This document shows, piece after piece, positions 1 to 64,000 of a stretch of DNA of 64,000 nt (position 1 is the first letter of the stretch; each line of letters opens with the position of its first letter). A model generated the notes under the pieces. That model was given only the letters and a program-made list of their open reading frames with translations. It was not told the DNA's origin and ran no database searches. The DNA comes from Macrostomum lignano (taxonomy: Eukaryota): positions 191,228 to 255,227 of the forward strand of contig NIVC01001651.1 of NCBI GenBank assembly GCA_002269645.1. The letters are read 5' to 3'. A program made the position numbers and the translations under genes.

Positions 1-295
1 CCTGTTTTCTACTCTCTCCTCTCTCATCCCTTATCCCTCATCCCTCATCTCACTCTTTTTCCTCTACTCTCAGTTCTTCTCTTCTCTCTCCTCTCATCTC
101 TCCTGTCTCCCTCTGCTATTTTATATCTTCCCTCTTATCTCCTCTCTCTCTTTTCTTCTCCCTCTTCATTCCCGCTTTACTCCTCTCTTCTCTCCCATCT
201 GTCATGTCTAATCTCTCCTCTCTAATTTCTACTCTGTTTTTTATCAACTCTTCCCTCCTCTCTTTTCTCTATTCTCTTTATTCTCTTTTCTGACT
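1..295. repeat. CT-rich low-complexity tract
   Basis: Almost entirely C/T with degenerate (CT)n and (CTT)n runs. Confidence 0.9.
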
Positions 296-384
296 GACTG
301 AAAATGCCAAATCCATCAAAATTCTCTTCATGAAACAGAAATCCTCTCAATGAAACTGAAGAACATCAAAATCCTCTCTGTGAA

Positions 385-675
385 CATACATGTGCAACAG
401 TCGGCCGATCCGGCCGACCGATTTGGCAACCAACCAAGGAAGTCGCAAAAATGCCCACCCAAAAAAACACCAAGTAAAAGTAGTACTAAGTTGCTGACGA
501 GGCATCTTGGCTTTTTAAGACAGTTATAGTTACTCCTCCCGTTTACCCAAAGTTGCGTTAATTTTGCTTTTGGGTTTTTTTACATGTAAGTCGCATTTTT
601 GGCCAAAAACTATGTCGCATTTTTGCTAAAACTAAGTCGCACGGCCGACCGAATTTTGGAGGTTGCTTATGTATG
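385..675. mobile_element. MITE with 14-bp TIRs and 8-bp TSD (hAT-type), copy 1
   Basis: Starts CATACATGTGCAAC and ends GTTGCTTATGTATG. Flanked by the direct repeat TCTGTGAA (377-384 and 676-683). An 8-bp TSD is typical of hAT elements. Confidence 0.85.
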
Positions 676-727
676 TCTGTGAAACTCAATTTCTGATACC
701 ATAGAAATTCTCTCCGTGAAACTGGAC

Positions 728-1022
728 CATACATGCGCAACCTCCAAAATTTGGTCGGCCGTGCGACTTAGTTTTAACAAAATGCAAGGTAGTTTTTGGC
801 CAAAAATGCGACTTACATGTAAAAAACTGTAAAGCAAATTTAACGCAACTTTGGGTAAATGGCAGGAATAACTATGACTGTCTTATTATGCAAAATGCCT
901 CGTCAGCTACTTAGTACTACTACTTAGGTATTTTTTCGGGTGGGAATTTTTGCAACTTCCTTGGTTGGCTGCCAAATCGGTCGGCCGGATTGGCCGACTC
1001 GGCCGACTGTTGCGCATGTATG
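728..1022. mobile_element. MITE of the same family, copy 2, opposite orientation
   Basis: Starts CATACATGCGCAAC and ends GTTGCGCATGTATG. TSD AACTGGAC (720-727 and 1023-1030). The body is a diverged reverse complement of 385-675. Confidence 0.85.
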
Positions 1023-2785
1023 AACTGGACTCCATCAAAATTCTCTCCGTGAAACTGGACTCCATCGAAATTCTCTCTGTCAAAAAGAATCAACTCTCAG
1101 GATTCATTGGTTAGGGTTAGGGTTAGAGCTATACACAGCAGCGTGTTGAAAGGGGCCAGTAAACAAATTGAACAAATTTTATTAATTGAATGTACAACCA
1201 ATTTCTTCGTCAGTCAGTATCAGTATTAGTTAAAGTTAACAAAAAATTGCGCAATCTAAATCAGCCATCCAATCTGACAAACCCCCTTTCACTGTGCAGT
1301 GGCAGTTAGAAATTGAAACCCCCCAACTATTGGGGTGTCGGTTGAATCCCCATTGAACCCCAAAATGAGTACACTCTACAGAACGTTTAAAGTATGGAAA
1401 TATTTTTTCAAATGCTGTGCTTTTACTTTTCACATTTAAAGCAAACAAATTATATCCCCAAACTTAGCGTTGCAAGCTCTTTCCAGCAATTTAAGTCTCT
1501 CCTCTCAAAATTCAAATCTCGAGGAGCAGTTAGTGTTTGAAATTTCCCGATTTAAAGCATTGAAGTATAGCGTGTACATTCACCTGCCTGCTACTGCTAG
1601 CAGTAAGAGGCTCGCAAGTTTATTCATTGAGTTTCACTGCCCAGCTAATACACAGCCTTTTGAAAGACGCTGATAATAAAACCTAATTGAATCTCGACAC
1701 AGTCTTATCTATCTGTTTACACTGTACATTGCTATGTACACTCAGCCCAAACCAACCCCCTCCCCTTATTCCGTGGGAATCATTAAATTTTACTGCACCC
1801 CCAACATGCAGGGGTTTTATTAGCATTGAACCCAGAACACGCGTCACCCACCCCTCCAATACACAGCGGCCCGCGGGGGGAGGTTAGGGAGGTTGTTTTT
1901 ACAATTATGCCACGACCCCTCCAGTGAAGAGGCAAAGTGGCCAAAGAAGGTTAAGAAAACAGTTTTTGTTTTTTTTAACGGACTTGACTTTTAATTTTTC
2001 AACATTAAAATAGCCTATTTGTTGCATAGGAAAATTCTGCATTGATATGTATAAGTCCCAAATTTGAGTTGCCAGCCATCTATGAGGAGATACGCGTTAA
2101 ACCCAGATGGTCGATTGATTGATTGACCCATTTAGCTTTAGATATAAGATAGCCTAGCAAAGCTTTCATTGGCTCAGCTTTCTTGATTCTAGTATTTAAG
2201 ACTTATGGAATGGCTATAGTGAGCTTGCCACTTAGGTATGCTATGCTATCCCATCCAGCTATTCTAAATGTCTCTATTCTATTATTGTATTATATTCTAT
2301 CATTATTTAGGACTAAACTTATTATATTAGACTATAATATAACCTAAATAAAATATACTTTAATAGACCTAAGCCAACTAGGTGTAAGACCAAGATGGCC
2401 ACACACCAAGATGGCCACAGCTGGGGTGGGGGTCACGGAAAATGACAGCTGGTTTACTATTGGATAGCTTTGGGTGGGGAGATGTGGGGTTGCAATGGGG
2501 CGGTTTAGACAGGCAGTCAAAATTTTATTAGCATATTTCAGGGCTAAAGACAAAAATGGTTACGAGTCTTAATTTCCTACTTATAGTAGGGCCCTAAGAG
2601 GTAAATGTATTTCGCATTAAACAAATCTCTTCTTCATATAAAATCTGGTGTAGCTTTTTTCCATTTCTCTTATTGGTCGAGACTAATTTACTTGTTCAAA
2701 GGGATAAAAACTGGGTAAATTTCATGCCCTGTTCAAAATTCATCTGTCTCATTCACTGACAGCAGTCTAAGCATTTAGATATAAA

Positions 2786-2812
2786 ATGGCTGGCGCATAT
2801 CCATGTGTGGTC
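2786..2812 (+). pseudogene. First 9 codons (MAGAYPCVV) of a PHD-finger ORF interrupted by the Polinton-like element
   Basis: ATG at 2786. Joining across the TSD to 12229 gives MAGAYPCVVCLQPVCDGQEAIECSQCLNWQH, the start of a PHD finger. Confidence 0.8.
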
Positions 2813-3707
2813 ACTACTATATGAACCCGTATCCGTTGATTTTGGAGGGGGGTGGGTGTCAACCCTCCTCGCCTCTCATTGGCTGGCGCCCCGATCACTA
2901 GGTGATCGATACCCGTATCGATATCGGCGCTCGGCGCGCGCGCGCCGCAGGCGCGTGGCGCCAAGCGCCGTCCAGCCGCAGGCGACCCTCCCGAGCCACC
3001 GGCGACCCTCCCCAGCCGCAGGCGCACCTACCGATATGTATGCTCACCCTACCGACATGTACCCCGATATGTACACCCTCCCGAGCCGCAGGCGCACCCT
3101 CCCGAGCCGTAGGCGCCCATGCCGCAGACGCCCATGCCGCAGGCACCCCGAGTGTACACTCTACCGAGCCGCAGGCACCCCGAGTGTACACTCTACCGAG
3201 CCAAAGGTACACTCTACCACTCTCCCGATATGTACGATATGTAGTCAACGATATTAGGCTAGTGAAAACTACTTATAGTAGGTGAAATTGAGTATATTTA
3301 CATAAAAATGTAGATAAAACATATTGGTAGGTGAATAATGACGCATATTGCATATTAAAATGTACATATTGGAGCATATGAGCAGCAAAAACACACAATG
3401 TAGGTGCATGGGCAGAAATAGACAAAGCAGGTACTGTAGGCGCTACATAGGTGGAAATACACACAGCAGGTTTACAAAGTGTACTTTCGATACATATCGG
3501 ATTAATGTATAAAGCAGGTTTACAAGGCATGCATAAGGTGTAGTTGTATAATACAGGCACGCATGTATAATCAGATTATAGGCAAACGCCCAGGTGCAAC
3601 AGACGCGTAAATAATGTCACACCGACTAAAGAGTAAATATTGTCTAACCCGCAGGTGCATAAAAATTTTAAACAAAAGCGGTTCGGGGAAATCCCAAAAG
3701 GGAGGTT
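2813..3707 (+). repeat. Left TIR of the Polinton-like element
   Basis: Reverse complement of 11328-12222; spurious ORF translations in the two copies are identical. GC-rich subterminal repeats (CCGAGCCGCAGGC, palindrome GAGTGTACACTC) are followed by an AT-rich part. Confidence 0.95.
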
Positions 3708-3716
3708 CACGGCCTA

Positions 3717-3901
3717 ATGACCCGATATACTTTCAACACAATTAAACCCACAAGTGGGCTAGAAAAATGGACAACGTATTTCGATTGCGCTATCAGTACG
3801 CTAATCAGCGCAGCAAGTTCATGTCAGGAGTTCTACTCCAAGAGGCGGACCGCTGGGCCACAAACCGCCCCGAGGGAATAGGTGTCAAATGGGAGTTTTA
3901 A
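3717..3901 (+). CDS. Possible small ORF (44 aa from ATG 3767, or 61 aa from ATG 3717 if one A is missing from the run at 3763-3767)
   Basis: MDNVFRLRYQYANQRSKFMSGVLLQEADRWATNRPEGIGVKWEF* at 3767-3901. The upstream MTRYTFNTIKPTSGLEK fuses to it with a +1 correction in a homopolymer. No recognised homology. Confidence 0.3.
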
Positions 3902-4064
3902 CACTTGAGGGGATCCCGCTCAATGTACAGTGGAGGTGCCAAATGAGTAAGGACCCCTAAGTACAGTGCGGGCGTAAAACCATTTTCATCCCCACGAGTC
4001 AAGGGATCCCAAGTGGGCACATAGGGGAATCCCAGGCGTGCAAAGACAGATCCTTATCTTTCAC

Positions 4065-7000
4065 TCACTCCCGAAAGCCATACGGGCGGCTAGCGGCCCC
4101 ATACACCCTCTTAGTCATTACGCGCTGGAAAGTCTTGTCCATCTCGAGGGTCCGGATTGTACAGCTAGCCTTATCGCGCCTGAACTGGGCCTGGGGCAGG
4201 CGTACAGTCCCGCCGTGACGCAGAATTTCCTGCAGCTCGTCCTCGCGCTCGGAAATCTCGGGGTGACTCTGATGCCCTTGCACTTGAGCACCGAGTACAG
4301 CGACCCGTCAGGCTTCTCCACCACGTACCGGTAGAGCTTGGGGCCTCCCGTGGTGAACTGTACCATGCGGCAGCCGCAGGTACCTCGTCAGTCCACTGCC
4401 CCAAACTCGAACCGCCCGGAGGCTCGTACTCGCCCGGAGAGCAGCGGTATACGACCCTGGGAGGAGGAGAAGGATAAAGTGTTAAGGGGAGAAAGAGAGA
4501 CAGAGACAGTTGAAAAAATTACTCACGAATCAGTATCGGCGTAAATGACGCGGGTTCCTAGACCCTCCAGAGCCTCGTAGAGTCGCAGCCGGGCGTGGGA
4601 GGTGGTGAAAACGCCAATAGGTACATTAGCGTACTTGAACGCCCGCTCGCCAGCACCGCCAAATCGGGGCTTGTACTCGAGCATCATGAAGCTCTCCCCA
4701 ATTGGCTCGCACGACTTGACCTTGATCGAGGGGTCGGTCAGGCGCTGCAGCCACGCCTCGTAGCTGTCCACAATCTCTGTGGAGGTCAGGTCGTCGCGCT
4801 GGCAGAATTTGCCCCAGAGCCTGCAGGGAAAAATAAATTTTATGTAAGTAGAAAAACACGGCCCCCACTGCAAGTAGAAAAAACTTACGAGTTTAGAAAA
4901 ATCTTGGCCACAAAGCGCAAGCCAGGATTCTCCTCCACCTTTTCCAGCCGGACGCCTTCGCGCTCGAAAAAGCTGGCCATGTAGGCAGCCTTGGCGTCCT
5001 CAGCCATCCCCGGCGAACCGCTAGACTCGGCTTTGAGCTTCAAAAAAGTGTTTACATAATCTGCAAACAGGCCCGTGCGAGTCTCGGTCCAATAGGCCAG
5101 GGCATGAACTGACTGCAGCTTGTAACCCAACTGCAGGGCTTTGTGGAGCTCTGGGGTCGACCACGTGCCGCGGAGCATTCTCTCAGCGTCAGTGTGTGTA
5201 CACTCGCTGCTGCACTGGGTCTCCATGCAGACGCGGCAGAGGCCGAAAACCAACTTCTTGTTAATCTTGGCGGGCAGTAGCGGGATGTGGAGATTGGTTG
5301 GCGGCAGAATCGACACCTCGGCGATGCCAAAATACCGGGCCAGCTGCAGCTCATCCAGTAGATGAGGCTCGGGGTGGTGTACCGGGTGCCCGACCGGGTA
5401 CTTGTCAAACTTGTTGACAGTCGGGTAGAGCGACACCTAGGGGATAAGGATAAGATAAACTCAAACGCATGTCAACTGTGTGTGTGTACAAGTGTACAAA
5501 CTTACCACATCCCGATAGCGCAGCTCTACAGTCTCGGTGGCCTCGGCGTGCGGGACAAAAGCCTCGGTACGGCCGCCAAACAGGGCATCCTCCAGGCGAA
5601 TAGGCTGCTGGACTGGCGCTCCCTCGTCCTGATAGTCGTGCTCCCACAGAACACGCACATTGTATGCAGTGGAGAGCAGCCGGGTGAAGCGCTCAGTCTC
5701 CTCATAAATTGCCCGCATTGGCTGGTTCTTGAGCGGGTGCAGCACGTCGCCGTTGGGGAAGCACTTGGGACAGCCATGGAAGAAACAGCCATGAAACTGC
5801 AGCACTGTCCTGGTCTCTGGGTCGAAGCCGTCGACCTTACGGCCCATGGCGAAAGCCTCGCCGCCAGAATCGGCTGTCCGCAACCGGCCGCCAAACTCGG
5901 TTGCATTTAAATGTGCCAGCCAGCACCGCGCCTTGTGCGACTGTACATCGGACCGGCGGGAAATCACCCCAAGAGTGTTGGGCTCCATAAACTTGGTGGT
6001 GAATACCGACATGGCCAAGCCCGCAATGGTGTTGGATTGAACAAATGCGTCCAGTCCGCAAATGTCCTTAATCAGGCGGGCATATTTCAGGCAGCCTTCC
6101 CGCAAAATTAACGTGTCCTGCAGGCAATAGTCCAGGTACGCCTTATTAAAATTAAACACCTGTCCTCCTGCTTGGCCAGCCAGTCGGCGATGGAGTCATG
6201 CTGCTTATTCTTCTTCCCGCCGTACATATCAATTGAGCAGTAGGGACCGACGTACCCCCAATTTTGAGGCTGATTGAAACGTGCGGGAAATCTCCTTTGG
6301 TCAGTTGGGTGCCCAAACCAAGCGCCTTTGGGAATTGCGCCAGACCAATAGGGATGAAATTGAGGCTGTCCTTGAAGGTGATCTTGTCGCACTTCATGTA
6401 CATTAGGCGGCTGTTCTGGAAGATCACCTGCGGCTTCTTCTTGGCCAGTCCGTTGAGTAGGGCGCCGAGCAGGAGGAATGCGTCATACGCAGAGCCATTG
6501 TGCGCAATAGCAATTGCCCCCTGCTTGAACACACTAGTCAGCCAGCAGTAAAATGCATCGATAGAGTGCGGCCCGACAGATACAAACTCTCGCATCCCAC
6601 AGGCACAGTCATTGTGCGAGACACAGCTCGTGAAATCCAGCGCCAGATTGCGTCCCGCAATGCAATTGGCTGAGCTGTGTAGTCCCCCGCACGCGCTGCA
6701 GCGGGGCCTGGGGAAGAGTTTGGGACACGCCTCGCAGGAGGTGGCAGCCGTAACCAAGTGTACCCGGTGCTGCTTGCCAGAGTCCACGTACGTCTCGAAA
6801 TCATAGTAAACATACGGGGCGCTAGACTCTTTGGCTTTGGGCGGGGTGACAAAGCACTCGTGGGTGGCAGTTTCGTCGTACTGCTTGCAGACTGGGCACT
6901 TGGCGTAACCACACTGATGCTCAGGGGGCTGGCCTACTTTTAGTTCTTCTAGATAGCCACACGTGCCGCAAACGTGGACCGAATCACAGCGCGATCTGCC

Positions 7001-9108
7001 GGCCTTATTCTTGCGCTTGTGATTTTCTAGGCACTGAGCATTATAGCAATTTAGCCCGCAATCATGGCATCTTACATATGCGCGGTTTGCCTTACAGTTG
7101 GAGCCCGGAGTCTTGCATGTACTGCAGGCATCAGCGCACTTGTGCTTGGCGGGTTCGCTATCATAGGCCATCTCGCACTTGGGGCAGTAGTGGTGGCTGC
7201 CGAAAAACGCAGGCAGCTTGGTAACCACATTAAAGTGCTGCTCGACCAGGTGTAGGTGCAGAATCTCGGTGCCAGGCAGGTTGAAGATGCACCTGTTGGC
7301 CTCCTCTGCGCGGTACACGCGTATACCAAAATCGTGCCCTGGATGCAGCCGGTTCAGGGCTCGGATCGCTTCGGGCAGTGCATCCACCCCGAAAGGACCG
7401 GCCTGCGAGACGGTTTGAAGAGTCTGTGTGGGGGGTAAAATATTTCTTTTAGTATTCCCTGATACTATGTAAAATTCTTTTAGTATTCCATGATACTGCG
7501 TAAAAATTCTTATCAGAAAATATATCTTTTAGTATTCCACGATACTGTGTAAAAATTATTATCAGAAAATATTAGTATTCCATGATACTGTGTAAAAAAT
7601 TATTATCAGTACACAACTTACCGTGTAGAGGCCAGCTTCGATTTGTAGCTCAGTCGCAAGCTTAGTCTGCTTGGACGAATTGGCCTTGATCGTGCGCCAC
7701 ACCTGCTCGCTGATGGACTTGGCCACGAATTGCAGGTAGGCGCAGGCCACGACCAGAGCGCGCAGCAGGCATCTCTTGTCCGAGTTGGTGATGCGGACAT
7801 AGTGCCTGGAGAAGGCGTGCCGCTCTTCTAGATGCTTGTTCTCGAGAGCACATCCACCTCGAGGCACCCAGGCCTTTAGCAGACGGACAGAAAAGTTGCC
7901 TGACAATACAGTGGCATCCGACTGCACAATCTTGTCAATGTGCTTAAACAACAATTCAGCCGTCATGCGGGCTGCACGCACCGGGGGAGTGTGGGCCGCT
8001 TTGAGCATGTTGTCGCTCTCGAATTTCGCGGCCATAAAGTCATCACCAGCCAAATCTTGCTTGAAAACTTCGAGCATGTCAGCAAACACCTCCCGCAAAT
8101 CTTCGGTGTTGGTAATACGCACCACATACTCGACACCCTTTGCCCTAAACTTGGGCAGGTCACGCTGATTATCCAGCCGGGCCGTAAAACCTGCATGGGG
8201 GAATGGGGGAGTGTGAGTCAGCCCGGGTCTGTGTGGGAAATGGGGGGCGGGATAACTCACCCGGTCCGGTAACAGATTCCGGCTGTGTTGGCGGGACAAA
8301 CGCGTCTGAAAAAACACAAGGAGATAAAAAACCAGAAGAATCTGTCATTTTCCTGGCCCCAGCGTGTTTCCCGCCCTAGCCCCAGCAATTTCTTAACAGA
8401 GTTTACTCTGCTGTCCCCGCAGCAACTCTCTGCAATTTCTTATCTGCACCCCCGCTGCAGCCTGTCGCAGCAGTCTTTGTTTACTCACCCCTGCAACTCT
8501 CTGTCGCAGCAATTTGCACCCCAGCTGCAGCCTGTCTGGGTAGCGCCCTATCTGCAGCCCCAGTCTGTCCCAGCAACTCTCTGCCCCCACCCGGCTGTAA
8601 CTTGTCTAGCCTGCCCCAACGATTCTGCAGCAATTTCTTATCTGCCGCAGCACCCTAGCAACTGTCTGTTTTTGCAGCAATTTCTTATCAGCACACCCCT
8701 CCCTGTCTAGACAACACCCCACCCCAGTCTTTGTTTACTCACCCCTGCAACTCTCTGTCGCAGCAATTTGCACCCCAGCTGCAGCCTGTCTGGACAACAC
8801 CCCCCTAGCAGCAATTTCTTATCAGCACACACCCGGCTGAAACTTGTCTAGCCCTCCCCTGCAACTCTCTGTTACAGACCCTGCCGCAGCACCCCACCCT
8901 AGCAACTCCAGTCTAGACCCCTGCAGCTGTCGCAGCAGTCTTTGTTGTTTACTCTGCGGTCCCACAGACCCTGCAGCTGCTGCTGCTGCTCAGCCCCTAC
9001 CCCCACCCTAGCAACTACAGTCTAGACAGAAATTAATTAAAACTTACCATAAAGACGTTGCCTCTTGTCAGCCAGGAAAGCAGTTGCGGTGGCGCTGCGT
9101 TTAGCCAT
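4065..9108 (-). CDS. Protein-primed family B DNA polymerase, 7 exons, about 1269 aa after correcting four apparent 1-bp deletions
   Basis: Exons 9108-9048, 8305-8261, 8190-7622, 7402(or 7423)-5506, 5436-4889, 4820-4527 and 4456-4065, all with GT..AG boundaries and matching phases. Exo I YYDFETY, Exo II AHNGSAYD, Exo III YCLQD, motif A YRDV/VSLYP, motif B KIFLNS/LWGKF, motif C YADTDS, then GGPK, KCKGI and C-terminal RPYGF. Contains the KVDGF...QFHGCFFHGCPKC nuclease-like insert seen in some Maverick polymerases. Confidence 0.93.
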
Positions 9109-9179
9109 TTTGCAAACAGAGAGCGTGAGAGAGCGAGCGGAGAGAAGGATTATCTCTCTACCCTGGCTCTGGGGGTCTG

Positions 9180-9304
9180 TATATATACTAAAAAATCTGC
9201 TCAGCTCGCCTGTTATTGGATAAATCGCCAAAAACCAACCAAAATCATCAAAAATCACCCCCAAAATCATCACCCACCCCACCCTCCATCCGGGGGTATA
9301 TAAG
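9180..9304. promoter_or_regulatory. Putative divergent promoter between pPolB and the PC4-like gene
   Basis: TATATATA at 9180-9187 lies about 70 bp upstream of the pPolB ATG on the minus strand. TATATAAG at 9297-9304 lies about 45 bp upstream of ATG 9350. A further TATATAAT at 9920 precedes ORF 10000. Confidence 0.5.
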
Positions 9305-9349
9305 GCGCTGCACGGCTGTCAGAGAGCTCTCTGCTGCTGCTGCTAAATC

Positions 9350-9883
9350 ATGTCTTCTATCTCTCTATACGAAAACTTTGTGGCGCGGAAGCCCACATTT
9401 GAAACTGAACACAACTTGATTGAAATTCGGCGTCTCTACACCAACGAGGCTGGAGTGTGGAAGGACGGCTTCCCTGCAATCTACTTGGCCGAGCCAGAGT
9501 GGAAGAAGCTCGAAGCTGCGCGCCCTGACCTGGAGGCTGCTGCCCGCCTTCACGTGAACAAGCGGGTCCTGTTGGGCAATTTCAAGGCAGTTGAAGCTTC
9601 GCGAGGGAGGATCCGTTTGCTGCGCAATTGGCTCAATCAGGACCCAAAGTTTAATTGGCGCTACACGATCGAATTCACGCCTGAACTGTGGCGCCGGATG
9701 TTTGCCGCCCGTTTGGACAAGCTCTTCAAGCCGGCACCTGAGGCACCCCCTCCAGCCAAGCGAGTCAAGACAGACACGCCTCCGGTAGCCGGGACTGAGG
9801 TGGATGTTCTTCAGCTCATGGGTCTCAAACCCTACCAATCTCCACCCTGGGAAAATCTGTTTAACGAGGGTTGGGACTGCTAG
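9350..9883 (+). CDS. PC4-like (ssDNA-binding fold) protein, 177 aa, possibly two tandem PC4 units
   Basis: IEIRRLYTNEAGVWKDGFPAIYLAEPEWKKL resembles the PC4 pattern vDIRe.Y...Ge.kpGkkGIsL..eqW..L. A second segment, IRLLRNWL...YTIEFTPELWRRM, has a similar ending. Basic C-terminal PPAKRVK is NLS-like. Confidence 0.65.
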   Translation: MSSISLYENFVARKPTFETEHNLIEIRRLYTNEAGVWKDGFPAIYLAEPEWKKLEAARPDLEAAARLHVNKRVLLGNFKAVEASRGRIRLLRNWLNQDPKFNWRYTIEFTPELWRRMFAARLDKLFKPAPEAPPPAKRVKTDTPPVAGTEVDVLQLMGLKPYQSPPWENLFNEGWDC

Positions 9884-9999
9884 TTTCCTATTGGTTCGCA
9901 CCGCCTCACTCGATCCGTCTATATAATTAGTGTTTCCCCCCTCTCCAGAGAGTCAAACCCTATCTCAGCTCTAATACTTTACTCTCTGTTGATTCTAGC

Positions 10000-11013
10000 A
10001 TGTCCCGCCGAGCTCTATCCAACCTCTGGGATAATAATCGCCCGACTGAAGAGTTAACCAGCCTCGACGGGGATATCCCTGAACACATAGTTCCCCTAGG
10101 CACTGAAAACAACGGAAGTGATAATTGGGAGGCTGATCAATATCTAGCTTGGGCTATGTCCTATGATAGCGACACCGAGTCTGAAGTTTTTGACCTCCCG
10201 CTGCTGGCTATCGGCGGGGTTGTGAACGGTGCCCCTGCTGCTACTGCCTCCGATTTGACTACCGCCTCAGCCGCCCTCTTTGACGTCTCTGTTGAGGAGC
10301 TGACCACAACCGGCCCTGCCTCTGCTGCGCCCGTCTCTGCTGCTGCCGCCTCTACTACGCCCGTCTCTGCTGCTGCTTCAACTACCTCCCACCGGGCCTC
10401 AATATCATCAGCCGCTACGCTCCTTCTCTTCGACGACGAGGACGAGGATATGTCTGAGGAGATCGCCGTGGTTCGTGAGCGCTTTCCTCGCATTGTGGCC
10501 TCATTTTTCCGCGGGACATTGACTGGCTGAGGTCTCGGCATCCTGGCGGGCTGCCCTCCCAAGCTACCTTTGTCAGAGCCTTTAATCGGGTTCTTGATAC
10601 TTTGGTTGCGAGGGGTGCCGGCCTACGGGAGGTGTTGGAGGCTGAGACTCTGCACCAGGACTGGTTGATGGGGCGCAATTCGTATGCCCCCGACTCTGAG
10701 GCGTACCTGGCCGGTCCGGGAGCGCGGCCAACTGCGTGGGATGAGCCCGTCGCATGGCCCTCCAACTGGGAGGAGCACCTTTCGTTGGTGCGCTATACAG
10801 CGTCTCTACGTCTGTGGCGGCTGGAGGACGATTTAGATTTGGTAAGATATTACATTATATACACAACTCATCTAATCATATACCTTGCATATATTCTATC
10901 TACATTGACTGTTATAATTTCCACATTGCCAGTCATCCGACTACTGCTTCGAGAGCGTGGAGGAAGAGGCCGCGTACGAGACAGCCCTGAGGGAGCGTAT
11001 GGAGATTGACTGA
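10000..11013 (+). CDS. Acidic orphan protein of the element (2 exons, one apparent 1-bp frameshift near 10513)
   Basis: ORF 10000-10530 continues as DIDWLRSRHPGGLPSQATFVRAFNRVLDTLVARG if a G is added to the G-run at about 10513. A GT-AG intron at 10842-10932 (phase 0) leads to SSDYCFESVEEEAAYETALRERMEID* (stop 11011-11013). No homology recognised. Confidence 0.6.
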
Positions 11014-11327
11014 TAAGGGTATTTCTCTTTGTACGCGGTTTGGGGAACCCAACACTGTACACTGGGTAGGTTAGAATGGGCGCTAGCTGGGGGGCCTCTA
11101 TGTGTGTATACACGGGGGTTAAAAGACCAATTCTGATAGCTCGCTCCTAGGGAGGAAATTGGCAGAGGGGCCGGCCCAAAAAACTGAAATGGGCTGGCCC
11201 CGGGCTCGAGTCCACCCACCTAAAATATGGAGGGTCATTACAACCTAATGACTCGAAATACTTTCAACGCAATTGTACCTATAAGAGGGTTAGGGCGGCG
11301 GCGGCGGTGGCGAAAACGGGCGGCTAA

Positions 11328-12222
11328 AACCTCCCTTTTGGGATTTCCCCGAACCGCTTTTGTTTAAAATTTTTATGCACCTGCGGGTTAGACAATATTT
11401 ACTCTTTAGTCGGTGTGACATTATTTACGCGTCTGTTGCACCTGGGCGTTTGCCTATAATCTGATTATACATGCGTGCCTGTATTATACAACTACACCTT
11501 ATGCATGCCTTGTAAACCTGCTTTATACATTAATCCGATATGTATCGAAAGTACACTTTGTAAACCTGCTGTGTGTATTTCCACCTATGTAGCGCCTACA
11601 GTACCTGCTTTGTCTATTTCTGCCCATGCACCTACATTGTGTGTTTTTGCTGCTCATATGCTCCAATATGTACATTTTAATATGCAATATGCGTCATTAT
11701 TCACCTACCAATATGTTTTATCTACATTTTTATGTAAATATACTCAATTTCACCTACTATAAGTAGTTTTCACTAGCCTAATATCGTTGACTACATATCG
11801 TACATATCGGGAGAGTGGTAGAGTGTACCTTTGGCTCGGTAGAGTGTACACTCGGGGTGCCTGCGGCTCGGTAGAGTGTACACTCGGGGTGCCTGCGGCA
11901 TGGGCGTCTGCGGCATGGGCGCCTACGGCTCGGGAGGGTGCGCCTGCGGCTCGGGAGGGTGTACATATCGGGGTACATGTCGGTAGGGTGAGCATACATA
12001 TCGGTAGGTGCGCCTGCGGCTGGGGAGGGTCGCCGGTGGCTCGGGAGGGTCGCCTGCGGCTGGACGGCGCTTGGCGCCACGCGCCTGCGGCGCGCGCGCG
12101 CCGAGCGCCGATATCGATACGGGTATCGATCACCTAGTGATCGGGGCGCCAGCCAATGAGAGGCGAGGAGGGTTGACACCCACCCCCCTCCAAAATCAAC
12201 GGATACGGGTTCATATAGTAGT
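11328..12222 (-). repeat. Right TIR of the Polinton-like element
   Basis: Reverse complement of 2813-3707. Confidence 0.95.
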
Positions 12223-12228
12223 GTGGTC

Positions 12229-12772
12229 TGTCTGCAGCCAGTTTGCGATGGACAAGAAGCAATTGAGTGTTCTCAATGCTTGAATTGGCAGCACCGCATG
12301 TGATAGTCGCGTCACAATCGATCAGTATTCTGCAATGAGAAATGTCGGTGAGTTTTTCTGGCTTTGCAATCAATGCAATAGACGGGCTCCTGCAGGTAAC
12401 TTAGCAGTGTCTCAAGCTGCAGATGCTGCAGTGTTACATGTACAAGCCCCGAATTCTGGACCAGCGGCTGTTCCTCTGCCTGCTGAAAATCCAGAACCAG
12501 TGCATTTGATTCCGGCACAAGCAGAAAATTTTCTTTACCAGTATCCAGATTTCAATAACCCTGATCCAGCTCTGGAAGAATCCATTCAAATTCCTCCAGC
12601 AGAGCTTGCACCGCCCCGCAGCCCAACTCCCAAGCCCTTTGAGATTCTTACAGGTGCAGGATGCAGTCACGGAAAAGACCTTCTAGTGCAGTATGCCCAA
12701 CGAGACCTTGGCCATCTGATGGATGAAAAAACGCGGCCAAATGGCAACACGTACTATCGCTGCATATACTGA
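12229..12772 (+). pseudogene. Remainder of the PHD finger plus start of a FLYWCH-like domain (probable Mutator/MULE-type transposon ORF, truncated)
   Basis: C4HC3 pattern C-x2-C...CSQCLNWQHR(x)C...FWLCNQC, with a frameshift at about 12300. The end, FEILTGAGCSHGKDLLV...GNTYYRC, resembles FLYWCH units that precede MULE domains. Confidence 0.65.
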
Positions 12773-12884
12773 TACTGATACCCAAGTACTGATACCCAAG
12801 AGACGCAAGGCTTCAATCAAAGTCTGACAATTCTGAAATCTCGTCAAAGTAAGCCGAACCTCTAAATACATGTACAGATACAAG

Positions 12885-14545
12885 TCTGATACAAACAGAA
12901 GAGAGAAGAGAGAAAATAGAAGAATGGAGAAGGGAGAGAGTAGAAAGGAGAAGAGATATGGGAGAGCAGGAGAGATGAGAGATGAGAGGGAGGAGAGAGT
13001 AGAGAGTGGAGGTGAAAGAGTAAAGGGGAGAAAGTTGAGAGAAGAGTTGGGAGAGTTGGGAAAAAAGAGGAGAGATGTTAAAGGAGAGTACAGATGAGAG
13101 ATGAGAGAGAGGAGATAAGACAGGAAATAAATAATAGGAGAGAGGGTCGAGATGATAGAGGAGAGAGAATAGAGAATTTCGCACTGACCTACGAGGTGCG
13201 AACAAACACGAGAAATCAAACTGAAATGTGCTAATTTTAACAGTCCCAGACTTCCATTGTTCCTACAAAATTTTAAACAGCGGGGCAGGACCTCCTGTGG
13301 GGCAGACCCATAGAAATTTTTCCAGTTTCCAAGATAATATTGACTTATAGGGAATAAACACACACCGTACGAGCTCAAATTTGAGCTCAAAGTTCGAGCT
13401 CAAATCCTAAATATTTAAACATCGCCACATGAGCACGGAGTCACAACATAGTTTGAATATAATGGAAAGCGCACGTAAATAAGCGAAAAGCGGTATCCAA
13501 CGGGGCAACACGAGCAAACTTTCAATACGCTAATTGGGAGGGGATTAAGCAATCACGGGCTGACTACCATTCTGCCACTCAGCGGGGGTCGAACGGGAGA
13601 CTAACTCCTAATAAATAAATTTTCTCAGTCCTATAATCTTTAATGGCATGACACGGCCTTCACACATGGGGGCTCCAAGGCCTCCATGCTCCTTCCAGTG
13701 ATTTTTTTAGAATAGTCTTTGGCTCTTAGCAAAGACAGCGCACTGCCCCCATCCACCAGAAGGTGGGTGGGCACATTCTCGATTGGATATTCTACAACAA
13801 TATCTCTCCCGCGTTGCCTTCTAGCTGGCCTCAGCTTGTACAAGTCGGGCACTTTATCAAACATAGGCTTCTTTCCTAAGTTTGCTATCTATCTTTCCTA
13901 TCTTTCCTTCTTTCCTAAGGGGAGAGAGTGGAGACCAGAGATAAATGAGAAGAGAGAGCAAAGATGAAAGAGAAGAGAGGTGAGGGAAGATCGACGAGAG
14001 AAGATGGGAGAGAGGAGATAGGAAAGAAGAAAAGAGAAGAGAGAGAAGAGAGAGAGAGAGGAAACAAAAGAGAAGATAGAAGTTTCAAAGGATCCAAAGG
14101 AGAGAGAGGAGAAGGGAGATTAATGGAGAGGAGAAAGGAGGAAAGGGAGAAGAGAATGAAGAGGAAAAGGAAGATGAGAGCAAAGAGGTGAGGAGAAAGG
14201 AGAGGAGAGAGGAGAGGAGAGAGGAGAGGAGAGAGGAGAGAGGTGAGGAGAGGAGAGAGGAGAGGGCAGAGATGAGAGAGAGAAAAGATGAGAGGAGAGG
14301 GCAGACATGAGAGAGAAAAGATGAGAGAAGAGGGTAGACATGAGAGAGAGAATAGATGAGAGAGAGAGGGCAAGAGATGAGAGGAGAGGGCAGAGATGAG
14401 AGAGAGAAAGATGATACAGAAGAGGGCAGAGATGAGAGAGGAGAGGGCAGAGATGAGAGAGAGAGAAAAGATTAGAGACGAGAGGGCAGAGATCACAGAG
14501 AAAAGATAAGAGACGAGAGTGCAGAGATGAGAGATAAGAGGGCAC
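12885..14545. repeat. GA-rich low-complexity tracts (12885-13175 and 13920-14545) including a degenerate GAGGGCAGAGATGAGA repeat
   Basis: Purine-rich strand with no coding signature. Confidence 0.85.
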
Positions 14546-14789
14546 TCCAATTTTTGCTTACTTCTATCATAACTAATACCTTTACCCTCTACCTTTAACT
14601 TTTAACATATACAAACAACACGTCAGTTTTAGTATAATGAGATAGGTTTGAAACTATTATCCATGATACAAAAATCAAATGTCTTGTGCTAGTAGTGCTA
14701 CTAGCTTTAGTAGGTAGTAATACCTGCTGTAAAGGGAAGTGTTTTTTGTTTTTGTAGTGAGTCGCTAGTTTAGTTAGGCGCCGCACTAG

Positions 14790-15776
14790 TCAGCTTTTAC
14801 CCTCGCCCTCGCCCCAGGTTTCTGTCTGCCGCTGGGCAGTTGCCTGTCCCTCCCGCCTGTCTTCTGGCCTGCCCCTTGCCCGTTTGCCTGTCTGTCTGTT
14901 TGTCCTCGTTTGCCCCCTTTTGTTTCGTTTTCCCTTTTGCAGTGCCCAGACAGCTTGGTCTGGCCTGCCTCTGTTTCGTTCTCTGTCAGGCATCTCCAAA
15001 TTTGGAGTGCCTTTCTGTTTTCCGGTCCCACGGTCACGAGTGCCTTCACTTGTGGGCCTTTTCTCCTTGTCATGTGAGCCAGTCACATGACAAGGCCCTC
15101 TTCCTTCTTTAGTCCAAAGTGCAATGATTTCATCATTGTACGCTGGGCTCGTGTTTATGGGGAGATCACGTGCGCCCGGACCCCACTTGCCTCCTCTGAG
15201 GCAGGGCCCGCTTGTTTGTTGCTAAAAATAGCAACAGAGTCACTCGTGACTCTCAGCGGGGGCCTTTCGTGCAATCGATCCTCCCTATAAATGCGGCCCC
15301 TCTCATGGCTTGGCTCAGACAAGCGTTCCTTCCGTTTCAAGCGTTTCTACCTTTTCCGCGTTCCGTTTTCGTTTCTAGCGAACACTAATTTCGTGTGCCA
15401 AGTTTGCGCTTAAGTTGAACTCCAAGACTCCCGACTTTGCGCGTGACTGCCTCTGATTGTTCCTGCTATCAATTAGCAGGCCAGCTCGGATCGCCCGAAG
15501 CTAGCACTTTCGCTCTCACCCCGCACTAGCCCGGCAGGGACTGCTGACGGTGGGCACCTCTGCGCGAGAACTGCTAAATCTGCACGAAGTGCGAGTCTCT
15601 TTCTCTCGTCTTAGTTATTTGCTTCTACGAGCTCAGCACCTCACCGAAGGCTGCGACTCTGCGAAGCTGGTGGCAGCACTACCGACGCTAATAGATCAAC
15701 CCGGAGACTTCCCAGAGGAGCTCAAGGTAGGCAGCTCTCGCGACTGATTGGGAAGCAGCAAGACACCTGTACTTCA
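14790..15776 (+). mobile_element. Probable LTR of a Ty3/Gypsy-like element (5' boundary uncertain)
   Basis: Ends in CA directly before a primer-binding site, contains a TATA-like CTATAAA (about 15284), and shares segments with 54240-55420. Confidence 0.5.
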
Positions 15777-15777
15777 T

Positions 15778-15796
15778 TGGTGGCAGCGGTGGGATT
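15778..15796 (+). promoter_or_regulatory. Primer-binding site complementary to a tRNA-Leu 3' end
   Basis: TGGTGGCAGCGGTGGGATT is the reverse complement of AATCCCACCGCTGCCACCA, the typical eukaryotic tRNA-Leu(AAG/TAG) 3' end. Confidence 0.75.
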
Positions 15797-15924
15797 CCAA
15801 GACCTACGGCTAGGCCACCTGAGACAAATAAGAAACCACCAACAACAGCAACTGTACTTCATTTTACTTAGTCTAATTTCACTAACGAAATCTGTTTTCT
15901 CCGAGACTTGAAGCTACGTCATAC

Positions 15925-17830
15925 CACCCGACCAGCATGGATTTAATCGGTAGAAAAGGTAACGTTTTCTACGATTAGATAGGGTAGATGGCATGTCGAC
16001 TGCCAGCATAACATGCTTTCCTTCTGATTAAAAGCGGACTGTATATACTTGTATTGGGCAGTTATGGCGCGCAATTCAAAAGCCTACGCACAACCAATAT
16101 TATAATGGCTCGACATATTTAATTAGTATAGGGCATTGTGTTAGTATGTATGAATTCAAGACCTAGACTAATAAAGCATGAGTTTGTGTCTATAGAGTCG
16201 AAAACTTTGGAAATGTGTCGCCCTAGCTTGCACAAAAAGCCATGTATGACATGACTGAATGAAATTTAATTAGGAGGTTAATGATTGTAAAATAAACTAG
16301 CTACTTGGACCTCTTGACAATAAGGATGAAATGGTCCTGTTGCAGGCAGATATATATTTTAATTGGGCTTAAAAAAAAAGAAAAAGCTTGATGGCTAGCT
16401 AGCTAGGTGGCCTTGGCTCACCCAGTTATTGGCCTTATATTGGCCTTCTTATCAATATGTGGGCCATTTTGTACTGCATTGTGCTTTAATCTACTTTGTT
16501 TTTCTTCTTTATTGCCAGGTATTTAGTATAATTTTTTAGCTCTTAGTTGTATTCTTTATTTTAATATCACTCTATACTTGTACCATGAAAAGACACACAA
16601 AAGGCCTTGTCAATTTTAGGCCTATGATAGGTAGCTAGCTATGTTATTTTATTTTAGTAATAGGCCTATAGCTATTAAGAGTAGGCCTACTAAATTATTA
16701 GTCTATAAAATGTATATGGTCTAAAATAGGCTAGCTATTTTAGACCCTATTATATTTTATGCTTCTTGTCTAACAATCTAATAATTGTTGTAGGCCAATA
16801 TTATGAAATGTATAGGCCTAGCTATAGAAAAAGAAAAAGAAGCCAATAACCTTCCTAATGAATAAATTAATTAATATTAGTTCAGTTGTGTATTTACTTT
16901 ATATTTATTGTCATATGAATTATATACTTATAAGACAGAGTTTTGATTTTTATAGATAGAGATTGCATTTAGCCTAGGCCTATCTACTCTAGTCTGCCTA
17001 TCCTCTACCTATGTCTGTTCTCTCAATCATTATATTTTTACTTTTTCCCTCTCTTAATTCCTTTATATCATGCTTCTCAATTATCTCCCATCTTTGCCCC
17101 TCCCCAATTCCCTCCTATCCTGCCCACCCCCCAATTCCCTCCTATCCTGCCCACCCCCCAATTCCCTCCTATCCTGCCCACCCCCAATTCCCTCCTATCC
17201 TGCCCACCCCCCAATTCCCTCCTATCCTGCCCACCCCCAATTCCCTCCTATCCTGCCCACCCCCAATTCCCTCCTATCCTGCCCATCCCCCAATTCCCTC
17301 CTATCCTGCCCATCCCCCAATTCCCTCCTATCCTGCCCATCCCCCAATTTCCGCCATCCTGCCCCTCAATCTTTTCACCCTTGGGTTTTAAGCTATAAAC
17401 CCAAGGCAATTCAAAATCTGGAAATGAATTTCAAATTGGAAAATTGAATTCAGCATTTCAAGCACCTTTCAAAAAGGCAAAACTATAGAGCTAGAAAATA
17501 TGGAACTATTTAACTTCCTTAAGTTCAATAAGTTATAGTTGGATATTGCCAACTCTTTTCCAGGTGCCTCTATCTAGCTAATGCTAACAAAAATGTTGCA
17601 AGGTGTACTTTAATATTATATTTGTTCTAGTAAGCAGTTTTTCTGTGTCTCCCATTCTACCCCACCTTTCCCTCCCGTTCTACCCTTCCATTCCTTCCCA
17701 TTCTACCCCTCCATTCCCTCCCATTCTACCCCCACCATTCCCTCCCGTTCTACACTTCCATTCCCTCACATTCAACCCCCTCCATTCCCTCCCATTCTAC
17801 CCTTCCATTCCTTCCCATTCCCACCCCTCT
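15925..17830 (+). repeat. Left TIR of the KDZ element (about 1.9 kb), including 24-25-bp and roughly 23-bp C-rich minisatellites
   Basis: Reverse complement of the right end. Array (CCCAATTCCCTCCTATCCTGCCCA)n at about 17100-17350 and (TTCTACCCTTCCATTCCCTCCCA)n at about 17650-17830. Confidence 0.9.
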
Positions 17831-18354
17831 GCTCTTTCCTACCCTCCTCCGCTCCACCCTCTCCCACCCAACTCTTTTCTACCTTCTCCTATACCTCCAC
17901 CATCTCCGCCCTCTTCCGCCCTCCCATACACCCCTCGCCCTCTCCCACCCTTTCCCGCCTTTTTTGAAATCCCACCACCCTCTCCCACACCCTTTCGCTC
18001 TCTCCCATCCTCTTCCGAAAGGCTGGAAGGGGGTTTTTCTGATTGCAATTTCGATTACATTTCCAGTGCTACTGCCATTTTCGAAAGCTATGGGTCGCCA
18101 TGGCAAAGTTCGTAAAAGAAGTACGTGGTCCATGTTTGTAAAGCTAAGAGGATCTAGTAAGTATTGCGTTTCTGTTATGGAGAAGTTTTGAAACTAGTGA
18201 GAAACATTTAATGTTTGTTTTATTTAAAATACTTAAATTTCGAAAATAGTGACGTGAGAATCAGCCTCCGGCTGCTAGAGCTGCTTCGAGGCTTCGTCTG
18301 CTGTCATACGATTCTGATCCTGGTTTGATTTAAAATACTTACATTTCTCATTCA

Positions 18355-18588
18355 GACGGATTTTCGAAAGACCGCATGGCCTTCTTGGCAAACGAATTTA
18401 AACAACTGACCTCTGAGGACAAGGCCGTCCTAGAAAATGCCGCCAAGGAGGCGAAGCAGCAGTGCCTATCGCGTTGTCCATCAAGCCTTGAGCTGGAAGA
18501 AATGGTAATCACAGATAGCGACTGGTATGGTAATCGTCCCGGAAATATGGTGAATTTTCTATCAGAAATCGAAGTTATAGATATGTGA
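18355..18588 (+). CDS. HMG-box-like exon inside the KDZ element
   Basis: After an acceptor-like TTCAG: MAFLANEFKQLTSEDKAVLENAAKEAK, resembling HMG-box helices 2-3. HMG boxes are known passengers of Zisupton-type elements. Confidence 0.45.
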   Translation, partial: DGFSKDRMAFLANEFKQLTSEDKAVLENAAKEAKQQCLSRCPSSLELEEMVITDSDWYGNRPGNMVNFLSEIEVIDM

Positions 18589-19922
18589 TCCAGTGAGGTG
18601 GCAGTCGTACTCTCACTGGTTATGATATGACCGCTGATTCGCAGTTTTCAACAATTGTATAGCTAGATTGAGTCCCGGCTCATAACCGTTCTTGTTACAT
18701 ATCCCAATTCTATCCCAAAGCTAAAAATAAGATCCGAGCTGCATTATCCCAATTTGGCCTGCGTAGATAAACAATCCTTCAATATTTAGCTCAATGTCGC
18801 ACTCAAATTGCACACACATAAATGCGTACATTAGTAAACAGTTTGCTGTTCCCCCCCCCCTCAATAATAACTTATTACGCACATACTACCCCAGGCCCGT
18901 GCAATGTTTTATAGCCAGGATCTGCTGAGCATCTGTAAATCTGCTTATTCACTTCCAGGCACGAGGACTGTATGCTGATTACCACATCTTACTGATAGTC
19001 AAGAAGCGCAACGGCTCAAGCTTTCGCACTTGTGCGTCTCCCGAAGTCGCAGGACTTCTAAACGAAAATTCTGGACTTTTACAAGTAGGTCAAAAATTTC
19101 CAGAGTTGTTTACGGACCTTTATCTACAGATTCTCCAATTATCTACGATGGGTACAATTCTTTCTTTTTATTACACGAGGGTAACCTGGCGCAACGCCTT
19201 GGGTGACATCATTTCAAAGCCAGCACGGAGGCAATTCCGCCCATTCCGCTGACTTTGAGCACACACACGGATACGTACGCAGGTGCACACTCACATAGAG
19301 GTATACATCTGCTCTGACTTTCTCGTCGGCAGGCATTTTTACCACTGCCTGGGGGTTGGCCTAGTGGCATAAATCGCACAAGCCCCAGGTGGCCATCCGC
19401 CCCACAAATTAATGTACTGCGCTGCAGAATTGAGCCCAAGAATTATTCGTGGCAGTCCGATTCGTTACCGCTCGGCTACTTAGTCCCCTAAGATATTATA
19501 AAATTCTAATATTTCTAAGGTGCACATTATAAAATCCATCTATTTAGCAATGCATATGTTTGCAGCATTACGTATATTTTTCGCTTGCTTCTTCGTTACA
19601 GAAGTTCGACTTACTGAGTGCTGGCCTGGCAGAGCCTTCCACTCGAAAACCCACGGTTGAGCACATGCGCAAAGAGGTTCGGGCATCAGTTCGCATGGCA
19701 TATGGTGAGATGACAATATTGCTTACTTGTTGGCTTGTGTATTTTCCACTTCGCTTGTTTAATTCAGCTGTGACTCAAGGCTATAGTGGAAGCGCGAGCT
19801 CTCTAAAATCTGGCGGACCATTTTCATCAGTTGCTTTTGTGGCTATTTTGTGATCGCAATCAGTTTGTTCGAATCCATATTACAGGCTTCATCTATTACA
19901 TTCTTTCTCAGCTCAAGCCGGA

Positions 19923-20609
19923 ATGGGCGCCAAGCTGAATTTTAAAAACCTACGTGGCGCATTCTTCCCGAGCATTAAAAATCCTGCGGAGATGAACGCC
20001 GCAGAGCTTCGGGAGGCGTATGAATCGCGTGGCCACTTACGATTCATCCGCATCGAGTCTGAGAATCGGCCTCCGGCTGCTAGTGCTGCTTCGAGGCCTC
20101 ACACGCTGTCATCCGATCCTAATCCTGCGTCCGACCTGTGGCCGGTCGGTGCTGCTGCCCAGGCCTTCAGGCTCAGCTCGGACTCGGCCGGTGGATCTGC
20201 GGTCATCGTCGGTCGCGGCTCGGCCGGCGGATCTGCGGTCGTCGTCGGTCGCGGCTCGGCCGGCGGATCTGCGGTCATCGTCGGTCGCGGCTCGGCCGGC
20301 GGATCTGCCGTCGTCGGCGGTCGTGGCCCGGCCGGCGGATCTGCGGTCGTCGGCGGTCGCGGCTCGGCCGGCGGATCTGCGGTCGTCGTCGGTCGCGGCT
20401 CGGCCGGCGGATCTGCGGTCGTCGTCGGTCGCGGCTCGGCCGGCGGATCTGCGGTCGTCGTCGGTCGCGGCTCGGCCGGCGGATCTGCGGTCGTCGTCGG
20501 TCGCGGCTCGGCCGGCGGATCTGCGGTCGTCGTCGGTCGCGGCTCGGCCGGCGGCTTCGCTACCGTGACTGGCGTTGGCAGCTCCAGCGAGGGGACTATG
20601 CTGTACTAA
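19923..20609 (+). CDS. ORF with a SAP/HeH-like start and about 10 copies of a 12-aa repeat (GSAGGSAVVVGR)
   Basis: MNAAELREAYESRG resembles a SAP/LEM-type helix. A 36-bp tandem array at about 20182-20557 is open in several frames, so the true frame and strand are uncertain. Confidence 0.35.
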   Translation: MGAKLNFKNLRGAFFPSIKNPAEMNAAELREAYESRGHLRFIRIESENRPPAASAASRPHTLSSDPNPASDLWPVGAAAQAFRLSSDSAGGSAVIVGRGSAGGSAVVVGRGSAGGSAVIVGRGSAGGSAVVGGRGPAGGSAVVGGRGSAGGSAVVVGRGSAGGSAVVVGRGSAGGSAVVVGRGSAGGSAVVVGRGSAGGSAVVVGRGSAGGFATVTGVGSSSEGTMLY

Positions 20610-20828
20610 AGTGCTGTTTTCTTCCTTATTTTTGTAACGGACTGAGATTAAAACAGGGTTGAAAGAACACGCATTTTGCATTGCTGTCGTTTTTTTTTCG
20701 TGGCGTCCTGGAAGTTATTCGACTCCCTTTCGGTTTTAGGAAACTCAATGTCATTCCGATACTCTATGCAAAATCCCTAGTACTTTTACATATATTTACA
20801 TATAGTTCAATTTCTCAGCTCAGTATGT

Positions 20829-23800
20829 TTAGTGTTTTGCGCTTAGGAACTTCTGCGGACACATGAGCCTTTGGTGTTTCTTCCACGGCTGCACAGTCAG
20901 TGGAAAGGGCCTGGCGGTGTGGCTGTCGAGGCGTGAGTAAATTGACGACGACGGATCTCCCAGATCTTTCAGCGAATACTGACAGCCACTAGATTCACGC
21001 AGCTCACTCATCTCCTTACATAGTACATCTGCCTTGCGAGTGAGCAGTCGAGCCTGGTGCGACCCTGGATGTGATAGAATAGGGTAATTAAGTTTTTAAA
21101 AGTTAAAGTTTTAAGCGAAAAAGTTTTTTATACAAGGCAATTAAAATACACACCAACTAAGAAGAGCGAATAAGAAGGCAATGCCGACTGTACCTCTCGT
21201 GAAATCAAATTTTAATATTTATGCGACATACCTATGCAGCGGTTCAATTCGCTTAACGTCCGCCGCTTCTCAACTGCAAGTCGACGCATTTTTGAAGCCA
21301 ATCGCCAGTACGCAGAAGCGCCGCACGAGCGTCTTCGCGGAGCCATTGCTGACCTAGATGCACCAATTGCTCAGTGGTGAAACCTAAAGTTTTTAATAAC
21401 ATAATAATTGGAACCTAGATAATTTTACATATTTGTAAAATATCATATCCAGTACGTGAATATTGCCGAATATTGCAATTTTTAACTAACCCGACTGTGA
21501 AACGATTCCCTGAATTTCACGGACGTGCTGATCGATTAGCTTCTCTTTTTTCGAAATTAGTTTTTCCCTGGATTTCAGCCATGAATCTGAAAAGGAAAGG
21601 CAAGAACCAGTAAAATACAAAAGGCAACTTTTCAACAACGCCAGTAATGAATGGGTTTTCAGTTTCACAGTGATTTCGCAGGGAGCCAATTAAGTCATGT
21701 CCAATCACACCACCAACAGACAATTATCTCAACAAAAAATTGGACTATTATCTCAGCAAATAATTATATAAGTTAACATTTTCAGCTATTATATAGTGCA
21801 CATGAGATGTGACCTATTAAATAGAATGCTAACCAGGATCCAGACGCAGGTGGTACATTCCGATGATATGCGCGATAAGCCTGGTGCGCCTATCAATGCG
21901 CATCTCCTTCAGGATGCGCCCGTATGGGCGCAAGAGCGAGAAAATGCGTTCGCAGATTTCTCCGTCAGTGATACCGGTACCAGGCGTAACGCGGATAGAG
22001 TTGTTAAGCTGGATCAAATAAATTTTAAGAAAATCGGTCTCAGGCTACTAGTCTTACTTAAGTGAACCAGCTGCAGCAACACAATAAATTTCTAATTCCT
22101 TTGAATTTAAAACTTCAAAAATACTTAAAACACGCACCGCTCTCCAGGAGTGCGCACGTCAGAGCAAGCCCAAATAAATCCGTGACGACATGCAATAATA
22201 AAAAAGCCTTTGACGTCCAGCTTGGAGGATGTGCGACAGACATAAGATGTTTCTCCTGCAGTCCAATTCGGGCAGGCGCCATGAGCAGGCGCAATGACTT
22301 GACCAGAAAGGTCAACACGCGCAAACGGGAACGGAATTTCTCCGTCTAGGGGCTCATCGCTAACGTCAGCACCTGCAGCAGATCTACGCCTCCATCCCAT
22401 AAGAGCGTCGCCGTGCAAGATAGGTCCCTGTCGAAAACAAGTTTATGGCGTGAATTTGTACTACATTCATCTTCCTTACCCGCTACATGTGTTTTCGTCT
22501 TGTCTTACCACTTCACTAGATCGGCAAAGCGTACACTCGGAAGGAAATCTTGCGACTTGAGCTAAAAAAGCTCTATACAAGCCGATGGTGTTGTTGCGCA
22601 GAAGATCGCTGTACAAATCTCGCTGCGGTGTGTAGTTTAAGAGAAGTGTTATAAGGATTAAAAGAGTATAAGACCAGAAAATATAGACAACTTAAAAGAA
22701 AGACTAGTGTTTTATGTCTTGCGTCAATAACTGCCCTATTTACACCTTATTTTCTTGTCTCGCAGTCAGCTTTAATAAATGATGGATGAAGGAAAAATAA
22801 GAAACTCACCCCCGAGGCGCTGCCCAAAACAAATTCTTCTATCTCCAACGACGGCACAAGCCTTTGACAGCGATGTGATTCCATTGACCATGATGGAATC
22901 CAACGTATTTAATAGTTCGAACGACACGAAGGTCAAGGTGCTGTCGGAAGTTGGAAAATAGTTTAGGGCAACCATGAATTCTGAGCAATGCTGAGTATCG
23001 CATGCGTCGATCACAGTCGAATGGTAACCTGCAAAAGGAGAAGCAGAAGAAAACAACCATCTACGTACATCACTAAGTTTTTTATGTTCAATAATCAGCC
23101 CACGTGCTTATGAGCAGAGCGTATAAAATGATACAAATAATCTGAATCCATAAAAAAAACATATCTCAAATGAGCACCCCAGCGCTAAAATTATGTTACC
23201 CATATTTAATAAGGAAATCTAATTATTAACAGCCTAGGAATAGAGACAGAATGAATATATCGTGTAACAACGAACGAGACTTTCCTCCATAAGCATCCAA
23301 AAGTTGCACTTTTAAGGATGAGCCTGGAAAGCAGCCACACTTAAACTTGGGAGGCAGGTCGAGAAGCTCACCATTCTAAAAAGCAGAGTTAGGATTGGAT
23401 GAGTAGAGATAGTGATTTGTGGGCGTGGATTGAAGGGATTGGGGAATATATAGGAATAGAAGGAATAAATAAGGGTGGATGGAAGTAATTCAGAGATTAG
23501 TCACAACGTCTTTAACACATTTAACTGACATTTAATTTGGACAGTAAAAACATAAAAAACGCCGCACATGCATTACCTGGAACATAGAATGCACGAGACC
23601 TTTATGGCGACTAGCGGCACATTTTGTGCAGAAGAAGGCTGCACATTGTGGGCAGTATATCGAGCCTAGGCTCGTACACTCAGCGCAAGTACCGATCTCG
23701 ACAGCCCTTAAGAAGGCTGCGAGAATTCCTGGCCTGGTACTAGCCCTGACATCTTCCCAGTCAGAAGGCTCTCCGTTAGCGTGGCTGCTATCTGCCAATG

Positions 23801-23915
23801 GAACGGGCTCATCTTGGACAATGCTGTCCAGTACCTGAGTAGCAGTCAGAGTCTTTTTCAGCTCTTGATTCTTCCTAATGCCAGCCAAGAGTGCTGTGCG
23901 ACCATTTATTCGCAC
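20829..23915 (-). CDS. Multi-exon CxC + KDZ transposase gene, probably defective
   Basis: Zn cluster CAECTSLGSIYCPQCAAFFCTKCAASRH; LNYFPTSDSTLTFVSFELL; ILHGDAL; KLDVKGFFIIACRHGFIWACSDVRTPGER; PGTGITDGEICERIFSLL...KEMRIDRR. These match KDZ motifs. The intervening YDxxC motif was not found. Confidence 0.8.
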
Positions 23916-24169
23916 TCGTAATTATTTCTTTGAGCGGCTCTGAAAGGAGTATATAGAAACATTGCAGAAAAAATATATGCTAATTTATGCCCTAGTCTTT
24001 TAACCTTACGTAACCCAACACTATTGTCTATTAATAACTGACAGCCAACACATTCCGCATCTTTCTGCTCTCCAAGACTTCAACGAATACTCCCTCAGGA
24101 TATATAATAGCTACTTAAAATATATACTAATGCAAAATATTATTAGCAATTAGCTATTCAGGAGACAGG

Positions 24170-26792
24170 GTAGAACAGGGTAGAATGGAAGGGTAGAATA
24201 GGAGGAAATGGAAGGGTAGAACGGGAGGGAATGGAGGGGGTAGAATGTGAGGGAATGGAAGGGTAGAATGGGAGGGAATGGAGGGGGTAGAATGTGAGGG
24301 AATGGAAGGGTAGAATGGGGGGGAATGGAGGGGGTAGAATGTGAGGGAATGGAAGGGTAGAATGGGAGGGAATGGAGGGGGTAGAATGTGAGGGAATGGA
24401 AGGGTAGAATGGGAGGGAATGGAGGGGGTAGAATAGGAGGGAATGGAAGGGTAGAACGGGAGGGAATGGAAGGGTAGAACGGGAGGGAATGGAGGGGGTA
24501 GAATGTGAGGGAATGGAAGGGTAGAATGGGAGGGAATGGAAGGGTAGAATGGGAGGGAATGGAGGGGGTAGAATGTGAGGGAATGGAAGGGTAGAATGGG
24601 AGGGAATGGAGGGGGTAGAATGTGAGGGAATGGAGGGGTAGAATGGGAAGGAATAGAAGGGTAGAATGGGAAGGAATGGAAGGGTAGAATGGGAAGGAAT
24701 GGAGGGGGTAGAATGTGAGGGAATGGAAGGGTAGAATGGGAGGGAATGGAGGGGGTAGAATGTGAGGGAATGGAGGGGTAGAATGGGAAGGAATAGAAGG
24801 GTAGAATGGGAGGGAATGGAGGGGGTAGAATGTGAGGGAATGGAAGGGTAGAATGGGAGGGAATGGAGGGGGTAGAATGTGAGGGAATGGAGGGGTAGAA
24901 TGGGAAGGAATAGAAGGGTAGAATGGGAAGGAATGGAAGGGTAGAATGGGAGGGAATGGAGGGGGTTGAATGTGAGGGAATGGAAGTGTAGAACGGGAGG
25001 GAATGGTGGGGGTAGAATGGGAGGGAATGGAGGAGTAGAATGGGAAGGAATGGAAGGGTAGAACGGGAGGGAAAGGTGGGGTAGAATGGGAGACACAGAA
25101 AAACTGCTTACTAGAACAAATATAATATTAAAGTACACCTTGCAACATTTTTGTTAGCATTAGCTAGATAGAGGCACCTGGAAAAGAGTTGGCAATATCC
25201 AACTAGGCCTATAACTTATTGAACTTAAGGAAGTTAAATAGTTCCATATTTTCTAGCTCTATAGTTTTGCCTTTTTGAAAGGTGCTTGAAATGCTGAATT
25301 CAATTTTCCAGTTTGAAATCCATTTCCAGATTTTGAATTGCCTTGGGTTTATAGCTTAAAACCCAAGGGTGAAAAGATTGAGGGGCAGGATGGCGGAAAT
25401 TGGGGGATGGGCAGGATAGGAGGGAATTGGGGGATGGGCAGGATAGGGGGGAATTGGGGGGTGGGCAGGATAGGAGGGAATTGGGGGTGGGCAGGATAGG
25501 AGGGAATTGGGGGGTGGGCAGGATAGGAGGGAATTGGGGGTGGGCAGGATAGGAGGGAATTGGGGGTGGGCAGGATAGGAGGGAATTGGGGGGTGGGCAG
25601 GATAGGAGGGAATTGGGGAGGGGCAAAGATGGGAGATAATTGAGAAGCATGATATAAAGGAATTAAGAGAGGGAAAAAGTAAAAATATAATGATTGAGAG
25701 AACAGACATAGGTAGAGGATAGGCAGACTAGAGTAGATAGGCCTAGGCTAAATGCAATCTCTATCTATAAAAATCAAAACTCTGTCTTATAAGTATATAA
25801 TTCATATGACAATAAATATAAAGTAAATACACAACTGAACTAATATTAATTAATTTATTCATTAGGAAGGTTATTGGCTTCTTTTTCTTTTTCTATAGCT
25901 AGGCCTATACATTTCATAATATTGGCCTACAACAATTATTAGATTGTTAGACAAGAAGCATAAAATATAATAGGGTCTAAAATAGCTAGCCTATTTTAGA
26001 CCATATACATTTTATAGACTAATAATTTAGTAGGCCTACTCTTAATAGCTATAGGCCTATTACTAAAATAAAATAACATAGCTAGCTACCTATCATAGGC
26101 CTAAAATTGACAAGGCCTTTTGTGTTTCTTTTCATGGTACAAGTATAGAGTGATATTAAAATAAAGAATACAACTAAGAGCTAAAAAATTATACTAAATA
26201 CCTGGCAATAAAGAAGAAAAACAAAGTAGATTAAAGCACAATGCAGTACAAAATGGCCCACATATTGATAAGAAGGCCAATATAAGGCCAATAACTGGGT
26301 GAGCCAAGGCCACCTAGCTAGCTAGCCATCAAGCTTTTTCTTTTTTTTAAGCCCAATTAAAATATATATCTGCCTGCAACAGGACCATTTCATCCTTATT
26401 GTCAAGAGGTCCAAGTAGCTAGTTTATTTTACAATCATTAACCTCCTAATTAAATTTCATTCAGTCATGTCATACATGGCTTTTTGTGCAAGCTAGGGCG
26501 ACACATTTCCAAAGTTTTCGACTCTATAGACACAAACTGCTTTATTAGTCTAGGTCTTGAATTCATACATACTAACACAATGCCCTATACTAATTAAATA
26601 TGTCGAGCCATTATAATATTGGTTGTGCGTAGGCTTTTGAATTGCGCGCCATAACTGCCCAATACAAGTATATACAGTCCGCTTTTAATCAGAAGGAAAG
26701 CATGTTATGCTGGCAGTCGACATGCCATCTACCCTATCTAATCGTAGAAAACGTTTACCTTTTCTACCGATTAAATCCATGCTGGTCGGGTG
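24170..26792 (-). repeat. Right TIR of the KDZ element with an expanded purine-rich minisatellite (about 24170-25085)
   Basis: Reverse complement of 15925-17830. The inner GGAATGGAAGGGTAGAATGGGA array is several-fold longer than its left counterpart. Confidence 0.9.
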
Positions 26793-27784
26793 GTCATACC
26801 CCACCCCAATCATAGCCAATAGGAAATGAGGAAATATATAGACCTACTCCTATCCAAGCAGCCATTCAGAGCTGTGGCCATCTTGGTGTGTGGCCATCTT
26901 GGTCATGCGCCGCCAACTAGACCTACTAACCAAGTATTTTTTACTCTATAATTTGGTTTTCATTTACTCTATAAACAAAGTCTAAATTAAGAATTTTTAT
27001 GCTAGATATATGACCCTTACTAAATGAGTTAGTCTAAAAATGAAAGTCCTTAGCCTATATCTATAGGTCTAGTCTAGCCCTTCTATCCATTGTTATTTAT
27101 CCACAGTTACATTAACAAAATAGGCCTAGCCTAGCTGTCTTGTCTTCTATATATGGGGCCTACTTTAAACAATAGTTTATAGTTTTAAAAAAACTTTTTT
27201 AGGCTTAGCTACTTACTACAATTGTTTGCACTATAAAAATTTAAATTTGTTTAAACTTTTACTCCAATAAAAAAGTTAGTCCTTAAAAATAAAAACTATG
27301 TTTTATAGCATTTCATAGACATGACATAACTTTGGAATTCTTCTTTGTAGAGATCAACTTTATAAAGATCTTTTACTTTGTGGAATACCAACTTAAATTT
27401 TAGACTTTTGGTAATTTGGTATTTGCTACTTTGGCATTTAATTGTTTTAGTTGACCTAAGATTTTATTATATATCTAAACAAGCTATTAAAACCCATATT
27501 TTGAACCCAAAGAATTCTAATCCTTAGAACTTTTGCATATTTGAATTTTTGTTTGTTTTTTAAAATTCCAAAGTCATTCTCAATATTTGAACAAAAACTT
27601 TTTAATATACTCATAGTTAGGATAAAGTAAACAAAAAGGAATTTATGTAAAATTAGAATGAGGCAAACATTAATCTTGAACTGGCTAGGATTCTGCATAG
27701 AATATCAGGCAATGTAGCTATTTGACTCGAAACATGTACATTGGCAAAGTCTAACCTCTGCCTCTAATTCTTCTTACATTGCGT

Positions 27785-28915
27785 TGGATCCTTTAAAATT
27801 CTCTCTTTTCTTCTATTTCCTCTCTTTTCTCTTGTTTCTCCTCTCATCCTTTCTCTTTTTTCTTTTCTCCTCTCTCTTTCCCCTCTTCTCATATTTTCTC
27901 TTATCTCTTTTTAATTTCTTTGATCTGATATCTTCTCTCTTCTTTTCTCTCTTCTTTCCTCTCTCCTCTCTCCTCTCATCTCTTCCTTTTCTCTATTCTT
28001 TTTTCTCCTCTCTTCTCTCTTGTCTGCTCTATAATTTCTCATTTCTCTTCTTTTATTGCTTTTGATTTCTCTCTGCTTTCTTTCTACTCTCTTCTCTGTC
28101 CCTCTTCTCACTCCTCACTCTCCCCTCTCTCAACAATTCCATCTCTCTACTCTCTGCTCTCTTGTCTCGATCCTCTTTCCCTTTTACTCTTTCCTGTCTC
28201 ATTTCTTCTCTTATATCTAATCTGTTCTCTTATTTTCTTTGTTTTTTTATCTTTTCTCTTTTCTCAACTTTCTCCTTAACTCTCTTTAGCTCTTTGCTCT
28301 CTGCTCTCACATATTTCTCTTCTTTCTCCTTTTTCGTCTCTATAACCTCTTCTTTAGCTCTTCTCTCCCATCTGTCGTCTTTTCACTCTTGTCTCTGCCC
28401 TCTCATCTCCCCCCTCTCTTCTGTCATCTTTACTCTCTTAAATGGTCTCAACTCTCTCTGTTCTCTTTTCTTTCCCCTCTTTTGACTCTTCTCTTTCCTT
28501 TCTCTTCTTCTTTACCATCTATACTTTCCCTCTCTTCTCTCCTCTCTTCTCTCTCCACTCTCCTCTTCCTTCATCTCTCATCTCTCTGTTCATCTCTCTC
28601 ATCTCTAAAACCTTCTCTCTTCTCTCTTCCCTTTACTCTCTTAATCTCTCCTTTCTCCTCTTTAATCTCTTCTCTCTGCTCTCTTGTCTTTCCTTTCTTC
28701 TCTTTTCTCTCTAATTTACCCTTACTCCTTTCTCATCTCCTCTCTGCTATCCAGTCTCTACTCTCTTCTCTCTCCCTCTCTCTCTCTCTCTCCCTCTCTC
28801 TCTCTTTACCCTCTCTTTCCTCATCCCTCGTCTTTCCTCTTTTCTCTTATCCCTCTCATCTCTCCGGCTCTCCTCTCTATTTTAATCGTCTATTCCTTCT
28901 CCTTTTTATCCTTTG
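27785..28915. repeat. CT-rich low-complexity tract
   Basis: Pyrimidine-rich strand; the ORFs here are spurious F/L/S-rich translations. Confidence 0.9.
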
Positions 28916-29184
28916 ATCCCAGTGGTACAACAGATTTAATTTTAACTGGGCCGTTTTCCCCTTAGAAGCCAAATATAATTAACATACTTTTTTACCATCA
29001 TAGGCTCCACTCTGCCCATGTTGTTGCCATGTTTACACAGCAAATTCCAACAAATCATTGCAGCATTTTATTACTAGCTATCTGCCAGCGTGATGAGCTC
29101 CCAGTCTGAAATTGGTGCTGGCGAAGTAGGTAAGCTTTGAAACTAGACTTTTGTTGATTTCAATTTGATGATTTTTGTTGCTTT

Positions 29185-29450
29185 TAGCCTAGTGGTTAGA
29201 GTGTCGGACTCAAATTTAGGTTGGGTGTTCGATTCTAGAGTCCATTGGTACAATTTGTATCTATTTAGCTCTGAACATTTGACTCAGGTCCAGTGATTTG
29301 ACCAGTTGTAATACATGTATGAGTACCAGCATTAGCTAGATATTGAGGGTGGGAGTGGCGCCTCTCCCTCAGTCATGGACTGAAAAGCCATACGCAGCTT
29401 TGAGATGCGCCGCGCAATAGCTGCAGCTGTGCTGATGGCTACGAGTACAC
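29185..29450 (+). mobile_element. tRNA-derived SINE (degenerate)
   Basis: A-box TAGCCTAGTGGTTAGAGTGTCGG, B-box GTTCGATTC, and a 3' body (ATGGACTGAA...AGATGCGCCG.GCAATAGCTGC.GCTGTGCT) shared with 31500-31560. Confidence 0.6.
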
Positions 29451-29757
29451 AGCTGACCTGATTAGGCCACGTGCATTCAAGAAAATAAATACAGGATTGG
29501 AAAGGTCCGAATGTTGACTACCCTTAGCATTGAGAAAAAAATATCAGTCTAATCCTTGAATCAATACAATCAATACAATAAAAATGGTTAAGGCATTCAA
29601 TCACTAGAGCGGTACAGTACAAACATACCAACAAACTTATCTTGGACGCTTAGTATAGGGTGATGATGATAAACAGTTTAGGCGATGTTGATTATTTCAT
29701 TTGAGTTTCTGACTTAAAACTGTTGTCGCTTTTTAATTATTCGGCTGCATATTTTAG

Positions 29758-29963
29758 TCGGCGACAACACCGAAATTCGCGAACTGCGCACCGAACTGCG
29801 CGAAATGCTCACTGATATGCGCGCCGAAATGCGCGCATCAAGCGCCGAACTGCGCGCCGAAATGCGCGCGTCCAGCGCCGAACTGCGCGAAATGCTCACT
29901 GATATGCGCGCCGAAATGCGCGCGTCAAGCGCTGAACTGCGCGCCGAAATTCGCGAACTGCGC
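29758..29963 (+). CDS. Isolated exon encoding a repetitive coiled coil (ELREMLTDMRAEMRASSAELRAEMRASSA)
   Basis: Acceptor TTTTAG at 29752-29757, donor GTGAGT at 29964, open frame with 11-aa periodicity. Parent gene not identified. Confidence 0.5.
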
Positions 29964-30289
29964 GTGAGTATTGCAAACTTTTTAATATTGCGACTGATAA
30001 GTCTTGCTTCGAGGCTGTTTAATGAATTGTTGAATTAGGAATTTGTGGAACATTTAGTTTACAGTTAGCATTATAATTCCAGCTGAAGACTCTGGAAAAA
30101 CCTGTGCGTTGGGATGTGTGCTCACTCTGCCTGATCAGAATTAGGAAAGCTGCCCCTCCTTTACAATATTCAATAGAGGAGTATTTAGTACTGGGCCTCC
30201 CTTGCAAATCGTGGTGATTCAATCGTCTCCAAATTGACATATTTTCCACTTATTTTCCACTTAATCCACTTATAGGGAAGTAGGCTTAA

Positions 30290-30830
30290 TGGCGAAAATG
30301 AACAGCGAAGTGATGAAATACTGTAACGACGCAAGCATTTCAAAGGCAATACGAGCGTATGGGATATAGGACAAACTTTGTGCCAGAATATGAGAGACAC
30401 TGGAGACAGAAAGTGGAAAACTCTAAGAAACTGAAACATTTGTACTACAGCTTTAAAAGATATCACTCACCAGAAAGATTCCTTGCGGAAATCACGGACT
30501 CCGAGCTTCGAAAAACCTTGTCAATCTTCAGACTGGGAAGCCACAAACTAGCTTGCGAGACATTAAGAGCTGCAAGACCTAAAGTCTCATTTGAAGACAG
30601 GATTTGCTCTAAGTGCAGAACTGAAGTAGAAAACGACACTCTTTCTTTTTAAATGCAGCTTGGCAATTTTATATTCCCATTCGAAATAGTTTCATTAGAG
30701 AAATCTCAAATATGGTCTTTCACCCGAGGACAAAGCACTGCCTAATGGTGCAAGACAATGGAGAGATAACAGAAACACTCGCAAAGTATATCATAGAAAT
30801 GTCACAAAGCTATTCATATCGCTCCTACTC
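30290..30830 (+). mobile_element. 3' remnant of a non-LTR retrotransposon ORF2 (C-terminal Cys-rich domain)
   Basis: LRKTLSIFRLGSHKLACET...RICSKCRTEVEND matches the conserved R..LS.FRL.SH.L..ETGR...R.C..C...EDE.H motif of LINE C-termini. Confidence 0.7.
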
Positions 30831-31329
30831 CACTGCCCACAGGTAGCAATCGAAAGCCTGAAAGGCCCGTTATTGGCGGTGAGTTTCATTGCTGCTGATT
30901 GGGACAATGGGACAATGCGGTGCCTTTCAAAATGTTTCACGTTTTCAGTAATTAATCACCTCACCTGGTGTCATTGCACCAGTAAATTTAGTCAGCCAAA
31001 TGCAACTTGTGACGGAGATTCTGTCCCGGGTGTTGCTTTTCAGGATTCTACTCCGTCGAGCTCTCCGGTTAGTCTTGCAGCTATGGTAGAATGTTTTAGG
31101 CGCGAATGTTTTTGGTGCTAGCATTGTCTGCGATATTTTACTGCCTTTCGCTGAATAACCAGCGATTTTAAGTTTTCACTGTTCTAAGACAAGTATTTTA
31201 AAAATATCTTTTAAATTCCATGCCCTCGCAAATCGGGCTGTTTTTACTGCTAAATAAAGTCTAATGTCATTGGATATCCGTAATTTCATGCGGCATCACA
31301 CTTGCAAGCCGCGTAAACCGCTTAAATAG

Positions 31330-31565
31330 TCTACAGGACTCACGACTTGAAGGTCGGGGGTTCGATTCCTGACTCTTGTTTCAATTTGTGTCCTTTAGCA
31401 AGACACTTAACTCTGCATTCCTTCAGTTCACCCAGCTGTTAAATGGGTGCCAGCGTCAGCTGATGTAATTGACGTTGGGCCTGGCGTCGCTCCAGTCTGT
31501 GGACTGAACAGCCGTAAGCAGTCTTCAGATGCGCCGGGCAATAGCTGCGGCTGTGCTATCGGCTG
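31330..31565 (+). mobile_element. tRNA-derived SINE with conserved central core
   Basis: B-box GGTTCGATTCC, then GTGTCCTTTAGCAAGACACTTAACT...CACCCAGCTGTTAAATGGG, a core motif common in animal SINEs. Confidence 0.65.
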
Positions 31566-32254
31566 CACTTCTGGCCTGATTGAGGCAGATGAAATAAATA
31601 GTTTCTTATTAGACCAAATAAATAACTTTTGCTTGAGTCCAAGTCCAATACAGCTAGCCACCCACAGCTTAGTTTTGATTGTCAACTTCTATGTAGGACT
31701 TGTATGTATAGCATTCTTGGCTATCCGGAATTCCTTGGAACAAAACTGAGTAAAGTTACCACTTGGCAAACACGGTGTGTTCTCGAGCAAGACTTGTCTT
31801 TGATCAATTTACGATAAACAAAACAAGTACGAGTAGGAAATCAAATTCAATTCAAATTGGTGCCACTTCAACCACGAGTCGCGGCAGTTCTGGAACGGGT
31901 ATCTGAGGTAGAAAGCGGAGCTAAAGGAAACCCCTAAGTGCTGAAACACTTTTGAAGTCAACGGAAATGTCTCTCAGCTAATCAATTTCTGGCTCCAAAA
32001 AGCGAGATTTTCTCTCGTTGTTAAAAAACGAAAAAGAAACTTCTCAGGTCATGGTGACGGCTCCTTTGCTGTTTTCGTCAACACTTCTAGTCAAATTGAC
32101 ACCCTAATAATAATTATAATTCATGATTTACACCTGCCCAATTCGGGTCAGACGTGCAGCCAACAGCACAGTCGCCGCTAATGTGTGGCGCATCTAAAGA
32201 CTGCGTACAGTACGGCCGTTTAGTCCGTTGACTGACTGTAAGGGACGCGACACC

Positions 32255-32367
32255 CCTAACCAGCACAACTGGGTGAACTAAAGCAACTCAAATTGTAGCA
32301 GCAGAGGCTAGAGTCGAACCCCAGAACTCAAGTCGTGAGTCCGTGACACTCTAACCACCAGGCTACA
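32255..32367 (-). mobile_element. SINE of the same family, minus strand, partial
   Basis: Reverse complement reads TGTAGCCTGGTGGTTAGAGTGTCACGGACTCACGACTTGAG...GGTTCGACTC...TTCACCCAGTTG. Confidence 0.6.
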
Positions 32368-33324
32368 GCCCTCTGTCTAAAATTATGAGCAGATGTAAAT
32401 TTATAAATTAAAATAATCTGTTCGTATTAGTCATAAATCGATAAATTGCGGCTAGAAAGTCACGGCTTGAGTTTGCAAGTTAGTAAAAGCAATAGAAATG
32501 CTGCCATTCGGTAAGACAGTATTAAATGCAGTGAAAGTTGATCTGTACCAAAGGGTGATAAGAATGTCTATCCAATGACAGATTTTAATTGGCTGTTCGT
32601 TTGTTCTCCGCTCCAATGGCGTTTCCAAATCTACTTCATGCAACTTTGCCCTTTTGCGATGACAGGCGGTCCGTGCTCGACGCCACCGCCGCCGCCTCCG
32701 CCGCCAACAAAAATCTGCCCCCGCCGCCTAATTGGTATGCCAGGCGAGACTGGGCACAATACGTCCCAGAAGTTTTTACGCACTTAAAACATAGAGCCGC
32801 TGCTTTCTTGAAATCAATGTTTCATGACCAAATTTAGCCTGAAAGGAGTTGACATGAGAATTTAGCGCTCTGCCTCTGACATCACTTATCCCAACTCCCC
32901 AACCAGCCTTCAGAAGCCGCCGTCGTTGAAGGCAGTGGCAGCTCTGCCGAAGGCGTTGAAGAGCTGCCCGCGATGTATAGTGACTGAAATTCGGTAATTG
33001 ACAAGTACTAACAAATTTAAGCAGTTTATTTGCTTTTTACCTTGACCATGCATCATATGTATGCGGTTATAGTTGCTCATTACCGTGCCTCCTCTGCCTA
33101 TTCCTGCCTTCAGCACCGCCTCCTCTGTCCTGTCCTGCTGCCTCCAGCCCCAACCCTTCCTTCTCGTTGTCCTATCTAAGCATAAAATATAGATAAAAGT
33201 AAATGCAGATTAAAGTGCTCGAAATTCATTTTGCCTATCGGTGACCTTTCCATAGCTTCCGTAGAGTGTCCATAGCTAATAGGCAGACCAACTGTTGCTT
33301 TATTTTGTAGGCAAAAATTAATGT

Positions 33325-33968
33325 CACTTTTGTCAGCTCAATCTTTCCCTGTCTCCAAGTGTTTCACATGCTCCTTTGCACTTTTGGCAACTCAATCTTT
33401 CCCTGTCTCCAAGTGTTTCACATGCTACTTTGCACTTTTGGCAACTCAATCTTCCCGTCTCCAAGTGTTTCACATGCTACTTTTCACTTTTGTCAGCTCA
33501 ATCTTTCCGTCTCCAAGTGTTTCACATGCTACTTTTCACTTTTGGCAACTCAATCTTTCTCTGTCTCCAAGTGTTTCACATGCTACTTCGCACTTTTGGC
33601 AACTCAATCTTTCCCTGTCTCCAAGTGTTTCACATGCTACTTCGCACTTTTGGCAACTCAATCTTTCTCTGTCTCCAAGTGTTTCACATGCTACTTCGCA
33701 CTTTTGGCAGCTCAATCTTCCCTTGTCTCCAAGTGTTTCACATGCTACTTTTCACTTTTGGCAACTCAATCTTTGCCTGTCTCCAAGTGTTTCACATGCT
33801 ACTTTTCACTTTTGGCAACTCAATCTTTGCCTGTCTCCAAGTGTTTCACATGCTACTTTGCACTTTTGGCAACTCAATCTTTCTCTGTCTCCAAGTGTTT
33901 CACATGCTACTTTGCACTTTTGGCAACTCAATCTTTCATTGTCTCCAAGTGTTTCACATGTTACTTTG
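33325..33968. repeat. 54-bp tandem repeat, about 12 copies
   Basis: Unit CAATCTTTCCCTGTCTCCAAGTGTTTCACATGCTACTTTTCACTTTTGGCAACT. Confidence 0.9.
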
Positions 33969-36279
33969 AAACTCTTTAACTCCCGTTATTATTTTCAGTT
34001 GCCGGACCCGTGCCGATCTGGGCGAACGCGATTTCCTATTCGTTTCGAGATAGCAATGTATTGCCAGGGCCAAATTTATTTATAACTAGCAGACTACTTC
34101 ACTAGCACTTCCTGTGCCTAGGGATTCAAGTATTTTACGGTATCGCTTTTCTTTAAAATACTCAATGCATTTTTATAAACAACTAAAATCCTATACTTTC
34201 TATTTAATGTGTGTTGTGTAGCCAAGGCTTGAAGTTTCCAGTTGAGTTGAACAGTAAAGTGCTAGGTGCGCACAGTGGCTTTATTTATATATTTGTTATT
34301 TAGAAAAAACTACATGATCGATATTTTAACTAAACTAGAAAAACTGCACGATCGATAAATTATAAAAGAGCTAGCTACAGATATCACGTGATTAAATTAG
34401 GTTTAAACTATACAGATAATTTATCAACTACTCTACTTAAAGTGGCAGTATAAGTAAAAGACAATAATAATAATATAGTTAGCATTTGCGTTATAGAATA
34501 AATATTTAGTATAGGGTAGATTAGCGTAACAGTATATCAATAATAATAAGTTGGTCTGTCAGGTTACACGACACAACAATATGTACCTCCTATGTAAGTT
34601 GCATAAAATGTTGAATTGCAATTTCAGTATACAAAGTATCAGTGCAATTTTCGCGCAAAATAAAATTGAAATTTCTGTATATTGAACTGAAAATGCTATT
34701 ACAAAGTGTTATACAGTTAGAAGACTGTCTGCACATTTTATTTTGTCTAGAATTCAATACCTTACTGCTGAAATTGCGCTGGGCAAAGCAAAATCTGCTT
34801 GATAGGGCGATTTTAATAAATTTATCAATTTTCTATGCATTGTACTTAATACGTTTGTTTTTTATTAGCAAGCTATTTCCAACGTCATCATTTATTTACT
34901 TTAAAATTTAAAATAAACGATAATTTGATGCTTGAACAACAAAACATTTTTTATTTAAAATTGCAAATTTTGTTTTGGTGCTTGTGCTCCTTTATTAAAC
35001 GTTCTACACGATAAATTTTAAATGTTATAATATTTGGATTTCATACAGCAAAGAGAACTTTGTCATCAAAATTGTCTAACACAGAATTCCCATGTGTTAA
35101 TTAGTTCATTCAGCTCTGAAATTGGTAGCAGTACCAGCATACGCTGGGGTACAAATTTGGATTGATGTGTGGCGGCCCTCCCCTGTCCATGGACTGAACA
35201 GTCGTCAACAGTTTTGGAAGCGCTTTCTACTAATTTGTATTACTTCTTTCGATTTTATTTTTTGCAAAGTCTAGTTCACCTTAATTCAATCGATCCCGGT
35301 TTCTCGAACAATTTTTTTACTTGATTTTTATCCCTTCTTCTTTTTCTTCCTGTCTTTCTCCTCGATCCCTCCCCTCTCCTTTGTCCCTGTCTTCCTTCTT
35401 GCCATTTTCCCCTTCGTCCTTTTCCACTTTTCTTCCTGTCATCTTTCTCCCCTTTTCTCCCAATCATCCTTCTTCTCATTTCTTCCCTTCTTCCTTCTCC
35501 ATTTCACTCCCCTTTCTCTTAACTATATCCCACCTTTCCACCTTTTCCTTAATCTTTTAATTTCCCCTTACCCAACCGGAGCACCGATCGAAGGAACTCA
35601 TGCAAACTAATCAGCCAACTGAGAATGAAAACCAGTGCAAATTCAACAGACCAAATTGAACAGGAAAATACGCAACAGCACTAAGCAACTGTTCCTAATA
35701 TAAAGTAGAGGAATTAGACGGATCAATAAAAATATATAAGTGAAAATCAACATAGATTTTATTCTCCAATTTGTCCCACTTAACTACTACAATTCCAGGT
35801 TAAATCACTTGCCGTCCTTAACAACAAGGGCTGCTAATTAAGCTTGCCGTCCTTTGCAATTTTGAGCAGAAAATCACGCCATTAAAATTTTACAAAACTT
35901 TTTTAAAACACAAAACAAAACTTAAAAACTTATATAAAAAATAGCAACACTTGAATATACAAGATGTAAAATTTTCTTACCAAGTTTGCTTTGATTCAGA
36001 AATTTTTAATGTAACTGTATACTACGTCATAAATAAACTTAGCGTAGTACTTAGATACTTTATTTAAAAAATTCCTTAATTTCATACTTCGATGAATCGA
36101 TGTCGATCGAATTGATTGATCCTGATTGAAATAAGAAACCCCAAATTCTAAGTTTCAATCCGAATACTCAAAAGTCCAATCCCAGATCCGAAATTCCGAT
36201 CCCAGATCCTACAATCAAATCCCGAATCATTAAATTCAATCCCAAATTTAAGAAATTCAGTCCCAGATGCCAAACTCAG

Positions 36280-37650
36280 ATCGTGTTGACCACCACGCCG
36301 ACGCTCGCCGCAACGGCAACTAGCTTGTCCAGCTGGCGTTTAGCGCCCTCGACGGTCGAGGACAGCAGGGCGAGGTCGTCGGCGTAGCCAAGCACGCTGA
36401 GCCGCTTCTCCGGTTGACGTCGACCCACGCGTCGCCGCAGCAGAAAGCCGTCGTCGTCGGTGGTAAGAGCAGTCCGCAGCACCCAGTCAAGCACCAGGAC
36501 GAACAGGAACGGCGCAGCGTATCTCGCTGAAGCACTCTGGAGGATGTCTCAAACGAGTCCGATAGGACGTCCGGTTTTGTCACAGCAGCTGTCGTATCAC
36601 GGTAAATCGCCATGATGGCGGAGATCAGCTGCTCAGGCAGGTTGTACGTGCGAGCACCATTGGAAGCACGGCTCTGACAACCGAGTCGAAAGCCTTCTTG
36701 AAATCAATAAAGATTAGAATCAGGATCGACTGGCGAATCCGCGCCTCCTCGATGACTCGGCGAAGAGCCAGGATCTGCGCCACTGTGCCGCGATGGGGCC
36801 AGAACCCGTTCTGCTCTGGGCGCAGGTACGGATCCAGCACGGGCTGCAACCGCGAAAGCAGCATCTGGTTGAATAGCTTCGCTGCACAGGACTGAAGGCA
36901 GATGCCTCGATGGTCTTCAAGCCTAGTGGTGCCCGGCTTCTTTGGAACAGCGACGATGTGCGCCGTGGTCCATTCGTTGGGCCTCACCGAAGAGCACGCG
37001 GTTCATCACTCTGGCGACCTCGATCAGCAGCCACAAGGGGATGCGCAGCGCCTCGATGGGCACCTCGTCCGGACCTTGCGCTTTCCCGCCCGGTGACTGC
37101 TGGGCGAGCTTGACAACGCCGGCTGCGTTAACTGGGGCTACGCTGAAACTCTCCTCTGCCGGCAACGGCGTCTCCGGCGGCAGCGTCAGACTGTCTGGCA
37201 GCGGGGGTGGCGGCGCGTTGACGATGGCGGCGAAGAACTCGCGCAGCTCGTTCCTGCGCTCGTCCGGAGTGTCACCAGCCAGGTTCAGCGGATTGCGCAG
37301 CTTTCGCCCCGTCAGAGCGTTGATGGCGGACCAGGCCACGCGCCCCTGGCATCGGGCCCAGCGGCAGAGACAAGCCTGAATGGCGTCATCGACAGCCGCT
37401 TGTTGGCGCTGCACTGAAGGTAGACAGCCGCCAGTGCTGGCTCTGCCTCGCGGATTGGTCGCCTGCTCAAGCGGAGCCTCTCTAGATCTTCCCTCGCTGC
37501 CTGAATCGCGGGGTCATTCTGCCAGACCGGCTGCCCACGTTGAGCCAGTTGCATCATCGGGACTGCTAGCTCCGCGGCGGTTCTGACTGCAGCGCACACT
37601 TCCGCATACTCGGCACTTCCACGCTTGTCGCCCAGCGCAGTGTTAAAGGC
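36280..37650 (-). mobile_element. RTE-like non-LTR retrotransposon fragment (RT domain, frameshifted, both ends truncated)
   Basis: VPKKPG...DHRGICLQSCAAKLFN, LRPEQNGF, FIDFKKAFDSV, GYADDLALL. GC-rich block embedded in an AAATCCAATCCCAGATCCT minisatellite. Confidence 0.85.
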
Positions 37651-37659
37651 TAAAGATAC

Positions 37660-37855
37660 TAAATTCTGATCCCAGATCCTAAACTCTAGTTCCAGATCCT
37701 AAAATCCAATCCCAGATCCTAAAATCCAATCCCATAATCCTAAAGTCCAATCCCATATTCTAAAATCCAATCCCAGATCCTAAAATCCAATCCCAGATCC
37801 GAAAATCCAATTCTAGATCCAAAATCCAATCCCTAATCCTAAAATCCAATCCCAT
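37660..37855. repeat. 19-bp minisatellite AAATCCAATCCCAGATCCT (degenerate continuation at about 36140-36280)
   Basis: About 10 tandem units; related units lie on the other side of the RTE fragment. Confidence 0.8.
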
Positions 37856-38200
37856 GTAACACAACGACAATCCTATAATATTCTAAATCTATTATAATAA
37901 TTGTTTATTCGAACAAATCCTACATACTCAATTGAATTCCTAAACAAAAATCCTATCGAAATGTAGGTTCCAGTTTTATAATTTTAATCGCATAGGTCTT
38001 AAAATTGTGAAATCTCAGATCTAATCATAACCTCCAATTTTAAGATCTTGACTTCCATTCCCATATCGTAGGCTCCAATCACAAACAGCAACTTTAGAGG
38101 ATCTTTGGGCTCTAAATTTTAAATCCCAAATTTTAATTCCTCATAGTCTCAGGTACTTTTTTAAAGATCCCCAGTCTTTCAGAAAATGAGGAAAATAATG

Positions 38201-38505
38201 ATAAAGTTTTTCGTTCAGAAAATTAGGATTCTATGTTAATTTTTTATTCTACATTTCTACGTATGTTCTGTATCTAAAAATCACAAAAATGCATGACATA
38301 GCTCCAATATTTGGTTTTATGAATCTATATTATCATTTCTGTCACAAATCTTTGCTACACAGTCAGGTAAGAATGATAAAATAGACTCATAAAACCAAAG
38401 AGCCGAGCCGTGGCATTTTACGTATTTCAGACACAAGGCACTTGAAAATATACGTAGAATAAAAAATTAACATAGAATCCTAATTTTCTGAACGAAAAGC
38501 TTTAT
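38201..38505. mobile_element. Foldback MITE with about 55-bp outer TIRs and an inner inverted repeat
   Basis: TTTCGTTCAGAAAATTAGGATTCTATGTTAATTTTTTATTCTAC pairs with GTAGAATAAAAAATTAACATAGAATCCTAATTTTCTGAACGAAA. The inner pair is TTTGGTTTTATGAATCTAT / ATAGACTCATAAAACCAAA. Confidence 0.7.
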
Positions 38506-40489
38506 AAATATCGATAGAGCAATAAAAAAGGCACAACATATCAAAATATCAACACTGGATCTGCCTCCTATCAAAAGTTATAGCAATTTTTGTGCTGAAA
38601 AAATGAAAATTTCCTATCTCCGCAGTGTATTTTTTCGGGAAAAAGTGCCTTCAAAAATTTTCTAAGAAACGAGGTTTCCCGTCCTTCTACTTAAGTCGTC
38701 CTTGTTATGCAGTGTGTACACTCGATATCTAGCAATAGACACGTACAGTTCACTTTAAAATCTGCAAACAGGCCTTTGTGAAAGAGAAAGCACTGCACCT
38801 CCTTATACGAGTAGTGCATCATTTTATTAAAAAGTAAACCAGCTACAACGATGGAAATTTCGCATACATCGTATTCAGAGACTGATGATGTCATCACAGA
38901 GAATGCTGAAACCTGAAACCGAGTCACTGGATTCCATTGCAGCTAAATAGGACTTTTTTCACCCATTTTTATGATCAGCGTTGCTGACCATGCTCGGCAG
39001 GAACGGCTACTGTGCAGCATATAACCAGCAGTAAAGGCTGTTGGTCCATGGTTAGCTCTGCTGCCCATCTGGCAGCTTAAAGTTAACACTACCAGGGGGG
39101 TGAGTGAGAGGGGTCAAACGCGTTTGCCTCTCGCAGCACGGTCCCTGAGCTCGATTCCGCGGCGAGGCCCACGTACATGTACATTAATTTGAGGCGCAGC
39201 CGCGGAGAGAAGGCTTGGGGGGGGCTTTTCGTGCAATTTACGCCCATGAGGGCCAACCTCCAATTAAAGACACCGAGAGAATGTACACTGCCTGACGATG
39301 ACAAAGTCAGAGCAGATGTACACATTTGTGTGAGTGCGTGCCTGCGTACGGTATCTGTGTGCGTGTGTGCTCAATCAGGAGTCAGTAGAATGGGCGGAGT
39401 TGCCTCCTCGCTGGCTGCCGGTCTACTGTCAACTGTTACCAAATGTGCCAGTGCTCACAGCCCTCCTGCAAATAAGAATAATAATAAAATAAGCAACACT
39501 ACACACAGAACCGTAAACTAAACATTTATTTACCCCGATATGTCCATTAACATGTACGATATAAAACAGCAGTCATGCGCCAATTTAAGATTATGCACAC
39601 TTACGCCACATAAATGTGTCGAACTACAAATATCTTACATGTACATACAGCTGTAGTCGCTAAAATATCACACATAAAATATGTGAAAATAAAATAACAC
39701 TAAAATATCACAAATCTAAATTTCCTATCTCCGTAGTGTATTTTTTCGGGAGAAAGTGTCTTCAAAAATTTTCTAAGAATAGGCATTCTATGATTCGAAA
39801 ATGCCTGTCATTCAGGTACAGGTCACGGAGAGCTCTAAAAATCGATACACGTCAGTTTCAGATGGACACTTTTGTGCCTGTAAATTTCCAATCCGATTTA
39901 TTCAGTAGAAAATGCTGTACGAGGACTTCAAAAATACGCTACGGAGATATAGGAGCAGAGCGAAAATGCCTGATATTTTCCAGTCACTACGAGCTATAAT
40001 GAATCATGAAAATGCTTAAAAATCGACATACATGTACGTCAGTTTCAAATGGGAAATTTTGTGCCTGTAAAGTTTCGTGGTTATCCATTAAGCCCAATAA
40101 GTCCTTAATATTTTGTTTACCATCGACTCTAAATCTGAATATCGCTCGGGAAACGAATAAATTGTCTGTGAAAGATCAGGGACGAAAATGAAAAATTCCG
40201 ATTTTTCTGTATAATAATTTTTTTACCTAAATCCAACATCGGCACACACTTAGTTAAGTTTTTATAGTAAAGCACTATTTTTTATAATTTTTTTATAAAA
40301 CTTTTTAGCTTAGTAAAATTATTCCTTGAAAATGCACTAACATTGCTAAGTTTTGTTTGTATGCTTTAATAATTGAGTTTCTCTTCTATATAAGCCGTCA
40401 TACAGATACACGTAAGAAATTCTAATACTTACGTACACTACTACATACTGCTTTACTATTTTGAAGCTTACAACAAGAAACAGTCATCC

Positions 40490-41387
40490 ATGAAAAGTAA
40501 TTTAATTTTACTTTTTCTGGGCTTATTGTTTATTTACGGTGAATGTCAGCAGAAAGTTCTTCTCTCTAGCGTGCAATCAATAACACTCCACAGTGAAAAG
40601 TTTACCACAGCGCGGAGAGGATCGCCAATACCTCAACTTCGTTGCATTCCAACTGTTATACCTTGTAAATCTCTTCCAAGCACAGTGCAATGTTACAATA
40701 AAGGAACGGATGGACTAGACGTGCAGTGGAAATGCGAGGCTCAATTGCCAAAAAGTGTTCAGTTCGACACAATACAGGTAAGCTAAATAGTTTTTAGATG
40801 CTACAGTTTATGTTTAAGAATAATGACAGAGTAACATTGCATTGCAGGTCAGCTGTGAAGGCTACGATCACCCATCTGATCCCTACATTCTTGCTGGCTC
40901 TTGCGGTTTGACGTTCTCACTGAAGCCAACTGGAATTCATCATCACAAGCATAGTCATCATGGACATCACCACCATCATCAGCACAACGCGCACTATGAA
41001 GTGCACACTGTGCGAAGTAGTGCCACGGTGCCAATTATTTCCGGCATACTATTGGTAGTTGTGCTGATTGGCCTAGTGTTACTAGCCTACAGAATTTGTC
41101 CCTGCCATCCGACGCATCCGACAATGCTTAGCGACACTCCGCCGACCTATTATTGTCGAACTCAGTACAAACCGCTGGTCGATGAGTGCAGCGGCGGCCA
41201 CAACGGTCCTGGTTTTTGGACTGGAGCGGCAATTGGCGGCGCTGCTGGATACCTGGTTGGCAGCTCGGGCCCGACGGTGGCTGATACGACAGTTGTCCAG
41301 ACATGCGTGATATCATCTGACGATGATTCCTGCGATGAAGACGAAGTCGTAACATCGGCCGGCTACGCGTCGACCTGGAGACGATAG
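40490..41387 (+). CDS. SARAF: Store-operated calcium entry-associated regulatory factor (SARAF/TMEM66), 2 exons, about 275 aa
   Basis: Signal peptide, then KVLLSSVQSITLH...TTARRGSPIPQLRC...VQCYNKGTDGLDVQWKCEA / VSCEGYDHPSDPYILAGSCGL, a TM helix, PGFWTGAAIGGAAGYL and terminal TSAGYASTWRR. Intron 40778-40847 (GT-AG, phase 0). Confidence 0.93.
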
Positions 41388-41884
41388 TTTTTTTAACTTC
41401 AGCAAAGTTTTTAACACTCGGGCGTTGACAAGCAATACGTTTCAAAGCCAAGTTTATTGTGTTCGCAAAAATATTTAAAACGCTGAATCTTTCGGCTTGA
41501 TTCTATTTCAATACTTTTACACGTAAAAAGATTCTGCTCATTTAAATGTAATTTGACCTCCCGTATTCCCCATCGTCTTTTACTCTCAAATGCTTCGCTG
41601 AATCTTGTCCATTTTAGAATATTTAATTTCAGTATATTGGATTACGGATTGCTGCAGCTTCAAAAATACATGACTGCATGTACATGTACATTCTCATATG
41701 TTTTTATAAGTATTGCATCTTTAAATATAAATCGTTATAGTAATTGTGCATGCCTGCACTCTGGTAGGTTGTTTATTTTTCAATCTGTCCAATCAGTTAT
41801 TTAAACCAAAAACTCATGGTTTACACTGCTATTGTATCATTGTATCATTTCTCACTGAAAATTGGGATAGAAATGACATCGGGG

Positions 41885-42505
41885 GAAATTTCTGAGATTT
41901 CAAGGCTCACCCAGGGAGGGGGGGTAATAGCTGAAATATGTCATTGCTTACGGGGATATTTCTGAGATCTCAAGGCTTACTGGGGGAATTTCTGAGATCT
42001 CAAGGCCTACTGGGGGAATTTCTGAGATCTCAAGTCTCACAGGGGAAAATCGCTGAAATATCATTGCTTACGGGGATATTTCTGAGATCTCGAAGCTTAC
42101 TGGGGAAATTTCTGAGATCTTAAGGCTTACTGGGGGAATTTCTGAGATCTCAAGGCTTATTGGGGCATTGCTGAGATGTCAAGGCTCACGGGGAATAGCT
42201 GAAAAGTCATGGCTTACATGTATGAGGGAATTGCTGGAAATGTCAAGGCTCACGGGGAATAGCTGAAAAGTCATGGCTTACATGTATGAGGGAATTGCTG
42301 GAGATGTCAAGGCTCACGGGGAATAGCTGAAAAGTCATGGCTTACATGTATGAGGGAATTGCTGGAGATGTCAAGGCTCACGGGGAATAGCTGAAAAGTC
42401 ATGGCTTACATGTATGAGGGAATTGCTGGAGATGTCAAGGCTCACGGGGAATAGCTGAAAAGTCATGACTTACATGTATGAAGGAATTGCTGAGATGTCA
42501 AGGCT
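41885..42505. repeat. Compound tandem array: 30-bp units (about 41885-42170), then 61-62-bp units (about 42170-42505)
   Basis: CTGAGATCTCAAGGCTTACTGGGGGAATTT, then GAGATGTCAAGGCTCACGGGGAATAGCTGAAAAGTCATGGCTTACATGTATGAGGGAATTGCT, which contains variants of the shorter unit. Confidence 0.85.
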
Positions 42506-43374
42506 GAGGTCAGAAGCTAATTTGTAGTTTATTCAAAAAATTGTATTCCATTTTTTGTTTTTGGCTCCCCTAAAAGGGAGGGCGCTGATTGGCATTGCTA
42601 GTTTCTCACTGAAAATTGGGATGGCTGAGTTGACCAATGGTTTGGGGTACTCAATATTCAACGCTGCTGTAGTGTATGACGTATGAGTGAATTTCTTGCC
42701 ATAGTTTTGCTTTCATCAGATTGGTCCAGTGTTTTCGTTTTGTTATTTCTTAGTGGTTTTATACAATGCATTTCTCTATTCTATAATTTTGAAACCACTT
42801 TTCAAGAAACAAAACTGGTTGACTCAGAGAGAGAAGTCTAAGCTGCTGTTACTCGCATGTTGCAACCGGGGACAGATATTAGACCGCTTTAAACCGGTAG
42901 TGGAAGCGATATTAACTCAACGTCTATTATCAAGAACTATCGGATCGATAAAAATGAGTTTCTCACCATTGCGCATGGCAGGAATATCAGGAACACTGCG
43001 CATGTGAATTTTGAGCGCGCGCAAGTCCACCGGGTTCCTCACTTCACTGTCAAAAAGTTGGACTGACTATCGATTTATTCATATCTTCACTGTACCGCCA
43101 GATCGTCAACGTGCTGCATGCTTCGTAAAACAGTGTACATGTAGATTCTTTAACACTGCTCTGCTCGGCTCTCGGGCAGAGAAGTGGAGTGTAAAGCATT
43201 TAATAATAGTAAGAAAGAAAACATCTGCCCTCGCTTTTAAATACATTATACAATTTAGACCACTAATTCAGTGTGAATTACCAATACTGTGACCAGTACT
43301 AATAGTAGCGTCTTGTGCTCGTAACTCTCACGTTGTCATGCGGCACAGAAGTACAGTAAATCGATCAGCGACCC

Positions 43375-44040
43375 TCCCCAGTCAATAAAGCCAACCACCC
43401 TCCACAGTCAATAAAGCCAACCACCCCTCCCCAGTCGATAGAGCCAACCACCCTCCACAGTCAATAAAGCTAACCACCCCTCCCCAGTCGATAGAGCCAA
43501 CCACCCTCCACAGTCAATAAAGCCAACCACCCCTCCCCAGTCGATAGAGCCAACCACCCTCCACAGTCAATAAAGCCAACCACCCCTCCTCAGTCGATAA
43601 AAGCGGTCGATAAAGCCAGCCACCCCTACTTATCTACCTTCAGAGTTTAAAATCCTTCAACCCTTTAGCTCGTAATAAATCTAACCACCTCCTACCTAAT
43701 CACCCTTAATCGGTGAAAAAACAAGCCATTTCGCAGATTCCAGCAATCTATTACTAGATCAAAGAAATTTCTGGTTTCCAATTTATCTAGCCTTTGGTCT
43801 CATCTGAATGATAAGATTTTTCTTGGGACGATTATTGCAATTTTCTCTTATAGTTTTCTTTTACAATAATGTGCAAACCAACCCCTCTCCGCCTTAACCA
43901 TCAAACCAACCCACCTCACGCACTCCTCTCTGCCTTAACCATCAAACCAACCACCTCACGTAACCCTCTCCGCCTTTACCATCAAACCAACCACCTCACG
44001 TACCCCTCTCTGCCTTAACCATCAAACCAAACATTTCACG
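43375..44040. repeat. Two C/A-rich minisatellites: 26-27-bp units (about 43375-43625) and about 40-bp units (about 43880-44040)
   Basis: CAGTCAATAAAGCCAACCACCCTCCA and CCTCTCCGCCTTAACCATCAAACCAACCACCTCACG. Confidence 0.85.
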
Positions 44041-44148
44041 CACCTCTAAACGTCCCAATATACTTTAAGGCCCGAAGTCTGCGTACCGCACATGTCTATT
44101 CAAGACCAATTTAAAAAAATACAAGACGAAACCTTCCTTCAACTCCAG

Positions 44149-44960
44149 CGATGGAAAAATTTCCAAGGCGGAGATGCAAGCCTACTTCACTCGGATAGAC
44201 TCGCAAGCGCTCAAGATGAGCTTTAGCCACAATTTCCACGTGAACACGTACTTCCGGCCAACTTTCTGCGACAGATGCTCCGGCCTGTTGTGGGGCATCC
44301 GACGACAGGGCTGGAAGTGCCGAGACTGCGGCATCAGCGTGCACAAGCACTGCAAAGACGCTGTTGTCGTTGAGTGCCGGGGCCACGGCACGAGGCACGG
44401 TTCCTTGGCTGATGGTAAGTGGCGAGGCTGCTGTGAGCCGATTGGGTCCAAATTTATCAACAATACAACAGCGACAGAATACGCTGCCAGTAGGTCTTAA
44501 AATATAAATGACGTCCCTCGCGACTAAAGCGGTCCTCCAAGATTCGTCGCGAGTTTAAATGTCACTTTTTTGGACGCAAATTATTGATAAGTAAACAAAC
44601 GCTTCAGGCTCGAATTCTGGCAGCAACGGCAGATCGATTTCCAATTCGGCCTCCGCCTCCGGCGGTTCCGCTTCATCAGCTTCACCATCTCCGTCATCGC
44701 AGCGGGCCGACAGGGTGAAAGAAAGTCAAACTGAGCCGGACAGCCTGGTGACTGAAGCGGTAAGAGTTGCTCAGGCTCAGGAGAGCTCCCGGCTGCAGCA
44801 GGAGGCCATGGAGCTGCGTGAAACTGTAGCTAGACAGTCTGCGCTTCGCCAATATATCAGCGACCCCCAGCTTCATTGTGCAGCAGAGCAAGACACTCGG
44901 GTTGCCATTGGACACGGAGATCTGAGTCTTGGGAGCCGATGCGAAATCACGAGCCTCTGA
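44149..44960 (+). CDS. RASGRP: Last two exons of a RasGRP-like gene (EF-hand end, C1 domain, Ser-rich linker, C-terminal coiled coil)
   Basis: Exon 44149-44414: DGKISKAEMQAYF...HNFHVNTYFRPTFCDRCSGLLWGIRRQGWKCRDCGISVHKHCKDAVVVECR, the EF-hand plus C1 arrangement of RasGRP. Exon 44608-44960 is in phase. Upstream GEF exons were not located. Confidence 0.75.
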
Positions 44961-45184
44961 GACACAGAGTCTGACTGATATCTGCATCAATTTCGATCAG
45001 TGCACATTAGTTTAGCTAGAATAGTTTGTCAGCACTAATAGATCTTGATGTTCGTCTGTGCTAGATTAGTTAGCTAGTGTTGTGCCTGTAAATATACGTT
45101 GTAGAGTATCTATGTTGTGTCAGTATTTATAGATCAACTACTAGCTATTATTGTCTCAGTTTATATATAATAAATACTGAAGCT

Positions 45185-45520
45185 TGATAGATTAGATAGA
45201 TCAGATACGAGTACACTTTAGAACAGATATATCAGATAGATCAGATAGATCAGATAGAACAGATAGATTAGATGGATCAGAAAGATCAGATAGATAATAT
45301 ATATCGGATAGATCAGATAGATTAGATAGATCAGATACAAATGTAGATCAGATAGATCAGATAGATCGGATAGATCAGATAGATCAGATAGATCGGATAG
45401 ATCAGATAGATCAGATAGATCGGATAGATCAGATAGATCGGATAGATCAGATAGATCAGATAGAACAGATAGATCGGATAGAACAGATAGATCAATTATA
45501 TCAGATAGAACCGATAAAAC
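45185..45520. repeat. (GATAGATCA)n microsatellite
   Basis: Dozens of 9-bp units with variants. Confidence 0.95.
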
Positions 45521-45696
45521 AAATAAATTGATAATAAAATTCGATCATAAGTTCCATAGATGGATAGACTGGACACAAAACTGTTAATCTCGCACAGATA
45601 TTATAAATACGCTCGTATTAAAGATGTAACGAACTTGTTTAAGATCCAATTTTATTCATAAGTACTAATCTGACTAATTAGCACAATTAAAATAAT

Positions 45697-47570
45697 TGTC
45701 ACGCGGATAATCGTTGCTCTTGTTGAGGTCAGAGGTCTGACATTGTTGCGGGATGGTGATAGAACTACGTATCGTGCAGTTAACGGTCGATTTTCAGATG
45801 CTTAGAAGCAAAAAACGCAAAATATACTACTATCTGAAAATGAGGTAAGTAGTATATGAAAAAGCTATCCTAAGCGTGATATATGTATTTCATAGCATAC
45901 TTCTATACTCGTATGTACTCGTATATGTACATTAATCCCATGTACTTTTATATGTAAATTAATTCCTATCTATCCCAATTCTATATGTACATTGTCTACT
46001 TGTATATGTGTGGTAGGGCTCCTAGGAATTTATCGTTAATTACGCGAATAATTTATTATTATTATATTACTAATAACTTGCGAGAGTATACTAACGTGCG
46101 CAATTAATTCACTGGAAGATCCTGCACATGCGAGAACGAATAGTTTACCGTATATGTGTGACAAGAGATCCACCAGTTGTTTTACTGCACTGTTTCTGCG
46201 GGTATATAAATACCGCACGCACCGATTCGAATTCGGCCCCTCCCCCTCCCTTTTGCCGTGTTGACTCTTGTTCTCGTAGGCCAGACTGTGTGCTCTCAGT
46301 TTAGTATTGTCTTGTAGGATCGGCCCGGTGTGCCTGACAAAATATTAGTTCATGACTAGTTATTAGTGACTATTGAGTCTTAGTTGAGCACTGCTCCTAG
46401 TCCTAAGTACTAAGTTAGATTAGTCAACTAAATCTTAGCTCTAACAGACTGTGTTACTACTGTCCAATTCTGTTTTTCGCGCACTCCCGAGGACCTGTCT
46501 GCTGGGGGGTAGCCTGGGTGGACTCGGTCCTAGCACCGTCCCTGATTCCACTGTTGGTTTGGCGGTGTCTTGTACCGTAGGTTTGGGTCAACTCGCCCAC
46601 CCGCGCTTTGAGCCGGGTCCAATCCCAATGCATCCATAGGGTATCTCGGGCCCTGGACAGTTAATGCCTTGGCCCCTGGTAGTGCCCCTCGCGGCAGAGC
46701 CCACCCCGGGCTGATCCGCGGGTAGCAATGCTTCCCACCCTCGTTTAACAACAACAACAGACTGTGTTGGTAAGGACACAGGAGGCCGAGCTTATCTTTG
46801 TGTTTTTGTTCATCAATTTTGTTAAGGTTAATTAGTATTTTCTGCTGGTGCGCTAGTTCCAATATTTGTTAATTTTCGTTTAATTAGTAATTACAATTGA
46901 CAATTGGCAGTGATTTAGTTATCGTTTAATCTAAGTTCTAATTCAAGTTATTCCAATCTTCTTTGATAGCGGTTTTGGCTCAGTCATTTGATCATAACTT
47001 CGATTGGTGGCAGCGATCTACCTTTCGTGACAATTAATAGTTTGGGACTGAATTATCGATACATTGGGGAACGTAACTTATCGAGAAATTATTGGCATTG
47101 CTCTATCAGACCATCTCAGGGTACCGCTCTTCGACTGGTGCAAAATAAGCAGTTTTGCCTTAGACCAATTCTCGGAAAGCTACCGAAAGTTAAAGTTATC
47201 TGGGACTCATGTCCACCCGGAAATAGAGAAACCAGTCACTCCGCTCACTAAGAGTTCGCGGACAAGAGGTCCGTCTGAGCCAGGCCAGACGCTGAGTCAT
47301 CTGAGTGCTAAAGTGCGTGTGAGTCATAGTCTGCCGACAAACAAAGACCGTAGGGACCAGGAGGCCCAGAGGAAAACTATAGTTCCGCGAGCCATAGGGC
47401 CCATAGGAAATTATAGGGCACTCGCGACAGGAGGTCCGTTTGAACTCCGCGCTGGAATTAATATTCTTGGTAGACTACTCGCCAGCAGTAGCCCAGTTAG
47501 CGTTAGTCGCAATTTCATAGTTAAAGTCATCAACCACACCGGAGTTTTAATTAAACAAAGACCCGTTACA
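45697..47570 (+). mobile_element. Probable long LTR (TG...CA) of a Gypsy element; 5' boundary tentative
   Basis: TGTCACG start, TATATAAA at about 46203, ends GTTACA directly before PBS TGGTAGCGACGGTGGGATT (47573-47591). Confidence 0.55.
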
Positions 47571-47988
47571 TTTGGTAGCGACGGTGGGATTTGCTAGCCA
47601 AGCCGTCAAGTTTAATCAGCAAAGCCCGTTGCATATGTACACTGCATACTTATACGAGTATATGTATTTGCGCATTAAACCCCAATCTACTTCTATGACA
47701 ATTTCTATATGTACACAATGTCTACTTCTATATATGTACATTAATCCCCAATCCGCACGACAGTCCTGCTGTATTTGAATCACTCTATACAACAGCCAAC
47801 CCCAAAAAACAAGAATATACGTACATTCCAACTCTCAGAGTAGAGGAAAATTTCTTACTCGAAACACTATAATTGCTGCCCCAGTAGGGAATCATGCAAA
47901 AATAATGCATTTCAGGTAGCAGACGTGTCAGCACTGAGTTCAAGCTTACAGCAACAGAACAGAGACACTGAGCCTGATCACAGAATGA

Positions 47989-48415
47989 GTGAGATGCCTA
48001 GTTGGAAAATTGCTAACTGACTACTTGCAAGTACCATTGAAGAAGGAGCAAATTGTTAAAGCTCAGACGGAAGATACAGCAATCTGCACACTAATAGAGT
48101 GGAAGCAAGAAAATCTGTCAGTCCCGCCAATTCAGAAAAATGAGTCAGTCGAACTGAAGCAGTTGAGGCGAAAATATGAGAAAATGAAGTTAGAGAGGAA
48201 TCTGTTGACTAACCTAAGTCTTTAGATAAGCTAGTGTTTAGCGATCTGCATGATAGCCCGCTAGCAGGACATTTAGGTAGAGACAAAACAGTTCAGCGAG
48301 TTTGAGAGAGGCTTAGTAGCCGCAGTAGAAAAGCATGTGGCAGAGTGCATCCCATGCTTAGAGAGCAAAAGAGGACATAAAGTGCAAGCTCCGATTCAGT
48401 CATTTCCAACCCTGT
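47989..48415 (+). pseudogene. Gypsy pol remnant (integrase HHCC zinc-binding region)
   Basis: AQTEDTAI..., then DLHDSPLAGHLGRDKTVQRV*ER...KHVAECIPCLESK, with stops and frameshifts. Confidence 0.75.
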
Positions 48416-49402
48416 GAAAAAAGCCTCTGCGGTCTGACATCGGACCGGCCTCGGTTTGCCGATCCAGTCGGTAATTGAAATATGTAACTATATTTGCGTA
48501 TCGTTTACTGACAGTAGTAATTTGAAACCTTATAGGAACGCAATTTTCTAAATTTCGGTACGCTTGTGATGCGTAAAAAACATTACTGTTCCTTGTAATT
48601 AGCTGATCCAGAATATCTTTACAAGCATATAAAGTATAAATTTTAACTCAATTTAAGGTCGTTACAGCGTGGCCTGATCTATCAATACATGCGGTTTCTT
48701 TTTGAAAGTTGAAGTTAAATTTGTGGAAATTCAAAAACGATTACAAACCTAATTTATTTTAAAGAATAATTATATGCCATGGACGTGACGTCATTGAGCT
48801 TCAAGAACATTAAAAAGAGTACAATTTAAAGAACAAATTGGATACGGCTGTTATGTTATGGATATTCGGCAGGTCATCCGGGATATTCGGTCCTAAAGCC
48901 CTTAGCCGAAGATCCATGTCAAGGATATTCAGTTGCCGAATAACCACAGTATGGATATTCGGTTTCAAGTTTGAGCTATGGTTATTCTGCTGCAAGTTTG
49001 AGCTATGGTTATTCTGCTTCAAGTTTGAGCTATGGTTATTCGGCAACCAAAGCAGCGGGAATTTCTCCATAGACTATTTCAAGTAGCACAATTTCGGATG
49101 GATGCCTAGCATCTTTTCTTAAGAAGATGTATTCAACATATGTTGTATGTACATATGTACATATGCATGTATTCAACGATGCGTGATTTTCTTATATTAA
49201 TAGATCCTTTAAAAATAGCATCCTCTTGATTGTCTATGTCTCTATCATCAATCTCACTGTCTTACATGGAGGAGCAGCAGCAGCAGCGGAAGCACTTTTT
49301 CTTTAACATATACCGCCCCCATCTAGCTAGTAGATATGTAACTTATTATTGATGTACTTTATTATGCAGAAGTGCTATATAGTTGCAGCAGCTCGATCTA
49401 CA

Positions 49403-51929
49403 ATGGACAACTCATGGTCCTTAGACGACGATGAGCTCAATGAGCTGCTTATTCAAGCTGCTGAAGAAGCAGATCGCGAACTTGCTGCGGCGGCGACGAC
49501 CAATGCTGCTGCCTCTGCTTCTGAGTCCGCTGGTGATGTCGCTGACATCAACGATGACGAACTAGATGCGCTGCTTATTCAAGCGGCCGAAGAAGCAGAA
49601 GCTGATGCCGCTAACGAGAACGATGAGTTGAGCCACCTGCACGATGCTGCTGCTAGGACACCATCAACGGTACCGAAGAGGCGCAGCGCGGCGTCGATCT
49701 TGTTCCGTTCACCACCACCGTCGTCGCCAGTCGAGCTTGCAGAGAAACGGAAGCGGCCAACCACCCTTGTCCAAGCCTCGCGTACACCAACGCCGCCGCC
49801 ATCCGTTGCGCAGTTCGGTGACGATGACAGCGACTTCATAGTGATACCAGAGACCCAGCAGGCCGCCGCTTCATCGTCGTCGTCGTCACGCCAACCACCG
49901 CCGTCATCTTCGTCGACGCAACTGCTGCATCCGAGGCCATTGCCCAGCAGCAGCAGCAGCATCATCGTCAACAACGGCGGAGGTGGCGGCGATGGGCCCG
50001 GCGCTGGGTTTATTCAGCCATCTGGCGGCGGTGCAGCAAAACCGGAATTGCTGAGACAGCCGCGCTTTGGCCCGTATGGGATCGGCCCGGCTACTGCCAG
50101 TCGCCGTTTAGCTATGCAGCCGTCTGTCGCCGTTGCTGCGCGGCTGCGCTCGCCGACAACGCCAACGCCATCCCGCGGGCTATTTGCAACCCAGAAGACG
50201 CCGCCGACGATGCGGATGTCGGCGCCAGCATCGCCAGCGACGATGAGGATGTCAGCGTCAGCTCAAGGGCATCCGCTGCTGAAGCGCGTAGCATCGTCGT
50301 CATCTGCTTCAGAAGCTGCTCAAGTGTCGTTGCCATATTATCCAGCAGGTACGTAGGTTGGTAGCGATGTCCAGCAATTAGATTTGTGTCATAGCTTGTG
50401 ACGAATGTTTTCAATATATATATACATATCGCTGTTGCATGACCCAACTCCTCACCTGCATGATCATACAGAGATGGAACGGCGATCGCTGGCTATGGGC
50501 TATGAAATGGCGGCCAGAGCAGTGGATGCTGCTGCCGATGGAGACACGGATGTAGCACTTTTCCACGAGGTTGGCGGCGGCGGCGGCTGCGGCGGCGGCT
50601 GTGACCAAAAATTTTTAAGCACCGCACCCGTGTAATACGACTGCGTCGTCAAAGAGCACCTGTACCACCTCGCGCCTTCTGTCACCGTTTGTGCCGTTGC
50701 ATCCAGACGAGATGGTGCCAAACGACGTATATCTGGTGGCCAATAACAGCAGACGCAGTCAGCGAGAAATGTCGGTGGTACACCTGCTCTACGTGCGCAA
50801 CGCGCCACAGATGAAGCTTATGCTCAACAGCGCCTGGAGCGGAGATTTCGCGACCCAGTTGGCCATTGGTGAGTGATTAATATGTTTGTTTCTACATGCA
50901 GCTATATGTAACGATTGCTTGACTCTTAAACTAATATTTATATACTCGATCCTGTAACTTAAATTTTGTAATAATCACACAGCCGCCATAACAACGAAAC
51001 AACAACAACAACTACAATAATAATGCAATATGAAGGCCTGGCAGATAACGAATTTGCGCTGACCCCCATCCACATGGCCGATCCGTATGCCCCGACGCCC
51101 ATTTGCCCAATAGGGGGTACACGATCGATACTCATATTCATGCGGACAAATGCGCTACATTGCACTGTCGAGCTGATCGACCGGCTGCGAACAATTTTCT
51201 CCTCGGGATCCAGCGCCGATACGCTTGCCGTACACGGTTGGACCCGCGCCGAGATTCGCAGCTTTCGCTCGCCGACTGCTGAGATTCGGCGTGTGACGAT
51301 GCACGATCCGACAGCTGCCGTGACCAACATTGATGACGACAGCCTGTCGCGCATCGTCTTGCTTTATCGCTGGGCAATGTCCTACCCATTAGGGACAATG
51401 CAGCCTCGCCCAGATGATCCGCATCTCGTCTGTGGGAATCCGTTGTTGCTCAAGCAGAATCTCGAATACTTTGCCAGCGTTCAAATGCTGAGACGAATTC
51501 GCGCCGAGGAGCACGGTGTGAGTTCCGTTCCCAACTGGCTTGTCCGGCCGAGCATATGCGGTGTCTGTCAGATGCTGCCTGTCCAGTGTCTGCAGTCGTC
51601 GTCGTCGGCGGCGGCGGCGGCGGCTTCGGTAGGCAATGTGCGGAGCAACTTGGGCACGCACCGCACCGCGTTGGGTGGCAAGTGCGCCATTCAGAGGGAA
51701 ATATGCGCCGCAATGCGTCAGGCGGCAGTCGGTCCGCCGTCCATTATTTACATCTGGGGTCAACGCCAAGCACAAGGCGCACGTCCTGACCGAGTGGACA
51801 GGCCTAATCATTTTGGCCGGGCATGTTTCTCCGGTAGATTTGCCAATTGATTTCGTCCGCCGCGTCAACTCGGGCGGTCGAAGCATTCATGTGCAGCACA
51901 ACATTTTCGAGTGCAGCGGCTGCGATTAG
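49403..51929 (+). CDS. Multi-exon gene of unknown function (low-complexity acidic/Ser/Pro N-terminus, Cys-containing C-terminal region)
   Basis: Long GC-rich ORFs 49403-50349 and 51023-51850. A GT-AG junction 50349/50469 is in phase, and further donor and acceptor sites lie near 50870-51020. No family recognised. Confidence 0.5.
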
Positions 51930-53689
51930 CTAATTGATTGATTAATCGATTCCCACCTCCTCCCTCCACTGATTGACACTTTAAGCGCGAAACTCCTACC
52001 ACTTCAAATGCACTAACTAACCACATCGTACGGTGCCCATCGCAGCACCACTCAACCCCCATTCTACCTCCTAACTATAAGAATACCAGCAAAGTTTCGC
52101 GCAGCAAAATTAAAATAAATTACCGATCCCCCTTCTCCTCCTGGTGTACAGACTAGTGGTAATTCTAGCCGGCCTGTCCACATGCATTGTAGTAGTTGTT
52201 GTAGTTGTTGTTTACAGGCTCTCCATGGTCGATGATAGAGCGGTGAATGCAGTCTAGATAGCTAGCACACGGGTAAAAATGCGTCGAGATTCTGCAGGTG
52301 CGGGCAGAACTTGTTTCTAACGCCTTTGTTTGATCTTGTTGCAGCAACGGCTAAATCAATTGGTTGATTCTGTTGATATTGTTGCTACGGCTGCTGCTGC
52401 TGTTGCTGCTAAATTGTTAGCCCTATAGTTCAAGTCGTAAAACTATGCACTATATTCTTAAAGGAAATAGTGCTTGGCACAGTACCCAAATTGTGCGACT
52501 TGAGTAGCTAGCTAGCTAAGCTAACTAACACTATCTAACTTAGCCTTTGTTGTAAATTGGCATAAAAATATTCGCAATTCCAACTTTCAGTAGCACTTTT
52601 TCGCTACGGTGCCTAGCAATATTTCCTTAAGATGTAGCTATACTAACATAAATGCTGCATGAGAGTTATGGGAATACGCGGACAGCTAACTAGCGGCGGC
52701 AGTTCAGCTGCAGTTTCACGTACGCTCGTAATGTTGTTTAGCAATTTATTTTGTTGTTGTTCTTGCATTCGGTTACTGCGGTCTCTGATGTGCGTTTTTT
52801 ATCTAGGTTTTTTACTCTAAATTAGAAACTATCTAATTCTCCATGTACTAAAATTTAATACAATAGCTAAGCTCCCCATATGTTTTTGTGACGAAATTTG
52901 TTAACACAGACAGATAGCGGATAGGCGCCTATATAAGCAAGCAAGCAAGCAACAAGCTATTTGAAATCAATCAAATTTACCGTATATTTCTATGGGAAAT
53001 CAAGCCTTAGCACATCATAGCTTAGCAATGTGCTGCTAATAAATAATATGCTTAAGAAATTGTGCTTGGCACTCGTGCCAAGCACAATTTCTTATGTAAT
53101 AACTTAAATAGGCTCACGCTTACAGCATTGCAGTGCTAGCTTACTTGTCGGCCGCCATTTTTCTACTTTGGCGCGTTGTTGTTTTCTTATAAATCTGTTT
53201 TTGTTGCCACTGGTCGAGTGATACCTATATTGATGTTTGCTTTTTCAGGCGTAGTTGTGCTTTGATGTCAGGATGGGGCTAAATTCGTGTTCTCTTATAC
53301 ATTTGTTTTTGTTGCCAATGGTCGGGTGATATCGATGCTTGCTTTTTAAGGCGTAGTTGTGCTTTAATGTCAAGATGGGGCTCTTTTTATCAACTTTTCA
53401 ATCGATCACCTACTCCAACTTTTTGAACTAAAGCCCATTAACTAAATTTCCCCTAATCTACAATATTTATCATATATTTTGGCATCGTTTTTTTGCCTGC
53501 ATACTGGCTACTATTTAATTCATTGATTGCAGCCAATATACCATCTTTTTGCATCTTATACCATCTTATAGGCGTGGCTTGTGTTTTCCCTGTCATTTTG
53601 TCGCTTCGATGTACTTGCAGGCTAGAGAGATTTAAGACAATATCGATCTGGGCAGGGGGGGGGAGTTAACAGCTAGCATTCTTCGTATA

Positions 53690-53965
53690 ATACGGTCAAA
53701 AGATGGCACTAAATGAGATGCAGTCCCCACTTATGGAGCAAGTCTTGCCTTGAAAAGTGCAACTTGTGTTCTTATTGGCCAGTCAGCAAAGCTGTCAAAA
53801 GATGGGACTAAATGAGATGCAGTCCCCACCTATGGAGCAAGTCTTGCTTTGAAAAGTGCAGTGTGCTCTTATTGGCCAGTCAGCAAAGCTGTCAAAAGAT
53901 GGGACTAAATGAGATGCAGTCTCGCCTATGAGGCAAGTCTTGAAAAGTGCAACTTGTGTTCTTAT
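53690..53965. repeat. About 105-bp tandem repeat, about 2.5 copies
   Basis: AAAGATGGGACTAAATGAGATGCAGTCCCCAC...GAAAAGTGCAACTTGTGTTCTTATTGGCCAGTCAGCAAAGCTGTC. Confidence 0.8.
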
Positions 53966-54239
53966 GGGCTAGTGAGCAGAGTATTTCGTAAATAGAAAAG
54001 TCGATCCCTTATAATGTCAATTTCTAAACTCTGTAAATGACAGTAACCATACTGCCCCATACTTTTGATGTGGCCGCAGCCTTCTGCTGCAAGCATAGGG
54101 CCGCAGTCACATCTTAGGCACTGTGTCCGCTGCTAGTATCTGGAATAGGAATTTTCTGCTGCCTCCATGCACTCTAAGCAGCCCTCCTTGGCGCTCAGAA
54201 GTTGCACAATATGGCGCAATCTTTAACATAGGAAATTAG

Positions 54240-55420
54240 GAAGTTTTGCCTAGCCTAGGGTTAGTTAGTGGAAGCCGCCAAATTTGGCGCTTGCCTGTAC
54301 TGTTGTTGCCTGGCCTGCCGCGTACAATCGCTCAGTGTACGCAAGTCTAGTTAGCCGCACTCCTCCCCCGTGCGCTCTCTGGACCCTTCCCCTTCTGCTC
54401 TCTCGTTCCTCCTGCGTCCGAGCCTCTCCCCATGCGTCATTCTATTTTTAGACTGAGGGTTTCGCGGACCCCGTGTCCCGAGCTGAACCCTCCCTCACGT
54501 GCTGCCTTGTGCGCACAAGCCCAAATTTGGCATGCTATTGTCACTAGTGGCTTGAGGCGACTGTCGGCGCTTCGTACAAGCTACTTTCTCCCCCATGTTT
54601 AATCAATATCTGTTGTGCATCATTATCCGCACTTTTCGGGCTGCAGTTCCATGGTCAAGCCACGGAATGCCCAAACGCTCCACCCTCCGCGTTCTATATT
54701 AACGAATGCAGGCCCGCTTGTCTGATTTTTCCTCAGAACCGCCTCGTGAGGACTTGTCGAGAGCTTTCTCCAAGTCTAGCGCTCTAGCGCCGGTTAACAG
54801 CGAAGCAAAGCTCCTGAGCAGGTCTTGGTAGAGCTATAAGCATCGCTAAGCAGCTGCAAGCTCCTGAGCAGGTCTTGGTAGAGCATTGCAGCGCTCAAGC
54901 AGAAAGCACGCTCCTGAGCAGGTCTTGGTAGAGCATTGCTAGTGCTATAGCTCTGGTTTTCCAGCCTACCCTATTGGCAGGAAATCAGTTAGCTGAAGCC
55001 ATTCTGCTAGTGTCTATTCGCGACACAGGCGCGAATAAGAGTGAGTGAGTGTGCAGTCGCAGCACTCGTGCGCGATTCTAAGAATAGTTGTTAGTTTATA
55101 GGCCTAGAGTCTATTGCTGCTTCAGGCGCATAGACCTATTTCCTCGCCGCCCATCTGCGCGAGACGTAGCTATTAGGTTAGTGGGAGTTAGGGGTCCTCT
55201 GAGAGCTAAACTCAGACACGCTCAAGCGCGGACATTTGTCAGTGCCAGGACTGCGCCGCTCAGGCCATTTGCTACCATTGAGTCCTGTCACTTGGACATT
55301 GAAATATCTGAGACTAGTTGTTCTAGCGTTATTTATTTGCGTGGAGCCCAAACAGACCCCTTCATTGCGGATCCTACGGTTCCCACGCTGGTGGCAGCAC
55401 TACCCTTAATTTTAGATTTC
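54240..55420 (+). mobile_element. LTR-like sequence related to 14790-15776, with an internal 46-bp repeat (about 54805-54945)
   Basis: Shared blocks CCAAATTTGG, GCAGG(G)CCCGCTTGT and GCTGGTGGCAGCACTACC in the same order. Three copies of GCTCCTGAGCAGGTCTTGGTAGAGC. Confidence 0.4.
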
Positions 55421-55690
55421 TCCCCAGTCTCAGTCCCCATAAGTATAACCGCTAAGACCGCCCCGGCCAATAGCAGTCCACCTAGTTCTATCCCGGGCAG
55501 TAAAGCGAGTTATTACACTTTACTAAATGCACTTTACATTTCAATGTTCTCACATCTCATCTTTGCTTTCTGTTCTTTTTCCAGTCTCCATCTCTCTTTA
55601 TCTATCTATCTCTCGCCATCTGTCTATCTGTCCGTCTCTCTGGTTGTGTGTGTTATTCGAGCACTAGAGGTGTTTTCTTTTTCATTTCAG

Positions 55691-57492
55691 TTGCGAATCA
55701 CGAACCGCGATAGGACGCTGAAGAAGCTGTTGAATGCTTCAACGGTGGAGGCCTTGCTGCTGCAGGGTTGCACTAAGTTGGGCATCGAGTTGGTCGATGG
55801 AATTCGAATCGTTACTTCGATTTGAGGTCGACGATGACGAATTTCTTCCAGACTTGAGCAACCGTGGCGACGACCTAGTTTTTCTTCTACCGGATGAATT
55901 CCTTCTCGTGGACAATTTGGCGTCAGCACCGAGTGATGGTGCAGCGGCATCGAGCAGTGGGGCGGCGGCATCGAGCGGTGCGACGGCATCTGCACTGGAC
56001 TGGCCTCTGGTCTATGTGCTGCCATCAATGCCAGGGCTGGAAGCCTCTCTGCAGGACCTCCGGCGCAATCCGAAGCGAGGATCAGACTACAAATTGTAGG
56101 CGCCTTTTGTCAACCGATTTTGAAGCACATCATGAACGACGTTTTTGACAAATACAAAACGGTCGACGACCCGTACCTTAAAGGTGCCCAGATTCACGGC
56201 ATTTGCCTTGCTATCATCGCATCCTTTCCTGGTTTGCGCGACGACACAGAGGACGGGTGCATGTTTTGGAGAATGGAAATCCGTCGCCGTTTGAAGGAGA
56301 TGCGGAGCAAAATTCTGCCGGAGTGCAGCAGCCCCTACGTCCTGGAGATTCGTCGGAAGCATGGGCGCAAACGCAAGGCGACTGAGATTGATACCCAGCA
56401 TCCAAGAACCGCACAGCTGATAGCAGCAAGGAGGCGAGAGACGGGGAAGATAGCAATGCTGACGACAGCGAAGAGGAAAGTGACAACGATCAGCCGGTGG
56501 CGAAGCGACATCATCTCGATGACGCCCCTAGTGTCGGGGCCAGCAGCACCGCAAAGAGCATTTACCTTGGCGAGCCTGGCGATTTGTCCCAGCACGAAGC
56601 AGCACGCATCCGTCTTAACGAGACTTTTGACAATATGCAGATTGAAGACGTGTGCGATGCTATGAGGGAGCTCTTCCTCGATAGAGCGTTGCGCTGTCAG
56701 GAGCTGACTGTGGAGGATGAGCTGGAGTTATATAGGCCGCTCTGCCTTGCTCCTGTCCTACTTCAAGAGGCCTACCTAATGATCGAGCTTTACAACAGCA
56801 AACGGAAGGCTGACTACGTTCTTTCAGGTTCGCCAAAAGACCTAGCAGTGAACATCCGCACTGCTCTGCTTCGTGTCTGGGACAAGCGATCCACTATGCA
56901 GCGCTTCCAGCACTGCAAGCCATTCGTTGGAGCTGTGGAGGATGAAGAGCAAAAGCTGGCACATGCGGTCTGCATACTCCTGGGCCGAATGAAGTGCGAG
57001 CCAGCCAAGATATTTTCCTCGGAGCTGCCCGTTAGCATTGTACGAGATGGCAGTTTGTGGTGCGGCGTTTCTGTCAACGGCGGCGAGCTGCGATTTGAGT
57101 CTAACTCAGAAGCAATAGTCTCATTCATATTGGTCTTTATCGTATTTAATCTGCAGCACCTGCCATGCCTGGAGGCCTTTCTCGAAGCAATAGAAGTATT
57201 AGCTGGCCTTCGCCGGCGGTCTGCCGTTACTCGGACCATGGCTGCAACTGCAGTTGATTTCCACAGATGCTCGCATTATATTGGGGAAGAGCTATGTGGT
57301 GCAGCATATAGTCTTTGGCAAGGTCCATCCATGGACGATACTGCAATAAAATTCGTCAAAACTGCGATAGATTTTGGCAGATCTATTGCAAACACAAAAC
57401 GTTTAATTCTTGCTTGCGTGCGAGTGAGATGTCAGTTTGATTATGTGAGCACGCAGTGCCTGCCGAAATCAATTGGAGATGTGCCGAAATAA
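55691..57492 (+). pseudogene. CIDE-N-domain ORF fused to an uncharacterised transposon-associated domain; frameshifted
   Basis: LRITNRDRTLKKLLNASTVEALLLQGCTKLGI...IVTS..FEVDDDEFLPDL...LVFLLPDE matches CIDE-N. The downstream ICLAIIASFPGLRD...W...IRRRLK and C-terminal FILVFIVFNLQH resemble accessory ORFs found near CMC transposases. Confidence 0.6.
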
Positions 57493-58184
57493 AAAGCAAA
57501 ATGGTATAAACAGTTCGTGCAATGGGTGAGATGCAGCACGAATTTTTTTATCGCGCGACTGCGATTTTTTTCTGGTCAGGTAGCCAATTTTGTCGGACCA
57601 ACGGGTATGAAAAGTAGGTTTGACTATTGTTGCATTACGATCTTTTTAAAAATTCAACGAAGTATAGTTTTTAACTTGAACATTATACTATAGACGTATA
57701 CAGGCGGACCAAAAACTGAGAGCGAGAGTGAGAAAAAAACATGGAAACTGATGCTACAAGAGTTCTGTAAAATGTACCAACAAAAAGGTCTCCTATCCGC
57801 TGTTTCACCTATTTGCCATGCATGATCTATTCTTTTGGTGCTGCACTATTTATTTTTCTAAAATCTTGGTTGTCACAGTGCTGTCAACATGTGCTTATTT
57901 GATATTAATTATTTATGAAACCATAAATACTTAGTTTCTCAAGTTCGACAATATACAAATCCTATGGCTATATTTAAGCCAATAGGTACGCTTAAGAGCC
58001 AACAGAAGACAGCTGAGTCATAATGCTATTGGAATTTAAATGAAAACAGGCATACTGGTTTGAGCCTTTCATTTTTTGCTTCGATGCACCTCAAAAATTG
58101 GTATTGGAGAAAATCGGACCTCTCGCTGACATTCGGACCCCTTAACCATAGAGGTCCGTATATGGCTACGCTTCGGACCTTCAT

Positions 58185-59826
58185 TTGGACCTCCAGCGTA
58201 CCTTTTTTCGGACCTCTACAATTTACAGTGTAGGACAATCAGGCAAGGGAAGCCACGCCAGAAAGAATAGATTAGAAAATCCGATTATCGAATTAGAATC
58301 TGAAGAAGAAAGCTCTGATGTGTGTGTGCCATCGGTGCAGCCTCAGACCCCGGCCGTCAGCATGCAAGCAGCCTCGATAGCTCCACCAAGAAGCCGCCGG
58401 CTGCAGTATCCAATGGCTCTGGGGGGGGGGGCAGATTTTTCTGCAGTGCTGCGAGAAGTCCCGAGTCACCTTCAAGCGCCTTACAAGCAGGCCATCATGA
58501 ACAACAACAACAACAAGTTACGCCCTAGGGTCGATGTTGGGCGTCACAGGTCGCGCCTCAGAGCACGGGAGCGGAGAAAGGCCGGTCCACCGGCCTGGTC
58601 GGGGGCGCCAGCATCGGCCAGCAGGCAGTCCGGATACCGCCGAGTGTGCGCCTGCCACCGCCGGAAGGGCGCCGGGAGCGCAAGCAGCAGCGTCTCCTGC
58701 GCCGGCTCGGGGCATTACGCCTCAGCGCGGATGAGGTGGCCTGCCAGCTAAAGCCGCCGGCGGCGGAGCAGATCGCTGGGGCGGGCCAGGCGAGCTCGGG
58801 CGTACAGCGCCGCGTTGGTGACATGCTAGCCGCAGCCGATCTTGAAGGCAGCGCGCAGCAGGCCGGCGTGCGCCGCGTCCACCTGTCGCTCGAGCGTCTC
58901 CATCAGCGTCCATGTTTCGGCTTTGTAGAGCAGGACGGTCTCGATCACCGCCTAAAACAACGCCGAGCGCTGGCGGTCTGGCAGGGCCGCAGAGTGCAGG
59001 ACGGTTCTCATGGAGTTGAAGGCCGCCCAAGCGAGTCCACGGCGACGCCTCAGGTCGTCGAAGGCGTCAGGTACCAGGCCGCCGAGGTACACGAACTGCT
59101 GAACGCGCGGCAGCAGCGTTGCCTGCCCATCAGCGCCTCGGCAGTAGATGTCGGCTTGGATGTTGGTGGGCATAGTGAGCACGACGGTCTTTGCGTGTTG
59201 ATCACCAGGCCGACGCTCGCAGCAACGCCAACCAGACGGTCCAGCTGACGTTGGGCTCTCTCGACGGTTGAGGACAGTAGGGCGAGATCATCGGCGTAGC
59301 CCAGGATGCTGAGGCGACGCTCTGGCTGGCGGCGGCCCACACGGCGTTGCAGGAGGAAGCCATCGTCGGCTGTTGGTAGGGCAGCTGCAGCACCCAGTCC
59401 AGAACCAGTACAAACAGGAAGGGCGCCAGCGTGTCCCCCTGGAGCACTCCGGATGACATGTCGAAGGTGTCCGAGAGGCCGTCTGGCGTCACCTACTTAT
59501 ACACACTTATGCCCATCATGAAGCTCAAGGCATACCTGCTCAGCGTAGCTCTGCTAAAGGTGGATGGGAGGGGCTTCCTGCCTCAAACTAAAGAGCCAGA
59601 GGCGGCGATCGAGGACCTACAGACCAGCTTCACGCATGAGCAATGCATAGCGGCCTGGCGCAAGGCCGTTATGTACGCTCTGCACGACATTACCCAGTCA
59701 GGATGGTTTTACCAACAGGCGCAACTAAGATTCGAGATCTGCTGGATGGCCGACAAGCTGGGATGGCCCGTTAAGAGCAGCCTGTCAACGGAATTCGGCA
59801 TGAATTCAAGTACTAGGCATAACTAA
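58185..59826 (+). pseudogene. About 207-aa ORF of unknown function split by an RTE insertion
   Basis: Removing 58502-59522 joins ...APYKQAIM to KLKAYLLSVALLKVDGRG... in frame. Confidence 0.55.
58502..59512 (-). mobile_element. 5'-truncated RTE-like LINE with (TTG)n tail and 10-bp TSD
   Basis: RT motifs GVLQGDTLAPFLF and GYADDLALL. (AAC)5 at 58501-58516 is the 3' tail on the minus strand. CCATCATGAA at 58492-58501 and 59513-59522. Same family as 36280-37650. Confidence 0.85.
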
Positions 59827-59934
59827 CATTTTACGTGCTCGTATATATCTATTGCTTAATTGATAATCCTTATGCTCATACAATGCGTGCTCGTAAATAC
59901 CTATTGCTTAATTGATAATCCTTATTTCACACGG

Positions 59935-61870
59935 CTTTCCGTGCCGGGGATTCCTGGGACCAACCCGCTGATGAAGCCACGGTCGACGCATGGCGTACTT
60001 TTCGGGACGACTTTGCCAACATAGACCGTATAACGATGCCTCGTCGCTGCGTCTCAGATCGCTCGGAGCCCTGCCGACTGGTCATCTTTAGCGATGGTTC
60101 ACAGAGGGCTTATGGTTTTACTGTCTATCTGTACCAGCATGTGGGTGACAATGTGAACGCGACACTTCTCTACGCTAAGGCACGCCTCGTTCAAATTGGT
60201 AAGAAGCATCTCCACATTACTACACCTCGCATTGAACTGTGGGCTGCTCTGGTCGCCACTCGTGCTACAGCACTCCTTCGAGATATGCTCACCTCAACTC
60301 TTAACATCGTGAGCATTACCCACTACATCGATAGCCAGATAGTCCTCTACTGGCTCCATCGCGATGCCAAATCGGACAAGCTTCGCCCATACGAGCGTCA
60401 CCGCGTTCAGATCATGAATTCCGGTCACGAATGATCGCCGATATGTACCAACCGCACTGAACCCAGCAGACCACTGCACAAAGCCACTGACGCTCTCTCA
60501 GCTTCTTCGATCGGACTTTCATCGTGGACCAGAGTTCCTCCGCAAAAAGTACACGGACTGGCCGTCTTGGATTCCGCAAAGACACGATATTGACTCGACG
60601 GACTTGGACGCATTTCCACTGCTCTCGCGCACCAAGGCCGAGATGCCTGTCACTAACGCTCTCTTGTCCGTCACGGAAGAGGTAGTTGCTCTACCTCCGG
60701 GTGGCATGGACATCTCCAGATTTAGCCGCCTCACTACGCTGCTCGGGGCTACCGCCTATGTTGTCCGGTTCGCGACACGCAGTAAAATCACTGGCATTCC
60801 TCACGCAACGGAGCGCGACACTGCTCTGCTCCGTTGGGTCAAGTTCGTTCAACTTAACCGTTTTTTGGAAGTTGTAATCGCTCTTCAATCAAACCGGCCT
60901 GGGACCTGTCGAATAATTCATCAACTAGCGCTCTTTCTGGACTCAAATGGTTACGTCCGACTTGGGTCTCGCATGGCAAACGCCACCCTTGATGCCGCCA
61001 CCGTTTTTCCGCTACTCATGCCGACAGACAGCTACCTGACCCGTCTTCTCATTCTACACATTCACGAGCAAGAAGTGCACGCGTCTGCTCGCACCGTCCT
61101 CGGTCGTCTGAGGGAACGTTTCTGGATTCTCCGCAGACTCTCTACGATACGCGGTGTTCTTAAGAATTACCTTCCCTGCCACAGGTTCCACATTGCCGCG
61201 CCCACCACCTGGCCTGCTACCTCCTGAGCGCCTCGACTTCACTCAGCCCGCGTTCAATTCCATCCTTGTCGACCAGCTGGGTCTGATTCATACATTCGAA
61301 CCAAAGACTGCGGCCAGTGCCAAGCGCTGGGCTCTCGTTATCTTTTGCACTACAAGCCGTGCCGTACATCTGGAGTACCTGAATGACTACTCCGGCGATG
61401 CCGTGCTTCGAGCCTTCGAGCGGTTTTTGGCTCGACGTAGCCTCACTGAGGGTACCATCTTCCTCGACCAGGCTCCTGCGTTTCAATCCGCCGCCAAAGC
61501 CATAGGCTCGCTTCTCACACCTATTTTCCAGCACAAGTTATACCCAGACCTGCAACCCTTCGCCGCTGCCAAACAGCTACGCTTCAAATTTGCACCGGTT
61601 CGCGCGCCTTGGCACCAGGGGACCGTTGAAAGAATGGTCGCTCTTATCAAATCTAGCATTCGCTCCGCACTGTGGCGCCGCCGGATCTGTGACGACGGGC
61701 TGCAAACGCTTTTGTGCAGAGTCGAAGCACAACTGAACTCACGACCTTAACTGCCCTCAGCAATGATCCCGACGACCTACGCCCTCTGACCCCAGCCAGC
61801 ATAGAAGCGCAAAATCGCAGACTGGACAGCGCATTCGAGACTATTAATGAGCGTTTTATCACAATCAAAT
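59935..61870 (+). mobile_element. BEL/Pao LTR-retrotransposon pol remnant (RNase H-like and integrase)
   Basis: LVIFSDGSQRAYG...LLYAKARLV...TTPRIELWAAL; LILHIHEQEVH; FCTTSRAVHLE...AFERFLARR; APWHQGTVERMVALIK; LNSRP. Frameshifted. Confidence 0.88.
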
Positions 61871-62894
61871 TGAGTCCCCTCGGTCTAAACGGCCCCGCGC
61901 ACTATATCTTCCTATAAAGTTGACTTTATCTGGACTTTATCTGAGTTGAAAATATCTGGAATCTATTGATACTCTCTGTTGTTCGTGACTGTTTAGCCGC
62001 CCCCCCCAGAGTGTCGGGAACGGCTTTGTCCCTCCAAATATTTCGCGTATTGCAGCTTTTCAAGAGGCCCTTCAATGTATGATTTAATGTTAACAGATCT
62101 GCAACGCAAACCGCAATTATTAAAGCATGTCAATTTCAATCAATATTATCGCTTAAAGTTACATGTTCAGCACCTTTTGCGCCGCCCCCCCCAATCTGTC
62201 GGATTCTTATCCTCCAATGTTTCCCTTTAATCTGCAGCCTTGCGCTTTAAGTTCAAACTCAGTTGTGTCTTACTCAATTAATAGTCTATGGCACCCGTAC
62301 AGACCGCAGCTCAGCCCGCCTCAAATCAATCACATCTTTAATATTTGGCAGTCGACACGCTGGTGCGCCGTAACAACATTGTACCTGGTACGATCGAGGC
62401 GGCATACTTTTGGCAGCCAGTAGCTATAAGCTCCTGCGTAGTGTCATACTCAACAACAGAAAACAGACCGTGGCAGAAAACATTCGAGGCAGAAAACATT
62501 CTGCCTGAACAGAATGGAAAAACGGCTGGCGCAGTTAAAGCGGTCAGAAGGTTCGGACGATTCGGTTCACCCTCTCCCTCGAGACCTCAATTCCTTTCTC
62601 CTCTCTTCTTTTTCTTCCTCTTTATTACCACCCCATTTCTCATGTGAGTGCATGTTCCTTCGCGATGCATTTAAATAAGTGCAGCTTTTAAATAAACGTG
62701 TTTTTACAAATAATTAAATAAAAATATTAGTCAAGTTTTATTTTCTTATATTAATAATGTTTCAAATTTTGTCAGTTATACAAGATAGTGTTATATATTA
62801 GTTGTGACATGTGATTGACGAAAAATTATGTACCTTAGCTACTTCATACATGCAGTCTGGAGTGCTGTAAAAGTAACTATAGCAGCAATATCAA

Positions 62895-64000
62895 TATTGA
62901 TGGTATTCAACTAAAGGCATTCATTTGTGATTCACCTGCTCGGAGCCTATTAATGTGTACTAAGTATCCAACTGGTTATAGTAGTTGTGATAAATGCCAT
63001 GTTTTGGTGAATATGATGAAAAGAGGAATGTGTCATTTTCCTAACTTGGATGCTCCATTACGTACTGATGAAACATTTCGAAGTCAAGCTGATGAAAACC
63101 ATCATAATTCAGAGTCATCTTTTTAAACTGCAATGCACTGGATATGGTCAAATCTTTTCCTCTTGATGTATTACATGTTGCATACCTTGGAGTGATGCGA
63201 CGTATGATGCACTTCTGGATTAAGGGAAATGCATATGCTGTTCGACTTCCATATTCATGATTGAGCAATTGACAGCAAACATGAAGTCTTTGCAGGAATG
63301 TACTCCATCAGAGTTTACCCGAAGGCCTCGTGGATTCAATGAGCTCTGTTATTAGAAAGGCACTGAATATCGATCATTTAGTCTTTATTTTGGAATTGTG
63401 GTTCTGAAAGATGCCAGAGTTCCCAATAAGCTTTATCACCACTTTCTGCTATTCCATGTTGCTATGCATCATATCTGTGGCAAATCAGCAAAAGCCAATG
63501 CAACAGCTGCACAGGAAATTCTGCGTAACTTTTTCAGTACTTCATCATCATTGTATGGAGATGGATTTTGTTACCAACATTGCTCATAGCCTTATTCATC
63601 TTTCAGAATGAATGTGTTACTTTTGGTCTGCCGATAGTTTCTCTTCCTTTAGATTTGAAAATTATCTGAAAGTTCTAAAAACCGTCTTTGTAGTGGCAAT
63701 CAAGTTATTGCTCAGTTACACAATCGAATGCAAGAACTGCTGCAGACTAATGCTTTGAATGAGCAGCACAAGAACCAACCCAGCTCATTAAAGGCGAATA
63801 CAAAGGATGGTTTTATTATAACCGTGTCTAGGCAGATCTGCTTGATTCAAGAATGTCTACCAACAGGGTATATTGTTAAGCAATTTCAATCAAAGTCCGA
63901 CTTTTATATAGTGCTATTGCTAGCTCCTTGCTGAATTTTTCTTCTAGTTTGACCAGTCTTAGCCAGCCATTCAGTTAATACTCGGATGTAATAGAAAAAG
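62895..64000 (+). pseudogene. CMC (CACTA/Mirage-like) transposase remnant, running off the window
   Basis: AFICDSPARSLL...GYSSCDKC; LRTDETFRSQ; FPLDVLHVAYLGVMRRMM; PSEFTRRPRG; KGTEYR; YHHFLLFHVAM; HSLIHL; SSFRFENYL. Several stops and frameshifts. Confidence 0.8.

Follow-up and report, generated by a model that had tools for sequence, protein, structure and literature searches.

Spliceosomal introns in the catalytic motifs of a protein-primed DNA polymerase gene on one segment of a likely bipartite Polinton from Macrostomum lignano

The window analysed here, meaning the whole stretch of DNA under study, is 64,000 nucleotides long and comes from Macrostomum lignano (GenBank assembly GCA_002269645.1, contig NIVC01001651.1, forward-strand positions 191,228 to 255,227). 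Positions given below are counted from its first letter. Splice joints were read from contigs of four runs from four studies; these contigs are presumed to be RNA and cannot measure intron retention. The window contains an integrated element with the following parts.

2807..2812, + strand: left target-site duplication, GTGGTC
2813..12222, no strand: whole element, 9,410 bp, with ends ACTACT...AGTAGT; polymerase segment ("A") of a likely bipartite Polinton
2813..3707, + strand: left terminal inverted repeat, 895 bp, 100% complementary to the right repeat
9350..9883, + strand: gene for a PC4-like putative ssDNA-binding protein (Atlas lead, 0.86)
10000..10932, + strand: third gene, without a family match; the span covers the gene up to the end of its intron
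10842-10932, + strand: intron of the third gene, 91 nt, GT-AG, joint seen in 3/4 runs
11328..12222, - strand: right terminal inverted repeat
12223..12228, + strand: right target-site duplication, GTGGTC

In three of the four runs, contigs (presumed RNA) contained an empty-site joint that skipped 9,416 bp, that is, 9,410 + 6 bp. This joint confirmed the bounds of the 9,410-bp element. Six-bp target duplications were also present in 15/15 two-ended relatives. The ends had first been read as CACTA with a 4-bp duplication, which would point to the CACTA/Chapaev transposons, whose ends are CAC...GTG with a 3-4-bp duplication. That identity was rejected, since the outer base varies among copies and belongs to the 6-bp duplication. 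The element has a protein-primed family B polymerase (PF03175) and, as in Polintons, long terminal inverted repeats with a target duplication of 5-8 bp, typically 6 bp. It has no retroviral-like integrase, which was found on a partner element (PF00665), and no capsid, ATPase, or protease gene, all of which were found on partner elements. Nor are its core genes intronless, the polymerase gene (pPolB) having six introns. No direct Pfam match was obtained for the PC4-like gene of the window; its sister copies showed 28-31% identity (E ~1e-8) to a PF02229-matching protein of complete Polintons.

Elsewhere in the window, a further large inverted-repeat structure containing simple repeats occupies 15954-26762, its ~2-kb arms being 99% complementary. 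At 40827-41387 (+ strand) lies a SARAF-like host exon (PF06682, E 2e-27), and at 60418-61227 (+ strand) a weak integrase zinc-finger match, probably from an LTR retroelement.

The pPolB gene lies on the minus strand of the element. Its exons and introns are given below in the order of transcription, with intron lengths of the counterparts in a related family, family 2, that is described further on.

9048..9108, - strand: exon 1, 61 nt (20 codons + 1 nt)
8306..9047, - strand: intron 1, 742 nt, phase 1, skipped in 2/4 runs; family 2 counterpart 998 nt
8261..8305, - strand: micro-exon 2, 45 nt
8191..8260, - strand: intron 2, 70 nt, phase 1, skipped in 4/4 runs; family 2 counterpart 79 nt
7622..8190, - strand: exon 3
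7424..7621, - strand: intron 3, 198 nt, phase 0, exact in 2/4 runs
5506..7423, - strand: exon 4, with Cys-rich region, exonuclease, Vsr-like insert (named from its motif), and start of motif A; frame breaks in the window copy
5437..5505, - strand: motif-A intron, 69 nt, phase 0, YRDV^VSLYP, with in-frame stop
4889..5436, - strand: exon 5, motif A to motif B
4821..4888, - strand: motif-B intron, 68 nt, phase 2 in the Ser codon of KIFLNS^LWGK
4527..4820, - strand: exon 6, motif B to motif C
4457..4526, - strand: motif-C intron, 70 nt, phase 2 in the Ser codon of YADTDS^VVY
4065..4456, - strand: exon 7; frame breaks in the window copy

The exon translations matched PF03175, and the closest database proteins, 92-96% identical, were labelled Macrostomum lignano. 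The original prediction, made from the letters alone, had placed three introns of 68-70 bp in polymerase motifs A, B, and C. All their coordinates held, on the minus strand, and the joints were present in contigs. The three further introns claimed for the 5' half, with a first exon of 20 codons and a 45-nt micro-exon, were likewise borne out by contig joints. When splice junctions were looked for, the presumed-RNA contigs skipped all six introns, each in at least two of the four runs. The motif-B and motif-C introns were skipped in all four runs and the motif-A intron in three; in each of two runs a single contig skipped all three. In one run a contig entered the motif-A intron. For intron 3, the two runs without the exact joint had a 200-nt variant joint. 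No intron-free copy was found among 142 junctions at genomic loci (47 for A, 44 for B, 51 for C).

The three motif introns have GT-AG ends of the form GTRAGT...YAG with a pyrimidine tract, and their GC content is 37-43% as against 56-62% in the flanking exons. The contigs, presumed to be RNA, lack them exactly, and no genomic junction is intron-free. Hence, they are real introns of the ordinary host (U2) type that are removed by splicing. Host introns have reported mean lengths of 1.1-1.4 kb (PMC5730564). The skipping of introns at GT-AG ends also supports the proposal that the gene depends on nuclear splicing by the host. Features of inteins or group I introns were absent, each motif intron containing a stop or a frameshift, so that retention of any one of them breaks the reading frame. 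An Rfam search of the introns gave no match below E 0.87, and no endonuclease was encoded within them. When the introns were compared with each other for the likeness expected of introners, only two marginal pairs (shuffle p 0.025-0.045) emerged among all comparisons.

Searching the genome for sister copies yielded 98 candidates; the 40 that were scored had 90-100% identity, and 30 loci were taken for an intron check. GT..AG ends were kept at all three motif sites in 30/30 loci of this family (family 1). Indel events per 100 bp numbered 1.4-2.5 in the introns and 0.03-0.05 in exons 5-6. For exon 5, pN/pS was 0.047 in 25 copies of equal length, four others of different length being left out. 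Across the genome junctions the introns measured 65-144 nt, except for one broken case of 2,574 nt. The family 2 protein is 69% identical to that of family 1 over 503 aligned residues. Family 2 has introns at the same bases and in the same phases in motifs A, B, and C, as well as counterparts of introns 1-3, its splicing being deduced from its DNA. The donor of intron 3 occupies the same position in both families, and the acceptor deduced for family 2 lies seven codons further on. Since positions and phases coincide, the introns predate the split of families 1 and 2, and no similarity of intron sequence is detectable between the two. It may be noted that a degraded, AT-rich, intronless Vsr-type pPolB (L097-L098; G000:C234, ~57200-59400) groups next to the intron-bearing families with moderate support.

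We examined 18 pPolB loci, 12 of them bounded by duplications and 9.4-10.8 kb in length. Integrase, capsid, ATPase, and protease were found in 0/12 of the bounded elements, with the same queries that find the control element. A partner element of 10,443 bp with ACTACG ends carries an integrase (PF00665), a capsid gene (Atlas 0.95-0.98), a protease (recognized by motifs), and an ATPase (by tblastn to the complete Polintons of the genome), without a polymerase. Its capsid and integrase queries gave 67 and 70 genome matches, respectively, in two identity classes. Ten further partner loci were inspected: exact duplications delimit four of them (10.2-10.6 kb), and inverted repeats were seen in the remaining six. 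No polymerase was found on any of the 11 partner loci. The ends pair by family, ACTACTA (family 1) with ACTACTA, and ACTACG (family 2) with ACTACG or ACTACA, one identity class of partners going with each family, and variants of the first 30 bases are common to the polymerase (A) and partner (B) segments. In the complete Polintons of the same genome, the ends read AGTAG and the polymerase, of HNH type, is intronless. Pairing of the A segments with these, or with capsid elements found by PF21738, was considered and discarded: the ends are AGTAG, and those checked have an HNH-type polymerase. A PF04665 search of the genome gave no match even though ATPases of this kind are present, which shows that family searches have low sensitivity in this genome.

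Complementary gene sets thus lie on two elements with matching ends, in pairs that have diverged together, and we consider it quite probable that these are two co-diverged A/B pairs of a bipartite Polinton. That the segments co-operate we infer from the 6-bp duplications around integrase-less copies and from the similar sizes of the two. Segment A would supply the polymerase and the PC4-like protein, and segment B the integrase, capsid, protease, and ATPase, in trans.

Several other observations concern these elements. At the element ends (2813-2846 in the window, and likewise on other A and B segments), bases 8-25 of the terminal repeats differ strongly from copy to copy; the two ends of one copy usually agree in them, and A and B segments have the same variants in common. 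Such shared end variants suggest that ends may be exchanged. Five loci (L031, L037, L042, L043, L050; e.g. G000:C977:137703-146994) are near-perfect palindromes of 8.5-9.4 kb with arms of ~4.5 kb, family-1 ends, 6-bp duplications, and no recognised gene (four ORFs tried). Their size is near that of the A segment, as a packaging limit would give, and shorter forms of 4.1-6.7 kb occur too. Among family-2 bounded elements (e.g. L182:172-3400), 6/7 are without the PC4-like gene and seemingly carry the polymerase alone; other elements, whose ends resemble those of family 2, gave PC4-like matches. Complete Polintons with AGTAG ends form several families in this genome (L161-L180, L201-L220), and those checked join integrase and capsid with an intronless HNH/EndoVII-type polymerase, a pairing that recalls polymerase replacement in nematodes.

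To rank the intron sites by conservation, a profile of 22 homologues with read-through tails trimmed was used. Site B fell in the top 0.6%, site C in the top 0.8%, and site A in the top 12.5%, with intron 3 at 82%; introns 1-2 could not be aligned to the profile and stand outside the ranking. Fisher's combined p for clustering at conserved positions was ~0.018, post hoc and for the window gene alone. An earlier profile had given p=0.41, with no signal because intron read-through tails contaminated its rows. About ten other blocks are nearly as conserved as the motifs, and each was hit at most once. The suggested bias of introns towards catalytic motifs thus has some statistical backing in the window gene (p ~0.02) and holds for motifs B and C, mainly through recurrence in other lineages. 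A nearness to the pol-a/b/c intein sites had also been claimed. The pol-a and pol-b sites presumably lie near motif introns A and B. The pol-c site is YGD/TDS (slash at the insertion point; PMC549080), and the motif-C intron follows it by 8 nt. The likeness is positional only, no intein-sized insertion being found in any of 150 representative relatives.

Recurrence was sought in metagenomes by a scan that selected only for a splice donor in motif C. It gave 28 loci, four of which were pPolB; the other 24 pattern matches were not. In these four, the motif-C intron lies 1, 5, 6, and 7 nt from the second Asp, compared with 5 nt in the window gene. Motif B, which was not selected for, also has an intron in 3/3 of the metagenome loci that cover it, its distance from the Asn codon being 8, 11, and 13 nt (5 nt in the window gene). 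Beyond the motif introns, one locus has none in ~1,090 codons, another has three, which lie outside the motifs, and the fourth locus has a single one. The seven environmental introns, deduced from DNA or protein tails, are ~50-165 nt long. Among environmental ORFs reaching motif B, 14/27 stop at the Ser codon or read through a short pyrimidine-rich insert, as judged from protein tails only; this codon is of the AG type in 13 and likely of the TC type in one. In one environmental protein motif B is the sole break in ~1,330 codons.

A single clade of Ser-B intron holders was rejected (p-AU 0.0007). At least three changes are needed, and the tree allows one gain with two losses. This tree followed two earlier ones that had included the badly cut row P0013; it omitted P0013, the near-duplicates P0024/26/28/33, the possibly spliced gene models P0012/39/49, P0032/37/40/42, and the metagenome loci. 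Strict patterns found motif A uninterrupted in 122, motif B in 105, and motif C in 137 of the 150 representative relatives. Fifteen of the 150 end early, three at query 448-454 (motif B), three at 549-555 (motif C), and nine elsewhere. Separately, four of the 150 (P0122, P0124, P0134, P0178) end at query 578-581, just past the LGxLTxEL block, where there may be a further intron site or a hot spot of frameshifts. The motif-A intron was not found elsewhere by a protein search that excluded short exon-sized ORFs. A viral collection gave no close relative; its five motif-C pattern matches were not pPolB, and the motif-B pattern gave none. Seven related viral loci were inspected: three run through motifs A-C without an intron-sized break, three identical ones stop after motif B, and one is too distant. 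Across related pPolB genes, most relatives are intron-free, and other lineages have putative short introns in motifs B and C at shifted bases. Motifs B and C are likely recurrent intron-gain sites: the offsets differ inside catalytic codons and would be hard to reach by sliding, which suggests separate gains, and the concentration on motif B despite some ten blocks of nearly equal conservation suggests targeting.

How might such targeting arise? Site-specific nucleases would cut the most conserved polymerase DNA, i.e. the motifs. A motif intron could then be what is left of a spliceosomal homing intron that has lost the nuclease it carried. Alternatively, the cut may have been repaired with a spliceable insert that was kept as a shield, hiding the cut site with the protein unchanged. 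Once inside a catalytic motif, an intron could be lost only by exact removal and would persist. Relic homing introns or shields are favoured here because the known elements that target such sites are nuclease-driven. One study found a preference for conserved sites among group I introns and inteins but none, in its test proteins, among spliceosomal introns (PMC2814812). In mirusviruses, core genes are described as the targets of spliceosomal introns that encode nucleases (PMC12768974), masking of cut sites by introns has been proposed for Bodo saltans virus (PMC5871332), and Polinton polymerases are reported to carry VSR or HNH inserts (PMC10748475). An HNH-type Polinton polymerase is present in the Macrostomum lignano genome. 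We hold the chances about even that these are U2 introns in one half of a likely two-segment Polinton, with B and C as repeated gain sites because nucleases target conserved polymerase DNA. The fuller reading, that a bipartite integrating lineage of animal Polintons has a spliced polymerase segment and that nuclease conflict between elements makes the catalytic motifs of Polinton polymerases hot spots of new spliceosomal introns (shields or emptied homing introns), is put forward tentatively.

Neutral gain would explain the same introns by random insertion at proto-splice contexts in elements resident in the nucleus, with survival only in gap-intolerant motifs, where the splice context is fixed and imprecise loss is not tolerated. 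Many insertion points are indeed G/G, AG/N, or G/GT, as this predicts, and often lie in invariant Gly, Trp, Asp, Ser, and Val codons. Motifs A-C account for three of the six introns in the window gene, the other three falling outside them, as do four of the environmental introns. At intron 3, a poorly conserved site, the acceptor seems to have shifted between the families, unlike the motif introns. The traces expected of nucleases were also not found: there was no long or nuclease-bearing intron among the genome junctions or the seven environmental introns, no excess of identical synonymous codons beside junctions as a mark of co-conversion (14/26 vs 148/311, p=0.55), and no avoidance of GGNCC, TCGA, or GATC, the three words tried. 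However, neutral gain predicts a spread over the ten or so similarly conserved blocks, and yet all intron-bearing lineages that extend over motif B were hit there, and the long environmental protein mentioned above is interrupted nowhere else. The partner-segment core genes, moreover, are intron-free in the same nucleus, and the test proteins of PMC2814812 showed no preference of spliceosomal introns for conserved sites. On balance, we regard neutral gain as somewhat unlikely.

If the B and C introns were instead ancient, inherited from an ancestral polymerase with many losses, shifts of a few bases, and transfer by recombination at conserved motifs, the Ser phase-2 position common to the window gene, the environmental clade, and one locus at motif C would follow, and the tree needs only three changes. 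Such a history would require four distinct offsets per motif inside catalytic codons and loss in most relatives (motif C contiguous in 137/150, motif B in at least 105/150), and both TCN and AGY Ser codons occur at the shared site; it appears improbable. An expression switch, by which retained motif introns keep the polymerase off except in splicing cells, would fit the stops and frameshifts caused by retention and the one run with a contig entering the motif-A intron. The three upstream introns already make the gene dependent on splicing, so that a position in the motifs adds nothing; the splice sites are canonical, and spliced contigs occurred in runs of four studies. The control of expression suggested in the original prediction thus found no support, and we consider it very improbable. 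Nuclease-targeted gain at motifs B and C remains our preferred reading.

Spliceosomal introns in Polinton polymerase motifs, a bipartite Polinton, or Polintons of Macrostomum were not found in the part of the literature covered; Repbase and paper supplements may already list such elements. Polinton core genes are described as intronless, and screens based on ORFs will miss or truncate spliced polymerases of this kind. Spliceosomal introns are reported to show no preference for conserved sites; their repeated gain only a few bases from catalytic residues is at odds with this, and makes motifs B and C a definite location for testing how introns originate. A two-segment integrating Polinton, if true, changes the reading of defective or satellite Polintons, and the hot-spot reading, if true, would mean a targeted route of spliceosomal intron gain. 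The host flatworm is kept in laboratories and the element is transcribed there, so these questions can be followed up.

Among known systems, the closest are the Polintons/Mavericks (adintoviruses) with a Vsr-type pPolB (PMC10748475, PMC8502044, PMC8097293), which share the PF03175 polymerase, long inverted repeats, 6-bp duplication, and PC4-like gene; their integrase, capsid, protease, and ATPase genes are matched here on the partner element. The core genes of vertebrate and nematode Mavericks are described as intronless (PMC8097293; 10.1101/2022.07.12.499685), in contrast to the six introns of the present polymerase. Unlike in known Polintons, polymerase and integrase/capsid sit on separate elements of 9.4-10.8 kb, and the ends are ACTAC as against AGTAG in the complete Polintons of the same genome. 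The "shintrons" of mirusviruses (PMC12768974) resemble the motif introns in their GT-AG ends, location in essential genes of a nuclear DNA virus, and preference for target genes. They are described as encoding HNH, GIY-YIG, VSR-like, or PD-(D/E)XK nucleases and favouring morphogenesis genes, whereas the motif introns are 65-90 nt, non-coding, and in a polymerase. Inteins at sites I-III of family B polymerases (PMC549080) and group I introns of Bodo saltans virus (PMC5871332) likewise crowd into catalytic motifs of replication genes; these are protein- or self-splicing, at fixed sites and with their own nuclease, whereas the present insertions are spliceosomal and a few bases off. Group I introns are reported in protist Polinton-like elements (PMC12220804), and spliceosomal introns occur, in the form of introners, inside Polinton-like proviruses of dinoflagellates (PMC11957031). 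Introners are repeated and mutually similar, and the introns of the window pPolB are not alike.

Bidnaviruses are parvovirus-like ssDNA viruses without an integrase. As bipartite pPolB viruses (PMC8502044) they are comparable to the present pairs in having two segments with matching termini, one of which carries pPolB. Here, in contrast, each half is integrated between 6-bp duplications, and the capsid gene was assigned to the double-jelly-roll type (Atlas).
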